The notes under the pieces were generated by a model that was given only the letters and a program-made list of their open reading frames with translations, had not been told where the DNA came from and searched no databases. A stretch of 64,000 nt of DNA from Candidatus Poribacteria bacterium (GTDB taxonomy: Bacteria; Poribacteria; WGA-4E; WGA-3G): assembly GCA_022824265.1 (NCBI GenBank), contig JAJEAG010000090.1:15573-79572 (forward strand). The letters are read 5' to 3'. The translations under genes and the position numbers were made by a program. Positions 1 through 64,000 of this stretch are shown piece by piece (the first letter of the stretch is position 1; the number at the start of each line of letters is the position of its first letter).

Positions 1-163
1 ATGCCAACTGAAAACAGAGGAGAACAACAGTCATTACACTTGAGAGTACAGCAATCCATTTTAAGAGACTCTCAGATAGAATAAGCCATCGCCAAGTGCT
101 CCGAACTCTATTGAGTTTATTGATGATAGATTGGTAAATCTGATTTGTGTTTTGATTTGACAT
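1..163 (-). CDS. N-terminal part of a membrane protein running off the window edge (possibly DUF4175-like)
   Basis: Manual translation from ATG at 163 gives MSNQNTNQIYQSIINKLNRVRSTWRWLILSESLLKWIAVLSSVMTVVLLCFQLA, open to the edge. It has an AAGGA RBS upstream and is co-directional with the DUF4159 and vWA genes. Confidence 0.6.
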   Translation of the reverse strand, partial: MSNQNTNQIYQSIINKLNRVRSTWRWLILSESLLKWIAVLSSVMTVVLLCFQLA

Positions 164-237
164 TTGATTTCCTTGTATTCAGTTATAGGTAAACTGTAAA
201 CCACATGAAGGATTTTAAAGATGTATTCCAGTTTTGG

Positions 238-945
238 TCAATGTGTCAGAACATAGACAGCAATGTTTACAGCCATTTTTGATGCAAGTTCTCGGATTTC
301 TGGCGTGTCCTCTGGATGGACTCTTGGGTCTTCCAATCCATCTCCAATGTCAGCACTGTAAGCATAAAAGACAACCATTCTTCCATTGTGAAAAATACTA
401 TATCCTTGGGCTGGTTCAGAATCGTGTTCATGGATTTTTGGTAGACCGGGCAAATCGTAAAAACAGTGATATATCGGATGCGAATTTGGTACCGGTTGCA
501 ATTCCTGCTTTGGGAAAACCCTACTAATCTCCCTACGGAAACTCTTATCTAATCCGTAATCATCATTAACAAAAAGGAATCCACCGTTTGTAAGATATTG
601 TCGTAGCGAAGTAACCTCATCCTCAGTTAGACGGATATTTCCGTGTCCTACCAGATATAACATCGGATATTGATACAATTCATGATCAGTTAATTTGAGA
701 ATTACACGGTCATCAGCAGTTTCAATTTCAGTCCGTTCCCTGAGTAGGCTTAGCCAATTTCCTATTGCAGATGGATCACCGTACCAATCTCCTCCACCAC
801 CATACTGAACTTGTGCAATTGTAAATAGTTCACCAGCCTGTTGTGTACTAATCAGAATACTGAATGACAAGAACCAGATTAGAAGTATAAATCGTTTTCT
901 TGAATAGACATGATGGAATTTTCTTTTTTTATACCCTCTTTTCAT
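238..945 (-). CDS. DUF4159 domain protein
   Basis: Motifs YGGGGDWY, YPMLYLVGHG, LRQYLTNGGFLFVND, HPIYHCFY and DIGDG; N-terminal hydrophobic segment. Confidence 0.85.
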   Translation of the reverse strand: MKRGYKKRKFHHVYSRKRFILLIWFLSFSILISTQQAGELFTIAQVQYGGGGDWYGDPSAIGNWLSLLRERTEIETADDRVILKLTDHELYQYPMLYLVGHGNIRLTEDEVTSLRQYLTNGGFLFVNDDYGLDKSFRREISRVFPKQELQPVPNSHPIYHCFYDLPGLPKIHEHDSEPAQGYSIFHNGRMVVFYAYSADIGDGLEDPRVHPEDTPEIRELASKMAVNIAVYVLTH

Positions 946-1066
946 AATTTATTGTCCTTAATCAACACATTCCTGATTATATTATAGCGGGGTTAATTGT
1001 GCCACTTTAATTTCAAATAAACGGTAAGGAATATTAACTATCAATACAATATGTATGACAAAGTCA

Positions 1067-3376
1067 TTAAATCAAACCTACACGTTTTCGTATGAACCAT
1101 TCAGTCCCTAACAAACCAACGACTGCTATAAGTACTATGGGATGTGTCCATAAATCGCGTTCAGTATCTACAAATATTGGGTCCTGTTCAATATTTATCT
1201 TATCCGGAAGTGAGTGTGCATCATCAATTGTAAAATAGACACCACCAGTCTTCGTAGCGAGTTCTTTCAGTAGTGGTTCGTTTAGTTGAGGTGCTTCTAA
1301 TTCAATCAGTTGAGGGTGTACAAAAAGATCAATTTCATCCTCACCTAATGGTATATTACCAGCTTTACCCACTGCACGAATATTATAGGATCCTTTTTCT
1401 TCTACTCTCAATTGCGTAGTATAATTTCCTGCATTTTGTATTTGTGTTCCACTTGTTTCAGTATGTGTTTTCAGTGGAAATTGGGTGCCACTTGGTGTTG
1501 TAACGGATAATTGAATATCAGTGTTAATTTGTGGATCAATAGTAAGCGAAAATGTTCTAATGTTTATCTTTGCAGTTTCACCTTGCGAATATGTAGAGGC
1601 ATCAGTTGATATATAGATCTGATTTTCATCAGACTGTTGTGCCATCCATCTTAGTGTCTGTGCCCAAAAACGTGAATACACTGTTTGATAGACTTTATCC
1701 TTATATGAATTGACACCAAAATCCCAATTCCAAATACCCTCTGCTGCAAAGAAAAGACTTTTTCCAAGACCAACTCGGTGGAATATCAGAATAGGTTCTC
1801 CATTGCTCTTATTTATGAGTGTTGTTGCTCCAGCTTTGAGTTGGAATCTTCGATAGGAAATTGAAAGTGCAGGTAAGTTTCCCCATATTTCGTTGTTACG
1901 TTCTATTTTGTCAGTAAGTTGCATAATTGGATGAAACATTCCGGTTTGTGTTAGGTTAAGTGCATATTCTCCTTTTTGTTCCATGCATCCATTCGCAGGA
2001 ATCTGAATTGGTAGTATTCTGGAAATTTCTGTCTTTCTAAATCCATCTACCCCTAAAGCATTATGTGATGGTAAAAAAATCACAGCCTTTCCGCGCTGCT
2101 CAACAAAATCAACAATCGTCCGCTGCTGTGCTGTTGTAAGATGTTCTGCAGATATATCACCTAATATCAACACATCATATTGGTAGAGTTCTTCACGAGT
2201 TTCAGGGAACCGAGCAGACGTAGTATCACTGTCTTGCGGGAAAAACCCATTGGAACGGGATAGAACTGAATCGTTGACATATTTTTTTCCTTGAATGACA
2301 AAAGTTGGATCAATATCTGGATCGCGCTCTAAGGTTCGTTTGAGAAATGCATATTCCCAACGAGGTCTCCCTTCAAAATAAAGGACATTTAGTTTCGCCT
2401 TCACCACTTTTATGGCAAACGTCCTTTCATTGTTTGTATCGGTTAGTTCACCTTCTAATGTAGGAAGTACTACCTTATATTGAAAATTTCCTTCTGTCTG
2501 AGGTGTCAATTTTAGTTCAATGACATGTTGACTACCTTTTGGTAATCTTTGTCCATCAATAGTGATTGATTGTCCATTTTTTTCCTCAGGAAAAGTCAGC
2601 ATTGACGCATCAATAAGACGATTAGTACTGGTATCTCGCAGTGATAATCTGATAGATTCAGCTGCATATCCTGTCTGACCAATTGTAATACGAATTAGTG
2701 TTTCATGTCCTGTATAGGCAATTGGTAGCACATCAACTTTCTGAATCTGTATGTCTTTTGGAGGTAGTGGAGAACCGACCCCTATTGCATAAACAGGTGT
2801 ATTCATAGCAGCAATGTTATCAATTGAAAGGTTAGATGTATTATGTGCGCCGTCAGATATTAAGATTATACCAGCGTTAGGTTGTCCGCGCCATGCTTGC
2901 ACCGTCTCCTTAATCGCAGAGGCAATATCTGTGAGTGACCCGTCTGGTTCAAAATTAGCGACACTTTTTGTACTTTCATGTAAGGAATTATCAAAATGGT
3001 ATAGATGGACTTTGTGTTCACTATTCACATTTTGTAAGAATTGGCTTGATTCATCAAAAAGCAGTTGGTTTACTTGATTTATTCGGGACGAATCTGTTTT
3101 ACCAAGATAGTTATCTTCCAATTGCATACTTCGTGATGTATCTACTAATATGGATAGATGTGTTGGAGGCGTAACATCTTTTTTTTGGAGTATAACCGGT
3201 GCTAATAAGCAACTAAGTAAAATTACTATTGCTATAAAACGTAATGTAATGAGTAAATAACGGAGGAACTGAGGTATAGGTTGACCTGCTCTGGTGTACC
3301 CATATAAAGTAATGCCTATTGAAATGATGATTGCAAGTATTATTGTCCAAAGAGGCAAATAGTATGTGAACTGCAT
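1067..3376 (-). CDS. Membrane-anchored vWA + class-I glutamine amidotransferase-like domain protein
   Basis: Two N-terminal TM helices, MIDAS DTSRSM and LISDG, VLYFEGRPRWEYAFLKR, YDVLILGD, and a C-terminal TM ending EWFIRKRVGL. Confidence 0.85.
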   Translation of the reverse strand: MQFTYYLPLWTIILAIIISIGITLYGYTRAGQPIPQFLRYLLITLRFIAIVILLSCLLAPVILQKKDVTPPTHLSILVDTSRSMQLEDNYLGKTDSSRINQVNQLLFDESSQFLQNVNSEHKVHLYHFDNSLHESTKSVANFEPDGSLTDIASAIKETVQAWRGQPNAGIILISDGAHNTSNLSIDNIAAMNTPVYAIGVGSPLPPKDIQIQKVDVLPIAYTGHETLIRITIGQTGYAAESIRLSLRDTSTNRLIDASMLTFPEEKNGQSITIDGQRLPKGSQHVIELKLTPQTEGNFQYKVVLPTLEGELTDTNNERTFAIKVVKAKLNVLYFEGRPRWEYAFLKRTLERDPDIDPTFVIQGKKYVNDSVLSRSNGFFPQDSDTTSARFPETREELYQYDVLILGDISAEHLTTAQQRTIVDFVEQRGKAVIFLPSHNALGVDGFRKTEISRILPIQIPANGCMEQKGEYALNLTQTGMFHPIMQLTDKIERNNEIWGNLPALSISYRRFQLKAGATTLINKSNGEPILIFHRVGLGKSLFFAAEGIWNWDFGVNSYKDKVYQTVYSRFWAQTLRWMAQQSDENQIYISTDASTYSQGETAKINIRTFSLTIDPQINTDIQLSVTTPSGTQFPLKTHTETSGTQIQNAGNYTTQLRVEEKGSYNIRAVGKAGNIPLGEDEIDLFVHPQLIELEAPQLNEPLLKELATKTGGVYFTIDDAHSLPDKINIEQDPIFVDTERDLWTHPIVLIAVVGLLGTEWFIRKRVGLI

Positions 3377-3408
3377 TCTATGTATGCTTTCTTAATTTAA
3401 TCTATAAA

Positions 3409-3438
3409 ATTATATCCTGTAAGTGTGGTCACTGTCAA
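3409..3438 (-). promoter_or_regulatory. Sigma70-type promoter for the vWA/DUF4159 operon
   Basis: TTGACA-N18-TATAAT on the minus strand, about 30 nt upstream of the start at 3376. Confidence 0.6.
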
Positions 3439-3483
3439 TATGATTTTATTTTAAAACCATAGGTATACAATTGTCGTTTTTTC

Positions 3484-3542
3484 TCTGAATCACAGAAGTC
3501 ACGGGATTATCTGAAGCGCAGATTACACTGATTACGCAGATT
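3484..3542 (+). repeat. Short degenerate tandem GATTAC-type repeat
   Basis: Sequence tctgaa...gcagattacactgattacgcagatt with about 9-nt periodicity. Confidence 0.4.
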
Positions 3543-3608
3543 CATTGAGTTGGAAATGTTGGAATCCTGTTGCTTATGTTGACAACATAATGCAATGCTC
3601 GTGCTGAA

Positions 3609-3634
3609 TAGCACAACTTGAAAGTTTGTGCTAC
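3609..3634 (-). repeat. GTAG-type REP-like palindrome, family A
   Basis: Minus strand GTAGCACAAACTTTCAAGTTGTGCTA; homologous to GTAGCGCAAACTGTCAGTTTGTG at 46118. Confidence 0.65.
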
Positions 3635-3666
3635 AAAGAGAAGGATACTATGAAAACTGGTATAAC

Positions 3667-3699
3667 ATGTCGGAGGTCGCTCCGTTCGCTCTAACCTAC
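3667..3699 (-). repeat. GTAG-type REP-like element, family B
   Basis: Minus strand GTAGGTTAGAGCGAACGGAGCGACCTCCGACAT; homologous to 32039-32064. Confidence 0.6.
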
Positions 3700-3786
3700 T
3701 ATACTAATTTTCAACAATCATCCTTGTGAACACAAGTGTTAGAATTATAGAAAACTTAATGGCTCTGGTAAGTTTGATAAAATAGG

Positions 3787-3816
3787 TTGACAAATGACTA
3801 TATCATTAGATAAAAT
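3787..3816 (+). promoter_or_regulatory. Sigma70-type promoter with a palindromic operator-like site in the spacer
   Basis: TTGACA-N18-TAAAAT; the spacer contains AATGA-CTATA-TCATT (3793-3807). An AAGGAG RBS precedes ATG 3850. Confidence 0.6.
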
Positions 3817-3849
3817 AAGGATATGTCAATTTTTTAGAAGGAGACGAAA

Positions 3850-4212
3850 ATGGCTGAAGAAAATGCAATGGACGAAATGATTGAAAGTGCTGACCAAGGT
3901 CCCTCAGAAAGTGGTATAGTTCTAAACGTAGAACAGATGCAAACCATGGAAATTGAACAGCGATTCAACAAAGTCAGTTCTGAGAATGGCTGGACAATTC
4001 AAATACTTGATACAGGACGCGTGACTGTCAATTTCATAACAAGTATGAGGAAATTCGAAACTACATTAATTGAAGGTGATGCCATTATCCGTGATGGTAA
4101 TGAAATTTTTATTGTCAAAAACCAAACTGAAGATGCCTATCGCAAACAACGCGGTTCATCATCTTTAGCACGTACACGTGAACAGTTATTGTCATCTGAT
4201 CCAGTGGTTTAA
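3850..4212 (+). CDS. Hypothetical protein (120 aa, acidic N-terminus)
   Basis: Strong RBS and promoter; no recognisable family. Confidence 0.7.
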   Translation: MAEENAMDEMIESADQGPSESGIVLNVEQMQTMEIEQRFNKVSSENGWTIQILDTGRVTVNFITSMRKFETTLIEGDAIIRDGNEIFIVKNQTEDAYRKQRGSSSLARTREQLLSSDPVV

Positions 4213-4374
4213 TTTACAGGCATAGATATAATATTGCTAACAACACATTTGCAGATGCTACGCAAATCCTAACATATTCATACAAAATAGTAAGAAGGTT
4301 AATTTCTAACTTGGAGGTACCAGACCATTTTAGAACGCATCTACAGACTCATATCAAGTTTAAAGGGTGGAACG

Positions 4375-4848
4375 ATGGTGCCGACTGCAGTTGTGTTGAG
4401 CCCTGATAGTTATGATAAGGTTGTATCGGAACGTCTTGATACGGAAACAACTGGTTCTGATGACAGCGAGTCCCTAAGACTTGAGCATCATCTCACATTA
4501 CCTGTATCAGTTAAGTCAGAGGATACAGACATTATCGTCGTTAAGGAACTTGTACCAAATCCATGCCCTATATGTCACCATCCCTTGAAGTTTCTACGTG
4601 AGTTAATTGAACGATTTGAGAATGAAGATACTAACCAGATACGTTGTCCACTTGGACATAGATATTCAGGAATTATGAAGGTTTACCATCTGAATATTTT
4701 TCAACAGAACGAGAGTGATGATGTATCTGACAAAGTTCTGGAATGTCCAACATGTAGTGGTAATAAAATTCAGTATTTAGGTCCAAAAGAAATGTTCTGT
4801 TTAGATTGCGATTGGGACAGCGGTATTGTGGCACGTTATCGAGTGTAA
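4375..4848 (+). CDS. Hypothetical protein with two putative zinc-ribbon modules
   Basis: CPICH...CPLGH and CPTC...CLDC ligand pairs. Confidence 0.7.
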   Translation: MVPTAVVLSPDSYDKVVSERLDTETTGSDDSESLRLEHHLTLPVSVKSEDTDIIVVKELVPNPCPICHHPLKFLRELIERFENEDTNQIRCPLGHRYSGIMKVYHLNIFQQNESDDVSDKVLECPTCSGNKIQYLGPKEMFCLDCDWDSGIVARYRV

Positions 4849-4873
4849 TATATTCTCAGCTACAATCCAATTG

Positions 4874-4900
4874 AAAAGCGCGTCCGTATAGAACGCGCTA
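4874..4900 (-). terminator. Probable intrinsic terminator downstream of groEL
   Basis: Minus strand AGCGCGT-tctatacgg-ACGCGCT followed by a short T run, between convergent genes. Confidence 0.55.
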
Positions 4901-4968
4901 ATAATTGCCTTCTTTGTTGTAAAAATATCACATTAAACGTGTATTAGAGAATCAGAAAACACTCTATT

Positions 4969-6600
4969 CTAATGCATGTGGTCATCTAGATCCGCTTCAT
5001 CAGGAAATCCAGATGGTTCTTCAATCTCAGTAATCAGCGTTTCAGTGGTCAATAGCAATCCAGCTATACTACTTGCATTTTGTAGTGCTGATCTAACAAC
5101 CTTCGTAGGGTCAATAACTCCGTATTCCAACATATCACCGTATTCTTGGGTTGCAGCATTAAATCCGTAGTTTCCCTCGCCACTTTCAACATTAGATAGG
5201 ACAACTGCCCCTTCTAATCCAGCGTTTTCCGCAATCGCTCTGATAGGAGAACGTAATGCCTCTCGTACGATGTTTCTTCCAGTGTTTTGGTCCCCATCAA
5301 GTTCAAGTGTATCAAGTCCTGTGATAGCGCGTAAGAGTGTAGTACCTCCTCCTGCGACTATTCCTTCCTCTATAGCAGCTCGTGTTGCAGCAAGTGCGTC
5401 CTCACACCGTGCCTTTTTTTCTTTCATTTCAACTTCAGTAACAGCACCAACGTTAACCACAGCAACACCACCAGCGAGTTTAGCAAGTCTTTCTTCAAGT
5501 TTTTCACGGTCATATTCGGAGGTGGTATCTTCAATTTGTGTGCGAATCTGAGCGACTCTACCATCAATGCTCTCTTTTGATCCAAAACCACCAACAATAG
5601 TTGTAGTATCCTTATCAATCGTAACTCTTTGTGCAGTGCCTAACATACCGACTACAATGTTTTCTAATCGGATCCCAGTATCTTCAGAGATTACCTGACC
5701 AGCAGTTAAGACTGCAATATCTTCAAGCATTTCCTTGCGTCTATCACCGAATCCGGGTGCTTTTACCGCTGCAACTTGCATATTTGCCCGTAGTTTGTTG
5801 ACAACTAATGTAGAAAGAGCTTCCCCTTCTATATCTTCAGCAATTATCAACAAGGGACGGGATAGTTGCATCACTTTTTCTAATATCGGAACGAGGTCTG
5901 CAATACCAGTAATTTTTTCAGTGTTAATGAGAATGTATGGGTTTTCAAATTCGACGACCTGTGTTTCCGCATCAGTGACAAAGTGAGGTGATAAGAAACC
6001 TCTATCAAACTGCATTCCCTCAACAATATCAACGTTAGTTTCGGATGATTTACCCTCTTCAATTGTTATTGCACCATCGTTCCCAACTCTTTCGATTGCT
6101 TCAGCAATGATGGTCCCGATATTGCTATCGTTAGCAGGATCGTTAGCTGCTATTGAAGCGACATGAAGGATGTCTTCATGTGTATTCACGTCACGACTTT
6201 GTGCAGAAATTGCGTTAACAACAGCATCAACGGCTTTATCAATTCCAATTTTCAGCTGCATTGGGTCTGCCCCAGCAGTAACGTTTTTTAGCCCTTCATG
6301 CAGTATTTCTTGTCCTAACAAAGTAGCAGTTGTTGTTCCATCACCAGCGACATCATTAGTTTTGGTGGCAATGGATTCTAACAATTGTGCCCCCATATTC
6401 TCATAAGGATCTGGGAGTTCAATTTCTTTCGCGACGGTAACACCATCACATGTTACTATTGGTGCCCCAAATGACTTTTGAATAACTACATTTCGTCCTC
6501 GTGGTCCGAGTGTAACTTTTACAGCATTAGCGAGAGTATCTGCCCCACGTTTGAGAGCTACCCTCGCCTCTTCATCAAAGATAATCTGTTTAGCGGGCAT
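4969..6600 (-). CDS. groEL: Chaperonin GroEL (Cpn60)
   Basis: [42 protein letters not shown] and [12 protein letters not shown]. Confidence 0.98.
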
Positions 6601-6656
6601 ATAATTCCTCCTTATATAATCTTAGAATACTGAATTCGTATAAATTGAGATGATAA

Positions 6657-6685
6657 ATTATAACATGCTCATTGCGTAAAGTCAA
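6657..6685 (-). promoter_or_regulatory. Sigma70-type promoter directly upstream of groEL
   Basis: TTGACT-N17-TATAAT with an extended -10 TG; AGGAGG RBS before ATG 6600. Confidence 0.65.
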
Positions 6686-6840
6686 TTATCAATTATTAGT
6701 CAACGCAAGGAATGTTGCCAGTTCTTGCTACTCAGTGTTAAAAAGTATGGTGAGTTCGATTAATGAATAGTATTGTGTGCCAGAAGTCGCTTCCTTTGAT
6801 ATGCTGATTTTTACATAACTGACGTTCTAAAGATTCAGAG

Positions 6841-6951
6841 TTTTCAGAGTCAAGAGGAAAACGGCACAATTTTATCATGTGCCACGAACCTATATTCCGT
6901 CTGGTTTTGAAGGTCTATTATGACCTATTAGGTCAAGAATGACTCTGAAAA
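6841..6951. repeat. 111-bp element bounded by perfect 12-bp inverted repeats (MITE-like or structured RNA)
   Basis: Ends TTTTCAGAGTCA and TGACTCTGAAAA; internal GGCACA..TGTGCC hairpin and TGACCTA-T-TAGGTCA palindrome. Confidence 0.45.
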
Positions 6952-7063
6952 TTCGGATTATTCTACCAAAAACAATGACAACGGAATTTAGGATGTTGAT
7001 TCAACTAATTCCAACAGTTACATAATGAGATTCTGGAATTCACAATTAGGTGAAGAATGTAAG

Positions 7064-7088
7064 AGTCGTAATGAATTGCGCGACTACA
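7064..7088 (-). repeat. GTAG-type REP-like element, family C
   Basis: Minus strand TGTAGTCGCGCAATTCATTACGACT, an imperfect palindrome starting GTAG. Confidence 0.5.
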
Positions 7089-7118
7089 AACGCATCTCCT
7101 ACTAAAATTGATTCATTT

Positions 7119-7167
7119 GGCAGAATGCGGTTATGGCATTCTGTTTGGTTAGAAAACCGCACCTACC
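7119..7167. repeat. Composite palindromic repeat, family D
   Basis: GGCAGAATGCGGTTATGGCATTCTGTTTGGTTAGAAAACCGCACCTACC aligns with 44161-44203. Confidence 0.6.
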
Positions 7168-7214
7168 GAGGGTGTATGTGTTTCAATATCTTAGAAGATA
7201 CAGCCATGAGACTT

Positions 7215-7940
7215 CTATTGACTTGTTGACTGCTTCAGACTACCCCATGTGAGAGTGTATTTTTGAACAGGATGTACATCAAGTGAAGCATCACCTAAAG
7301 AAATCGCTGCAATAATAGGTACAGCACCTAATTCTAAAGAAATAGCATCTATTGAAACAATTTCTACGTTTGGATGTGGATTGTCCCATTTTGTGGTAAT
7401 CAATCCAGCTTTATTACAAGCTGGCTTTTCGTTTGCTGTCCATCCCCACACAGAATTATCATCCTCAAAATTTTTCTCAATATGACACCAATCATGGGAA
7501 TTAAAGTTTGTTATCATCTCAAGCTCTTCTGTCTTACCATTTTCATAGTTCATCACGAACTTGTAACTTGGTACACCAGCAGCTGACCAACCAGTTGCAT
7601 GGAAGAAGTAGATGGATTTTGCTACCCCTTCAACTGCAATGTCGTTTACAGCCTTGGGCCACCTTTGTGCGTTAGTGCCAAAGAGAACAACTCCACCATC
7701 AATTATCTGAAATTTCACCTTTTTATCAGGACCTTCAAATTCTGCAAATTTACCTATTGGTAGTAATGAATAAGTATTGTCACCCGCATTCAGTGTCCAC
7801 CATTGATGTCCAACCAGTTTAGTATTTGAGTAGGGTTCAAGGTCAACAGGGATAAATTCTTCTAATGCGAATGCTTGTCCAACTGAAAAAAGTGAGATTA
7901 AGGTAAGTACTGTGATAAGAAACAATTTAACAACTTTCAT
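7215..7940 (-). CDS. Secreted protein with a putative carbohydrate-binding-like beta-sandwich and a C-terminal VxxVxKx4WGxLK motif
   Basis: Signal peptide ending AFA; FIPVDL, SIYFFHATGW and WDNPHP..EIVSI; tail LDVHPVQKYTLTWGSLK. Confidence 0.75.
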   Translation of the reverse strand: MKVVKLFLITVLTLISLFSVGQAFALEEFIPVDLEPYSNTKLVGHQWWTLNAGDNTYSLLPIGKFAEFEGPDKKVKFQIIDGGVVLFGTNAQRWPKAVNDIAVEGVAKSIYFFHATGWSAAGVPSYKFVMNYENGKTEELEMITNFNSHDWCHIEKNFEDDNSVWGWTANEKPACNKAGLITTKWDNPHPNVEIVSIDAISLELGAVPIIAAISLGDASLDVHPVQKYTLTWGSLKQSTSQ

Positions 7941-8101
7941 TTTATTTCTCCAATTAAGTAAAATTTGCTTTTCAGTATAGACGTGAAAGAAAATACTGTC
8001 AATAAAATTCTGATAAAAAGAGAGGATAGACCGAATATGCTATTAATATCAGGATGTTGGTTCAGGGATAGAATTATTGTTGAATAGAGAAAAGGATAAA
8101 C

Positions 8102-9820
8102 TTACTTGTCTATTGAGTTTTTGGTAGACGGTACTGCTGGTTCTACATACAATGTCTTTTCGCGTGTGTAATGCACATATCCAGCAACGTTGCCTTTTCG
8201 TTTTACAACATATTTTGCCCATGTATAGTCTACTGGAACAAAACTTGAGTGATGTGCCTTACTGAAATATGCTGCCAGTTGGGCTGCTTGCAATAATGTA
8301 GGCATTGGGATGTCTGGTTTATTTTCAGGATTACGTATGATGACATGTGATCCATGTATTTGCTTTGCATGGAGCCACATATCGCGTGGTTTGGCTATCT
8401 GACGTAACAGCAGATCGTTAGATTCACTATTCCGACCTACATACATGTGAAATCCGTTTTTTGAGATATATTTACGGAAAGGACCCTCATTTATATCTTG
8501 TTGTTTCTTGTTCTTATGTTGCGTTTTCAGATACCCATTTTCAACAAACTCTGTACTAAGTTTTTGAAGGGACTCAAGTGTATCAGAAGATTCTAACTTA
8601 ATTTCATATCTACTGAGGATTTTCTGTTCTGCTTCAAGAGCAGCAATAAGTTGTTGTATCTGAGAGAAACCCCGTTTTGCTTTAGTGTACTTCTTGAAAT
8701 ACGATTGCGCATTGTCAGAAGGAGTTAATTCAGGATTAAGCGAGATTGTCAAGGTATCAAGTTCTGGACTATAATAGTTTTGAAGTTCAACCTGTTTTTG
8801 TCCACGAGTAATGTTATGGAGGTTTGCAAGTAATAGTTCACCATTGATACGGTAATCTTCAGCTTTTTCAGCACTTTCTAAATCCTTTTGTAGTTCTCTC
8901 TCTTTTCGCGTAAGTAACTTTTTCTGTTTTGCCAATGCCTGTTTGAGTTTGTGTTTTTCTGATGCTACGTTTTCTTTCAGTGTAATAGCATCGTAAAATT
9001 CTGTTAACGCTTCACTCATAGTATCATAAGAGTTAGAGACAGAATCAGGAAATTGTTCTAATGGCATAGGTGATGCGGTTAACGGTTCATTTCCATCCAT
9101 AAGTACTTGCGGTGCAGGGTTATCCTTGTCAAAATAAGCGATTACTTGTTGATACGCTTCCCAAAGTTCTGATTTATCTTTACGGGCAATTATTTCCTTA
9201 GCAATCATTGGACTCAGCCCATCTATTCTACTAAATAGTGATTTCCACGTCATTTCTGGTGACGAGAATAGTTCAGTAAAGGTTGTCTGGTCCAAAGTTA
9301 ATGGATCAATCTTGTCCTGTTGTGGTGGTAAATCATAAGTTTCACCAGGTAGGACTTCACGATATCGACTCATTGTATCATCAATATGTTTCCAGCATTC
9401 TAAGATTCTGTTATCAGTATCGTCAATCAGAATGATATTACTGTGTCTTCCCATAAATTCAGCAATTACGGCTTTACACGAAGGTTTAACTGGTTCATCG
9501 GATACCGGTTGAATAGTAACTTTTAGTATACGATCCCAACCGATCTGTTCTATGTCAATGATTTTACCATGTTTCAGGTGGGTTGCAAGAAAATCAGCAA
9601 AATAGGATTGCTTTTGTCCGGGATGTGGTTTTTGTGTAAGGTGTGCTCGAGCATGAACCGAATGCGCGGATATCGTAAGCCAATGTGGCTGTGTGCCTTG
9701 ATCAATCTTGAAGTTAAAAGTGCTTGGATTTGCTTGTTCAATATGACGAATTGTACCGCCAATAAGTAAATGGGACATCTCGTCCGTAACATGATGAAGT
9801 GTTAAACTATCAAAAGACAT
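8102..9820 (-). CDS. rqcH: Ribosome quality-control protein RqcH (Rqc2/FbpA, NFACT family)
   Basis: MSFDSL start, WDRIL, EFMGRHSNIIL, NAQSYFKKYTKAKR, VGRNSESND and DMWLHAKQIHGSHVII. Confidence 0.9.
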   Translation of the reverse strand: MSFDSLTLHHVTDEMSHLLIGGTIRHIEQANPSTFNFKIDQGTQPHWLTISAHSVHARAHLTQKPHPGQKQSYFADFLATHLKHGKIIDIEQIGWDRILKVTIQPVSDEPVKPSCKAVIAEFMGRHSNIILIDDTDNRILECWKHIDDTMSRYREVLPGETYDLPPQQDKIDPLTLDQTTFTELFSSPEMTWKSLFSRIDGLSPMIAKEIIARKDKSELWEAYQQVIAYFDKDNPAPQVLMDGNEPLTASPMPLEQFPDSVSNSYDTMSEALTEFYDAITLKENVASEKHKLKQALAKQKKLLTRKERELQKDLESAEKAEDYRINGELLLANLHNITRGQKQVELQNYYSPELDTLTISLNPELTPSDNAQSYFKKYTKAKRGFSQIQQLIAALEAEQKILSRYEIKLESSDTLESLQKLSTEFVENGYLKTQHKNKKQQDINEGPFRKYISKNGFHMYVGRNSESNDLLLRQIAKPRDMWLHAKQIHGSHVIIRNPENKPDIPMPTLLQAAQLAAYFSKAHHSSFVPVDYTWAKYVVKRKGNVAGYVHYTREKTLYVEPAVPSTKNSIDK

Positions 9821-9888
9821 GGGTTACCCAAATAGGTAGTTTCAATTTCAATTGAAGTACCACTAAACATACAGCCATCAGTTTGTCA

Positions 9889-10839
9889 TTAATGATATTG
9901 TTTCAAGTTACTCGTAATGCTGCGTAGTTGTTTTTGAATATCAGGAGGGACACGTGGATTGAATGGACCCCCTGTGCCCGCTTCAATATCCTCAAAATCG
10001 CTCAAAATCATCGCTTCCACGACAGCAGAATAGTTGTATACTCTTCCATTCCAAAAACGTATTTCTTCAAGTGGGGTTATATCAGCTTCAATTCTGGCAG
10101 AAGTTTCATAATCTCCACGCCGTTGTGCGTTATTAATTTCATCAGAAGCACGAGCAAAAGCAACTGCAATACCAGATGTATGTCCCTTTGTACCGAGTTG
10201 TGCAGGACGTGTGCATCTGTCACCAATTCCCCACATCACTATACCAGAATCCCCAATACCTTCAATGAGTGGACTGACATCATCTTCATCTGTTCCGATT
10301 TTCACGCCAATGAAATGTGGTGAATCTTTCAACAATCGGATAACTGCATCTAAGTCTCGCTTTTGCCTAAAATAGTAGAGAAATCTTGCATTACAAGAAC
10401 TACCGTAATGTTCTGCGAATTTCATAAAATGTTCGTAGATACCTTCCGGACTACTAATACCAGTCAATGGCATCAACAGATATGCATCAGGTGGTCTATT
10501 AAGTTCAGATTGTGCTTCAATAAGTTGTCCGGCTTGGTTGATAGGATTAGGCACGATTCCTGATATTAAGATACCGTCGGAGCCCATCTGTTGTCCTGTT
10601 TTATCTATCAATCGTAGTTGCTGTGTTTCAGATATATGGTGAATTAAACTTGTTCCTGCAATTGCAATAACCCTTTTGCGTCCCTCATCAAGGTAATTGT
10701 TTTTCATCAAATAGTCTATGTTCTTTGCATGTCCAACATAATCAATCTTGTTTTCTTTAAATGGTATCACAGGAATTGCAGTTACAGAATTGAGAGCATC
10801 TATGAGTTGTGGTAATTCAAATAGCATAGGTAACTCCAA
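9889..10839 (-). CDS. Dihydrodipicolinate synthase family aldolase/dehydratase (likely start ATG 10827)
   Basis: AIPVIPF, LYY and IGVKIG (candidate Schiff-base Lys); GGAG RBS before ATG 10827. Confidence 0.75.
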   Translation of the reverse strand: MELPMLFELPQLIDALNSVTAIPVIPFKENKIDYVGHAKNIDYLMKNNYLDEGRKRVIAIAGTSLIHHISETQQLRLIDKTGQQMGSDGILISGIVPNPINQAGQLIEAQSELNRPPDAYLLMPLTGISSPEGIYEHFMKFAEHYGSSCNARFLYYFRQKRDLDAVIRLLKDSPHFIGVKIGTDEDDVSPLIEGIGDSGIVMWGIGDRCTRPAQLGTKGHTSGIAVAFARASDEINNAQRRGDYETSARIEADITPLEEIRFWNGRVYNYSAVVEAMILSDFEDIEAGTGGPFNPRVPPDIQKQLRSITSNLKQYH

Positions 10840-10840
10840 A

Positions 10841-11638
10841 TTAAAAATGTTTTCTTAGAACCAACGCACTTTTTACCGATCCAGATGTGACATCTGTCTG
10901 CACATCTATCTCAAAACCATTTAACGTTTTTTGTCTTTGATTCCAACGTTTGGTAGTAATACGTGCTTCTACTGCACTAATGATATGGTTTAATATGACC
11001 AAACCTAACATTGTGCGTGCTGTTTGAAATGTGTCGTTAGCCTTTTGACGCAGATCGAACGCTTCCAAACGATATTTTGAATCAAACTCAATTTCGGTGT
11101 CTTTTTCATCTTTCAATGATGGGTCAAGATCTTTCCAATACCACTTACCTGTACGGTTTCGTGTTGCTTCAGAATCATAGACGTGGTTCCAATTTTCATA
11201 TTGTGTAGCGTGTTCAAAATCTTCTACGAGATCCCATTTATCAAAAGAAGCAGGTCCTATAAAGATAATGTTTTGTCTGACCACCTCGCGGTAATCATCA
11301 CGTGTATTTACTGCATTATTTCGTAGGATAAAATAAGTGACAAATAAACCTATCTCTGCTGCAGTATATAGGTATCCATGCTTCGCACCTGTATACAGTT
11401 GTCCCATACCTGGAATTGCCAGTGAATAAAGAAATGCTTCATTAGGTGATTTGCGATTGATGAGTCTAATTTCTGGATTGGTAGAAACAGCAGTTTGTTT
11501 AGCGACTTCTCGGATACCAAGGTTGGATTCTAAATAGAAATTTGTCAGCATAGTTGTGTGTGAGTCACTGGAAGCTAAGCAAATATGGGATGTTATGCTG
11601 AGAATGATTAGTATTATGATTATTGGGGTTCGTTTCAC
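10841..11638 (-). CDS. Exported hypothetical protein (DUF5683-like) with C-terminal Phe
   Basis: Signal peptide; KSP.EAFLYSLAIPGMGQLYTG motif; ends ALVLRKHF. It lies directly downstream of the PorV-like gene. Confidence 0.7.
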   Translation of the reverse strand: MKRTPIIIILIILSITSHICLASSDSHTTMLTNFYLESNLGIREVAKQTAVSTNPEIRLINRKSPNEAFLYSLAIPGMGQLYTGAKHGYLYTAAEIGLFVTYFILRNNAVNTRDDYREVVRQNIIFIGPASFDKWDLVEDFEHATQYENWNHVYDSEATRNRTGKWYWKDLDPSLKDEKDTEIEFDSKYRLEAFDLRQKANDTFQTARTMLGLVILNHIISAVEARITTKRWNQRQKTLNGFEIDVQTDVTSGSVKSALVLRKHF

Positions 11639-11665
11639 TTGTTAACTAATTCCTAATTTGAAAAA

Positions 11666-12784
11666 CTAAAATACGATTATACCTGTCATCTCAATTAGTC
11701 TCTCTTGTAATGGTCCAAATCGTGGACCGTATGTCAAATCTAAATTAAATAAATATATTTTTACGCCAATTCCGTAGGTAATGTAATCAGCGAAGTCAGG
11801 TAAATTAATTCCGGGTTCAGATTTGTATCCAACCCTTAATGCCAGTGTATTACCAAGCCAGTATTCCAAACCGAGATTTTTTTGTAAATGTCGCCATTCA
11901 AATGCTCGGTAGCCAACGCCTCTTTCAGATAAAAGCTGCTCTCTTGTAAGCATGTCTGCTTCCGATCTTTCAGCATTAAGCCTTTCCAAATCAACATCTA
12001 ATTCTGTTTCATCTTCTCTCAATTTATCAATATATGCTGAAATCCCAGTTACAAACCGAAGGTGGTTATATCTATCCTGATACAGGCTCATTGAAGTCCC
12101 AATCCTAAGCATACGTGGTAATGGGTCTGCTTGGTTTTCATCAATAAATGAGATACCCGGACCGACGTTCTGTATCGCTAAACCGATAGTAGTCGGTATC
12201 GGTCTAAATGGAAGTAAATACTGAATTCCCATATCAACCGCATAAGAAGATCCGCTCTCCCTACCTAATACCATACGTATCATCTTTGCATTGATACCTG
12301 CTGCTAATGAACTTGTGAGAGTATCTGCATAAGATAAAGTTAACGCCATATTCGTCCCAAGACTTTCTTCACGAAGTACATCAGGAGAATCACTGGTAAC
12401 GGCAATTGTTCCCTGCCCGTTCAGTTGCAGAGTTGCACCAACAGTGCCTATCTCTCCGAGTGGTAATGCTCCAGAAATGAAGGTATAATATAATCCTTCT
12501 CCTGCTTCTCCAAATGGACCACTGTAATCCGTGTAAAACATAGATGCTTGAGCACCCATTTTACCGGATCGTATTCTGCTTTCTGGCATCTGTGCTAAAC
12601 CACTTGGATTCCAAAGAGATGCAGTTACATCTCCAGACATAGCAGAAAATGCATCTCCTAATGCTCTGGCTCGAGCACCACCACCTAAACTTAATATTTG
12701 TGCGCCTGTCCTACCCGGACCCGCCAACACTGTTGATGGTATAATGAAAACTATCAATAATAATGTAGTGACATATCTAAACAT
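11666..12784 (-). CDS. PorV/PorQ-family (UPF0164) outer-membrane beta-barrel protein
   Basis: Signal peptide; GAQILSLGGGARARALGDAFSA, SLWNPSGLA, AVDMG, GLAIQNVGP, DPLP and LALRVGY; C-terminal Phe. Confidence 0.85.
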   Translation of the reverse strand: MFRYVTTLLLIVFIIPSTVLAGPGRTGAQILSLGGGARARALGDAFSAMSGDVTASLWNPSGLAQMPESRIRSGKMGAQASMFYTDYSGPFGEAGEGLYYTFISGALPLGEIGTVGATLQLNGQGTIAVTSDSPDVLREESLGTNMALTLSYADTLTSSLAAGINAKMIRMVLGRESGSSYAVDMGIQYLLPFRPIPTTIGLAIQNVGPGISFIDENQADPLPRMLRIGTSMSLYQDRYNHLRFVTGISAYIDKLREDETELDVDLERLNAERSEADMLTREQLLSERGVGYRAFEWRHLQKNLGLEYWLGNTLALRVGYKSEPGINLPDFADYITYGIGVKIYLFNLDLTYGPRFGPLQERLIEMTGIIVF

Positions 12785-13052
12785 AAAAAAAGCACGACTA
12801 TCTTCGTAGATATTAAGGTAATGTCTACAAGAATAGTACCTCCGTATATCGTTGATTTAATGGAATTATAAATGTATTAGAATATATCTATAAACGTCTA
12901 TCATACTATTTCGGTTTACATTTATTGAAGTTACTATAGATATGATGCAACTAATGCATAAGACAATTATATTACATTTATATAGAGAATATCAACCAGA
13001 TATATAGCCAAGATATATTACGAGTCATCACGTCAAACAGTTTTTCTTTTAG

Positions 13053-13081
13053 TTGACACTTACAGGTAGATATGTTAATAT
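13053..13081 (+). promoter_or_regulatory. Sigma70-type promoter for the lnt-prfB operon
   Basis: TTGACA-N17-TAATAT with an extended TG. It overlaps the track start at 13072, so lnt probably starts downstream (GTG 13105 or TTG 13117). Confidence 0.5.
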
Positions 13082-14721
13082 GTTTCAATAATCATTACCT
13101 ACCTGTGGAAAACATTTTGAATACAATTAAACGACACCGTTATCTGTTTGCTTTAAGTTCAGGCGTAATCTTATTTTGTAGTTTTCCCAGTGTTAATTTC
13201 TTCCCTCTTGCATGGTTTGGATTAGTTCCGTTGTTACTAACACTGCAATCCGTTGATCGTTGGAAAACTGCATTCAGCCTTGGATATGTAGCAGGATTCC
13301 TGTTTTTCGCGGGTTTATTGTTAGCAATAGCATTATTATATCCTTATGCGAATATTTTTACAACAGTTTTGGGATATTTGCTGTTAGTAGGATATACAGC
13401 ACTCTACTTTGCAGTAGCAGCAGTATTAGTATATCATTTGCCGTGGCAGTCAGGGATACTATATCCTTTGGGAGTAGCAACTATATGGGTGGGTTTAGAA
13501 TGGGTGCGTAGTTGGCTACTCACAGGATTCCCATGGGGTAACATCGGTTATTCTCAATGGAATTACCAACCCAGTATTCAAATAGCATCCTTTGCTGGCG
13601 TATATGGCGTAAGTTTTGTTATCGTCTTTTTCAATGCGGGGATTGCAGCCTTTATTCGCAGCAGACATGAATGGAGAAAGGAATTTGTTACTGTTCTTGT
13701 TCCTTGTCTACTGGCAGGGATAACTCTCATTTACGGATATGTCATTATCAATAATGATAAAGACAACCAGACAGAAACTATCAAAGTTGCCCTTGTACCA
13801 GGAAATATACCCCAAATTGAAAAATGGAAATCAGAAAATGTCGGAAAGATTGTAAAGAAATACCTCAATTTGACACAAAAAAGTGCAGTTGAAAACCCAG
13901 ATGTAATTGTCCTGCCTGAGACGACATTTAGAGGAGGAATGTTATCTGGTGAATGGGCAGTACAAGTGTCATTTCGCCAATGGACGAAATTTCATAACGT
14001 GTACAAACAGATGTTTGGAGAAAATGGCGGCATACCTATGCTTATCGGAGCAACGGACGTTGATACATTTGAAGATTTATACAATCGAGTTATTTCTGTA
14101 TCTTCCGAAGGAGAATTACTTGGGAAATACGCAAAAATGCGTCTGGTTCCGTTTGGTGAATATGTGCCTTTAGCAGACTTTCTTCCAAATTTTGTTCAAT
14201 TTCATCCTTTTGAAAATGGAAAGGAAATTAAATTATTACCAATAACAATTAATGAAAAAAACCAATCTCGCAGCCAGACCATAGAAGTAGGCACTTCAAT
14301 ATGCTTTGAGTCGTCTTTTCCAAACCATTTTCGTAGGTTTGTGAAAAATGGTGCTAATGTAATGGCAATACTTACCAACGATGCTTGGTTTGTTGGTACA
14401 GCCTTACCGGAACTTCATTTAGCAATGGCACCATTTCGTGCTGTTGAAAACCGAGTTGCAGTTTTTCGATGTGCAAATGGAGGATATACATGTGCTGTTG
14501 ATAAATTTGGACGTATCAGTACACCCTTTGTAACGCCACATACATCTGATGAGTTCTTAATTGCAAATGTGGCACTGTCAGATGGAGATCATACATTATA
14601 TACTCGTTATGGAGATTGGTTGCCAATTCTATGTGGTATACTTTGTTTAGCATTGATAATATATAAAATTTTAATACATTACTCAGTTATCAAGTCTGAT
14701 GACAGACAAATTGAAAGGTGA
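13072..14721 (+). CDS. lnt: Apolipoprotein N-acyltransferase
   Basis: EWVRSWLLTGFPWGNIGYSQ, LPET, YAKMRLVPFGEYVP, ICFES and TNDAWF (nitrilase E-K-C triad). Confidence 0.95.
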   Translation: MLICFNNHYLPVENILNTIKRHRYLFALSSGVILFCSFPSVNFFPLAWFGLVPLLLTLQSVDRWKTAFSLGYVAGFLFFAGLLLAIALLYPYANIFTTVLGYLLLVGYTALYFAVAAVLVYHLPWQSGILYPLGVATIWVGLEWVRSWLLTGFPWGNIGYSQWNYQPSIQIASFAGVYGVSFVIVFFNAGIAAFIRSRHEWRKEFVTVLVPCLLAGITLIYGYVIINNDKDNQTETIKVALVPGNIPQIEKWKSENVGKIVKKYLNLTQKSAVENPDVIVLPETTFRGGMLSGEWAVQVSFRQWTKFHNVYKQMFGENGGIPMLIGATDVDTFEDLYNRVISVSSEGELLGKYAKMRLVPFGEYVPLADFLPNFVQFHPFENGKEIKLLPITINEKNQSRSQTIEVGTSICFESSFPNHFRRFVKNGANVMAILTNDAWFVGTALPELHLAMAPFRAVENRVAVFRCANGGYTCAVDKFGRISTPFVTPHTSDEFLIANVALSDGDHTLYTRYGDWLPILCGILCLALIIYKILIHYSVIKSDDRQIER

Positions 14722-14724
14722 TAA

Positions 14725-15823
14725 ATGTTAACAGATATAAAAACAGATGTTGATTCAGTAATAACGCGACTAAATGAACTTAGGGGGTTTCTTTGACCTT
14801 GCTTCAAAACAGAAAGAATTAGAGGATCTGGAAAAAGAAGCGATGGCAACCGATTTTTGGGGGAATATACAGCGCGTACAGACTGTAAATCAACGTATTG
14901 CAGCCCTAAAAGATGAAATCGGTGAATATGAAAAGTTGAGGAGTTCGGTTGATGATATACAGACTCTCTTGGAACTTGCTATAGAGGAAGATGATACGAG
15001 TTTAGAATCGGAGATTCAGAATGGATTATCAACCATCGGTACACAGTTTGAGAAAATTGAACTCCGATTAATGTTGGATGGAGAGTTCGATGAGAACAAT
15101 GCAATCCTAAACATTCATCCTGGTGCAGGAGGTGTTGACGCACAAGATTGGGCAGGAATGCTAATGCGTATGTATCTCCGTTGGTGCGATCAACATAACT
15201 ATACAACTGAAATCGTTGACCTAACATCTGGTGATGAAGCTGGTATAAAAGGTGCAACTATTTTAGTGAAAGGTGTTTACGCTTATGGTTACCTAAAGGC
15301 AGAATCAGGTGTGCACCGTCTTGTCCGTCTGTCACCGTATGACTTTAACAATCGTCGACATACCTCTTTTGCTGCGGTGCACCTTACGCCTGAGATTGAT
15401 GACAACATAGAGGTGGAAATAAACACAGAAGACCTACGCATAGATACCTACCGAGCAAGTGGTGCTGGTGGACAACATGTCAACGTAACCGATTCCGCTG
15501 TTAGAATAACTCACATACCTACCAATATTATGGTACAGTGTCAGAATGAACGATCTCAACACAGAAACCGAGAAATTGCCATGAAAGTACTCCGTTCTCG
15601 ACTGTTCAACCATTTTCAAGCACAACGTGACGAAGAAATTGCGAAACTACAACCAGAAAGACGGAATATTGACTTCGGAAGTCAAATTCGATCTTATGTC
15701 CTTCATCCATATCAACGTGTTAAAGATACCCGAACAAATATAGAGACCGGTAATGTTGATGCTGTCCTAAACGGTGAAATTGATATGTTTATTGAGAGTT
15801 ATCTGAAAATCAAACCCACCTAA
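14725..15823 (+). CDS. prfB: Peptide chain release factor 2, translated through a programmed +1 frameshift
   Basis: ORF1 from ATG 14725 reads MLTDIKTDVDSVITRLNELRGFL then TGA; the +1 frame continues DLASKQK. GVHRLVRLSPY and GAGGQHVN (GGQ) are present. Confidence 0.97.
14782..14797 (+). promoter_or_regulatory. RF2 autoregulatory +1 frameshift site
   Basis: AGGGGG-TTT-CTT-TGA-C: an internal SD 3 nt before the CTT TGA C slippery site. Confidence 0.95.
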
Positions 15824-15854
15824 TAAGTGTTAGCCCACAGTATAGGAGTAACTC

Positions 15855-17246
15855 ATGAATATCTATAGAACTTTTCTGTATATATCAATCGTAATTTATT
15901 GTTTATGTGTAAATGCGATTCTATTTGCAGCGGTAGTTCAAGTGCCTTCAGATCAACCGACAATTCAATCAGGTATTGATGCTGTAAAAGACGGTGATAC
16001 GGTTATAGTTGCTGATGGAATCTATAGTGGTGAAGGTAATACTAACATAGATTTCAAGGGTAAACAAATTACCTTAAAATCACAGAATGGTCCAGAGACA
16101 ACTATAATCAACTGTCTATCCACACCAAATTCACGAGGATTTATTTTCCAAAATGAGGAATCTAATGATACTGTGTTAGAAGGCTTTACAATTAAGAATG
16201 GAAATAATAGTGATGGTGGTGGAATCTTATGTGATGTTTCGTCACCGACGATAAAGAATTGTATTATAACTGATAACAGCGGTGGAGGAATATTCTGTAT
16301 TGTTTCTGAGGCTAAAATAATTGACTGTCAGATTACAAACAACCGAGATGGCAATGGTATCCTGATTTTAGAACCGGATACGAGGAATGGTGAGGTAATA
16401 GAAAAACCTATTAGTGGACCGAGTCTAATCAATTGTGATATATCTGAAAATAAAGGACATGGAATTTATTGTTTGCTTCATGCATCCGCAACAATAATAA
16501 AAAGCACAGTCTCTCAAAACATTGGTCGAGGTATTTTTTGTAACTCTTTTTCAGGTGCAAAAATTACGAATTGTATAATCTCACAGAACTTGGACGGCGG
16601 TGTTGAATGCAGGGAATATTCAGGAATGACAATTACTGATTCGATTATCAAACAGAATACTGCGAAAAATGGTGGTGGTATCTCCATCAGTCCTACATCA
16701 AGACTGAATGCTATTGGCTGTGTTATCGCAGAAAATATAGCAACAGAATCTGGTGGTGGTATTGATTCTATTTCTACCTTTGGACATGTAAACATATCAT
16801 ATTGTACAATTACAAGAAACTCAGCGAATAATAGAGGTGGAGGGGTGCATGCTCTTCTTGAAGGTTCAACCTTCAAATGCACTAAATCTATTATTTGGGA
16901 CAATACATCAAATGGTACACACGCAGAATTTTTCGGATCTGGTCCAACAGTTCGTATTATTTCATGTGTTTTACGAGGCGGACTTGATAGTTTCGGAGAA
17001 CAATGGGCTAAGTCTATTGTTTATAAAGATAGTATTGATGAAGACCCACTGTTCGTAAATGCTGAGAATGGGAATTATACACTTAAACGTGCAAGTCCGG
17101 CAATAGAAATGGGAGCAACCGCATCCCGTGAAGAAGAGAATCAAGAAGCAAATGATCAAGGAGAAGAGAATTTTATTGAGGAATCTCTTAGTGTGTCCTC
17201 TGTAGGGAAACGAATAATTAAATGGGCAGACCTGAAGCGTAACTAA
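15855..17246 (+). CDS. Secreted right-handed parallel beta-helix repeat protein, paralog 1
   Basis: Signal peptide; VPSDQPTIQSGID, repeated GGGI and NCII units, DPLFV; tail LSVSSVGKRIIKWADLK. Confidence 0.85.
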   Translation: MNIYRTFLYISIVIYCLCVNAILFAAVVQVPSDQPTIQSGIDAVKDGDTVIVADGIYSGEGNTNIDFKGKQITLKSQNGPETTIINCLSTPNSRGFIFQNEESNDTVLEGFTIKNGNNSDGGGILCDVSSPTIKNCIITDNSGGGIFCIVSEAKIIDCQITNNRDGNGILILEPDTRNGEVIEKPISGPSLINCDISENKGHGIYCLLHASATIIKSTVSQNIGRGIFCNSFSGAKITNCIISQNLDGGVECREYSGMTITDSIIKQNTAKNGGGISISPTSRLNAIGCVIAENIATESGGGIDSISTFGHVNISYCTITRNSANNRGGGVHALLEGSTFKCTKSIIWDNTSNGTHAEFFGSGPTVRIISCVLRGGLDSFGEQWAKSIVYKDSIDEDPLFVNAENGNYTLKRASPAIEMGATASREEENQEANDQGEENFIEESLSVSSVGKRIIKWADLKRN

Positions 17247-17273
17247 ATAGTGGCGTAAGATTAGGAGGATTAC

Positions 17274-18659
17274 ATGAACATTAATAGATTTTGTGTCCAC
17301 ATCTTTATCTATATAATTTTGCTTTGTGTGAATATCTCAACCTATGCTGTAACAATCAATGTCCCTGTTGATCAACCAACGATTCAGGCGGGTATTGACG
17401 CTGCACAAAACGGTGATACAGTTTTAGTTGCTAATGGAATATACAAAGGTGAAGGAAATGTAAACATTGACTTTAAAGGCAAACAAATTACAGTTAAGTC
17501 AGAGAATGGTCCAGAAGCAACAATCATCAACTGTTTGTGGACCCCAAATACACGTGGTTTCACCTTCCAAAATGAAGAGACACATGCCTCAGTATTAGAT
17601 GGATTTACTATAAAAAATGGTAGAAATTTGAATGGTGGTGGGATTTACTGCAATCATGCCTCCCCAACAATTAAGAATTGTGTCATTGCTTGGAACAAAG
17701 CACTTAGGGACGAAAGTGGTACAGGACGTGGTGGTGGAATTTATTGTTTCAATTCTGAGGGAATAATAATTGATTCTACTATCTCACACAATATAGCGGA
17801 ATACACTTATGGCGGTGGTGTTTATTTTGATGGAAATAATGTGGAAACAGATGGATTTTTAAGAGAAACGTATTTTCAACCGCAACTAATCAATTGTATT
17901 ATTTCAGAGAATACTGGAAGTGGAGTCCATATACTGGACTACGTAAAAACAGAAATAATAGACACCAAGATATTGCATAACAGTTTACGCGGTATTGTTT
18001 GTTCATTTTTTGCAGGTAGTACATACATTACAAATTGTGAAATTGTCCAAAACACTGGGGGTGGTTTGGAAGTAGGTGAGTATTCCAGACTAAAGATCGA
18101 AAATTCATACATCAGACAAAATACCGCTGAATATGGTGGAGGTATTTTCTGTAGTCCATCAGGAATAATTGAAGTCTCTAACTGTATTATAGCTGAAAAC
18201 ATAGCCACGAGGGCGGGTGGTGGAATTGATGTCGGTGAGTCTAAGCATGGATACGCAGAAATTACTCATTGCACAATCACGCGGAATACCGCAGGCGAGA
18301 GTGGTGGAGGTATATATGTTTATACTCATACCTCTTTTAAGTTAATTAATTCAATTGTCTGGGGTAATAAATCGGATGACAGAAATCCGGAGGTATATAT
18401 TTCTGGTAGAGGTATCGTATTTAAATCAAACACTATTAGGGATGGACTCGATCGTATTGGTCAAGAACCTGATGGAAATTTGTTTGTTTATGAGGACAAC
18501 ATTGATAAGGATCCGCTTTTTAGAGATCCTGACAGAGGAGACTATAGACTTAGGGGAAATAGTCCAGCATTAGGTATGGGACCACAAACTTCGGTTGGAG
18601 GTGCTCTAAGTGTTGTACCTGTTGGGAAACGGTTGTTAAGATGGGCTGATTTAAAATAA
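17274..18659 (+). CDS. Secreted right-handed parallel beta-helix repeat protein, paralog 2
   Basis: Same architecture; AGGAGG RBS; tail LSVVPVGKRLLRWADLK. Confidence 0.85.
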   Translation: MNINRFCVHIFIYIILLCVNISTYAVTINVPVDQPTIQAGIDAAQNGDTVLVANGIYKGEGNVNIDFKGKQITVKSENGPEATIINCLWTPNTRGFTFQNEETHASVLDGFTIKNGRNLNGGGIYCNHASPTIKNCVIAWNKALRDESGTGRGGGIYCFNSEGIIIDSTISHNIAEYTYGGGVYFDGNNVETDGFLRETYFQPQLINCIISENTGSGVHILDYVKTEIIDTKILHNSLRGIVCSFFAGSTYITNCEIVQNTGGGLEVGEYSRLKIENSYIRQNTAEYGGGIFCSPSGIIEVSNCIIAENIATRAGGGIDVGESKHGYAEITHCTITRNTAGESGGGIYVYTHTSFKLINSIVWGNKSDDRNPEVYISGRGIVFKSNTIRDGLDRIGQEPDGNLFVYEDNIDKDPLFRDPDRGDYRLRGNSPALGMGPQTSVGGALSVVPVGKRLLRWADLK

Positions 18660-18686
18660 AAATAAACAATAAAATGTGAGAAATTC

Positions 18687-20087
18687 ATGAAAATCTATAA
18701 GTTTCTTGTATATATTACTGTTTTATTTTTATTGCTCTTTGTTAATATCACATCCAATGCTGAAGTATTTCATATTCCCGCAGATAAACCAACAATTCAA
18801 GCAGGTATTGATGTAGCAAAAGATGGGGATACTGTTTTAGTCGCTAATGGAGTATACAAAGGTGAAGGAAACGTCAATATAGATTTCAAAGGTAAAAACA
18901 TTACCGTTAAGTCACAGAATGGTCCTGAAGCCACAACAGTCCACTGTTTATCTGAACCGAATACCCGTGGGTTTATCTTCCAGAATGGAGAAACCAACGA
19001 TGCTGTGTTAGATGGATTTACAATAAGATATGGCATCCATGATAATGGTGGAGGAATATACTGTAATAATGGATCACCGACGATTAAAAATTGTGTAATA
19101 GAATGGAACAGAACTGTTAAAACCGACAATGTTAATGGCCGAGGTGGTGGAATTTATTGTTTTAATTCTGATGCGAAGATAATCGATTCTATAATCTCAC
19201 ACAATAGTGCAGAATCTGCTTATGGCGGCGGTGTCTACTTTGATGGGGACTCTATTATAGACGGTGTTTTCGTACGTGAGACCGTCAGTGAACCTTCCCT
19301 TCTGCGTTGTACTATTTCTGACAATACTGGCAGTGGAGTTCATGTCCACTCCTTTGTACTACCCCAATTAAAAAATTCCAAAATATTACATAATAGTTGG
19401 GGTGGCATAGTATGTGCTTTTTTTAACACAAACGGAACAAACATTACACATTGCGAAATTGCACAAAACACTGGTGCTGGTGTTTCAGCGCGGGAGTATT
19501 CTATCCTGAACATCACTGATTCTATCATTAAGCAAAATATTGCCAAAGAGGGTGGCGGGATAAACTGCGGTCCAACAGCATCGATTTATGTCTCGGAATG
19601 TGTTATCACAGAAAATATAGCAACGAAGTTTGGTGGTGGAATCAACATCGATTCAACCAGAGGTGAAGCAAAAATCTCATATTGTACAATTACTCAGAAT
19701 ACAGCAAGTGAGAAAGGTGGCGGAATTTATGTTTGGAGTCAAACCTCTTTTTCATTAACTAACTCAATTGTATGGGGTAATAACACTGAAGTCAGTCATG
19801 ACGATGCTTTTATTCAACAAGATTTGTTTGCCAATATTACCGTCATAAATTGCTGCATTAAAAATAGAATTCAAGACATAGCATTAATATTTCAATGGGA
19901 TATAGCAAATATTCAAGGAAACATCCATGAAGATCCACTTTTTGTTGATGCTGAAGGTGGTGACTATAGACTTAAACCTGACAGTCCTGCTTTAGCAATG
20001 GGTGCGTATTCGACATTTGACGAAATTGTAAGTGTCACTTCAGTTGGGAAAAAGGTTGTTTTGTGGGCAGAACTGAAACAAAATTAA
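18687..20087 (+). CDS. Secreted right-handed parallel beta-helix repeat protein, paralog 3
   Basis: Same architecture; tail VSVTSVGKKVVLWAELK. Confidence 0.85.
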   Translation: MKIYKFLVYITVLFLLLFVNITSNAEVFHIPADKPTIQAGIDVAKDGDTVLVANGVYKGEGNVNIDFKGKNITVKSQNGPEATTVHCLSEPNTRGFIFQNGETNDAVLDGFTIRYGIHDNGGGIYCNNGSPTIKNCVIEWNRTVKTDNVNGRGGGIYCFNSDAKIIDSIISHNSAESAYGGGVYFDGDSIIDGVFVRETVSEPSLLRCTISDNTGSGVHVHSFVLPQLKNSKILHNSWGGIVCAFFNTNGTNITHCEIAQNTGAGVSAREYSILNITDSIIKQNIAKEGGGINCGPTASIYVSECVITENIATKFGGGINIDSTRGEAKISYCTITQNTASEKGGGIYVWSQTSFSLTNSIVWGNNTEVSHDDAFIQQDLFANITVINCCIKNRIQDIALIFQWDIANIQGNIHEDPLFVDAEGGDYRLKPDSPALAMGAYSTFDEIVSVTSVGKKVVLWAELKQN

Positions 20088-20135
20088 TTTTCACACATAT
20101 CAAGTATGGTTGCATTTAATGACCATGATTTCATG

Positions 20136-20164
20136 TTGCAACATTCAGGAAATGAAGGTATAAT
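20136..20164 (+). promoter_or_regulatory. Sigma70-type promoter for lysS and downstream genes
   Basis: TTGCAA-N17-TATAAT; AGGAGG RBS before ATG 20200. Confidence 0.65.
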
Positions 20165-20199
20165 TAATATGTTTACAAGGAAGAAAGGAGGGTAGACAC

Positions 20200-21672
20200 A
20201 TGGAAGAGACAAATGACTTAATGCGGCAACGCAAGGAAAAACTGAGTGAAATACGAAAAGCAGGTATAGACCCCTATCCACATCAATATGCCCCTACCCA
20301 TACAACAGAAAACATCCGCGTAGAATTTGAAGAAGTCACTGAAACTCCAGATGAAACCAACCGTGTCACTGTCGCTGGCAGGATTATGACCAAACGCGAT
20401 CATGGCAAAAGTAGTTTCACACATTTACAAGATAGCACTGGTCAAATTCAAACTTATGTCCGTCGAGATGACATAGGTGCAGAATCTTATCTGGTTTATC
20501 GTCGGTTTGATGTAGGAGATATTATCGGTGTAAGTGGTGTTGTTTTCCGTACGCGTACAGGAGAATTAACCATCCTTGCTGACTCCGTTGAACTACTCTC
20601 CAAATCTATCAGACCACTTCCCGAAAAATGGCACGGTTTACAAGACAAGCAGACTCGATACAGACAACGTTATGCAGATCTTATTATGAACCCCGATGTC
20701 AAAGAGGTCTTCGTCAAACGAACACAAATTGTCCAAGCCATTCGGGATATGTTAAACGAACAGGAATTTATTGAAGTAGAAACCCCTGTCCTTCAACCAA
20801 TATACGGTGGTGCAAGCGCACGACCATTTACCACATATCATAATACATTAGACCAACCTTTATATCTTCGTATTGCCAATGAGCTTTACCTAAAACGGCT
20901 TATTGTTGGGGGGTTTGATCGGGTCTACGAGTTTTCACGTGATTTTCGTAATGAAGGTATGGATAGAGATCATAACCCGGAATTTACCATGCTTGAACTC
21001 TATCAGGCTTATGCAGATTACTTGGAGATTATGGAGTTGACAGAAAATCTAATTGCTAAAACTGTAGAAAACATACACGAAACGACTAAAATATCATATC
21101 AAGACCAAGAAATAGATTTTACTCCTCCGTGGCGAAGAATGACAATGATTGAGTCTATTCAAGAACATACTAACATTGATCCTGAAACTCTATCTGAACA
21201 TGAAATTTCTACAAAAGCAAAAAGTGCTGGGATTGAATTGGATGGAGACGAATCAATTGGAGAAATTATCGCTGAAATATTTGACGCACTTGTAGAATCA
21301 AAACTTATTCAACCGACTATAATCTACGATTATCCTATTGAAGTATCACCCTTTGCAAAAAAGAAACCAGAGAATCCGGAACTTGTAGAAAGGTTTGAAT
21401 TTTTTATTTGTGGAATGGAAGTTGGTAATGCGTTTAGTGAACTCAACGACCCAATTGACCAACGACAACGTTTTATGGAACAAGCAAGCAATTTAGCAAA
21501 AGGTGATGAGGAAGCCTTCATGGTTGACGAAGATTATTTACGCGCTTTGGAATACGGAATGCCACCCACAGGTGGACTTGGAATAGGAATTGACAGATTG
21601 ACAATGCTGTTGACAGACCAATATTCAATCCGAGATGTAATCCTGTTTCCACAGATGCGACCAGAAAATTGA
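20200..21672 (+). CDS. lysS: Lysine--tRNA ligase (class II)
   Basis: PLPEKWHGL, RYRQRYADL, YLRIANELYLKRLIVGG, FRNEG, HNPEFTMLE and GMPPTGGLGIGIDRL. Confidence 0.98.
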   Translation: MEETNDLMRQRKEKLSEIRKAGIDPYPHQYAPTHTTENIRVEFEEVTETPDETNRVTVAGRIMTKRDHGKSSFTHLQDSTGQIQTYVRRDDIGAESYLVYRRFDVGDIIGVSGVVFRTRTGELTILADSVELLSKSIRPLPEKWHGLQDKQTRYRQRYADLIMNPDVKEVFVKRTQIVQAIRDMLNEQEFIEVETPVLQPIYGGASARPFTTYHNTLDQPLYLRIANELYLKRLIVGGFDRVYEFSRDFRNEGMDRDHNPEFTMLELYQAYADYLEIMELTENLIAKTVENIHETTKISYQDQEIDFTPPWRRMTMIESIQEHTNIDPETLSEHEISTKAKSAGIELDGDESIGEIIAEIFDALVESKLIQPTIIYDYPIEVSPFAKKKPENPELVERFEFFICGMEVGNAFSELNDPIDQRQRFMEQASNLAKGDEEAFMVDEDYLRALEYGMPPTGGLGIGIDRLTMLLTDQYSIRDVILFPQMRPEN

Positions 21673-21673
21673 T

Positions 21674-22237
21674 ATGATCACTGCCCCAATACTCCACACA
21701 GAAAGGCTGATACTCCGCTCATTTACACATGAGGATGCTCCAGAGGTACAACGTCTTGCCGGTGATAAGGACATTGCCGCAATGACGTGTGCAATACCTC
21801 ATCCTTATGAAGATGGGATGGCTGAGAAGTGGATTGACACTCATGTCAATGACTTTGAAAATGGCACAGGAATCAACCTTGCAATCGTACTAAAAGAAAA
21901 TGATAAAGTAAGTAAGCCAGTTTTAATTGGAGCTATCAGCATCAGCATAGATAAAATTGAGAAAATAGGTGAACTCGGATATTGGATCGGTAAACCATAT
22001 TGGAATTGTGGGTATTGTACCGAAGCTGCCAAAGTAATCCTAAGTTATGCTTTTGACGTTATAAAACTAAGGAGTATTCACGCATTCCATATTGGCAGAA
22101 ACACCGCATCAGGCAGAGTCCTACAAAAGATCGGCATGCAATTTGAAGAGTGTTTTCATAAACAGGTAGAAAAGTGGGGTGTGCTTGAAGATTTAGTTAA
22201 ATACAACATAAAAAATGAACAAAATATTCAAAATTGA
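21674..22237 (+). CDS. GNAT family N-acetyltransferase (RimJ/RimL-like)
   Basis: TERLILR, ELGYWIGKPYWNCGY.TEA and N.ASGRVLQKIGM. Confidence 0.9.
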   Translation: MITAPILHTERLILRSFTHEDAPEVQRLAGDKDIAAMTCAIPHPYEDGMAEKWIDTHVNDFENGTGINLAIVLKENDKVSKPVLIGAISISIDKIEKIGELGYWIGKPYWNCGYCTEAAKVILSYAFDVIKLRSIHAFHIGRNTASGRVLQKIGMQFEECFHKQVEKWGVLEDLVKYNIKNEQNIQN

Positions 22238-22302
22238 TAAAAATATAATAATGCTTCAGCAAATCGCATTGATTAAATACTTAATAAAAAGCATAAATAA
22301 AA

Positions 22303-23766
22303 ATGAAATTTGAATGGTTCGTAGCAACCCGCTATCTGTTATCTCGACGCAAACAGTCCTTTATTTCAATTATTAGCATTATCTCAATTGTTGGTGTTGG
22401 TCTCGGTGTTGCAACTGTTATTTTAGTCATCGCAGTTCTTGATGGCGTAGAACATGGTCTGAGAGATAGATTTCTTGCAAATGAAGCACATATCGCTCTA
22501 AGATTGGTAGGCAATAGTTTTTTTGGTAACTATCAAGATAGAATTGAACGAATTACCGATGTCGAGGGAGTTGTTGCTGCTTCTCCTGTGGTCTATTCGC
22601 AAATGGGGGTGTTTCAGACTGGCAACGAAGGAATTACGGATACCATTTATGTCAAGGGAATTGACATTTCGCAGGAAGATAAAGTAACCGGTTTTTCTCA
22701 ATTTGTCAACGGTTCCATAGATTTTCAATCCTCCCCATTAATTGCTGAAGCAGAACTCAGGGAAGGTGAAACAATTACCGGTGGAATAGTACTAGGATCA
22801 CGTTTAGCACAACGGCATGGGCTGACAAGAGGAGATGTTTTACGACTTGTCGTAAAATTGGTGGAAGATCCTGGAAGTTCTGGTTCTCCGATGCTATTAG
22901 TTGATTTTTCTAATTTTGTCGTTATTGGAGTTTACGAATCTGAACTTGCAGTTTATGACAACCGTATCGGCTTTATTGATTATAAAACCGCACAAAAACT
23001 ATATAATCAAGTTGGAAACGTAAATGTCATCTTAGTTAGATTAGAAGATGCTGAAATGGCACCTACTCTAAGTCCCATCCTTGAGGAAGCAGCGTTTTCG
23101 TTTTTGGAAATGCCTATTTCGACAACGTGGTTAGAAACGCATTCTGCTCTGTTCGCTGCATTGAAAATGGAAAAAGTGGCAACAGTTATAATCGAAGCAC
23201 TTATTATATTAGTGGCAGCATTTAATATCGCAAGCACACTCATCATGACAGTTATGGAAAAAACACGAGATGTAGGAACACTCCGAACGCTCGGAGCAAC
23301 ACGCGGAAACATAATGCGAATTTTCATTATACAAGGCACTGTAATTGGTATGTTAGGAACAATTGCTGGAACAGTATTGGGGCTTGGACTCTGTTGGTTA
23401 CTGAGCACAAACATAATTCGACCTTCTCCATGGATTGCAATAGCAACTATTGTGATACTTATTCTCTGTCAAATCATAATTGCATTCCGCCGTCTAATTC
23501 CTTTCCCAAAAGCATTAAAGATTAGTATGGCAATCTTTTGGACAATTACTGTGTGTTTTGTGTTATATTGTCTCGTGAAACCAATTTCTCTTAAAGAATT
23601 AGGTTTCAGCGAAATATACCAGATGAATCAACTTCCAATAAAAGTAAATTGGTTCTTTGTAGGTTTCATAAACCTACTTTCATTATTTATCTGTTGGTTA
23701 GCAACAATATACCCAGCACTGCAAGCATCCAAACTAAATCCAATTGAGGCTCTGCAGTATGAATAA
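22303..23766 (+). CDS. Lipoprotein-releasing ABC transporter permease (LolC/E family)
   Basis: FVATRYLLSRRKQSFIS, VAAFNIASTLIMTVMEKTRD and YPALQASKLNPIEAL; adjacent to lolD. Confidence 0.9.
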   Translation: MKFEWFVATRYLLSRRKQSFISIISIISIVGVGLGVATVILVIAVLDGVEHGLRDRFLANEAHIALRLVGNSFFGNYQDRIERITDVEGVVAASPVVYSQMGVFQTGNEGITDTIYVKGIDISQEDKVTGFSQFVNGSIDFQSSPLIAEAELREGETITGGIVLGSRLAQRHGLTRGDVLRLVVKLVEDPGSSGSPMLLVDFSNFVVIGVYESELAVYDNRIGFIDYKTAQKLYNQVGNVNVILVRLEDAEMAPTLSPILEEAAFSFLEMPISTTWLETHSALFAALKMEKVATVIIEALIILVAAFNIASTLIMTVMEKTRDVGTLRTLGATRGNIMRIFIIQGTVIGMLGTIAGTVLGLGLCWLLSTNIIRPSPWIAIATIVILILCQIIIAFRRLIPFPKALKISMAIFWTITVCFVLYCLVKPISLKELGFSEIYQMNQLPIKVNWFFVGFINLLSLFICWLATIYPALQASKLNPIEALQYE

Positions 23767-23817
23767 TTACTGAATTGCAATCCTATATGTAGTTATGTTA
23801 TCTTATGTAAAAAACCG

Positions 23818-24525
23818 ATGGAAAATTTAATTAGAATTGACAATTTACATAAATCATTTTATGATGGTGACGCAGAACTGAAAGTGCTAAAAGGTGTTAA
23901 CCTTGATATCCACAAATCGGAGATTCTTACGATAATGGGAGCATCAGGGGTTGGAAAAAGCACTCTGTTGCATCTCATCGGGACACTTGATCGTCCAACT
24001 GATGGAAATATCTTTTACGAAGACCAAGACATTACCGCTTTTTCTGATATAGAACTCGCTCGATTCAGAAACGATGCAATCGGTTTTGTATTTCAGTTTC
24101 ACCAATTATTACCAGAATTCACCGCATTAGAAAATGTTGCAATGGCACGAATAATCAGACAATCAAAGAAAAACAAAACTGATAACGAAACTACGTTAGA
24201 CCGTAAAGACGCATACGAAACAGCAGAACATCTTCTGGATAGTGTTGGTTTATCCGAACGCTTATCCCATTTTCCAAGCCAATTATCCGGTGGAGAGCGA
24301 CAGCGCGTTGCAATTGCTCGCGCACTGATAAATCAACCAAAAGTCGTGCTTGCTGATGAACCTACAGGAAACATTGACGACAAAACAAGCGAAGCAGTTC
24401 TTGATGTACTAAATGATGTAAATGAACGATTGAACCAGACTTTTATTATTGTTACACACGATTCTCGTATTTCTGAGCGCGCAAAACGAACAGTTCACAT
24501 CGTAGATGGAAGAATAGCAGAATAA
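23818..24525 (+). CDS. lolD: Lipoprotein-releasing ABC transporter ATPase
   Basis: GASGVGKST, GFVFQFHQLLPEFTALENV, LSGGERQRVAIARAL and ADEPTGN. Confidence 0.88.
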   Translation: MENLIRIDNLHKSFYDGDAELKVLKGVNLDIHKSEILTIMGASGVGKSTLLHLIGTLDRPTDGNIFYEDQDITAFSDIELARFRNDAIGFVFQFHQLLPEFTALENVAMARIIRQSKKNKTDNETTLDRKDAYETAEHLLDSVGLSERLSHFPSQLSGGERQRVAIARALINQPKVVLADEPTGNIDDKTSEAVLDVLNDVNERLNQTFIIVTHDSRISERAKRTVHIVDGRIAE

Positions 24526-24556
24526 CAACTTATTTGTAGACAGGAAGGGATAGATA

Positions 24557-25438
24557 ATGTTGATATATATTGACGGAGAGTTTCTACCTTACGCAGATGC
24601 AAAAATATCAGTGTTTGACCACGGATTACTATACGGTGATGGTGTCTTTGAAGGAATCCGATGCTATAACGGGTATGTCTTCAAACTTGACGAACACTTA
24701 GAAAGACTATATGATTCAGCTAAATCACTTATGCTGCAAGTCCCAATCCCAATTGAAACACTGAAGCAAGATGTACTTGAAACTCTACGGCAAAATCAAC
24801 TCCGTGAAGGATATATACGACTGATCGTCACCCGGGGAATCGGTGATTTAGGACTTGATCCTGAAAAATGTCCAAATCCATCAGTCATTATTATTGCGGA
24901 TAAAATCTCACTATATCCACAACATTATTATGATAACGGTTTAGAAATCGTCACGGTCTCAGTACGACGCAATTATCCTGAGGCAATAAACCCACGCGTT
25001 AAATCACTAAATTATCTCAACAATATTCTTGCGAAAATTGAAGCAAAACAATCAGGCGCAGTTGAAGCACTAATGCTAAATAACAATGGATATGTTGTGG
25101 AGTGTAGTGGAGATAATATATTTTTGGTCAAGAATGAGGTAATCATAACTCCACCGCCTCACATCGGTATTTTGGAGGGTGTCACACGGAACAGCGTCAT
25201 CACCCTCGCACAAGAAGCTGGATTTCAAGTCGATGAACGGGTGTTTACACGACATGATATATATATTGCTGATGAGTGTTTCCTTACAGGTACTGCAGCG
25301 GAAGTCATACCTGTTGTAAAACTTGACCAACGTGTTATCGGAACTGGTGAACCCGGTAAAGTTACACAGAAACTTATTGCAGCATTCCGTCATCTTGCAA
25401 ACAATTTTGGTACATCTATCTATCCTGAAAATACTTGA
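24557..25438 (+). CDS. ilvE: Branched-chain amino acid aminotransferase
   Basis: FDHGLLYGDGVFEGIR, KSLNYLNN, ILEGVTR and FLTGTAAEVIPV. Confidence 0.92.
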   Translation: MLIYIDGEFLPYADAKISVFDHGLLYGDGVFEGIRCYNGYVFKLDEHLERLYDSAKSLMLQVPIPIETLKQDVLETLRQNQLREGYIRLIVTRGIGDLGLDPEKCPNPSVIIIADKISLYPQHYYDNGLEIVTVSVRRNYPEAINPRVKSLNYLNNILAKIEAKQSGAVEALMLNNNGYVVECSGDNIFLVKNEVIITPPPHIGILEGVTRNSVITLAQEAGFQVDERVFTRHDIYIADECFLTGTAAEVIPVVKLDQRVIGTGEPGKVTQKLIAAFRHLANNFGTSIYPENT

Positions 25439-25498
25439 AATACATTAATCCTATAAATCATACGGCGCACCGAACATAGAATAAGGAGAAAACCTGAC

Positions 25499-27928
25499 AT
25501 GTATTTACGCAATAAATCAGCACTTAAAGTATATATAAGTATAATCTGTTTTCATATATTATTTTTTACTTCGCATACAAACGTATTTTCAGATGAATCT
25601 AAGGATGATATATTTGGACCAAAACCTGCAGGAGAAATACAGACTACTGAAGAAAGTCAGACAGATTCATCTATTGACGAAACATTTATCGTCAAAAAAA
25701 TAGAGTTCAAAGGAGTCAAAAATCTCCAAGAAGAGATGCTGCAAACACTAATTCAAACACAAGTCGGTCAAGAAATATCTGACGAACTGATTTCAAAAGA
25801 CATTGAAAACCTATATAAAGATACAGGATTTTTCTTTGATATAGCAGTTGATGTTGTTGGTGTAGATAGTGGAGGGTTTCAGGTAACGTACCTCCTTGAG
25901 GAAAGTCCAAAAATTGAAGGAATTAACATCATAGGAAATGATGAATTAGACACCGGAAAAATAATGGATAGGGTGATGTTAAGACGTTCAGAAACATTCA
26001 GTGATTTTCTACGTTGGCAAAGCGAACGCGCAATACAAAAATTATACCACGAAAAAGGCTATTACCTCGTAAGTATACAAGTACATCTTGACAAAAACGA
26101 AGAAGATAATACAACCCAAGTAACATTTGAGATAAATGAAGGACCACGTATCAGAATCGCAGAAATCAACTTCATAGGAAACGAGCAAGTTGATGCAAAA
26201 AAATTACGCAAAAGTATGAAAACAAGGGTCGGGAAACACTTTGATGAGATTCTATTTGAAGAGGAAGATTTAAGTCTAAACCTAAGAAATTACTACGAGG
26301 ACTTAGGCTTTGCACAAATAAAGATTAAAGAACATACAAAACGATTCACTGAAGACAAAACCGGGTTGATGCTTGATATTACTGTTGACGAAGGGGAAAA
26401 GTTTGTAGTCGGACATTATACTGTTGAACTTGAAACAGGTGAGAAAGTTGTTTTTTCTCAACAGAAAATCCTAAATATGATAGATCCCGCTGAAGGAGAA
26501 ATCTTCAACAGAGACATCTTTGAAGAATCAATTAACGAATTACGCCAGAAATATCTTGATAAAGGCTATCTCCTCGCTGATGTTATTCCGATCCCATTAT
26601 TTGATGAACAGACTGCATCTGTTAACATAACCTTGAAAATCAACCAAGGTGACGTTATAATTATTGACAATGTTCCTATCAGAGGTTTAGCAAAAACAAA
26701 GGAACCAGTAATTAGACGTGAACTTGATTATCTGAATATCAAGTCAGACGAACTCCTTGATGTAAAAGTGCTACGCAAAGCAAGACAACGTCTTTTTCAA
26801 ATGGGTCCTTTTATTCGCGCAGTAGATTTCGTTCCAAGCGATACGAATAACGACAGCAGAAAAAATCTTGTCGTCAATATAGCCGAATCTCCCACTACTG
26901 GTACACTGAGTGTAGGTGGTGGATATGGAAGTGAAGGTGGTATTTTCGGGTCAGCAGAAATTGGACAACACAACCTTTTTGGACAGGCTTATCGTGTACA
27001 CCTAAAAGGTGAACTGGGAACACGAGACCATCATACTGCTGAAGCAAGTTTTGGAACACCATGGATAATGGGGACACCCACGCGGTTGAACGCACGCCTA
27101 TACAACAATAGACGCTTTCGACGATACTACGGCACTATAGGAGCTTTACAGGAACAAGACTATCTTAGAGACAGATATGTGTGGGATACACGAGGAGGAT
27201 CAATTTCTCTCGGACGACCAATTGCTTTTGATATTGACCTATCAGTCCGATTTCGTAATGAACTCGTTAAAGCAAGAACACAAGAAGAAAACCTATTTAA
27301 TCGATCTACACGCAGTATTCTTTTCGCTGTAGGACGCGATACACGAGATTATAGAACCTCACTCTACGACCCAATGGGCGGTAGTTCAAATAGTATTTCC
27401 TATGAATATTCTGGAGGAATCTTAGGCGCAGACAATCAGTTTCAGAAATATACTGCCGATTCAAGTTGGTTTGTCAATCCTTGGTGGAACCACGTCTTCG
27501 CTGTACATGCACGCGCAGGATATATGCAAAGTAGAATCACTGATAGGAGAGAACTATTCTATGAGAGATTTTATCTGGGAGGTGTAGATACAGTCAGGGG
27601 ATATGAGGACTGGGAAATATATCCCGATCCTGATGAATCAGGTATTCCAAATCCATTTGGTGGCAACAAAGTGTTTTTCAGTAATTTCGAGTACCGTATT
27701 CCTGTCTCCCCGCAACTCACAACTGCAGTATTTTTTGATATTGGTCAAGTGTGGGATGAAACAACCAAAAACCCATTTAACCAAATCAACCTAAAACGTG
27801 GTGCTGGTGTAGAAGCACGATTACAGATGTTAGGGATGTTAGCACGGTTTGGATGGGGGTACGCATTTGATCGCCAAAATAGAAATCCACAAGGAAGATT
27901 CTATTTTACTATCGGTCCTGGTTTTTAA
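25499..27928 (+). CDS. bamA: Outer membrane protein assembly factor BamA
   Basis: POTRA repeats, FYLGG..TVRGY and C-terminal FYFTIGPGF; bamA-skp-lpxD gene order. Confidence 0.92.
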   Translation: MYLRNKSALKVYISIICFHILFFTSHTNVFSDESKDDIFGPKPAGEIQTTEESQTDSSIDETFIVKKIEFKGVKNLQEEMLQTLIQTQVGQEISDELISKDIENLYKDTGFFFDIAVDVVGVDSGGFQVTYLLEESPKIEGINIIGNDELDTGKIMDRVMLRRSETFSDFLRWQSERAIQKLYHEKGYYLVSIQVHLDKNEEDNTTQVTFEINEGPRIRIAEINFIGNEQVDAKKLRKSMKTRVGKHFDEILFEEEDLSLNLRNYYEDLGFAQIKIKEHTKRFTEDKTGLMLDITVDEGEKFVVGHYTVELETGEKVVFSQQKILNMIDPAEGEIFNRDIFEESINELRQKYLDKGYLLADVIPIPLFDEQTASVNITLKINQGDVIIIDNVPIRGLAKTKEPVIRRELDYLNIKSDELLDVKVLRKARQRLFQMGPFIRAVDFVPSDTNNDSRKNLVVNIAESPTTGTLSVGGGYGSEGGIFGSAEIGQHNLFGQAYRVHLKGELGTRDHHTAEASFGTPWIMGTPTRLNARLYNNRRFRRYYGTIGALQEQDYLRDRYVWDTRGGSISLGRPIAFDIDLSVRFRNELVKARTQEENLFNRSTRSILFAVGRDTRDYRTSLYDPMGGSSNSISYEYSGGILGADNQFQKYTADSSWFVNPWWNHVFAVHARAGYMQSRITDRRELFYERFYLGGVDTVRGYEDWEIYPDPDESGIPNPFGGNKVFFSNFEYRIPVSPQLTTAVFFDIGQVWDETTKNPFNQINLKRGAGVEARLQMLGMLARFGWGYAFDRQNRNPQGRFYFTIGPGF

Positions 27929-28017
27929 TTCACTGCAATTATAATATCTTATATATCACTATTTTTAGATATACAACCTTAATCAGTTTTATTTTCTATT
28001 CACGAAAAGGATAAATT

Positions 28018-28584
28018 ATGAAGAAACTTCTGATTTTTATATTACCATTGATGCTGTTCAGTTTCCTATCAGGCAGTATCGGACAAGAAGCATTGAAAAT
28101 AGGTGTCGTAGATACACAACGTGTGTTAGTAAATTATAGCAAGGCTATTGAGGTAGATAACCAACTAAAAGCAGCAGAAAAACGTTGGAAAGACAAACTT
28201 AATGACATCCGTGAAGAAATCAGCACGAAGCAAGAGAAAAAAGAGAAGACAGAACTATTTGTTGAAGAGGCGCAAACTGCTAAGTTAGAAAACGAAATAC
28301 AACAACTACAGCAGCAATACCAACAAGAATTCAATCAAGGTAGAGATGCTCTTTTAGAAAAGAACCAAGAATGGATGACACCTATCTTTAAAGAATTACA
28401 GGATCTCATAATCAAGGTCGGAAAAGAAGAAAATTATGATCTTATTATCGACAAACAAGCTGTATTTTATTTGAATGAGAAATACGATATGTCAGAAAAT
28501 CTGATTAAGTTAATTAATGAAGGTGCTAAAAAAGAAGAGGATATTGAGCAAACAGATGCTGAGATCCCTACGCAACAAGAATAA
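28018..28584 (+). CDS. skp: Periplasmic chaperone Skp/OmpH
   Basis: Signal peptide, KIGVVD, coiled coil and YDLIID; lies between bamA and lpxD. Confidence 0.9.
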   Translation: MKKLLIFILPLMLFSFLSGSIGQEALKIGVVDTQRVLVNYSKAIEVDNQLKAAEKRWKDKLNDIREEISTKQEKKEKTELFVEEAQTAKLENEIQQLQQQYQQEFNQGRDALLEKNQEWMTPIFKELQDLIIKVGKEENYDLIIDKQAVFYLNEKYDMSENLIKLINEGAKKEEDIEQTDAEIPTQQE

Positions 28585-28686
28585 TCATGGAAATTAACTC
28601 TGTTATTCTCCCTATACATTTTAGTATTACCAGACGATTAATTTCTATAATTGGTTTTGATGCAACTCACTATAACGAGGTAACCT

Positions 28687-29736
28687 ATGAGTATCAAACT
28701 CAAAGATATTTGTAAGCATTTAGGTGGAGACCTATCCGGTGATGGGGAAATTGACATTACCGGTGTTTCAGGTATCAATGAGGCGGAACCAAGCCAGATT
28801 ACCTTTGTTGCAAATGCTAAGTACCTTGGGGCAATTGCTACAACACAAGCATCAGCAATCATCATTGGTCGTGGTGTATCAGGCAACGGCAAACCAACTA
28901 TATGTGTTGACGACCCATATTGGGGATTCGTACAGACACTGGAATTGTTCTCTTGGGATTCAGACAAACAAACAGAATCTGGAATACATAAAACTGCCAT
29001 TATCGGAGAAAATGTTACACTTGGAAAAGGTGTAACAGTCCAAGCAAACAGTGTAATTTGTGACAATGTGGAGATTGGTGATAATACCGTTATCATGCCA
29101 CTTGTTTATGTGGGAGATGGTAGCAAAATTGGAAGTGACGGTTTAATCTATGCTAATGTAAGTATTCGTGAAAACGTCACTATTGGAAATAGAGTCATTA
29201 TACACTGTGGGGCTGTGATTGGTAGTGATGGTTTCGGATTCACACCTGAACCTAAGAACCAGAGACCCTATAAAATCCCTCAAATTGGAACAGTCGTAAT
29301 TGAAGACGATGTCGAAATCGGAGCAAATACCACTATAGATAGGGCAACTCTTTCTGAAACGATTATCAAGAGCGGAACGAAACTTGATAACTTGGTACAG
29401 ATTGCACACAATGTAGTTATAGGACAAGACTGCTGCCTTGCAGCACAATCAGGTATAGCGGGTAGTACCATTATAGGTGACCGTGTTAACATTGCAGGAC
29501 AATCTGGTGTGGTCGGACATCTGAAACTCGGTGAAAATAGTGTCATTTACGCCAAAACTGCTGTTACAAAGGATATGCCTTCCGGAAGTCATCTCTCTGG
29601 TATTCCTGCCCAAACCCATAAACAGGAGTTACGTACTCAAGCCGCTACCCGAAAGTTACCCGATCTGATGCAAGAGTTTTCACAACTCCAAAAACGTGTT
29701 GAAGAACTGGAAACTAAACTTAACGATTCTGAATAA
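28687..29736 (+). CDS. lpxD: UDP-3-O-(3-hydroxyacyl)glucosamine N-acyltransferase
   Basis: Hexapeptide repeats; [22 protein letters not shown] and [12 protein letters not shown]. Confidence 0.95.
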
Positions 29737-29831
29737 TAATCTTAGTTAAAATCACATCAATATTATCCTCTCCAACATAAACCACACCATTCTCTCCAAG
29801 AATATCTAATGATTAAATTATCGGGATCATA

Positions 29832-30698
29832 ATGAAAACGCTATTGGCGTACGTTGAACTTGCACGACCACTTAATGGGATAATCGCTTTCATCTCAGCA
29901 TGGTTAGGTGGAATTTTCGCTGGTGGACATAAATTAGACACTATAACCAACATAAAGTTGTTTTATGTGAGTATTGCTGCCTTGCTACTACTTTCTGCTG
30001 GAAATGCGATCAACGATTATTGCGATTTCAACATTGACCTGATCAATAAACCTAAACGACCACTCCCATCTAAACGCATTAAGAAATTCCACGCACTAAT
30101 ATTCTCTATTATACTAATGGTAATTGGTATTGGACTCGGTGTGTTAATTAATATTTACGCTGTTGGAATTGCAATACTCGTATGCTGTATGCTTGTTAGT
30201 TACGCAGTTTGGTTAAAACGCACTCCATTTTTTGGAAATATAGTCGTTAGTAGTTTGACAAGTATAACATTTATTTCTGGAGGGGTCGCAATCGGACTTG
30301 TACACGGAACTATCATCCCCGCAATATTTGCCTTTCTCTTCACAACTGCAAGAGAAATTGTAAAAGATATTGAGGATACTGAAGGTGATAAAAGGAATAA
30401 TCTTAACACACTGGCAATTCTCAACCCAAAGCTTGCAGTTGTTGTAACGTTGGTGTTCATGGGATCTGTTATTATATTCAGTCCTTTACCGTATATAATC
30501 GGATGGTATACGTGGCACTATTTGGTAGCCATCGTATTAGGGGTAGATATTGTGCTAATCGTCTTAGGGATTCGTCTATGGAAGGATGCATCTAAAGACA
30601 GCTGCACATGTGTCCAACGTTGGATGAAATGGGATATATTTGTCGGGTTGGTAGCAATATACATTGGAACAATTTTCAACGCAAATGGGGGATGGTGA
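29832..30698 (+). CDS. UbiA-family prenyltransferase resembling digeranylgeranylglyceryl-phosphate (DGGGP) synthase
   Basis: LARPLN, GNAINDYCD..ID.INKP.RPLPS, LKRTPFFGN and AREIVKDIEDTEGD. Confidence 0.8.
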   Translation: MKTLLAYVELARPLNGIIAFISAWLGGIFAGGHKLDTITNIKLFYVSIAALLLLSAGNAINDYCDFNIDLINKPKRPLPSKRIKKFHALIFSIILMVIGIGLGVLINIYAVGIAILVCCMLVSYAVWLKRTPFFGNIVVSSLTSITFISGGVAIGLVHGTIIPAIFAFLFTTAREIVKDIEDTEGDKRNNLNTLAILNPKLAVVVTLVFMGSVIIFSPLPYIIGWYTWHYLVAIVLGVDIVLIVLGIRLWKDASKDSCTCVQRWMKWDIFVGLVAIYIGTIFNANGGW

Positions 30699-31957
30699 AT
30701 TACCTCACCAGAACAATGTCTTTGATAAACTACGATGAGTTAATTGCATTTATTGAATATCAGAATATACATTCTGGTGAAATAGATAAGTTTCGGCAAG
30801 CTTATGAAAACTATATAAAGACTGGAAAGTGGCAACCTGAGTATAAAGTCATAACATCTGGCACGTTAGACCTTGAAGGTGCAATGATAATGACACCAGA
30901 TAACATAGAAGACGCGGACTATCAGGTTTATCTAATCGCTACAAATGAACGGAGTTTATGGAAACTATTACTTGCATTTCCAAGGAAAGCCGTTGGCTTG
31001 TTTAGTCCAACGGGTAATATAATAGAAGAAAGAGTCCAAGCAATATTTGAAGGAGAATTTATTCTAACAAAATACGGAAAATATTATCGTGGGATCAAAC
31101 GTGGGAGTAAAGCAAAAGCAGAGCATCGAATTATATCAAAAAGAAAGGATAACATTGCAGCACAATTTCGAAAATTAACCTCGCTAAAAGGTAAAATTGA
31201 CAATGCACAATATGTTTTGGAAGGGGAGATGTTGGTAGAAAGGGCATTTTCAGATGGATTACCAATTGAAGCGATCCTGTATACAACAAATTATATATCA
31301 ACACTTGATAGAAAGAACTTCCTAAACCAAGCAGTTAACGAAAATCTATCTTGCTATCAGGTGAACGACGGATTGATGGGTTCTATCACATCGACTCGAC
31401 CAGTACCTTCAATCCTTGCCTCTGTGCATCTCACTTATCCTCCCTTGCTAACTGATTCTGGACACCTAAACCTACATTTTAGTAAAAACTGTAGCCTATT
31501 AATTGCGGAAAATGTAAGTAACCCTGATAATCTCGGTATGACACTACGCACTGCAGACGCTGCAGGTGTATCTGCTGTCTTAATATGTGGTGAAGGAGCA
31601 AGTCCTATCCACAAAAACTGTATACGCGCATCACGCGGTGCGGTCGGACGTATCCCGATATTCTATGCTACAGACACCATCCATTCAATTGACAAGCTAA
31701 AACAAGTTGGATGGAATATTATAGGGGCAACAGCAAGTGCAGAGATTGAACTCTACGATATGCAATTTCCATCTCCTACTGCAATAGTTGTTGGTAATGA
31801 GAATATAGGATTGTCTGAGGAAATACGACTACAATGCACTGAATTAGTCCGAATCCCAATGGCAGCTGGACAATCGTCCTTAAATGTTGGTGTTGCAGCT
31901 GGCGTATTATTATTCGAACTAAATAGACAGAAAATGATTAACGGAATAACTTCATAA
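30608..31957 (+). CDS. TrmH/SpoU family RNA methyltransferase with a long N-terminal extension (likely start near 30692-30716)
   Basis: ENVSNPDNLG.TLRTADAAG, VVGNENIGL and IPM....SLNVGVAAG (SPOUT motifs). Confidence 0.85.
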   Translation: MCPTLDEMGYICRVGSNIHWNNFQRKWGMVNYLTRTMSLINYDELIAFIEYQNIHSGEIDKFRQAYENYIKTGKWQPEYKVITSGTLDLEGAMIMTPDNIEDADYQVYLIATNERSLWKLLLAFPRKAVGLFSPTGNIIEERVQAIFEGEFILTKYGKYYRGIKRGSKAKAEHRIISKRKDNIAAQFRKLTSLKGKIDNAQYVLEGEMLVERAFSDGLPIEAILYTTNYISTLDRKNFLNQAVNENLSCYQVNDGLMGSITSTRPVPSILASVHLTYPPLLTDSGHLNLHFSKNCSLLIAENVSNPDNLGMTLRTADAAGVSAVLICGEGASPIHKNCIRASRGAVGRIPIFYATDTIHSIDKLKQVGWNIIGATASAEIELYDMQFPSPTAIVVGNENIGLSEEIRLQCTELVRIPMAAGQSSLNVGVAAGVLLFELNRQKMINGITS

Positions 31958-32038
31958 TCACGGTAACCTTTTAAGGAGAAATATTTGAAGGTAATTTGAA
32001 AGCAAATGACATCGGGATCCAATGCAAAACATGAACAT

Positions 32039-32064
32039 GTAGGTCGGAGCGAGCGTAGCGACAT
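32039..32064 (+). repeat. GTAG-type REP-like element, family B
   Basis: GTAGGTCGGAGCGAGCGTAGCGACAT, homologous to 3667-3699. Confidence 0.6.
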
Positions 32065-32139
32065 TTAATATAAACGCTTAGTAACACGCATCAACTTAGA
32101 AATCTTAAACTAAATATCACTGACTAAAAAATACTATCA

Positions 32140-32168
32140 TTGAAATTTCATAATAGAAATGATATAAT
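32140..32168 (+). promoter_or_regulatory. Sigma70-type promoter
   Basis: TTGAAA-N17-TATAAT with an extended TG; GGAGG RBS before ATG 32227. Confidence 0.6.
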
Positions 32169-32226
32169 GAGTATAACAATTCTGCGAACATAAAATCATA
32201 TAGAATAAACATATTGGAGGTGAATC

Positions 32227-34428
32227 ATGAATCGTTTTGAAAAGAAACAACGATCCCTAAATGCCTGCTTGATTGCAGGAATATTACATGTTTGTTTCGC
32301 TATCCTATTGACATTATTCTACTACACACATCTAAGTTATGAAATTCATGATGTAGTGGACATGGAATTTATTGATATGGATAAAAATGTAAAACAACGC
32401 ATATTAAAAAGACCTCCAAAGAAACCTCTAACACAAAAACAGACCAAAGAGTTTTCTGAATTCCGTCCAAAATTTGCTGACCTATCTGCATCATCAAATC
32501 TGATTGATGAAACCGTTAAACCATCTGACGAAATACTCATGCATAATGCAACAGAAACGGTTTCTCCAACTGCAACCGAACTCCCTGATGTTACAACACA
32601 AGCAAGACTCCTAAATAGCAATGCTACATCAATCGCTAAATCAGTGCAAAGTCCATTCGAGATAACTTCTGGAAAAGGAGTGGAAAGCCTTCGGCAACGG
32701 GTAAAAGGTAACGGTGATGGTGGATTTCACAGGCTTGAATCTAAGGGAACAGCAGATATCGGTTCCATTGGTGAAGGGTTAGGAGATGGAAATAGTGATG
32801 GTGATGGAAACGGAAACGGTGGTACTAATCCTTTTGGTGAAGCACTAAAACAGATCGCAGACCATATTATTAGTACACGCGAACTTGATAAAGTCAACGT
32901 GGTTTTTGTACTTGATACGAGTCAAAGTATGCAGGATAACATACAACAGGTCGCAGACAATCTGTTTACAATGACTGATGCATTCGATCTTGTCAATCTG
33001 GAATACCACTTAGGTATGACTGAATTTAGTGTTCGACGCGAGGGACAAGAAATAAGAACACGTGCTCTTTTGCCAGATGTTAGCACACTACGTAGACGAA
33101 TGAAAAATGTCAAATTGAGTGGAGATGAGAACGCACTTGATGCACTTTTACAGACATTTGACTTAATCGAATTTCACGCAGACGCAGATAGACATTTAAT
33201 ACTCGTTACTGATGAACAAGCAACAACAAGCATGAGACAAGAAGATGCCAAAAAGACGATGCAAACGAAGGTAATTGATCGGGCACAATTTGAGGAAGTA
33301 AGGGTTAATGTCCTTGGATTCCCCGAACCCTTTCAACAAACCTTAGCGGAAACGACCGGTGGAACTTGGCAGGAAATACCCGGCAGTGTCCGAAGTGCTA
33401 CTGCACTACCCAGTAATCGAGTTGGAAACCAAAAGTTCCTAAAAGTATTTAGAGAAATTGCTGTAGATATACGCAAAAGTGGTGGAAAATCACTGTTCAG
33501 TCTTCATACAAAGTTCACTACGATCTTTTTAGATGGAATGTTTAATATTGAAAAATTAAAACAGGAATTATTTAACAATGGGATTGTATTGAAAGATCAT
33601 ATCATACAATCTGAAAATGCCGAAATACTGCAAAATGTTGATAGTGATCTATGGATTATAATTGACCATGCAAACGGACTACTCTATGCGATACGCCGTG
33701 AAAAGAATAAAATTACAGTTTATGAAGCCAATTATCCTGAACATTGGAATATTGGAGAGGATCTTATCGCTCGAAAGCAACAAAGTGGCACAAGGTGGGT
33801 ACTCTATGACCAACCGAATCGACAAAATTATACCTTCATCAAAGACAAAGATCTTCTCGCTGTCCACATAGGAGGACAGCCTGGAACCGCTTCCAACGCT
33901 TCATCAGAACCCGTCGTCGACATTGTTGTAATGTTAGACTACAGTCGGAGCATGGGTGGGAAATCGCAGGCAATTATGCTCGGATTAAGCACACTTATCG
34001 GAAGGTTGTCTATTTTTCCCTTAAAATACCGCGTAGGATTAATCCGTTTCGCAGAAGCAAAAGATGCTATTAAAGCAGTTGATGGTGAAATTGTCAGCCA
34101 AATGCCACTCAACGAGGTTGTTATCGAACAACTGTTGGCTGATCCATTTGGTGGAGATGAACATCTGACAAACGCAATCGTGGATGGGTTACCAAAAATG
34201 AGATTTAGTCCTTACGCTAAGCGATTCCTACTCATTCTGACCGATGAACCTACAAAAGGAAAATACACCGCTGAACAAGCACTAAATCTATGCAGATCCT
34301 ACGGAATAAAGGTATATGTAATAGGGCACCCAAATCCTGACGATTTACAAACAAAACTTGCAAATGAAACTAAGGGACTGTTCTATACAATGCCTAATCA
34401 TTTAGAGAAAGACTATCCTAACCAATAA
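32227..34428 (+). CDS. Membrane-anchored protein with two vWA domains
   Basis: N-terminal TM containing LH, a Gly-rich linker, and two MIDAS motifs (VLDTSQSM...VTDE and MLDYSRSM...LTDE). Confidence 0.8.
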
Positions 34429-34454
34429 ATTGTAGAGAAAGGGTTTTTATATTA

Positions 34455-34973
34455 ATGTCGACTTCAACAAGTACACAGCAACACAGAGAGATTGCAGCCG
34501 AACAAGGACCTGTTTCGGTTGCAATAGTAACAGTAAGCGATTCACGCACGCCAGAAACAGACACTAACGCAGTATTTCTACGCGAACAACTTGAGTCCGA
34601 AGGAAACGGTGTAGTCGCATATCAGATAATCAAAGATGAACCTGACCAAGTATCTGATGTATTGGACAAAATGGCTGAGACCAATGCACAGGTGATTATT
34701 TTTAACGGTGGCACCGGTATTGCCCCGCGAGACACTACTTTTGATGTTCTCAATCGCAAATTAGAAAAGACATTACCTGGGTTTGGTGAACTCTTCAGAA
34801 TGTTCAGTTATGACCAAGTAGGTGCTGCAGCAATGTTATCACGCGCAACAGCAGGTGTCTATAGAGGAAAGGTTGTTATCTCAACACCTGGATCAAATGC
34901 AGCTGTTCGGTTAGCATGGGAAAAACTAATTGGTCCTGAACTTGAACATTTGGCTTGGGAAGTTGGACGTTGA
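34455..34973 (+). CDS. moaB: Molybdopterin adenylyltransferase-like MoaB/Mog protein
   Basis: [27 protein letters not shown] and AMLSRATAG. Confidence 0.88.
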
Positions 34974-34981
34974 TATATGCA

Positions 34982-35875
34982 CTACAGAATCTCACGGGTA
35001 AAGGTATACAAACCCCTTAACCAAGACCCATAATAGATGCCATTCGCATAACAGAAATATAGCACTTTCAATGCAACAACACATATCAAGCAAAGGGACA
35101 GTACCGCAATCAAACCATAGTCTAACCTACCCATCTGTGATGACCGCAGAGATGTCCTTTGCATCGAAGTCTCTGGAGAGAATCCTCTACTCTCCACCGA
35201 TTCTCCGAGGTTTGTCGCATGTCGTATATTTCCTGCTAAGATAGGACGAAAACTATTGATGACACCCCGCACAGATGCAAACAGATTGAACCGTAGATAA
35301 CGAAACCCTCTTAATCTCTGTGAACGTATTACAGCAGCAGCTTCAGAGGCAATCACGGGTATAAAGTGTAAAGCAGTTGTCACCATAAATGCAAGTGCAC
35401 CCGGCACACGCAATTGTGACAAAGCAAGAAGTAGGTCGCGCGGTTGTGTGCTCCACACAATATAACAACCGATAACAAGCGTAGAATTGAACCTTAATGA
35501 TTGAATAATCCCGTGAAACAACCCCTCACGATACACATGAATACCACCTGTCCACTTACCGATGAGAGGAAAATCTATAGGGACGAGTGTAATCAATACC
35601 GTGCGAGGAAATGCATTATAGAATATGCCTTGACTGTAAATGAGTCCCCAAGTGGTAAAGAAAAGGAAGATCAACAGTAATCGAATTTGCTTTAGAGTAG
35701 GTATAGATGAGGCAACGAGTAGGAGGCTTGCCAGAAAACAGACTAACAACGCAGATGGACTGTCCAGCAAAATAACAAGACAGCCGATTATCATCATGAT
35801 GAGTATTTTAGTTCTGGATTCCAGTTTAGATTTACATATAAACATTTTGATTATACACTTTTTTAGAAGATCCAA
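34982..35875 (-). CDS. ECF transporter transmembrane T component (likely start ATG 35845)
   Basis: Coupling-helix motifs SQRLRG and VESRGF; downstream of a fused ECF ATPase. Confidence 0.85.
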   Translation of the reverse strand: MDLLKKCIIKMFICKSKLESRTKILIMMIIGCLVILLDSPSALLVCFLASLLLVASSIPTLKQIRLLLIFLFFTTWGLIYSQGIFYNAFPRTVLITLVPIDFPLIGKWTGGIHVYREGLFHGIIQSLRFNSTLVIGCYIVWSTQPRDLLLALSQLRVPGALAFMVTTALHFIPVIASEAAAVIRSQRLRGFRYLRFNLFASVRGVINSFRPILAGNIRHATNLGESVESRGFSPETSMQRTSLRSSQMGRLDYGLIAVLSLCLICVVALKVLYFCYANGIYYGSWLRGLYTFTREIL

Positions 35876-35890
35876 GAAACGTTCAATATC

Positions 35891-37411
35891 CTAAAACGTC
35901 AACGAACACTTTTCGATTAGTTCCTGATCATTAAATGCAGTAATAGGTGATCCATCATAAATTAATTTTCCTTCATGCATCAATAGGACGCGATCCGCAT
36001 ATTTCTGGGTGAGTTCAATGTTATGCGTGGCAAACATAAGGGTTTTATTCTGTTGTCGGATCTGATTACAGAGTCTGTCCATTATACTTTGTAAGTGTCG
36101 AGCATCTTGACCAGATGTCGGTTCATCAAGTAAGAATATATCGGGATGTAGTGAAAAAGTTGACGCAACTGCAACGCGTTGCCGTTGACCGCGAGAAAGA
36201 GAATACGGTGCTTCTTCCGCAAAATCAGACAACCTAAACTGAGTCAACATGTCATTGACTAAGGCATTCAGTTTGTCAGATTTTACCTTAAGATTCTTGG
36301 GACCAAATTTCACCTCACTCCTTACTGTCTCAGCTTGCAACAATAGGTCGGGATTCTGGAATACTATTCCTACTTTGCCAGCAAATTTGCGAAGTTTTAT
36401 TCGTTGCGTTGTCTTTCCATCAACGTTGACTTCACCGGCTGTAGGTCTCAGCAAACCGCATATCAGATGGAGTAAAGTTGTTTTACCTGAACCATTTTCT
36501 CCCATTACAGCAACGACTTCTCCACGTGACACCTTTAAAGAAACATCACTGACAGCATCCATATCACTGTTTGGATATTGAAAATGTAGGTTTTGGACAT
36601 CAAGTATAGTCCCATTAGAATGCTGTAATGAAGTGCGTTTTGTGAACATCGGTGTGGTAGTATCTGTTGAATCTGGCATCTCAACACCTAAGTTATGGAA
36701 AATTGTATCGTCTTGAAACGCTTCATTTTTTGGTAAGTCTAAGCGTAAATTTCCCTCATGCATCAACCACACACGGTTACATAGATGTTGTACCTGTTTG
36801 ACTCGGTGTGTTGCTAATACAATAGTAATTCCGAGATCAGTATTCAATTGTTTGACAATGTTGAGAATATCTCTTGTCGCGCGTGGATCCAGATGACTTG
36901 TAGGTTCATCAAGCAGTAAAACCTGTGGTTGCATTGCACAGATTGATGCAAGTGCTACACGTTGTTTCTCTCCTCCAGAGAGTTCTGCAATACGTCTATT
37001 TTCAAACCCACTCAGACCTACCTGTTCTAAGGCTGTAGTTATCCGTTGTCTGATTTTATCAGGTGGAATACCAAGATTCTCGAGTCCAAATGCGATTTCA
37101 TCTTCTACCAGTGTACAAAACAATTGATCATCAGGATTTTGAAAGAGAAGGGACACTTGTTGACATGTTGTTGCGAGGGGTTGCGTGGAAACGTCAGAAT
37201 TGTTAATACAGACAGTTCCAATGAGTGTTCCACCAGAGGAATGAGGAATCAGTCCGTTTATGGTGCGGAGAAATGTAGATTTACCACATCCTGTTGGACC
37301 TGTTAGCAGCACAAAGTCACTTGGTAAGATCTGAGTATTGATGCCATCAAGTGTTGGTGTTTCACGGCTTGGATAAGTATAGGAGAGATCTTCAATCTGA
37401 ATTGGAACCAT
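35891..37411 (-). CDS. ECF transporter fused double ATPase
   Basis: Two ABC domains (GPTGCGKST/FQNPDDQ/LSGGEKQR and GENGSGKTT/FQNPD/LSRGQRQR). Confidence 0.9.
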   Translation of the reverse strand: MVPIQIEDLSYTYPSRETPTLDGINTQILPSDFVLLTGPTGCGKSTFLRTINGLIPHSSGGTLIGTVCINNSDVSTQPLATTCQQVSLLFQNPDDQLFCTLVEDEIAFGLENLGIPPDKIRQRITTALEQVGLSGFENRRIAELSGGEKQRVALASICAMQPQVLLLDEPTSHLDPRATRDILNIVKQLNTDLGITIVLATHRVKQVQHLCNRVWLMHEGNLRLDLPKNEAFQDDTIFHNLGVEMPDSTDTTTPMFTKRTSLQHSNGTILDVQNLHFQYPNSDMDAVSDVSLKVSRGEVVAVMGENGSGKTTLLHLICGLLRPTAGEVNVDGKTTQRIKLRKFAGKVGIVFQNPDLLLQAETVRSEVKFGPKNLKVKSDKLNALVNDMLTQFRLSDFAEEAPYSLSRGQRQRVAVASTFSLHPDIFLLDEPTSGQDARHLQSIMDRLCNQIRQQNKTLMFATHNIELTQKYADRVLLMHEGKLIYDGSPITAFNDQELIEKCSLTF

Positions 37412-37433
37412 GATAACATAGAAATGTCAAATG

Positions 37434-39467
37434 TTAGGTTTGCAATTCTTCAATCTGAAATGGTATGGAACCGAAACGTTGCTCTAAATAATTGGATATG
37501 GATTCCGTGAAAGCATCAAAGGTTTCCTGAAGGTTCTGTTTGAAATCAGCATGGAGTTGTGTTTGTTGTGTGCGGACACGGGTTAAGAGATTGCTAACAT
37601 ACGCTTGTAACTCGCCAATTCGTTCACTTTGTGCTTTTGCAAATGCAGCAACCGCTTCTTTAAATGCCGTCAATTCTGCCTCTAAATATTCGGTAAACAA
37701 GGAATCATGAAAATTGGCAAGTGCGTTATGTGCTGCATATTGAAAATCTATATGTATAGTTTCGTATTCTTTCTTAACTCTTGTGCTAAGTTGTAATGCA
37801 TATTTCTGCAATTCCTGTATCCTATCACCTTGAGAATTAACATATTGTGCAATTTTTGTTTTGTAGGACTCCAATTCGCCACTCAGAAACGTTCTAAAAT
37901 CTTCTACTGCAACTGTATGACGTGTCATTTTTTCCAGATGGTAACCCATGACTGCTAATTTTACAGCTTCAGGAAACATTTTTCTATCAAGTTTTATTGT
38001 TCGAGCTAAAAATTTTGCATATTCTATTCCCTGTCTGGAGAAGAGTTGTCGCTTGATTGATATCAAAAATGCACGTACTTCTTCTTTCTTTATAGGTCTA
38101 ACATTATGTGGAGTACGTGGCATGTGTTTGAGTAAAGTATAACAGCGATCAAAGTAGTTCCTCAAAGTGGGGTCATAAAGTGTTGAAATAACACGTCGGT
38201 ATTCTTGGATAAGTTGCTCACGCGGCATTTCAGGGATAAAATTCAAACTCATATCTGTATTGTTACCACTGGACTCTACAAGTAATCTGTCTTCTATTTT
38301 CAGTCTGTGCCACAGATCGGTTTCTTTCAACGCTGTGAGTAAGCCAGCCATAGCCATTGGGATGCCAGCATTCTGAATAAAATTAATGTGAGAGTCAAAT
38401 TCTGTGTCCCCATCAAGACCTATAATAAATCCTCCAGTCACCTCCAAACCTGAATTCTGTATTTTTCTAATAGCGTTTAACAGGTAACTTCCCGCTTCCT
38501 CTTCTTTACTTGTGTTTTGTCCTTTAGAAGTTGTGATCAATGCTTCTTCATTTGGTGTTTCAATTCCAAGGAAAACCATATTAAATCCTGCAGCTGTCAT
38601 TGCGTCAAGCATCTCTGGTATTTCAACAAGATTCACACTCGCTTCGGTATAAAGTGTAAATGGGAAGTCGCGTTCCTTTTGCCATTCCTGAACTGCTGGC
38701 AGTAACCGCATTGCATCACGTTTGTTACCAATAAAATTGTCATCAACAACGAACATAGCCCCTCTCCAACCAAGTTTATACAGTAATTCAAACTCATTGA
38801 GCATTTGTTCATTGCTTTTTGTGCGTGGTACTCGACCAAACAACTTGGTAATGTCACAAAATTCACAGTTGAATGGACATCCACGAGAGAATTGGAGTGC
38901 CATTGAACCATAAGCGTTTATATCAATAAGGTCGTATCGGGGTGGAGGAGTCTTTGTTATATCTGGTTTTCTTGTTTCCTTGTAAACTTCATCAGCAGAA
39001 CCACTTTGAAAATCTGTCAAGAAATCTTCAAATATTTCCTCAACCTCTCCAAATAGAAAATGGTCAACTGTTCCATCACACTCTTCTTTGATATTGTCAT
39101 AGTAAGATGTAGGATGAGGACCACCAGCGATTATTGGCACATCTGCCCGGTTGCATCGTTCTACTACCTCATATAACGATTCCTTCTGTACAATCATTGT
39201 TGACGTGAGAACCATGTCTGCCCAATCGAGATGTTCATCAGTTAACGTGTCAATGTTCATATCAACGACTTGTAAGTTGTAATTATTAGGGAACATTCCG
39301 GCAATGGTCAACAAACCAAGGGGTGGCATTGAAGATTTTTTACCGAGGAATTCTAAGGCATATTTAAATCCCCAATAAGAAGGCGGGAATTTAGGATAGA
39401 CGAATAAGGCATTTGGCATAATATATACAATACTCCTAATGGGTAAATAAAACACCCATCTTGCCAA
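37434..39467 (-). CDS. B12-binding radical SAM protein (DUF4070 type) with a C-terminal tandem repeat (likely start ATG 39419)
   Basis: MPPLGLLT, AGGPHPT, SRGCPFNCEFC, VDDNFIGN, TEAS and FLGIET; GGAG RBS before ATG 39419. Confidence 0.88.
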   Translation of the reverse strand: MARWVFYLPIRSIVYIMPNALFVYPKFPPSYWGFKYALEFLGKKSSMPPLGLLTIAGMFPNNYNLQVVDMNIDTLTDEHLDWADMVLTSTMIVQKESLYEVVERCNRADVPIIAGGPHPTSYYDNIKEECDGTVDHFLFGEVEEIFEDFLTDFQSGSADEVYKETRKPDITKTPPPRYDLIDINAYGSMALQFSRGCPFNCEFCDITKLFGRVPRTKSNEQMLNEFELLYKLGWRGAMFVVDDNFIGNKRDAMRLLPAVQEWQKERDFPFTLYTEASVNLVEIPEMLDAMTAAGFNMVFLGIETPNEEALITTSKGQNTSKEEEAGSYLLNAIRKIQNSGLEVTGGFIIGLDGDTEFDSHINFIQNAGIPMAMAGLLTALKETDLWHRLKIEDRLLVESSGNNTDMSLNFIPEMPREQLIQEYRRVISTLYDPTLRNYFDRCYTLLKHMPRTPHNVRPIKKEEVRAFLISIKRQLFSRQGIEYAKFLARTIKLDRKMFPEAVKLAVMGYHLEKMTRHTVAVEDFRTFLSGELESYKTKIAQYVNSQGDRIQELQKYALQLSTRVKKEYETIHIDFQYAAHNALANFHDSLFTEYLEAELTAFKEAVAAFAKAQSERIGELQAYVSNLLTRVRTQQTQLHADFKQNLQETFDAFTESISNYLEQRFGSIPFQIEELQT

Positions 39468-39509
39468 TAGTTTTAGAAGAATAAAGTGATTAGTTATATT
39501 TCACTATGT

Positions 39510-39538
39510 ATGATACTACAATTTAGAGTTTATGTCAA
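39510..39538 (-). promoter_or_regulatory. Sigma70-type promoter for the radical SAM-ECF operon
   Basis: TTGACA-N17-TATCAT on the minus strand. Confidence 0.6.
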
Positions 39539-39569
39539 ATATTTCGTTTTGTCCTCATACTTAAGAAAT

Positions 39570-39598
39570 TTGACAAACCCGGTAATTCTGATTACAAT
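39570..39598 (+). promoter_or_regulatory. Sigma70-type promoter for the Cache lipoprotein, back-to-back with the previous one
   Basis: TTGACA-N17-TACAAT; AAGGAG RBS before TTG 39632. Confidence 0.6.
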
Positions 39599-39631
39599 TC
39601 AGTGAGAATAATTATATGAAGGAGTTACAAA

Positions 39632-40573
39632 TTGAGGAATTATTTCATAATACTGCTTGTTCTCACACTTACAGTGATATATACTACTGGATGTGAGAAG
39701 CAAATGGTAGATTCTGTGATGGATGTTGTCGATCAACCCGATGTACCATCAAAGGATGATCCTGAGGCGTATGCTGTTGCATTAGTTCAATCTGCCATTG
39801 ATCTATACAAATCTGATGGTAAAGATGCCGTAATATCCTATCACAATGATCCTGCGAATATTGATGGTCAATGGTATGTGTTCATAACTGATGAAAACGA
39901 CATCTTTATCGCACATGCTCAGAGTCCACATTTGATAGATCAAGATCTTAAAGTACTGCCAGGAATTGATAGGTTAGACCTTGGGGCTGAAATAGCTATG
40001 GCGACAGAAGAAGGGAAGTGGACTGATTATTTGTGGCCGAATCCAGAAACAAACAAATTGGAACAAAAGCGGACCTGGTCAATTCGGTATGATGGATACC
40101 TATTTGCTTCTGGATATTATGTGCCGTGGAAACCAGATCCTGCGACACCTCCTGTTGTTTCAAAAGAAGATCCAGCGGCGTATACACATGCAATTGTCTT
40201 GGAAGCAATTGCGCGTTACGAATATACTGGAAAAGAAGCCACTGCGACCTACTACAACGATAAAACTAATATAGATGGTCAGTGGTATGTATTTATTACT
40301 GATGAAAACGATCACTTTGTCGCACACGCGCCAAGACCAGACTTCATAGGTACAGATCTCAAAGATGTTGAATGGCTTGATGAGGATGTTGAACGTCATG
40401 ATGGGTCAACATTAGGTACAAAAATTGCTATGGCTTCCGTAACAGGAGACTGGATTGATTATTTGTGGCCAAATCCGGAAAGTGGTGTAACTGAACTGAA
40501 ACGCACCTGGGCGATCCGACACGATGGGTATCTGTTCGGTTCAGGTTATTACATTTCAACTGAAACACAATAA
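39632..40573 (+). CDS. Lipoprotein with two tandem single-Cache-like domains
   Basis: Lipobox-like TTGC; the unit SK.DP.AY...IDGQWYVFITDEND...W.DYLWPNPE....E.KRTW.IR.DGYLF.SGYY occurs twice. Confidence 0.8.
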   Translation: MRNYFIILLVLTLTVIYTTGCEKQMVDSVMDVVDQPDVPSKDDPEAYAVALVQSAIDLYKSDGKDAVISYHNDPANIDGQWYVFITDENDIFIAHAQSPHLIDQDLKVLPGIDRLDLGAEIAMATEEGKWTDYLWPNPETNKLEQKRTWSIRYDGYLFASGYYVPWKPDPATPPVVSKEDPAAYTHAIVLEAIARYEYTGKEATATYYNDKTNIDGQWYVFITDENDHFVAHAPRPDFIGTDLKDVEWLDEDVERHDGSTLGTKIAMASVTGDWIDYLWPNPESGVTELKRTWAIRHDGYLFGSGYYISTETQ

Positions 40574-40624
40574 GCAATGGAAAATTAGCATGTTTCTTAT
40601 TAACACTTCTTGTGTTCTTTGCTG

Positions 40625-40668
40625 TTAAACAACAGTGGCGAGGGGTTACCCTCGCCACTGTTGTTTAA
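40625..40668. terminator. Perfect 20-bp stem hairpin, probable bidirectional terminator
   Basis: TTAAACAACAGTGGCGAGGG-GTTA-CCCTCGCCACTGTTGTTTAA between convergent genes. Confidence 0.8.
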
Positions 40669-40682
40669 GTTGAATGTAGAGA

Positions 40683-42014
40683 TTAATCTGCTTCTGTAGA
40701 CTGTGATTGATTTTCATCAAGTTTATCAATTAACTTATCTATCTTATCTACGAGTTTTTCAATCTTTTTCTCTAATTCATTCTCTGTGGAAGCATCTTTG
40801 AGAACCTTGGTGTGAACGTATGGCTTGGTAGTAATAGACGGAGTAACCTTAGTTATGATTGGGTCAACATCAATTAACTTTACTATGTCAGATTCATCAA
40901 GGACCGTGGTTGACTTTTTGTCAAGATCCTTAACTATAGCAATAACCTTCTGTCTAACCTCATCAGCATCATTTTTCATATCCTCAGACTGTTTCAGTAT
41001 CTTTTCCTTCATTTCACTGATTTTTTTGGCATCTGTGATAATTTGTGAGCTGATGAATGGTTTGAGTTTATATACTCTCTCCTTCATATATGCCTCTTTG
41101 TAAGTCTCCCAATCATCAGTGGTTTCAATACCGAATAGACCTAAAGACCATACCTTTGGATTCTTTTCAATTTGTACCAAAGCGTCACGTTCCAATAGAT
41201 ATGCCTGATACTCATAAAAACTGCTAATTTTTAACCCATTATCAAGTAACATCTGAAGCCATTCATCTCGAGGGTATTTTTCATCTACTTCTTCTATGGG
41301 ATATGGGATTTTGTACTCAAGTAAAATCTTCCGGCCCTTCTTATATGTGTAGTATTTTGAAGTAGTTGACAACATATTATTATATGCTTCGTCATAAGCT
41401 TCACGTAATGCATCAACATTCTGATCCACGTTTTTAGGGAGATGTTGTAATTCTTTGTCGAACATATCTTTCAAAATATGTGCTTCAACATGAACCTCTG
41501 GTGACATTATCCAATCTTTATACTCCGACAGATCCATATCTTTCTTATCAACATAAGTCTTTACTTGGATTTTGGGATTACCTTTGAGGACATGGGATTC
41601 TGTAGATTTATCCACAATCACATGCTCTTCTATATAAGATAGGTCTTCATCAGTTATTTTTTTAATCAGATCATCTATTTTCTTAGAATTGATAATTTCC
41701 TCTGTTAATAAATACTTCAGGGTTTTCTTGATATCATGATCTATATCCTCTTTTACAAATATGGGAGGTGTACTAATATCTTTTTTTAATTCTGCAGCGA
41801 TTGCAGAAAACTGTTCCTTAATATTGGATTGCATTTCCACCCAACGTTCTTTATCTATATCTCCAGCAGCTTTTAACATAATTTCCGTCTGTCGTTCCAC
41901 CCAAGTTTCCCATGGATCATCAACGGTTTTAGTGTCGGCATTAACCATATAAAGGGCAGTTAATCCCAAAATCATCAGGAGTGCAATAGTGAGTGTAGTT
42001 CTATAGGTATTCAT
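40683..42014 (-). CDS. Exported hypothetical protein, highly charged and helical
   Basis: Signal peptide and GGAG RBS; Trp-rich core DEKYPRDEWLQMLLD...GLFGIETTDDWETYKEAY; C-terminal coiled coil. Confidence 0.7.
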   Translation of the reverse strand: MNTYRTTLTIALLMILGLTALYMVNADTKTVDDPWETWVERQTEIMLKAAGDIDKERWVEMQSNIKEQFSAIAAELKKDISTPPIFVKEDIDHDIKKTLKYLLTEEIINSKKIDDLIKKITDEDLSYIEEHVIVDKSTESHVLKGNPKIQVKTYVDKKDMDLSEYKDWIMSPEVHVEAHILKDMFDKELQHLPKNVDQNVDALREAYDEAYNNMLSTTSKYYTYKKGRKILLEYKIPYPIEEVDEKYPRDEWLQMLLDNGLKISSFYEYQAYLLERDALVQIEKNPKVWSLGLFGIETTDDWETYKEAYMKERVYKLKPFISSQIITDAKKISEMKEKILKQSEDMKNDADEVRQKVIAIVKDLDKKSTTVLDESDIVKLIDVDPIITKVTPSITTKPYVHTKVLKDASTENELEKKIEKLVDKIDKLIDKLDENQSQSTEAD

Positions 42015-42138
42015 TGTAATTCTCCATAATTGTTATTTCATAAATAGAATAAATTTGCTTAATGATAGTTGTCAATATCTGTTGGTGAATAGTTTGACTA
42101 TTCTTTCGGATAGATTATCTTTTTATACACCTATTTTC

Positions 42139-43227
42139 CTACATTGTTCCATTATCTTTTTTATTGTTACTTTCAAAAAGATTCAGGATTGCCCTTACTG
42201 CTTTCTCTGTATCTCGGAGGATATTGTTCTGTTGATGTAACGCTAATATTCTATCAATTTCCCGCGATAATTCCTCAAGACCACAGAGAGTCAATATTGA
42301 CTGTTCTTGCATATAACGATAAACTTCACACCTTTTATGTTGTTTCCGTCTTTTCTGTGTGAGTGATAGAACTATCACCTTGCAACCACTGGATGCCGCT
42401 TCACATACCATTGAAAAACTGTCTGCTGTGACGATTAGTAAATCACTTACTGATAGAATGGTTTGATACGGATCATCAAGTGCTGAAGGTGTATCAGGAT
42501 CAATGAACAATGAACACCAATCTGCATTTGCAGACTTTGATTTTAGGTAATTAGAAACATCTGTAGGTGTTCGTCGAGATGTTGTTAGTAATAATTGCGC
42601 GTTGATGGTTTTAGCAACTGTATCACATATTGTATGCAGCTGTTTCGCGTCTTCAACCGTTATTGTCTCGTACCGATCTGTTCCTCCTAAGAGGATTCCA
42701 ATGACCGTCCCTTCTTGTAGTTGTAGGACTTGTTTCAGATGGTCTTGTTTCGTCTTCAGTATGTCAGGAGAAATTGGGTTTGGCACTCCTATTGTTTTAC
42801 ATACATTGTTTCGGTCTTTAGCACTATTCCATGATAGCATCGGTAGAATTGCAAGGTCAAAATGTCGGATACCTATCGGTGAAGGTCTGCGACAGGTGAC
42901 TGTTTTAGCATTGAGGAGTTTACCGAGAAGTAAATTAACAGCAGCTACAGAAGAACCAGTCGAAAGAACTAAGTCTATATCTTGGATTTGTAAAATTGCG
43001 TGGTAGGAAGAAGTAGTAAGACTCCAACGAAGAAGGAAACGTATGATTGAGGTTGACAGGGGTATGCCAGCGGAAACACGCGTGATTACGCGTAGGAGAT
43101 TATCACGCCATTTATGCTGAAATTCTATCTCAAGCCATTCCACGCGGCAATCCGACATTTTTTCTACAATGCCTAATGATTGTTTGTAATGCCCTGGCTT
43201 TTTATCACTTAAGACAACAATATTCAT
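42139..43227 (-). CDS. ELM1-family (Mito_fiss_Elm1) protein
   Basis: LSDKKPGHYKQSLG, GILLGG, LLTTSRRTP and VTADSFSMVCEAASSG. Confidence 0.85.
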   Translation of the reverse strand: MNIVVLSDKKPGHYKQSLGIVEKMSDCRVEWLEIEFQHKWRDNLLRVITRVSAGIPLSTSIIRFLLRWSLTTSSYHAILQIQDIDLVLSTGSSVAAVNLLLGKLLNAKTVTCRRPSPIGIRHFDLAILPMLSWNSAKDRNNVCKTIGVPNPISPDILKTKQDHLKQVLQLQEGTVIGILLGGTDRYETITVEDAKQLHTICDTVAKTINAQLLLTTSRRTPTDVSNYLKSKSANADWCSLFIDPDTPSALDDPYQTILSVSDLLIVTADSFSMVCEAASSGCKVIVLSLTQKRRKQHKRCEVYRYMQEQSILTLCGLEELSREIDRILALHQQNNILRDTEKAVRAILNLFESNNKKDNGTM

Positions 43228-44051
43228 TGTAAATTATATTCAATCAATTCAGAAATGCCGCGTTCATCTTCAATTTTAACTATGCCTATATAAGGGACAA
43301 ACCAGATTGTTTGATCGCGTATGATTGACACTTCATTAGACAATACGGTTTGCATGATTTTTGTATTATATTTGATTTGAAATGTTGTCTCAAACATGCC
43401 TACGGGGGATTCAATGGTCTCTTCGCTAAGAACTACTCCTTCAACCATGAAATGCACCTCAAAAGGAAAATTAAGGAGTGTCAGGTTTTGTAAAGATATA
43501 TTTCCATTGACTTCTGCATTGAGAACATTCCATTGAGAATTGGAAATCAAAGGAATTTGGAGGAAAACCAGATCGGGATACGTAATTTGTTCAAGTGTCA
43601 CATTTACTTCCAAGCCTTCGAATTCATCTTTTACAGATGTAAGGAGATCGGTCTGTATATAGCGATCTATCTGTTCGCCAACATCAAAAAGTATCTGATT
43701 CTGATTAACACTGAAGAATGTCGGATTTAGGAAATCAATTTCTGTTTCGGTAATTGAAGGTTTATAGGTAAAGGTAAGATAATCTTGATCTTGAGAGTCT
43801 TTTCTGTCTATAACTTCCCGTATCCATTCTGATCCGTCAGCATTTCTATAAACCCATCTGCTACCAACAGCATCGGGGAAGTAGTTCGGTTTTGTCTTGG
43901 TAGGTTCTGGTAGTTCATCGGAACCACATGCAACAAGCAACAAGGTAATGCATAGTGTGAAAAATAATATCCTCATTTTATCTAAGATTCTACATTTTAC
44001 TTGAAATGTTAGCCAGTAGAAATTAGGTGAAATGTGCGAGAAAAAACGCAT
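43224..44051 (-). CDS. Hypothetical lipoprotein (likely start ATG 43976)
   Basis: MRILFF...LLVAC lipobox; NYFP...GSRWVY and WFVPYIGIVK; ATGA overlap with the ELM1 gene. Confidence 0.75.
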   Translation of the reverse strand: MRFFSHISPNFYWLTFQVKCRILDKMRILFFTLCITLLLVACGSDELPEPTKTKPNYFPDAVGSRWVYRNADGSEWIREVIDRKDSQDQDYLTFTYKPSITETEIDFLNPTFFSVNQNQILFDVGEQIDRYIQTDLLTSVKDEFEGLEVNVTLEQITYPDLVFLQIPLISNSQWNVLNAEVNGNISLQNLTLLNFPFEVHFMVEGVVLSEETIESPVGMFETTFQIKYNTKIMQTVLSNEVSIIRDQTIWFVPYIGIVKIEDERGISELIEYNLQ

Positions 44052-44119
44052 TTCACCTCTTTTTATTTATCTGTAGACTCTTCTTTTATACCAAATTAAC
44101 CGATTCGTCTTATTTACAC

Positions 44120-44203
44120 GGGAGAGGAAACCTCGTCCCTACTTACAGTTCTTTGATCTCGGCAGAAGGCATATTTGGCATTCTGCATTGGTTAGGAAAC
44201 CGC
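44120..44203. repeat. REP-like element (family E) followed by a family D repeat
   Basis: GGGAGAGGAAACCTCGTCCCTAC (44120-44142) resembles 46292-46314. GGCAGAAGGCATATTTGGCATTCTGCATTGGTTAGGAAACCGC (44161-44203) resembles 7119-7160. Confidence 0.6.
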
Positions 44204-44295
44204 CAAATCAAAAAATCAATGCTACAAATCATGGCAAATGCCATACGCGCATTCGCCTCAAGACATTTATGTAATTGAAACTGCAGGAAGTCGTA

Positions 44296-44577
44296 TCAGG
44301 AAACTTTTAGGGTTCTATCCAGTTCGTTCCCTTTTCGATCTACAGTTTTGTTGATATCTTCAGAGTTAACTCGTGTCATAATTATCAAAGGCATATCCAA
44401 TAACCGCATCAAGTTTCGCAACATATAATTTATATCGGTATTCTGTATACCATTGAGGAATATGATTTCACAACCATTTTCATCAGACAATTTGTGACTT
44501 TCCTTGACTACTGATTTTGTGACCGTATCTAAACCCTTTCTTTTGATAGCATCAGGACCTATAATAATCCGAATCAT
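44296..44577 (-). CDS. Small hypothetical protein (93 aa)
   Basis: AGGAG RBS; alpha/beta pattern (EIIFLNG, DMPLIIMT). Confidence 0.5.
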   Translation of the reverse strand: MIRIIIGPDAIKRKGLDTVTKSVVKESHKLSDENGCEIIFLNGIQNTDINYMLRNLMRLLDMPLIIMTRVNSEDINKTVDRKGNELDRTLKVS

Positions 44578-44668
44578 ATTAGTGGATACTCCTATGATTT
44601 ATATATACGCGTATACAGTCAAGTAAAGATAACTATACTCAGCATTGCGTTCTAACATACTTTACTAT

Positions 44669-46054
44669 TTATGCAAAACCGATGTATCGAGCGATAAAGA
44701 AAATAGCAAAATAGTGGACGAGTGGATTTACTTCTTTATGCCTTCTGGTGACTAATTTTAGAAATGAAATAGAAATGAAACCGAATGCGATTCCTTCAGT
44801 AATACTGAATGACAGCGGCATCATAAATACAGTCAGTGCAGCTGGAATAGATTCAGTAAAATCATCCCAATTGATATTGATTAGATCTTTCAACATCAGG
44901 CATCCCACAGCTATTAATGCAGGTCCAATAATCGGGTGAAGTAAAGTAGTTATTGTTGTTGGATTTCCATTGATCGCCGTAGTAGTCATTGAAGGAACAT
45001 CTCCACCGACAATTTCAATCAATGGTGAGAAAAACAGAGCTAACAGCATCAAAATTCCAACTACAACTGAAGTTAATCCTGTTCGACCACCTTCAGCAAT
45101 ACCGGAAGCACTTTCAATATAACATGTTACTGTGGATGTGCCAAGGCATGCTCCTCCTACTGAACCGATTGCATCTGTCAATAGTGCTTGCCGTGCCTTT
45201 GATAGTTTACCATCTTCCAGCAAATCTGCTTCGTGTCCTGTAGCCGTAAGCGTTCCAATACTATCAAACATATCCACAGAAAAGAATACAAAAATGATAG
45301 GGATCAGTTCAATTTTGCTGAAGATTTCTTTAAAACTAAATTTAAAAAGTGTTGGTTCTATTGATGGTGGTGCTGATACCCACTTATTAACAGGAACAAA
45401 ATCAACAGTTCCTACAACTAATGCGAGAGCGGTTGTAGCGAGTATCCCCATTAGAATTGCTCCACGTACTCTAAGTACCAGAAGTGTCAAGATAACTAAG
45501 ATTCCAAATATTGATACTAACACGGGTGTTGAATGTATATTTCCAAGAGATACATACGTTGTCCCATGAATAGTAATGATTCCACTCATCTGTAATCCAA
45601 TAAATGCAATAAACAATCCAATACCTACAGCAATCGCGTTATGAAGAGCAGATGGCAATGCATTCATTACTGCTTCACGTAACCCTACGAATGAAAGGAT
45701 GGTGAACAACATACCTGAAATGAAAACAATTCCTAATGCATCTTGCCAAGCCAGTCCTAATGCTGCAGGATTGCAAACGCTAAAGACAAAATATGCATTG
45801 ATCCCCATACCGGGGGCAAGTGCAACAGGATAATTGGTCATGAATGCCATAAGGATAGTCGCACCTGCACTTGAAAGACAAGTTGCAACCATTACTGCTC
45901 CACTGTCCATTCCAGCAATTGACAGAAGCGTAGGTTGAACAAATATGATGTATGATAAAGTCGTAAAGGTTGTAAAACCTGCAACAATTTCTCGTCTAAC
46001 GGATGTACCGTTTTCTTTTAGACGGAACAATTTTTCTAACATAACCTCTCCCAA
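44669..46054 (-). CDS. NCS2/AzgA-family purine permease (likely start ATG 46042)
   Basis: EIVAGFTTF, ALAPGMGINAYF, DMFDSIGTL and YIESASGIAEGGRTGLT. Confidence 0.92.
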   Translation of the reverse strand: MGEVMLEKLFRLKENGTSVRREIVAGFTTFTTLSYIIFVQPTLLSIAGMDSGAVMVATCLSSAGATILMAFMTNYPVALAPGMGINAYFVFSVCNPAALGLAWQDALGIVFISGMLFTILSFVGLREAVMNALPSALHNAIAVGIGLFIAFIGLQMSGIITIHGTTYVSLGNIHSTPVLVSIFGILVILTLLVLRVRGAILMGILATTALALVVGTVDFVPVNKWVSAPPSIEPTLFKFSFKEIFSKIELIPIIFVFFSVDMFDSIGTLTATGHEADLLEDGKLSKARQALLTDAIGSVGGACLGTSTVTCYIESASGIAEGGRTGLTSVVVGILMLLALFFSPLIEIVGGDVPSMTTTAINGNPTTITTLLHPIIGPALIAVGCLMLKDLININWDDFTESIPAALTVFMMPLSFSITEGIAFGFISISFLKLVTRRHKEVNPLVHYFAIFFIARYIGFA

Positions 46055-46116
46055 TTAGGATTCGCGAATTGAGAATCATTTCTTATGTTAACGTGTGATC
46101 AGTATCGGAGATTTAT

Positions 46117-46175
46117 TGTAGCGCAAACTGTCAGTTTGTGATGTGCAAATTTGCAAACTAACAGTTTGCGCTACA
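46117..46175. repeat. Inverted REP pair (REPIN-like), family A
   Basis: Perfect 15-bp inverted ends TGTAGCGCAAACTGT and ACAGTTTGCGCTACA. Confidence 0.75.
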
Positions 46176-46244
46176 TAATTCGGTTTTCAAACCGCAGCTA
46201 TATGGGTATGTGAGTAGAATTCAAGACAAAATCACATCTTCATC

Positions 46245-46314
46245 GTGGGTGCGAGGTTGCCTCGCCCTCAGAAAGAAAGATGGTTCTAATCGGGCGGGGA
46301 GACCCCGCCCCTAC
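46245..46314. repeat. Inverted REP pair, family E
   Basis: GTGGGTGCGAGGTTGCCTCGCCC and GGGCGGGGAGACCCCGCCCCTAC. Confidence 0.7.
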
Positions 46315-46335
46315 AAGTGGCTTACGAGATATGGT

Positions 46336-48132
46336 CTATTGTTTTTCACGTAAACGGGTTTCTAATGCATCTAATTCATCGTATAGAGCCTTAGGGAGTC
46401 TTTCCTCAAATCGTTCATAATGTTCCCGTATAGACTCAATTTCATTCAACCACTCATCAGTATCAACATCAAGAAGTTCATCCATTTGAGCATCGGTTAC
46501 ATCTATTCCAGATGTATCTATTGCACCTTCAGCGGGTGTATAACCGATTGGTGTTTCAACAGCATCGCTTTTTCCACTGATACGTTCAACAATCCATTTT
46601 AGGACACGACTGTTTTCACCAAAGCCGGGCCAGAGCCATCCTCCATCTTCATCTTTGCGGAACCAATTGACATAGAAGATTTTGGGTAGTTTATCTTCAT
46701 CGGTTTTTTGCCCCATTTCCAACCAATGTGCGAAGTAGTCGCCCATGTTATATCCGCAGAAGGGAAGCATAGCCATTGGATCGCGACGAAGTTCTCCAAC
46801 AGTTCCTGCGGCAGCAGCAGTGCGTTCAGAGGAAGCAATTGAACCGATAAATGTTCCATGTTGCCAATTGAATGCTTCAAATACGAGTGGTACTGTAGAG
46901 GCGCGTCGTCCCCCGAATAGGATCGCTGAAATGGGTACTCCGTTTGGATTTTCCCAATTCGGATCGATGATTGGACATTGTGCTGCAGGTGTTGTATATC
47001 TGGCATTTGGGTGTGCAGCGGTTTTCTCATCACCTGGATGCCACTCTTCACCGAGCCAACTTGTAACCGTGTCTGGTTCATCATCGCTCATCTCTTCCCA
47101 CCATACATCTGTATCCTCAGTGAGTGCAGCATTTGTAAAGATTGAGTTTGATTCAAGTGTGTGCATGGCATTGGGGTTGGTGTCCATTGATGTACCGGGG
47201 GCAACCCCGAAAAATCCTGCTTCTGGATTAATGGCGTAGAGTCTACCATCTTCACCAAATTTCATCCATGCAATGTCGTCACCGATTGTTTCTGCTTTCC
47301 ATCCCGGAATAGTTGGTGTGAGCATTGCAAGGTTAGTTTTACCACAAGCACTGGGAAACGCTGCTGCGATATAAGTCTTTTCACCTTCTGGACTTGTTAG
47401 ACCTAAAATGAGCATGTGTTCTGCCATCCACCCATCGTTTTTCGCCATAATAGAGGCAATTCGGAGTGCATAGCATTTCTTACCAAGTAATGCATTTCCA
47501 CCATACCCACTGCCGTAAGACCAGATAGAACGTTCTTCTGGAAAGTGAACAATATATTTGTTATCCGGATTGCAGGGCCATGAAACATCTTCTTGACCTT
47601 CTTCAAGAGGCATTCCAACAGAGTGTAAACAAGGGACAAAGTCACCATCTTCTCCTAATATATCTAATACCTCTTTACCCATTCGTGTCATAATCCGCAT
47701 ATTGACAACAACATAAGGTGAATCACTTATTTCAACACCGATATGTGAAATCGGAGAACCGAGAGGACCCATGCTAAAGGGAACAACATACATTGTTCGT
47801 CCTTTCATACACCCCTTAAATAGCCCTTTTAACGTCTCCTTCATTTCATCTGGATCATGCCAATTGTTAGTGGGTCCTGCCTCAGCTGGGGTTTTGGCGC
47901 ATATATAGGTTCTTCCTTCAACGCGAGCGACATCTGCAGGATTAGACCGTGCGAGGTAACTTCCAGGTCGTTTATCCGGATTCAACCGAACAAATGTTCC
48001 CTTTTGAACTAACATCTCACATAACCGGTCATTTTCTTCCTGAGAACCATCGCACCAATAGATTTCATCAGGCTGGCATAGTTCTGCTGCTTCGTTCACC
48101 CAACTGAGCAGTTTATTATTGTTTGTCATCAA
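46336..48132 (-). CDS. pckG: Phosphoenolpyruvate carboxykinase (GTP)
   Basis: [41 protein letters not shown] and [13 protein letters not shown]. Confidence 0.97.
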
Positions 48133-48339
48133 AATCCTCCTATTGAATTAGTAAACTATATCACAGTAGATATAAAGTTGCAATCAAGTTATATAAAATA
48201 TATAGAATTAAAATAAATAATCATGTCTTTTTTTATGATAATTCAACTAATTTATTGTTTGTCAAATATCATTTTAATTTTAACCATCAAGACGTAGAAA
48301 TTCCAATAAAGTTGAAGGTCATCTATGGGAACAACAATG

Positions 48340-50211
48340 TTAGAATGACGCACCTAATTTCACATGTATTTTTCCACGTAGGGCAGAATCTCCTGCTGCA
48401 AGTCCATAATCAAGTTGAATTATCCCACTTTTGGATTCAAGCCTTGCTCCGAACCCATATCCTACTCTCAATTTATCAAAAACAGATGGACGGTCAATGA
48501 ATGTAACTGAACCTAAATCTACAAAGGTAAAGATTTGTGAATTCCTACCGGTAAGGAATCTATATTCAAGATTTGCATGTACCCGACGGGGTCCTGAGAA
48601 CCAATCCTCATCATAACCTCTCAATGTTGTTGCACCACCTAAATAAAAAAGTTCTGTTGGTGGAAAGTTGACTCCCCATGCAGCAGCACCATGTATTTCT
48701 ATTGCTACGATCTGGTTTTCCCATGTTTGAAAGTATTGCTGTATGTCAAACCACATTTTACGGAGATTAAATTTACTTTGTGAGAGTTCAACTGCAAAAC
48801 TGTCGCGTCTTCCCTGTGTTGGATTTAGGTAATAATCACGCGAATCTCGTGTTAACCGTAGAGTTACACTATATTTCGTTCCACGTTCAATAGTTGGTGA
48901 TATATTGTCTAACTGTGTTGACATAGATGAGGAAAGTGGGTCCTGTTGTGAGGCACTTGGCAACGGTGACGGTATTCCTTCAAACATAATCTGTTTATAT
49001 CCAAGCGTCATCTCCCCTTCATAGTACCCACCGATTTTCATATTTCCACTGATATTTGCAGCTTTTTCTTCAGATTCTGCATCATTAATTGGATTACGTT
49101 GACTGAGTTGACTATATGTCAATCCTAATGTAATCGGTTTGTCTAAAACCCAAGGTTCTCTATACCCAATACTTAAGGATTTTAAAAGACCGGATTTCCA
49201 AGAGAAATGAATATCTCGTGCTGTTCCTAACAGGTTTGTTTCACGAAATTCTACCACTCCTGTTAGTTGTGGTACGGATTCTGAACCCTCAACAGGTGGG
49301 GCATAGCCAAGTATTCCAATTAATCGTCCTGTTCGTGCTTCCGTGACTTTCGCATGAAAAACAATTGTATCTTCAGTTGTTCCTTCCTCCAAAACATTTG
49401 GATGAATTTGGTGAAAATAACCTAAATTCCGTATTCGATGGTAACTTTGGTCAATCTTCCGTTGGTTATAGTATTCATCAACTTTAATGGGCAATTCTCT
49501 TAGAATAACATCAGATTTTGTTTTTTCATTCCCACTAACCTTTACTTCACTGAGTCTAACTTTTACTCCTTCACGTATTTGTAATCCAATATTCAATTCC
49601 CCCTCATCTTGGGAAAGATTAAGGATAGAAGTTTCTATCTCAACTTTCGGATATCCATGTTCACTGTATAACATCTGAATTCGTTCAATACCTTCCTCAA
49701 GTAAATTTCGTGTGAAGTATTGTCCTTTGCGTATGCTAAGTTGACGCAATAATTTTGATTTGGAGAATAGTTTGTACCCTGCTATGGTAAAAGCTCCGAA
49801 ACGGAGTCGTTTCCCTTCTCGGATTTTTACATTTATGGATATTGCTGGATTTCTTATTGAAATAGGGATAGTGCGTGGGATGACTTGTGCGAAAATGAAA
49901 CCTTCTTTACGATATGCACCAATGACACGTTCAAACCCATCGTTAATTTCCTTACGAGAATATACTTTATCTGACTGCCAATCAAATAGAACTCGCAACC
50001 GTCTATTATTGAAATGTTTATTTCCATCAAAGCTGAGCTTAGCAATGGTGTAAAGAGGAATCGTGTTGATATCCTCTGTTTCGTTTTCTGATAATGGGTT
50101 TTCTTGAGTAGTCTGTTGCTCTTGATCGTTAAATGTATGTGCAATTTCTGGGGAAATTACTAAATTGAAAAGCAATAGACTGATAAGTATAAGGAAGCGG
50201 TATGAGTGCAT
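48340..50211 (-). CDS. Second Omp85-family (BamA/TamA-like) outer membrane protein
   Basis: Signal peptide, about three POTRA-like units, FYLGGATTLRGY, GYGFG and C-terminal LGASF. Confidence 0.85.
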   Translation of the reverse strand: MHSYRFLILISLLLFNLVISPEIAHTFNDQEQQTTQENPLSENETEDINTIPLYTIAKLSFDGNKHFNNRRLRVLFDWQSDKVYSRKEINDGFERVIGAYRKEGFIFAQVIPRTIPISIRNPAISINVKIREGKRLRFGAFTIAGYKLFSKSKLLRQLSIRKGQYFTRNLLEEGIERIQMLYSEHGYPKVEIETSILNLSQDEGELNIGLQIREGVKVRLSEVKVSGNEKTKSDVILRELPIKVDEYYNQRKIDQSYHRIRNLGYFHQIHPNVLEEGTTEDTIVFHAKVTEARTGRLIGILGYAPPVEGSESVPQLTGVVEFRETNLLGTARDIHFSWKSGLLKSLSIGYREPWVLDKPITLGLTYSQLSQRNPINDAESEEKAANISGNMKIGGYYEGEMTLGYKQIMFEGIPSPLPSASQQDPLSSSMSTQLDNISPTIERGTKYSVTLRLTRDSRDYYLNPTQGRRDSFAVELSQSKFNLRKMWFDIQQYFQTWENQIVAIEIHGAAAWGVNFPPTELFYLGGATTLRGYDEDWFSGPRRVHANLEYRFLTGRNSQIFTFVDLGSVTFIDRPSVFDKLRVGYGFGARLESKSGIIQLDYGLAAGDSALRGKIHVKLGASF

Positions 50212-50214
50212 GTG

Positions 50215-50292
50215 TTAGAAACCTATGGGTGAAGTCGTAGAAATATTTTAACATGCACAGTGTGTAAAATGCAAATGCGGGTAGGTTTCTAA
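50215..50292. repeat. 11-bp inverted repeat, probable REP remnant related to family D
   Basis: TTAGAAACCTA (50215-50225) and TAGGTTTCTAA (50282-50292). Confidence 0.4.
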
Positions 50293-50349
50293 TAGTTTGT
50301 CTGAACTTAGGTTTAGAGGATTACTTTGTTCCCAGATAACTACAGAAAA

Positions 50350-50700
50350 CTATAAAGATTGGAAATCTTTCTTTAATTTACGCAAACGAAGAACAACATC
50401 AAGTGGATTTTTCTCGTACTCTTCTCGTGACCTGCGACAGTATTCTAAATAATCCTCAAAATACGCACCAACCTTTTCTTTATTTTGCAGATAGTATAGG
50501 ATTGTAGCGTAAACCTGTTCCAAGGTAACAGTATAATAACGATCAGCAATTGCCTCAGGTGTCTTACCGTTGTTAATATACTCGTCAAGCACAGTTTCTA
50601 TGCCTATACGTGTTCCTTTGATACGAATATCATTTTCTGCTAAAAAGTTAAAGTAATCTTCAATTTGCATGGTATATTTAATTTCCATTGATAATATCAA
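50350..50700 (-). CDS. DUF433 domain protein (antitoxin-like; likely start near 50670)
   Basis: IRIKGTRIGIETVL...G.TPEAIA..Y....LEQVYATILYY. Confidence 0.85.
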   Translation of the reverse strand: MILSMEIKYTMQIEDYFNFLAENDIRIKGTRIGIETVLDEYINNGKTPEAIADRYYTVTLEQVYATILYYLQNKEKVGAYFEDYLEYCRRSREEYEKNPLDVVLRLRKLKKDFQSL

Positions 50701-50884
50701 AGTTCTCTATTACTATAAATTATATCTCAAACCTTGTAGAACATCAAACCTATTTTGGTTTTGAATTTACCATTCTTCCATATACTAACTCATACTAAAC
50801 CAGAAAAAGTATTTCTTCATACGATTTGACAACTAACTCCACCTCAAAATCACAATTAGTATTCATCCAATCATTTTACAATGA

Positions 50885-52108
50885 TTATAATCGCATATCA
50901 AATACAGTTTTGACAGTGCCAGTTTTTCCAGTGTTTAATGCAGTCTGAACTGCCTTTTTGTAGTCTTTTAGTTGGAAAGGAGTTCCGACAAGTGGCGGTA
51001 ATTTCGCTCCATGATCCTGTAGAAGATGTGTGCCGAGTTGGAAGGTATGAATCTGTTCCTCATTAAATAACTCAATCCCATAGGCATAAGCACCTCTTAC
51101 ATTTAATTGTTTATACCAGATAGATGTCCAGTCTATATTTTGTGGTATACCTGGCATCCCAAGCAGGATCACATTTCCGTTTGCTCGTGTGAACCGAAGT
51201 GCATCGTCTATAGTAACGCTTGAACCGATACAGTCGAAGGTTATATCTACGCCTCCAAGTAAAACTTTTTGTCCGATTTCTGGTTGAAAAGCTTCGGCAT
51301 CAATTAATTCAGAGAAAACATCATAACGACTTCTATTAGGTGGTATCACCACATCAGCACCGAGATCGCGAGCGAACTGTTGTTGGTGAGGATATTTAGC
51401 AAAATTGATAATTCTGTTTTGGTAACCGAGTATTCGAAGTGCAGCAACAGTCAGCAATCCAATTGTACCACTACCGATTACACAGATATTGTCTGCGGTG
51501 TAGAATTGAGTCTGTAAAACTCCGTGTAATGCGCAAGCGAAGGGTTCAAGTAACACAGCAACTTCATCGGACATATCATCGGGTACACGATGTAATTGTG
51601 AATGATGTGCAAGAACGTATTGACTCCATCCGCCACCTGTATCAGCACAAAATCCTGTTTGTAGACCAGCAGAAATGCTGCCATTTTTTATATTTTCACA
51701 GTTTGCAAAACTAAGATTTATGCACTGAATACAAGGTGGTTCTACTTCCCGTACTCTACACGATAATGCGGGTTCAATAACCACACGTTCTCCGATAGAC
51801 CATCCCTCTACTAAATCACCTATCTCATCAATTTCACCAACAATCTCATGTCCCAGTACAAATGGTGTTGATGTGAATGGAGAAAGATATACACTTCCCT
51901 TAGAAGTGATCGTTGCTAAATCGGAGCCGCAGATGCCGCTGAGTCTTGTTTTGATTTTGACCCATTGTTGTGTTGGTAACTGTGGTTCTGGTATATCAAC
52001 GCGATTTATGCAGGAAAGCGGGGACGTGTATAGGCTACGCCACCGTTTGCCGAGGTAGCGTATTGCGAGATAACGTGGGATGTTTTTGGTATACAGAATT
52101 GCTTCCAC
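50885..52108 (-). CDS. Zinc-dependent alcohol dehydrogenase (MDR family)
   Basis: GICGSD, LGHEIVG, a Cys cluster for structural Zn, EPFACALH and GSGTIG. Confidence 0.9.
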   Translation of the reverse strand: MEAILYTKNIPRYLAIRYLGKRWRSLYTSPLSCINRVDIPEPQLPTQQWVKIKTRLSGICGSDLATITSKGSVYLSPFTSTPFVLGHEIVGEIDEIGDLVEGWSIGERVVIEPALSCRVREVEPPCIQCINLSFANCENIKNGSISAGLQTGFCADTGGGWSQYVLAHHSQLHRVPDDMSDEVAVLLEPFACALHGVLQTQFYTADNICVIGSGTIGLLTVAALRILGYQNRIINFAKYPHQQQFARDLGADVVIPPNRSRYDVFSELIDAEAFQPEIGQKVLLGGVDITFDCIGSSVTIDDALRFTRANGNVILLGMPGIPQNIDWTSIWYKQLNVRGAYAYGIELFNEEQIHTFQLGTHLLQDHGAKLPPLVGTPFQLKDYKKAVQTALNTGKTGTVKTVFDMRL

Positions 52109-52122
52109 TGATATATACTTTA

Positions 52123-53895
52123 CTACTCTGAGGTTTCCGATGATTCATCATCTTCACGGATTACCTTTTTATCCATTGCTTTCTCAATTACTTCAATCAG
52201 TGCATTTTTACGGGCAATAAAAAATTTCCAAAAATCATCAGTTCGGAGCGAATTAGGGCAGATCAGATGAGAATCAAGTCTTCTATCCATTATAGTTTGA
52301 TCAATATCTACCTCAGTTTGTATCCTATCTAAATATACTGAAGGAGCCCTACTACCTATTTTTTGATTTGTCCGTGCTGAGATTGCTGTTTTATTGATAA
52401 TACTATTGTAGTCATTACGATTAATATTGTTTTTTTCACACCAGGCTTTGGGAAATATATGGTGGATGTTAATGCTATCGTCAAAAAAGACTTTTTCATC
52501 AATAGCTATACCAGTGCGAAAATCACTGCATTTTACTGTTCCTCTATCCTGCATAATCAACGCATATATTCCCTTATAGACTGCCCCTGTAAGGGATTGA
52601 AGTCTTGCTAACCGATTCTCCAAGAAATTTGAGTCATGAATTGTTGTTGGTTCTTTTCCTCCTTCAGTTACCCAATTTATTACTTCTAAAAAATCGTTAG
52701 CTGATCGTGTATCGGTGGATCCTGCATACATCTCACCAAGTACACCACACCAGTACCAGCGAGCTATTTTCTGTTGAACAAGCTCTGTTTCACTAAGGTC
52801 TTCTAAATATGTCAATATTGCAGCAAGTGGTACAAGCTGAGCTGAATAAGGAACATTTTTTGCGTCGAATATTTTCTGTCCATGCAAAAAACGTGCTGCT
52901 TTTATAAAACCTTTTTCAACATGATTGGACCAATCTTCATAACTGTTTCGATCCAACTCCAATATGTCCTTACGTTTACAACTTACAGTGGAATTCTGAT
53001 TTTTGGTAACGAGCAATGTTAGTGCCTGTAGAAAATTGACATCCCCCAATTTTCTTAAAACCTTATATCGTCTTAGACTTTTTTGTCTGAGTTTCCAATC
53101 ATCACGTAATGAAAATTCTTCTGCTGCAAGTGATGCGGTAAGAAGCTCAAAAACGTTGAGTTCAATTCCTTGTTGGTTTACTTTCTCAAAGATTTGGCAA
53201 ATTGCTTCTTTGGGAGTATCTTTATCAAGAACAATAAGTGGAATGCGGTACTGTTCAAATGACTTTATAACTTCATTATTGAATTTTTGGTATAAGTGCC
53301 ATTTCTCTGGATTCAACTTCCAATGTTCTATAAATCCTTGCATCCAAGAGTCAGTATCAAATATTTTACTCACAGGAAAGAAATTTTGCTCATATTCTTT
53401 TTGTGGTGTAGATAAGTCAAGATCCTTGTCACGACGAAATCTGTTTATAATAAGATTCTCAGGAACAGAGACGACAGCATTATCCCAATTAACTGATTGG
53501 GAAACACACTCTTTCATGTCTAGATAATACCACCTTTTAATTTCCCTATTCTTTGAATCCAAAGTTTTTACAGCTTGTTCAGATATCAGAGATTGGAACA
53601 AGGCAGTTAATCGTTGCTGTCCATCCAAAATTAATGTATCAGGAGTTACTTCATCTATCTTTGGGTTTGTCCCTGCGATGCGACGAGGTTCAAAACGGAC
53701 TGTACCTCCGTTCTCAAGCAACATAACTGCTCCAATTGGGAACGACTGGGCTATACTAGCGATTAGACTCTTGATGTGTTCGTCATTCCATCTCCAGTCA
53801 CGTTGGAATTCTGGAAGTTGAACAGTCCCATCTTTTATCTCTTTGAGTTTTTCTTGTAGGGAGTCTCTATGACGACTTGAAGTACTCATTGTCAT
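52123..53895 (-). CDS. GmrSD-family modification-dependent restriction protein (DUF262 + HNH-like C-terminus)
   Basis: LPEFQRDWRW, FPIG, LDGQQRLT, FEKVN and C-terminal IHHIFPK...N...N. Confidence 0.85.
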   Translation of the reverse strand: MTMSTSSRHRDSLQEKLKEIKDGTVQLPEFQRDWRWNDEHIKSLIASIAQSFPIGAVMLLENGGTVRFEPRRIAGTNPKIDEVTPDTLILDGQQRLTALFQSLISEQAVKTLDSKNREIKRWYYLDMKECVSQSVNWDNAVVSVPENLIINRFRRDKDLDLSTPQKEYEQNFFPVSKIFDTDSWMQGFIEHWKLNPEKWHLYQKFNNEVIKSFEQYRIPLIVLDKDTPKEAICQIFEKVNQQGIELNVFELLTASLAAEEFSLRDDWKLRQKSLRRYKVLRKLGDVNFLQALTLLVTKNQNSTVSCKRKDILELDRNSYEDWSNHVEKGFIKAARFLHGQKIFDAKNVPYSAQLVPLAAILTYLEDLSETELVQQKIARWYWCGVLGEMYAGSTDTRSANDFLEVINWVTEGGKEPTTIHDSNFLENRLARLQSLTGAVYKGIYALIMQDRGTVKCSDFRTGIAIDEKVFFDDSINIHHIFPKAWCEKNNINRNDYNSIINKTAISARTNQKIGSRAPSVYLDRIQTEVDIDQTIMDRRLDSHLICPNSLRTDDFWKFFIARKNALIEVIEKAMDKKVIREDDESSETSE

Positions 53896-53982
53896 CTCCT
53901 AAATTAGATAGATTAGTAAATAAAACAGCACGAAAATATCATAGACGGTATGACAATTTCCTGACTAAAGAAATTATTAATA

Positions 53983-55179
53983 TTAGTCTTGCTTCTCACT
54001 TTGGTAATACTGCATCAGAATCTCTGCGACTTCAGGTCTTGCAATTTCGGGTGGGAGTGGTTCTCCAGCAGCAAGTATCTCACGTTGTTTTGTTCCTGAG
54101 ATAGTGAAATAATCATCGTTTCCGTGTGGGCAATCTCCCATCATGATGATTTTCTTACATTTATTGCACCACATTGTCCAGTTTCCTCTGAAGATTTCTA
54201 TATTCAATGCATCTGTTGGAATGTCATCAAAAATTGCTTGTGCATCAAAGGGTCCATAATAATCTCCCGCACCAGCATGGTCGCGTCCAACGATGAAGTG
54301 TGATGCACCACAGTTTTGTCTGAATACAGCGTGTAGTAACGCTTCTCGTGGACCGGCATATAACATGTCAAATCCGTAGCCTGTAATTGAGACAGTATTT
54401 TCAGGGAAATAGTTTTTAACCATAGCGCGGATAGCATCATCACGCACGGAAGCAGGAATGTCACCGGGTTTTAATTTTCCAAGAAGCATATGGATAAGAA
54501 CACCGTCAGCGTCTACCTCTCTTTGAGCAATCTTGCAGAGTTCCTCATGTGCGCGGTGCATCGGGTTACGCGTCTGAAATGCTACAACCTTTTCCCAACC
54601 GCGCGCTGCTATATCTTCACGAATCTCAACTGCAGTTCGGAATGTACCGGGGAAGTCTTCGGGGAAATAGGAGTAGTTCAATACTTGAATGGGACCGGAG
54701 AGTACATTGTTACCAACTTCTGCGAAAGCGGGAACACCGGGATGTTCTGGGTCAGTTGTTCCAAAAGTCTTTTCAATTATTATGTTTTTCTGCTCGGAAG
54801 AGAGGGTTTCAATTGCCGATACATCCATTACCGCAAGTACTGGTTCACCTTCAACGTTCGGGTCACGTAATGCAATTCGGTCAGCATTTTTCACTGCATC
54901 AGTCAATTGTTCATCAGGTACGATATTCATTATTGGGATGGGCCAAAAAAGTCCGTTGAGAAGTTTCATGTCATTGGCAACACTTATTGCTTCTGCGATA
55001 TTCATATATCCTGTCAACGGAGTGAAATAACCCGAGGCAAGCATTACGGCTGACGCAGCTGCACCTGATGAGACTGTAACTGAAGGAAGTTGTTCTGCCT
55101 CCTTGGTCAGTTCTTTACGTTCTGCATCATCCGATACATAAAGCGGTGTTAAGGTTTCGGCTCCATGTGGTTTTATCAT
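53983..55179 (-). CDS. sat: Sulfate adenylyltransferase (ATP sulfurylase)
   Basis: VAFQTRNPMHRAHE, MLYAGPREA, FIVGRDHAG and ISGT. Confidence 0.95.
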   Translation of the reverse strand: MIKPHGAETLTPLYVSDDAERKELTKEAEQLPSVTVSSGAAASAVMLASGYFTPLTGYMNIAEAISVANDMKLLNGLFWPIPIMNIVPDEQLTDAVKNADRIALRDPNVEGEPVLAVMDVSAIETLSSEQKNIIIEKTFGTTDPEHPGVPAFAEVGNNVLSGPIQVLNYSYFPEDFPGTFRTAVEIREDIAARGWEKVVAFQTRNPMHRAHEELCKIAQREVDADGVLIHMLLGKLKPGDIPASVRDDAIRAMVKNYFPENTVSITGYGFDMLYAGPREALLHAVFRQNCGASHFIVGRDHAGAGDYYGPFDAQAIFDDIPTDALNIEIFRGNWTMWCNKCKKIIMMGDCPHGNDDYFTISGTKQREILAAGEPLPPEIARPEVAEILMQYYQSEKQD

Positions 55180-55226
55180 TATGTCTCCTTTTCTTACCTA
55201 ATAAACTATTGTTGAATAGAAATATG

Positions 55227-57353
55227 TTATTCATTTACGGAAATCTGTTCAACAGTACATCCATTCCATATCCAGTGTATATGCCTTTTCGCTGTCTCTA
55301 TCCGTTTTTTTGAAGTATATATGACGAGTACGAGACGGTTATTGTCTACTTCTATTGTAGCTTCCTTTTCCACCTTTTTGTTGCCGGGTGGAACAAAAAG
55401 TTTCTTTATAATTGGTTTCCCATTTGCCAACATATTGACTTCATGTGTCGCACCTTCTGCTGACTGAAATATGTTGGTGATACGATAAGTACCATTTGGC
55501 ATGTCTATACGAAAGGCAGCATCTTCTCTTCCGTGAACTGAATCCCTTGTTAGTGGTGTTGTGTTTTCTGGAGGACCCAGATATGCAGCACGAGGTGAAA
55601 GTCGCCAATTTGCTTTATTCTGCGGATCTGTTGGATTCCATTCAGTATCCCATCCGTATTTTCCATCTTGATACATTGTTTTCGGACCAACTATGTGGTA
55701 GTTCTCCTCAACTTCGGCATTGTCAGGTTGCATATCAAATCGGATAATTAGGTTCCTCTCTTCAGTCTCATCCCAAAGTTCAAGTGCTGGTTGTTCTGTT
55801 TTTCTTTTAAATAGTTTAAGGTGTTCCGTTTCATGGATTATATCATAATTGGGTTGTAGATCTGCAAACGGTTCGGTTTCTGGATACATCCAAGCGATTA
55901 CGTAATCTGCTCTTATATAGTCTAATCCCACACTATCTCTATTATTTCGATTAACAGGAAAGTAGTAATAGTTTGCCTCGTAGTTTGCCATGTGGACAAC
56001 ATCATCAGCATATACCCCATAAAAAGCTTGGGTATGGACAAAAGGAGCGACAGGATCAACCCGTCCGAGTGACTTGGATTTATGCCCATCTGCAGTGCGA
56101 ATTGCAAATGTTGAATGTGGTTCAATATAGTCTGTTCCTGATACCAGTTCTGCCATTTCAGGTGAGATATTTCCATGCTCATAAGCAGTCCTACCGAAAT
56201 GGATTAATGCGAAAATTAACAAGCAAGTCATGATTCCGTACCGCACTACTTTGTGCATATCAATAACAAACCATGGTGCCATCATCAGCAGAATGTAAAT
56301 ATAAATTCTGTCGTTTATCCAACCACCGGGTCCATAACTCCAAGGTGCTTTGATGAACATATAAGTATATAAGATTGCAATCAGTAGAAACGCATCAGTG
56401 CTTTTAATCCACTCCTTTCGATATATTCGGTAACCAATTGCAATAAGTACAGCAATTCCCAGGACAACGAGTAAGAAGTGGTTTGGATGTTTATGCCAAT
56501 GTGTGAAGTAGACAAGGCATCCAATGTCAAAAAAGTAGTCCCAAATGTAATCCATACCTCTATGGCTGCCTGTTGGATGTCTTTTGATGCTATGCAAATA
56601 GTATTCCATTAGCACAAAATAGATAGGCACCATGTAGAAAAGGAAGCGGAAGAAAGGTTTAAGGTTTATAACAAATTGCCTAAGCATTACACCAATACTT
56701 TCTCTGTGCTCTTGCCATGCTTTTGCTAATGCTTCACAACCCCATATTGATCCTGCTGCAACAGATATACCTAAAACGGCAAGTCCATAAGATGCAATGT
56801 GGGACAGATAAGTGAGTAGTAACAGCACGTACATTACGCAGATATGTTTGACCTGCATGTTGTCCTTATGCTTCCACCAGAAACCAAAACTAAAAAAGAA
56901 AAACGAAATACTAAGTGTAAAATTGTAAAATCCCATATAAAGGAGATAATTGTAAGCAAACGGAAAACCGAGCCATGCGTACAGAAACCTATCTTTTTTA
57001 TCTTTGTGGACTGCATCAATGAAGTAAAAGAACGCAATCGGTATCATACCAATTGCAATCGTTAGGAAGACTTTCTCTGCCATGACAGGTGGAAATACGT
57101 AGAGAAGTCCTGCAAGTGCAATGTGGGATAACCAGTTTGGAAAGATGGTGATATTGAGTTGCCATGCATCCCGTATCTTATAATTTTCGTGCTTGGAGTA
57201 TTCTTTTAGGACTAATCCATTGTAGACATGGCTTGGTCCGTCTTGTGAGGGAAAGTAGGCAAAAATCCATATCGGTAGGAGATATAATATGAGTAACACA
57301 ACAAAAATATGTTTCCATGATAAATCTCTCCAATTTAACATTTTGTACTCCAA
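55227..57353 (-). CDS. Polytopic membrane protein (GT-C-like N-terminus) with a C-terminal galactose-binding-like domain (likely start ATG 57341)
   Basis: Many TM helices with SQDGPSH in the first loop and YMGFYNF; the soluble C-terminus has RFDMQP, YGWD and FRIDMPNGTYRI. Confidence 0.65.
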   Translation of the reverse strand: MEYKMLNWRDLSWKHIFVVLLILYLLPIWIFAYFPSQDGPSHVYNGLVLKEYSKHENYKIRDAWQLNITIFPNWLSHIALAGLLYVFPPVMAEKVFLTIAIGMIPIAFFYFIDAVHKDKKDRFLYAWLGFPFAYNYLLYMGFYNFTLSISFFFFSFGFWWKHKDNMQVKHICVMYVLLLLTYLSHIASYGLAVLGISVAAGSIWGCEALAKAWQEHRESIGVMLRQFVINLKPFFRFLFYMVPIYFVLMEYYLHSIKRHPTGSHRGMDYIWDYFFDIGCLVYFTHWHKHPNHFLLVVLGIAVLIAIGYRIYRKEWIKSTDAFLLIAILYTYMFIKAPWSYGPGGWINDRIYIYILLMMAPWFVIDMHKVVRYGIMTCLLIFALIHFGRTAYEHGNISPEMAELVSGTDYIEPHSTFAIRTADGHKSKSLGRVDPVAPFVHTQAFYGVYADDVVHMANYEANYYYFPVNRNNRDSVGLDYIRADYVIAWMYPETEPFADLQPNYDIIHETEHLKLFKRKTEQPALELWDETEERNLIIRFDMQPDNAEVEENYHIVGPKTMYQDGKYGWDTEWNPTDPQNKANWRLSPRAAYLGPPENTTPLTRDSVHGREDAAFRIDMPNGTYRITNIFQSAEGATHEVNMLANGKPIIKKLFVPPGNKKVEKEATIEVDNNRLVLVIYTSKKRIETAKRHIHWIWNGCTVEQISVNE

Positions 57354-57365
57354 ATATCTGAGAAC

Positions 57366-58034
57366 TTAAGTTTGCATGTTTTCTTTAAAGTAGAGGCATT
57401 CGTCAGTCAATGGACATTTTTCACACAACGGTTTTCTTGCGTTACAGATCTGTCTTCCGAAATATATCAGATTCATGTGAAATGGGTATGTTTTACCTTT
57501 GGGAATAATAGGTGGTAATACATAGTGTGCCTTTTCAGCACTACAATTTTGGGGAATCAATCCGAGCCGTTTAGATATACGCAGGATATGTGTGTCAACA
57601 GGAAATACATCTCTCCCGCACGCGAAGGAAAGTGTAACTGATGCAGTTTTGATACCGATACCTTTATGCTGACATAGGAATTCTAAGGCATCCTCAGTTT
57701 TCATGTCATGTATAAATTCTAACGACAACTCACCATGTTCGGTTTTGAGCCACGAGAGAAAATTTTTGATTGTCTTAGTTTTTTGTTGACCTAATCCAAC
57801 TATTCTTATTGTTTCTTCAACAGCATCAGCATCAGCATTCAGGACATCTTCCCATGTTGGAAATTTATTTCTCAGCTGTACGTATCCTTTATCACGACTG
57901 ACATCCGTAGTATTCTGTGATAAAATAGTTAGGATAAGGCATTCCAACACATCCTCAGTTCCATCCCATGTTGGAAGACCGAGTAATTTTTCGAGTGTAT
58001 CTGAAATGTATTCCGCTTTCTGTTTTAATTTCAA
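57366..58034 (-). CDS. nth: Endonuclease III family DNA glycosylase
   Basis: ILSQNTTD, HhH motif KGIGIKTA, FPVDTH and the 4Fe-4S motif C-x6-C-x2-C-x5-C. Confidence 0.85.
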   Translation of the reverse strand: MKLKQKAEYISDTLEKLLGLPTWDGTEDVLECLILTILSQNTTDVSRDKGYVQLRNKFPTWEDVLNADADAVEETIRIVGLGQQKTKTIKNFLSWLKTEHGELSLEFIHDMKTEDALEFLCQHKGIGIKTASVTLSFACGRDVFPVDTHILRISKRLGLIPQNCSAEKAHYVLPPIIPKGKTYPFHMNLIYFGRQICNARKPLCEKCPLTDECLYFKENMQT

Positions 58035-58107
58035 TTACTGTTACCATGTCTTATGTTTACAATATTATACCACAAAAAGAAAAAATAGCAATTTATTTAT
58101 AGACTTA

Positions 58108-60039
58108 CTAAAACAGGAAACGATACATCGGTTGATCAAGAAAAACAGCAAGAAGACTCCAGAAAGCACCGATGACAAATTCTCCCAGTACAATTCCAAG
58201 GAAGAACGGAATTGCTTTTCGATGTAGTCGGATACCACCATATTTAAGTACAATCCATTTCAGCAACCAGCCTACAAAGATTGATCCGATCATCGGATTA
58301 ATTGCCCAACTGCCAGATATAGCATAACCAACAGGATGAAGATTCCACCATATAAACCGCATACGCAACGCTGCAAGGAGTAAGGTCAGGACAAATCCAA
58401 AGGAGGCAAAACTTATCGCAGGAACGTCTGGAGGAGCAGCATAGGTTAACCACGATTCAAGTCTTCCAAACGATTCCCGACCAAAACCCGGACCACCACC
58501 TTCCGCGTAATACATTGAAAGAAATGCCCAAAACGAACCTATTGCACCGAGAACCGTTGCTAACATCATTAACAATGCAAATCTTCCTATAGGAATGTTT
58601 GCTCCTTCTGCTAACTTAAATCCCTCAAGTTGATGCGGCATTGCATGTGAACGATGTGCTCGGTTTAGAAAATATAGATATGAGAACCCAGTTAAGTTCA
58701 CTGCACCCAGATGACGTATACCGACCAATCTTGGTAACATCTCATCTGGACCAATAAAGTGTAAATCATGCACAGGTGAACCAAGTTCGGCGCGTAGTCT
58801 TGTAATTGCAATTGCTATTGCAAACCAGATAGCAAAATAAACAATGATGATCCAAAGACTCATCCCCATTTTTAGACAGAATCCTACAATGAATGTGATA
58901 CCACAAAGCAATGTGATGAGAACAAGTGAATAGGGTACGGGTTCATTTTGATTTCGTGTATCTTTGTCATATTGACTATGCCTTGAAAAAACACCTCTAA
59001 TAATCTGCTTTAAGTGACGTCGACTCATCCAAATCGCCAGGACACATAGACCAAGATAGGCACCATGAGATTGTTCTGCTTCATAGGGAAAACGTGGTAA
59101 ACCACGCCATCCAGCAATTGTCCCCAACAACCTTTCCGCACGCCAAATTAACCAAAATGCCCAACATGAGAAGGAAAGATCAAGCGGAATAAAAAATGAT
59201 AGACCTACTCCGAATGGGAAAACACCGATAGGACTCCATCCAATTCCGTTCCAAGGACGTTCTGTGAATATTCTACGGAGGTCATATAACTTTCCGCCAA
59301 GACTTGGCACTGCGGGAAATAAGAAGTTCAATCCGTTGATAATATCGATTGACATTCCTATCGCCAAACCCATCCACAGCCAAGGAGATTTGAAAAATCG
59401 ACCATTAGGAGTTGTCATTTCAAAAGGCAGTTGGATAATCGGATAACTCAGTCGCTCGGATTCAACCCACTGCTTGCGAAATATCAGACACATACACAAC
59501 ATGACAAGGTGTACTGCCACAATAAAGAGAGTCCACCAAAATATCTTTGGTATCCAAGCAATTAGGTTTTGTGATTCATAGACGCTTGAAAACCCATAAT
59601 AATATCCTTCAAGAGCGCGTTTATTACTTACAACTAACCAATCAGGAATGTGTAAGTGAAACAGATTCATCCAATCATTTTCTGGTGTTGCATACCAGTG
59701 GGCATGACCTATGAGAGGCATCAAGACAAGAAATCTATCCACACCGGCAAGACCAGCACCAATAGAGATGCATGTGTATATCACAAGTAGTTCGGCGCGG
59801 TTCAATGCAAGGACACGATTCACTCGGCGTAGCAAGAGTCCCAAACCCAACAGGATTAAAATGGTTAATATAGCATTGTAAAAAAGTGAAACTTGCGTTG
59901 GACTGCCGCCACCACGCAAGATTGATGCAGAGACCCACCAACAGTTTAGTGGAACTAAGACACAGATAAGGAGGATTGTAATTGGTCGGATTTTGAGTGT
60001 TTTTGGGGAATTATTTTCATTTTCTTTCATTTTACACAA
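58108..60039 (-). CDS. Polytopic membrane protein of the DUF6785/DUF6784 type (putative transporter)
   Basis: RKQWVESERLSYPI.QLP, TRLRAELG, WWNLHPVGY and WLLKWIVLKYGG...PFFLGIVLGE. Confidence 0.75.
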   Translation of the reverse strand: MCKMKENENNSPKTLKIRPITILLICVLVPLNCWWVSASILRGGGSPTQVSLFYNAILTILILLGLGLLLRRVNRVLALNRAELLVIYTCISIGAGLAGVDRFLVLMPLIGHAHWYATPENDWMNLFHLHIPDWLVVSNKRALEGYYYGFSSVYESQNLIAWIPKIFWWTLFIVAVHLVMLCMCLIFRKQWVESERLSYPIIQLPFEMTTPNGRFFKSPWLWMGLAIGMSIDIINGLNFLFPAVPSLGGKLYDLRRIFTERPWNGIGWSPIGVFPFGVGLSFFIPLDLSFSCWAFWLIWRAERLLGTIAGWRGLPRFPYEAEQSHGAYLGLCVLAIWMSRRHLKQIIRGVFSRHSQYDKDTRNQNEPVPYSLVLITLLCGITFIVGFCLKMGMSLWIIIVYFAIWFAIAIAITRLRAELGSPVHDLHFIGPDEMLPRLVGIRHLGAVNLTGFSYLYFLNRAHRSHAMPHQLEGFKLAEGANIPIGRFALLMMLATVLGAIGSFWAFLSMYYAEGGGPGFGRESFGRLESWLTYAAPPDVPAISFASFGFVLTLLLAALRMRFIWWNLHPVGYAISGSWAINPMIGSIFVGWLLKWIVLKYGGIRLHRKAIPFFLGIVLGEFVIGAFWSLLAVFLDQPMYRFLF

Positions 60040-60133
60040 TCAATTTTACATCATTATCGGACATTATACAATTATTTTTCTGATGAGACAGTTCATATAA
60101 CAGTGTGTTGTCATTGTTTAGTGTTGTCTGTTT

Positions 60134-61855
60134 TTGAATTGTTTAGTTAACATCAGATGTGATATAATCAAGTATACCAATATCCTCAAGTATGAGAGAA
60201 GGATTCTGACTGTTATGCAGATTACAAGAAAAAGACTTATCCTCATCATACTGATTGCCTTAATAGGAAGCATAGCTTTATTTACTGTGATTTATCAACA
60301 AACCGCACTTTGGACACCTGAACAGAGTCTCATCACACTACTTCCAGAATCTCCAATAGGTTACTTGACACTCAAAGATTTGGAAGGGATGGTTAAGACA
60401 TTTAACCGTAGTGAATTTGGAAAACAGGTTGCACAAATGCCTATCCTTACCTTCATCAAGAATCAACTTTGGTGGCGACAAATCGTATATCAAAAGTTGT
60501 TGTGGGAATACGAAATGGGTGGGAGATTTGACATGAAGGCAGTCAAGGGACATTTCGGGGAAGAGGCGATAATGGCACTTTACCGACGAGATGGAGAACT
60601 GTCGTTTCTACTGATTACAGAAGTGGGAGGACCAGAGAAACTTGCTATTGAGGCAATTACTGCCACTGATGCGATTAATCCAAAATACAAACGAATACAA
60701 ACTGAATACAAAGGACTTACAATAAATACAATCACGGGATACCCACTTGATTTTAGTTATACATTCATCGGAAAAATTGGTGTGTTAACTCTCAATCCGC
60801 TGCTGTTAGCAGAGGTAATTGACATTTATGCAGGAAATAAGGATGGTTTTCTTGTAGATAATCCCATCCAAGACCATATACAGGATAGTTACAACCGTGA
60901 TAAAAACACAGGATATGTTGATATTCCACGTTTAAATAAAGTATTGAAAGGTCTTGCTACTAACATCAATAATTTTGTTGAGCAGAATACTCAATCAAAT
61001 GGTAAAACAAAATACTTGACAATCGGAAATCGCTATGAAGATGGTGTGATAGTTTCCGACCTTCATTTAGGATATCCTGATAAACTAAGCATATTCGAAT
61101 CTGAGAAACTACAGACACTTAAGTTTCTCCCAGAGGATACAGCGTTAGTTTTCTTTAATCCCCATCAGAATTGGACTAAGGTGTGGGAGATATTAAGGAA
61201 TAATTTGTCTGTTGATGTTTCTACAGAAGAATTAAATTTAGCACAACATTTTGACACAGAACTGACTATTGCATTAGTCACACATGGTGAAGGAGAAACA
61301 TCAAAGTTACCGTCTCTGATTATACATTCACAAATAAAAGATATTCCAGCATTTGGATCAGAAATTGAACATTTGAAAAATGCGAAAATATCTGTTGGTG
61401 GTATCCCGATTGAATTCCTTGAACCACAAAACTATAAAGACATTATTGTGCAGCCAATTCGGTTACGACTTAATATTCTACTTGCACTCACAGGTGCGTA
61501 TGCTGTCGTGGATAACAATTTTTTCTTTAGCACAACGTTTGGTGGTTTAATCAGTGTGCTTGATGTTTATTCTGGTGACTCTCCTGCATTAGAAGATGTA
61601 CATTTTGCTGACAGTAGTATGCAGACTTTTATCCAACCGAATCTGCTTGTGCCTGAAATAGAACGACTTATACCGGTTGCAACTTTACTTGCTTCATTTT
61701 CGGGGTATAAATTGGATGCGGGGTTAATGCAGCATATCAAAGATAATCTGTTTCCGTTAGAGGCTCTTGGTCCAATTACTGCAGATATGCATGTTGATGA
61801 AAAAGGGGTGCATTCAGAGGTGCGTATTGTATTAGAAAATAAAGAATTACAATAG
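60134..61855 (+). CDS. Membrane-anchored hypothetical protein (likely start ATG 60215)
   Basis: N-terminal TM after MQITRKR; internally duplicated LP.....  alpha/beta halves reminiscent of DUF3352. Confidence 0.65.
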   Translation: MNCLVNIRCDIIKYTNILKYERRILTVMQITRKRLILIILIALIGSIALFTVIYQQTALWTPEQSLITLLPESPIGYLTLKDLEGMVKTFNRSEFGKQVAQMPILTFIKNQLWWRQIVYQKLLWEYEMGGRFDMKAVKGHFGEEAIMALYRRDGELSFLLITEVGGPEKLAIEAITATDAINPKYKRIQTEYKGLTINTITGYPLDFSYTFIGKIGVLTLNPLLLAEVIDIYAGNKDGFLVDNPIQDHIQDSYNRDKNTGYVDIPRLNKVLKGLATNINNFVEQNTQSNGKTKYLTIGNRYEDGVIVSDLHLGYPDKLSIFESEKLQTLKFLPEDTALVFFNPHQNWTKVWEILRNNLSVDVSTEELNLAQHFDTELTIALVTHGEGETSKLPSLIIHSQIKDIPAFGSEIEHLKNAKISVGGIPIEFLEPQNYKDIIVQPIRLRLNILLALTGAYAVVDNNFFFSTTFGGLISVLDVYSGDSPALEDVHFADSSMQTFIQPNLLVPEIERLIPVATLLASFSGYKLDAGLMQHIKDNLFPLEALGPITADMHVDEKGVHSEVRIVLENKELQ

Positions 61856-61874
61856 AAATAAAGGAGTAATTACG

Positions 61875-62201
61875 ATGGATAAAGAAGCATTTGATGATGT
61901 CATTGGACGTATAGACCAACTTCAAAAAGGGATTACTGAGGTAAAAAATCAACTTAATATGTTGATGGACACTTTTGCAAATCTTCCTATGAAAAACATT
62001 AAAACTGGTGAAGAGATGATGGCATTACACACTCCCCGAAAACAACAGAATGCAGAAATTGTACGTGGTATATTTGAGAAATTGGGTATTTCCGGCAAAC
62101 CAATTCCTGCTGAAGAACTGCAAGCTCGAATGGCAAAGAACGGAATTCGCGCAGAGGACAATGAGTTTAGTCGTGCAATTATTGAGGAACGCGAAAAATA
62201 A
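61875..62201 (+). CDS. Putative antitoxin
   Basis: Small gene with an AAGGAG RBS, 2 nt upstream of a PIN toxin gene; C-terminal SRAIIEER. Confidence 0.6.
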   Translation: MDKEAFDDVIGRIDQLQKGITEVKNQLNMLMDTFANLPMKNIKTGEEMMALHTPRKQQNAEIVRGIFEKLGISGKPIPAEELQARMAKNGIRAEDNEFSRAIIEEREK

Positions 62202-62203
62202 AT

Positions 62204-62707
62204 ATGTACCATTTTTATTTTGATGCAAGTGCACTTGTGAAACGTTATACTCAAGAGATTGGAAGTGATAAAATTAATTTTCTATTCACTAACGTTCCAT
62301 TGAATCGACAGATGTGTTTAATTCTCGGAGTTGTTGAACTTTTCTGGATATGTGTCAGAAAAAAGAACGATGATCGTATAACAAATCAAAATTTCATCCA
62401 AGCAAGTGTCAACCTAAATAGTGAGATACTTGACCACAATTCAGACTTCAAAACAATACCCGTTCCAGATTCACTGATTTTGAATTCAATGTCTTTGATT
62501 GAAACCCATTCGCTCAATAGCGTTGATGCGTTGGTACTACGTTCTGCATTGAACATCGCTGCAGAACTTCGTAATACTGATGATAGGTTAGTACTCGTTG
62601 CATCTGATCAACGTCTTCTTAGAGCTGCGCGTTCAGAAGGTCTACTTGTCTTTAATCCCGAAAATGATTCTCAACAGATTCTAAAAAATTGGATAACTCG
62701 TATATGA
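62204..62707 (+). CDS. VapC-family PIN domain toxin
   Basis: FYFDASALVKRY..E.GS, VEL, LNSVDAL and VASDQRL..AA..EGL. Confidence 0.88.
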   Translation: MYHFYFDASALVKRYTQEIGSDKINFLFTNVPLNRQMCLILGVVELFWICVRKKNDDRITNQNFIQASVNLNSEILDHNSDFKTIPVPDSLILNSMSLIETHSLNSVDALVLRSALNIAAELRNTDDRLVLVASDQRLLRAARSEGLLVFNPENDSQQILKNWITRI

Positions 62708-63756
62708 ATACAAAGATTGGTATTGGCATAATAAGTTTCGCACATGGACATGCAAACGCATACTGTAATATGATGCAAGGATTTGAGGATGTAAAACTCA
62801 TTGCTTGTTGGGACGATAACACTGAACGTGGTGAAAACACTGCCCCACAATACGGATTGGATTACTCACCTCACCTTGAAGATGTAGTCAATCATGAAGA
62901 AATTGACGCAGTGATTGTAACCTGCGAAACAAACCGACATGCCGAAATGGTCGTTGAGGCAGCTTCTGCAGGTAAACATATCCTTTGCCAGAAACCGATG
63001 GCACTCACCTTAGAAGATTGTGACATAATTGCAAATGCAGTGCAGAAATCTGGTGTTAAGTTCATGATGGCACACCAGATGCGACGCGACCCTGCTAACA
63101 TTGCAATGAAGGAATTAATAGAGAGTGGAGTATTGGGAAAGATTGGGTTGCTGCGTAGACGGCACTGCATCAATGTTTTATTTAATGAGGCATTTGTAAC
63201 TGGACCGAGTCGTTGGCATATTGATCCTGTCAAGAATATGGGAATGTTCATGGATGATGCGTCACATGCAACGGATTTCATCTACTGGATGCTTGGTAAA
63301 CCAAACAGTGTCATAGCAGAAATAGATAATGTGTTAACAGATGTCGCACCTGATGACTCTGGAGTTGCAGTCTATCGCTTTCCGAGTGGTGAGATGGCTA
63401 TTTTGATAAACACATCTGTGACGCTTGCTGGAGAAAATACGACTGAAATTTATGGGGATCAAGGTGTTGCTATACAAAACTATGGTGATGGACCGTCTTG
63501 TAACATGCCGCGACCAGAAGATGCAATCGCTCTAAAACTCTATACTCGTGCCGAACCTTCATGGAAAGACCTTGGCATTCCAATTCCAAATAGTCATGGT
63601 GAACGGATAGCAGGTGTTCCACGTCCATTTATTGATTGTCTAATAAACGATACTGAACCTGATGTATCTGTTAAAGCAGGAAGGATTTCTGTTGAGATGG
63701 TCCTGGGTGCATATCGTTCAGCACAAGAAGGTAGGAGAATTACGTTTCCATTATAA
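62704..63756 (+). CDS. Gfo/Idh/MocA family oxidoreductase
   Basis: IGIIS.AHGH, H...AGKHILCQKPMA and GMFMDDASH; ATGA overlap with vapC. Confidence 0.9.
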   Translation: MNTKIGIGIISFAHGHANAYCNMMQGFEDVKLIACWDDNTERGENTAPQYGLDYSPHLEDVVNHEEIDAVIVTCETNRHAEMVVEAASAGKHILCQKPMALTLEDCDIIANAVQKSGVKFMMAHQMRRDPANIAMKELIESGVLGKIGLLRRRHCINVLFNEAFVTGPSRWHIDPVKNMGMFMDDASHATDFIYWMLGKPNSVIAEIDNVLTDVAPDDSGVAVYRFPSGEMAILINTSVTLAGENTTEIYGDQGVAIQNYGDGPSCNMPRPEDAIALKLYTRAEPSWKDLGIPIPNSHGERIAGVPRPFIDCLINDTEPDVSVKAGRISVEMVLGAYRSAQEGRRITFPL

Positions 63757-63772
63757 TGGAAATGAATTAGTT

Positions 63773-64000
63773 TTAAGGACTATTTCGTCGCATGATGCTC
63801 AAAATCTGTCCTGTCATACCGCTGTCAGTCGGTTGTTTGGCGAGGAAAAGTGCGGAGTCTACAACCTTTTCAGGTTCTTTCCACGGGTCACTTTGAGCGC
63901 GGAATATTTTGTCACCTTCCCATACGGGTCTTGAGAGTTCCGTTTTTACAGGACCAGGAATTAAGACATTCGCGATGATACCGTCCTCCCATACCTCTTC
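63773..64000 (-). CDS. C-terminal part of an SDR-family oxidoreductase (starts beyond the window)
   Basis: Manual translation: EEVWEDGIIANVLIPGPVKTEL...PEKVVDSALFLA...MTGQILSIMRRNSP-stop. Confidence 0.75.
   Translation of the reverse strand, partial: EEVWEDGIIANVLIPGPVKTELSRPVWEGDKIFRAQSDPWKEPEKVVDSALFLAKQPTDSGMTGQILSIMRRNSP

Follow-up and report, generated by a model that had tools for sequence, protein, structure and literature searches.

Why should exported proteins with unrelated folds end in the same short peptide? The question is raised by a 64-kb stretch of DNA from a Candidatus Poribacteria bacterium (called the window here, at its full length), where four proteins do so. LPXTG, PEP-CTERM, GlyGly-CTERM, and the T9SS CTD were each short C-terminal tags, and each led to a dedicated sorting machine. 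The four tails in the window are instances of one linear peptide tag, strictly C-terminal, that occurs throughout the phylum. Searches of the literature found no description of the tag as such.

Tails of four exported proteins

The original prediction had drawn attention to four signal-peptide proteins ending in a 17-residue motif, and both the peptides and their positions were right (Table 1). Its two unrelated folds were likewise borne out; three carriers are beta-helix paralogues matched by PF13229, and the fourth is modelled as a beta-sandwich. No further tag carrier was found in the whole 64-kb window. Because the three beta-helix carriers are paralogues, their common tail could, taken alone, be paralogy.

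Table 1. Tag carriers, their tags, and the PorV-like gene pair, by position in the window
Feature	Position	Strand	Remarks
Tag carrier, 241 aa	7215..7940	(-)	signal peptide, CBM-like beta-sandwich body, disordered tail (modelled); tail model 22.5 bits
Tag of 241-aa carrier, LDVHPVQKYTLTWGSLK	7233-7283	(-)	then QSTSQ, stop
DUF5683 protein, 265 aa, Phe-terminated	10841..11638	(-)	PF18935 26.9 bits, cut-off 26.7
PorV/PorQ-family outer-membrane barrel, 372 aa, Phe-terminated	11666..12784	(-)	NF033709 188.4 bits, cut-off 90
Tag carrier, 463 aa	15855..17246	(+)	right-handed beta-helix, PF13229 E 1.7e-22; tail model 12.1 bits
Variant tag of 463-aa carrier, LSVSSVGKRIIKWADLK	17187-17237	(+)	then RN, stop
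Tag carrier, 461 aa	17274..18659	(+)	beta-helix paralogue, PF13229 E 3.4e-22; tail model 15.9 bits
Variant tag of 461-aa carrier, LSVVPVGKRLLRWADLK	18606-18656	(+)	stop directly after final K
Tag carrier, 466 aa	18687..20087	(+)	beta-helix paralogue, PF13229 E 2.1e-16; tail model 9.2 bits
Variant tag of 466-aa carrier, VSVTSVGKKVVLWAELK	20028-20078	(+)	then QN, stop

The beta-helix carriers are the weakest scorers with a model built on the tail, the 466-aa protein being the weakest carrier that the model retained. Their tails are a family-specific variant, GK[RKQ]xxxW[AG]x[LI]K with a KR-rich end, which is kept in 31 of 33 homologous beta-helix ORFs from 24 loci. The family occurs, in tandem arrays, in 26 of 61 phylum genomes, and in 21 of 23 within its own genus.

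The 241-aa carrier is matched by no Pfam model (E<=0.01) and no NCBIfam model (E<=0.1), nor does any model in these collections match the tail in the four window carriers. Every organism name given for its 50 homologues is Candidatus Poribacteria. Aligned in 19 sequences with identities down to 42%, its K227, W232, and K236 are invariant. The tag is under purifying selection, as these three residues hold to that depth and each of the 121 phylum genomes sampled has it.

A C-terminal tag across the genome

The tag has the consensus V-[ED]-P-x-G-K-L-T-T-T-W-G-x-[IL]-K, after which come about three residues that are polar or basic. In the 4.45-Mb genome, with its 28,073 stop-to-stop ORFs, the core motif [KR]x4W[AGS]x[LIVM][KR] gave 143 matches, of which 133 lie within 12 residues of the C-terminus, versus a mean of 3.1 and a maximum of 6 in 20 within-ORF shuffles. 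Away from the C-terminus, the motif was seen 10 times, against 18.2 expected; reversed sequences hold it four times. Genuine internal copies number only three, and each of these directly precedes a CTD. The tag is, in short, always either terminal or placed directly before a cleavable-type T9SS CTD. Past its final K come 0-14 residues (mode 3; 2-4 in 102 of the 133 carriers), rich in R, K, S, and Q.

A signal-peptide-like start is found, by a crude hydrophobicity test, in 131 of 136 carriers. The five exceptions are a borderline case, an ORF running off a contig end, a 56-aa fragment, an 89-aa ORF that is likely a chance match, and a 276-aa ORF on C87 whose start does not resemble a signal peptide. 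Only one carrier of the 136 has a lipobox-like start. Poribacteria append the tag to more than 100 Sec-exported proteins per genome. In this phylum of sponge symbionts, which is dominant and uncultivated, roughly 3-4% of the genes are marked in this way. The original prediction had expected a proteome scan to return many matches, all C-terminal and all on Sec signal-peptide proteins; it had seen none on lipoproteins or cytoplasmic proteins, and had treated internal copies as evidence against itself. These expectations hold genome-wide, to within the few exceptions just listed.

The bodies that carry the tag sort into 29 clusters, and their Pfam matches above cut-off come from at least 12 families, although 63 of the 133 bodies belong to a single LamG cluster. 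Small proteins of lectin-like, CBM-like, propeller, or beta-helix type predominate. The tag is portable, being found on folds that are not related.

It is also modelled as disordered and outside the folded body. In an AlphaFold2 model of the 241-aa carrier, the body has pLDDT values of 84-95, while residues 222-241 are at about 41, which speaks against the tail being a structural cap. The same program, applied to a segment having both tag and CTD, places the tag within a stretch of pLDDT below 50 and gives the CTD about 90. Foldseek compared the model of the 241-aa carrier best with AziU3/U2 (E 9.3e-6, TM 0.48-0.58), and then with CBMs. With 29 body clusters and no hydrophobic segment in the tail, the description of a short, non-transmembrane, C-terminal motif on unrelated folds stands.

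The beta-signal of outer-membrane beta-barrels was considered as well. This is a terminal aromatic residue that closes an amphipathic last strand. It was rejected for the tag; the last residues of carriers are polar or basic, and the bodies have soluble folds, whereas the PorV-like and DUF5683 proteins end in F.

The tag, T9SS parts, and dockerins

The original prediction had pointed to a PorV-like gene and a co-directional, Phe-terminated neighbor in the window. Both are there as described, the neighbor being a DUF5683 protein. The PorV-like gene stays below both equivalog cut-offs (PorV model NF033710, 100.5 bits versus 250; PorQ, 70 versus 220). Of 61 phylum genomes, 60 have a single orthologous copy of it, at 40-96% identity, and DUF5683 adjoins it as downstream partner at 11 of 12 loci from distant phylum families.

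A tag carrier, on the other hand, lies within about 5 kb of this orthologue at just two of 12 distant loci. Of the PorV-family ORFs in this genome, 3/13 have a carrier no more than three genes away, versus a 14% background (binomial p=0.27). The proposed link between the tag and the adjacent PorV-like gene is therefore not supported. The gene is a conserved neighbor of housekeeping genes, not a specific partner of the tag.

T9SS parts are nevertheless to be found elsewhere in the genome. Type-A CTDs (TIGR04183 / PF18962) match 35 ORF ends. These same models give no match on the four window carriers (Pfam E<=0.01; NCBIfam E<=0.1). The genome also holds a SprA-like ORF of 2155 aa, a PorU-like ORF of 2164 aa, and about 12 PorV-family ORFs; the SprA and PorU matches in G000 lie below curated cut-offs. 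GldM and GldL were searched for and not found, neither search having a positive control. CTDs in Poribacteria have been noted before, reportedly without structural genes being found (Kamke et al., 2014; PMC3909097), and the SprA-like, PorU-like, and PorV-family genes seen here make the question that it left testable.

Three of the 35 type-A CTD proteins have the tag immediately N-terminal of the CTD, an architecture that recurs across the phylum. Thus, the part of the original prediction that invoked a T9SS-related route keeps some footing in these proteins, in the 35 CTD matches, and in the SprA- and PorU-like ORFs, while its argument from the PorV neighborhood finds no support. Where tag and CTD stand on one protein, the conserved block "LLQN-FPNPF" of the CTD begins three residues past the final K of the tag. 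Removal of the CTD would leave such a protein with about the same end as a tag-only protein; this match at three residues is suggestive only.

Dockerins enter at the same place. FG-GAP/ASPIC and WD40 proteins occur in both body-tag-CTD and body-dockerin-CTD forms (the latter in 2/6 sampled), and, among 20 homologues of carriers that lack the tag themselves, six have a dockerin-like module plus CTD at the end, as judged crudely by regular expression only. The argument is one from architecture, and it suggests that tag and dockerin occupy an equivalent slot between body and CTD.

FG-GAP/ASPIC is, separately, the one non-carrier family enriched beside carriers, 8 of its 11 members being adjacent (p=7e-9). 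This adjacency is kept in only one of eight loci in distant genomes, so that the family yields no partner for the tag.

The tag is also found outside the phylum. A second lineage, known from four genomes of 1.9-3.1 Mb (one record is labelled Pseudomonadota), has 3-14 tag matches per genome; in three of the four, every match is on contig C1. Here, no match to PorV, SprA, or the peptidase part of PorU was found in any of the four. Zincin-ankyrin proteins of this lineage carry either the tag or the poribacterial dockerin-CTD cassette, and paralogues within one such family, one ending in the tag and the other in dockerin plus CTD, are 54% identical over 339 aa. PF00404 matches CTD proteins in this lineage, as it does in the genome containing the window. 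Several of the zincin-ankyrin proteins have lipobox-like signal peptides, and at least one other body family is labelled.

The original prediction had proposed to profile the motif against PorV, SprA, PorU, and Omp85 paralogs, and had counted a tag that does not co-occur with any export component as evidence against itself. In Poribacteria, the tag does co-occur with PorV-, SprA-, and PorU-like genes; the four genomes, in which no such match was found, come close to that refuting case. Read at face value, they suggest that the tag may work in a lineage without T9SS parts of its own.

What may read the tag

We consider it somewhat under an even chance (about 45%) that the tag is a portable address, or docking handle, read by a putative receptor in the envelope or on the surface. 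Here, a putative component of the poribacterial envelope or surface would bind the free tag peptide in trans, and otherwise soluble exported proteins would thereby be placed or retained at the cell surface. The tag would do for its carriers the job that the dockerin (+CTD) cassette does on large surface proteins in these bacteria. Where a CTD comes after the tag, a T9SS-like route would take the protein across the outer membrane.

For tag-only proteins, a GspD-type secretin would be an available route across the outer membrane. GspD scores above cut-off in 13 of 13 genomes from the phylum and in six of six relatives of the second-lineage genome G121, and it also occurs in the two tag-less relatives examined, so that this argument is permissive only. 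GlyGly-CTERM reportedly marks T2SS substrates that are kept on the cell surface (bioRxiv 10.64898/2026.02.05.703148). As in that T2SS-linked case, both lineages that bear the tag have a GspD-type secretin.

The closest model for such docking is the type I dockerin (PF00404), known from cellulosomes and from the poribacterial dockerin-CTD cassette. Like the tag, it is a portable C-terminal module of secreted proteins having many folds, and the tag is found in its body-CTD slot in homologous families. Non-covalent docking in trans, as between dockerin and cohesin, is what we infer for the tag. Unlike dockerin, the tag has no Ca-binding repeats, is about a quarter as long, and has a receptor that is only putative; PF00404 matches none of the tag carriers. 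Docking does not fully explain the strict C-terminal position, of course, because a peptide that only docks could equally well stand inside a protein.

Because the tag lacks a transmembrane part, a folded domain, and a linked enzyme gene, whatever reads it is likely to represent a kind that has yet to be described. The tag covers most of the small lectin-like and "eukaryote-like" exported proteins of Poribacteria, and therefore probably defines how these bacteria dress their surface. At 17 residues, the peptide is short enough to be synthesized and used as a probe.

A doubtful extension of the docking handle makes the tag, together with the dockerin-CTD cassette, an inter-species address label. 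Proteins of the second lineage would then be delivered onto Poribacteria cells, or sorted within them, by the receptor or machinery of the host cell. Were this true, the second lineage would be a bacterial epibiont, parasite, or predator of the sponge symbiont, and the receptor of the tag would be usable in trans. Mimicry of this kind would make the second lineage a handle both for finding the receptor and for a bacterium-bacterium association inside sponges.

The original prediction had thought of a T9SS-related or new outer-membrane export route. In its T9SS form, the tag would be a minimal secretion signal, where SprA-like, PorV-family, or PorU-like machinery recognizes it in the periplasm and drives export, the tag being a drastically shortened equivalent of the type-A CTD. 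This we hold to be unlikely, though several points fit. Like the type-A CTD of Bacteroidota, the tag sits at the extreme C-terminus of Sec signal-peptide proteins with many folds, in dozens of copies per genome, and ends in a basic region; CTD cargo and SprA-, PorU-, and PorV-like genes do occur in the tag-bearing genomes of Poribacteria. The CTD-ending paralogues of the T9SS-less lineage, where tag and CTD alternate within one family, fit sorting in the periplasm at least as well as docking. Shorter functional CTDs are known in Prevotella intermedia (PMC11969387).

The tag, however, lacks the spacing of B and D motifs that even those short CTDs are described as having (PMC11969387). Its 17-20 residues compare with about 70-90 in a CTD; no CTD model matches it, and its predicted structure is disordered where the CTD is a folded Ig-like sandwich. 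It can precede a CTD in one protein, a conserved architecture in which, on three proteins, a second export signal would be redundant. The PorV-family genes that are not enriched near carriers, the GldM and GldL that those uncontrolled searches failed to find, and the tag-bearing genomes without PorV, SprA, or PorU matches count against it as well.

It is less likely still that the tag is a signal for processing or covalent attachment. By analogy with known systems, a peptidase or transpeptidase, PorU-like (C25, gingipain-type) or other, might cut at or after the near-invariant final Lys and join the protein to an acceptor such as lipopolysaccharide, a glycan, or peptidoglycan; alternatively, the attachment might be made at an invariant lysine. 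The positions that are invariant or nearly so are indeed two lysines and a tryptophan, what follows the last K is short, variable, and dispensable-looking, and this genome has a PorU-like ORF. In tag+CTD proteins, moreover, the flexible linker just ahead of the CTD contains the tag, and it is at this linker that cleavage and attachment of T9SS cargo reportedly take place in Porphyromonas and Prevotella (PMC4560394; PMC11969387). Against this, the second lineage has no match to the PorU peptidase.

The sortase-type systems, GlyGly-CTERM/rhombosortase, PEP-CTERM/exosortase, and LPXTG/sortase, resemble the tag in putting a short C-terminal peptide on many unrelated exported proteins. Those tags, however, combine their motif with a transmembrane helix, a basic tail, and a dedicated membrane protease. 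The tag has no helix; its core is followed by mostly polar residues (0-5 in the window), and no dedicated enzyme gene is linked to it.

We give little credence to a host-directed motif, where a sponge component would read the tag, although this would explain its presence in two unrelated sponge-associated lineages. Sponge metagenome runs are among those containing DNA of the window (three of 16 runs hold at least half of its words), the record of a second-lineage contig (G121) names a MAG, and carriers include domain types that Kamke et al. (PMC3909097) describe as eukaryote-like in Poribacteria. The slot of the tag is, however, common to dockerin and CTD, which are bacterial surface modules.

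Finally, that the tag has no function of its own, and is owed to chance, left over from paralogy, or the closing strand (structural cap) of its carrier domains, is hardly credible, whatever the three paralogues among the four window proteins and the large LamG cluster may seem to suggest; it is already contradicted by the C-terminal count relative to shuffles and by the spread of body clusters and Pfam families, and it fits neither a tail modelled outside the folded body nor conservation across the phylum and in the second lineage.

A conserved tail on exported proteins of many kinds

The tag is a portable, disordered and conserved peptide on Sec-exported proteins, where it is either terminal or directly followed by a type-A C-terminal domain of type IX secretion (T9SS; the domain, TIGR04183 / PF18962, is called CTD here). 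Its consensus is V-[ED]-P-x-G-K-L-T-T-T-W-G-x-[IL]-K. The motif was scanned for in the Candidatus Poribacteria genome that holds the window on its contig C19 (G000; 4.45 Mb, 100 contigs, 96.7% complete), among 28,073 stop-to-stop open reading frames (ORFs) of at least 50 aa. There, the core [KR]x4W[AGS]x[LIVM][KR] occurs 143 times, and 133 of these occurrences lie no more than 12 residues from the C-terminal end. Twenty within-ORF shuffles placed a mean of 3.1 and a maximum of 6 at that end; away from it, 10 occurrences were observed against a shuffled mean of 18.2. Reversed ORF sequences gave 4 core matches. Two to four residues follow the final K in 102 of the 133 carriers (proteins ending in the tag), three being the mode.

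The original prediction started from four such tails in the window, on signal-peptide proteins of two unrelated folds. When the sequence was re-read, all four tails were where they had been placed (see the table). The statement about folds is also correct, because three of the carriers are paralogous right-handed beta-helix proteins (Pfam PF13229), while the fourth, of 241 aa, is a beta-sandwich in its AlphaFold2 model. No Pfam or NCBIfam family matched this 241-aa protein; the solved structures closest to its model are AziU3/U2 (E 9.3e-6, TM about 0.5), followed by carbohydrate-binding modules. Within the window alone, of course, portability amounts to one protein against three paralogues.

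The genome as a whole offers far more bodies. Once signal peptide and tail are trimmed off, blastp groups 133 carrier bodies into 29 clusters, the biggest having 63 members. Pfam scans of 28 cluster representatives (15 matched, 13 unmatched) and of the window proteins found twelve families over cut-off: Laminin_G_3, 3keto-disac_hyd, PD40, Ldl_recept_b, CBM9_1, DUF4960, CBM_4_9, NPCBM, HmuY, LTD, Kelch and Beta_helix. Carriers have a median length of 263 aa, with 127 of 136 at or below 350 aa. As had been expected of Sec substrates, 131 of the 136 begin with a signal-peptide-like segment by a crude hydrophobicity test; a lipobox-like start was seen in one. A hidden Markov model built from the tails likewise behaved as foreseen, recovering 132 ORFs at i-E<=0.1, all with the match within 15 residues of the end. 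This profile was made from the same matches, and therefore demonstrates position rather than independent discovery.

Fifty orthologues of the 241-aa carrier were found, all those with an organism name being Candidatus Poribacteria, and the K, W and K of the tag are invariant among them down to 42% identity. A word search with the tail region in a set of 5.8 billion proteins yielded 10 orthologues of the query protein and nothing else, and so does not bear on distribution. The beta-helix tails score lowest of all carriers under the tail profile; they are a family variant, retained in 31 of 33 homologous ORFs. The beta-helix family itself is mostly confined to the genus of G000 (21/23 genomes) and is found in tandem arrays, the genome with the array in the table (G036) having 10 matches in total. 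In one metatranscriptomic library, contigs cover the carriers, yet they cover the whole region too, as does a DNA run of the same sample.

Features of the window, of its genome (G000) and of other genomes, with contig (C) and locus (L) handles
Feature	Location	Strand	Remark
Tag 1, 241-aa carrier	window 7233-7283	(-)	then 5 residues
Tag 2, beta-helix carrier	window 17187-17237	(+)	then 2 residues
Tag 3, beta-helix carrier	window 18606-18656	(+)	then 0 residues
Tag 4, beta-helix carrier	window 20028-20078	(+)	then 2 residues
Beta-helix carrier family	window 15855-20087		
Beta-helix tandem array	G036:C1 3925957-3937255		up to about 8 copies
PorV-like gene	window 11666-12784	(-)	
PorV/PorQ-family + DUF5683 module	window 10841-12784	(-)	L246-L256
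prfB ORF (release factor 2)	window 14774-15823	(+)	
GroEL match	window 4969-6600	(-)	
GroEL match	G000:C84 17280-18860		
Giant SprA-like and PorU-like ORFs	G000:C14 about 35300-39261; G000:C98 11971-17625		L041, L042; L043, L044
Tandem GspD-type secretin matches	G000:C92 33688-39606		one open frame
FG-GAP/ASPIC loci	G000:C3, C10, C45, C82, C85, C93, C94		L047-L053
Second-lineage locus L059	G121:C186 912-1940; 1965-3140	(-); (-)	
Second-lineage locus L177	484-1566	(+)	
Second-lineage locus L179	707-1882	(-)	
Second-lineage loci L268-L272			
Second-lineage locus L274	1489-3156	(-)	
Second-lineage locus L275	196-1776	(-)	

Occurrence in the phylum and in a second lineage

The tail profile matches all 121 genomes sampled from the Poribacteria phylum (8 families, 19 genera), with 15 to at least 72 matches in each. 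An exact degenerate-codon pattern for G-K-L-T-T-T-W-G-x-[I/L]-K, applied to one genome per prokaryote species, gave at least 119 stretches. Among the 80 matches listed, 76 are titled Poribacteria, 3 belong to an unclassified metagenome-assembled genome (MAG) and 1 to a MAG titled Pseudomonadota. With 88 tag matches, 29 PorV-family pieces and 74 CTDs, the unclassified MAG is of poribacterial type. Viral contigs held no stretch with one exact, and very narrow, 30-nt degenerate pattern of the tag.

In the Pseudomonadota-titled MAG (G121; 1.9 Mb), 4 contigs hold 5 tag matches between them. A search of 26 of its relatives found the tag in 4 genomes and in none of the other 22. This second lineage comprises G121, G123, G124 and G125, with 4, 13, 14 and 3 matches, respectively, at E<=0.001; G123-G125 are 2.2-3.1 Mb in size, with all their tag matches on contig C1. 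Among the proteins encoded next to the tag genes, identity to the G000 counterparts is 38% for Lon and 33% for the IscS-like one. GroEL identity was tried as a test of non-poribacterial origin and is uninformative, since the second lineage (58-60%) falls where deep branches of the Poribacteria do (58-63%). GroEL gave two matches in each of 13 sampled Poribacteria genomes (about 63% identical to each other in G000) and one in each of the six G121 relatives having any.

Signal peptides are present on the second-lineage carriers and are lipobox-like in several cases. One family among these carriers combines a zincin (HExxH) with ankyrin; at least one further body family has no Pfam match. Other zincin-ankyrin paralogues, two in G123 and one in G121, end instead in Dockerin_1 followed by a CTD of poribacterial type. 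Over 339 aa, a paralogue of this form is 54% identical to one that ends in the tag. The CTD forms are 47-59% identical to G000 proteins in their final 210-250 residues, and their bodies have no match in G000.

The four genomes gave no match to the PorV family (a control Poribacteria genome gave 16), none to SprA (the same model did detect the G000 ORF) and none to the peptidase part of PorU. GspD is over cut-off in all four. In G000 the motif occurs together with PorV-family genes and with SprA-like and PorU-like ORFs, the latter two under cut-off; the second lineage has the tag and no such matches. A GspD-type secretin is present in phylum genomes as well. In G000, two tandem matches to it lie inside one open frame of 2077 aa, which may be a fusion or read-through of two genes, because the corresponding frames elsewhere in the phylum are about 1000 aa each.

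The slot before the CTD, and what the tag may do

Type-A CTDs were matched 35 times in G000, each at the end of an ORF (401-2164 aa). According to Kamke et al. (2014; PMC3909097), CTDs occur in Poribacteria and the structural genes of the system were not found. Here, a SprA-like ORF of 2155 aa was detected in 5 pieces (best 65.6 bits), as was a PorU-like ORF of 2164 aa that bears its own CTD (298.6 bits over profile positions 6-742), both under cut-off. Profile searches, run without a positive control, gave no match to GldM or GldL; for GldK, 40 pieces matched, all in the FGE-sulfatase-type part only and none over cut-off. Poribacteria may run a T9SS-like system that lacks the known motor.

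Three of the 35 proteins with a CTD have the tag directly in front of it, and these are the tag's only genuine internal copies. The junction reads '...VEPNGKQFVTLGQIK-RNQ-LLQNFPNPF...' in two of them and '...VEPNDKQHITWGRIK-SAE-VFQNYPNPF...' in the other; the conserved CTD block begins three residues past the last K of the tag. The arrangement is widespread, the best 150 matches of a junction profile all spanning both elements. Their ORFs are either of FG-GAP/ASPIC type (about 615-660 aa) or of WD40-like type (745-820 aa) and come from three genera within the family of G000 and from one genus of a second family. To judge from these sequences, a tag-only protein would end where a tag+CTD protein ends once its CTD is removed. 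Packing of the tag on the CTD in cis was rejected: AlphaFold2, from a shallow alignment of 13 rows, models the CTD with confidence (about 90) and the tag as disordered (below 50), with no contact.

The dockerin shares this slot between body and CTD. Dockerin_1 holds it in 2 of 6 CTD proteins sampled, one with a WD40 body and one with FG-GAP/UnbV_ASPIC; both body types are found in the body-tag-CTD arrangement too. Among 20 homologues of carriers that lack the tag themselves, 6 have a dockerin-like segment plus CTD at their end, as judged by regular expression only.

The reading favoured here, at a probability of roughly 0.45, is that the tag is a docking or retention handle, because it occupies the dockerin's slot, can coexist with a CTD, and persists in genomes that lack T9SS parts but have a T2SS secretin. 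It would serve as an address label read in trans, possibly across species. The main rival, that it is a minimal export signal of T9SS type, is the better account of the strict terminal position and of the alternation between tag and CTD; it leaves the tag+CTD proteins and the T9SS-less lineage unexplained, and is judged unlikely. Less probable still is a processing or attachment signal, a reading based on the invariant lysines and on the place of the tag in the linker, where other T9SS cargo is cleaved (PMC11969387).

A C-terminal address tag is, of course, an already known kind of feature; a variant without membrane anchor, fold or linked enzyme is not known. Among the paper texts searched, none holds KLTTTWG, KLATTWG or TTTWGxIK, and none of the papers listed describes a poribacterial tag; supplementary tables (e.g. 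Kamke Tables S8 and S9) could hold lists of carriers. Among the papers listed, Poribacteria and a T9SS term come together in one comparative-genomics paper, as a single mention, and among those listed for tags, motifs or secretion signals Kamke et al. (2014) alone names Poribacteria.

Neighbours of the carriers

The original prediction linked the tag to the PorV-like gene by proximity and analogy, and this link is not supported. The gene is a PorV/PorQ-family member (188.4 bits, under both the PorV and PorQ equivalog cut-offs), one of about 13 family ORF pieces in G000, of which 5 are over the family cut-off. A carrier lies within three genes of only 3 of 13 PorV-family ORFs, against a background of 14% (p=0.27). 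For the window gene itself, a single-copy orthologue is present in 60 of 61 phylum genomes, and only 2 of 12 loci from distant families have a carrier within about 5 kb. What is kept, in 11 of those 12 loci, is a two-gene module with DUF5683, and this module is not tied to carriers. Within its own genus the gene is syntenic with lnt, prfB and the beta-helix array, which is the ordinary synteny of close relatives. A co-fold of the PorV-like protein (19-row alignment) with the tail of the 241-aa carrier (residues 212-241), run without controls, gave no verdict either way (score 0.00, mark 0.32).

Enrichment in gene neighbourhoods yielded no receptor for the tag; FG-GAP/UnbV_ASPIC was the sole family strongly enriched next to carriers, 8 of its 11 members in G000 adjoining one where the background is 181 of 3456 (p=7e-9). 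These CRTAC1-like genes (FG-GAP_3 x6 + UnbV_ASPIC) stand directly upstream of one to three co-directional carriers of differing body families. TPR and FGE-sulfatase-like genes are often beside these loci, their enrichment within three genes of carriers being weak (p 0.05 and 0.015, respectively). FG-GAP/UnbV_ASPIC was rejected as the receptor, as just one of the 8 homologous loci from two distant genomes has a carrier downstream, scored over 1.5-kb flanks with a strict regular expression. One member of the family itself bears tag and CTD, and the family is kept as a class of cargo.

The prfB ORF begins at what is presumably about the site of the programmed +1 frameshift of other bacteria, and its first approximately 25 codons probably lie upstream in another frame.
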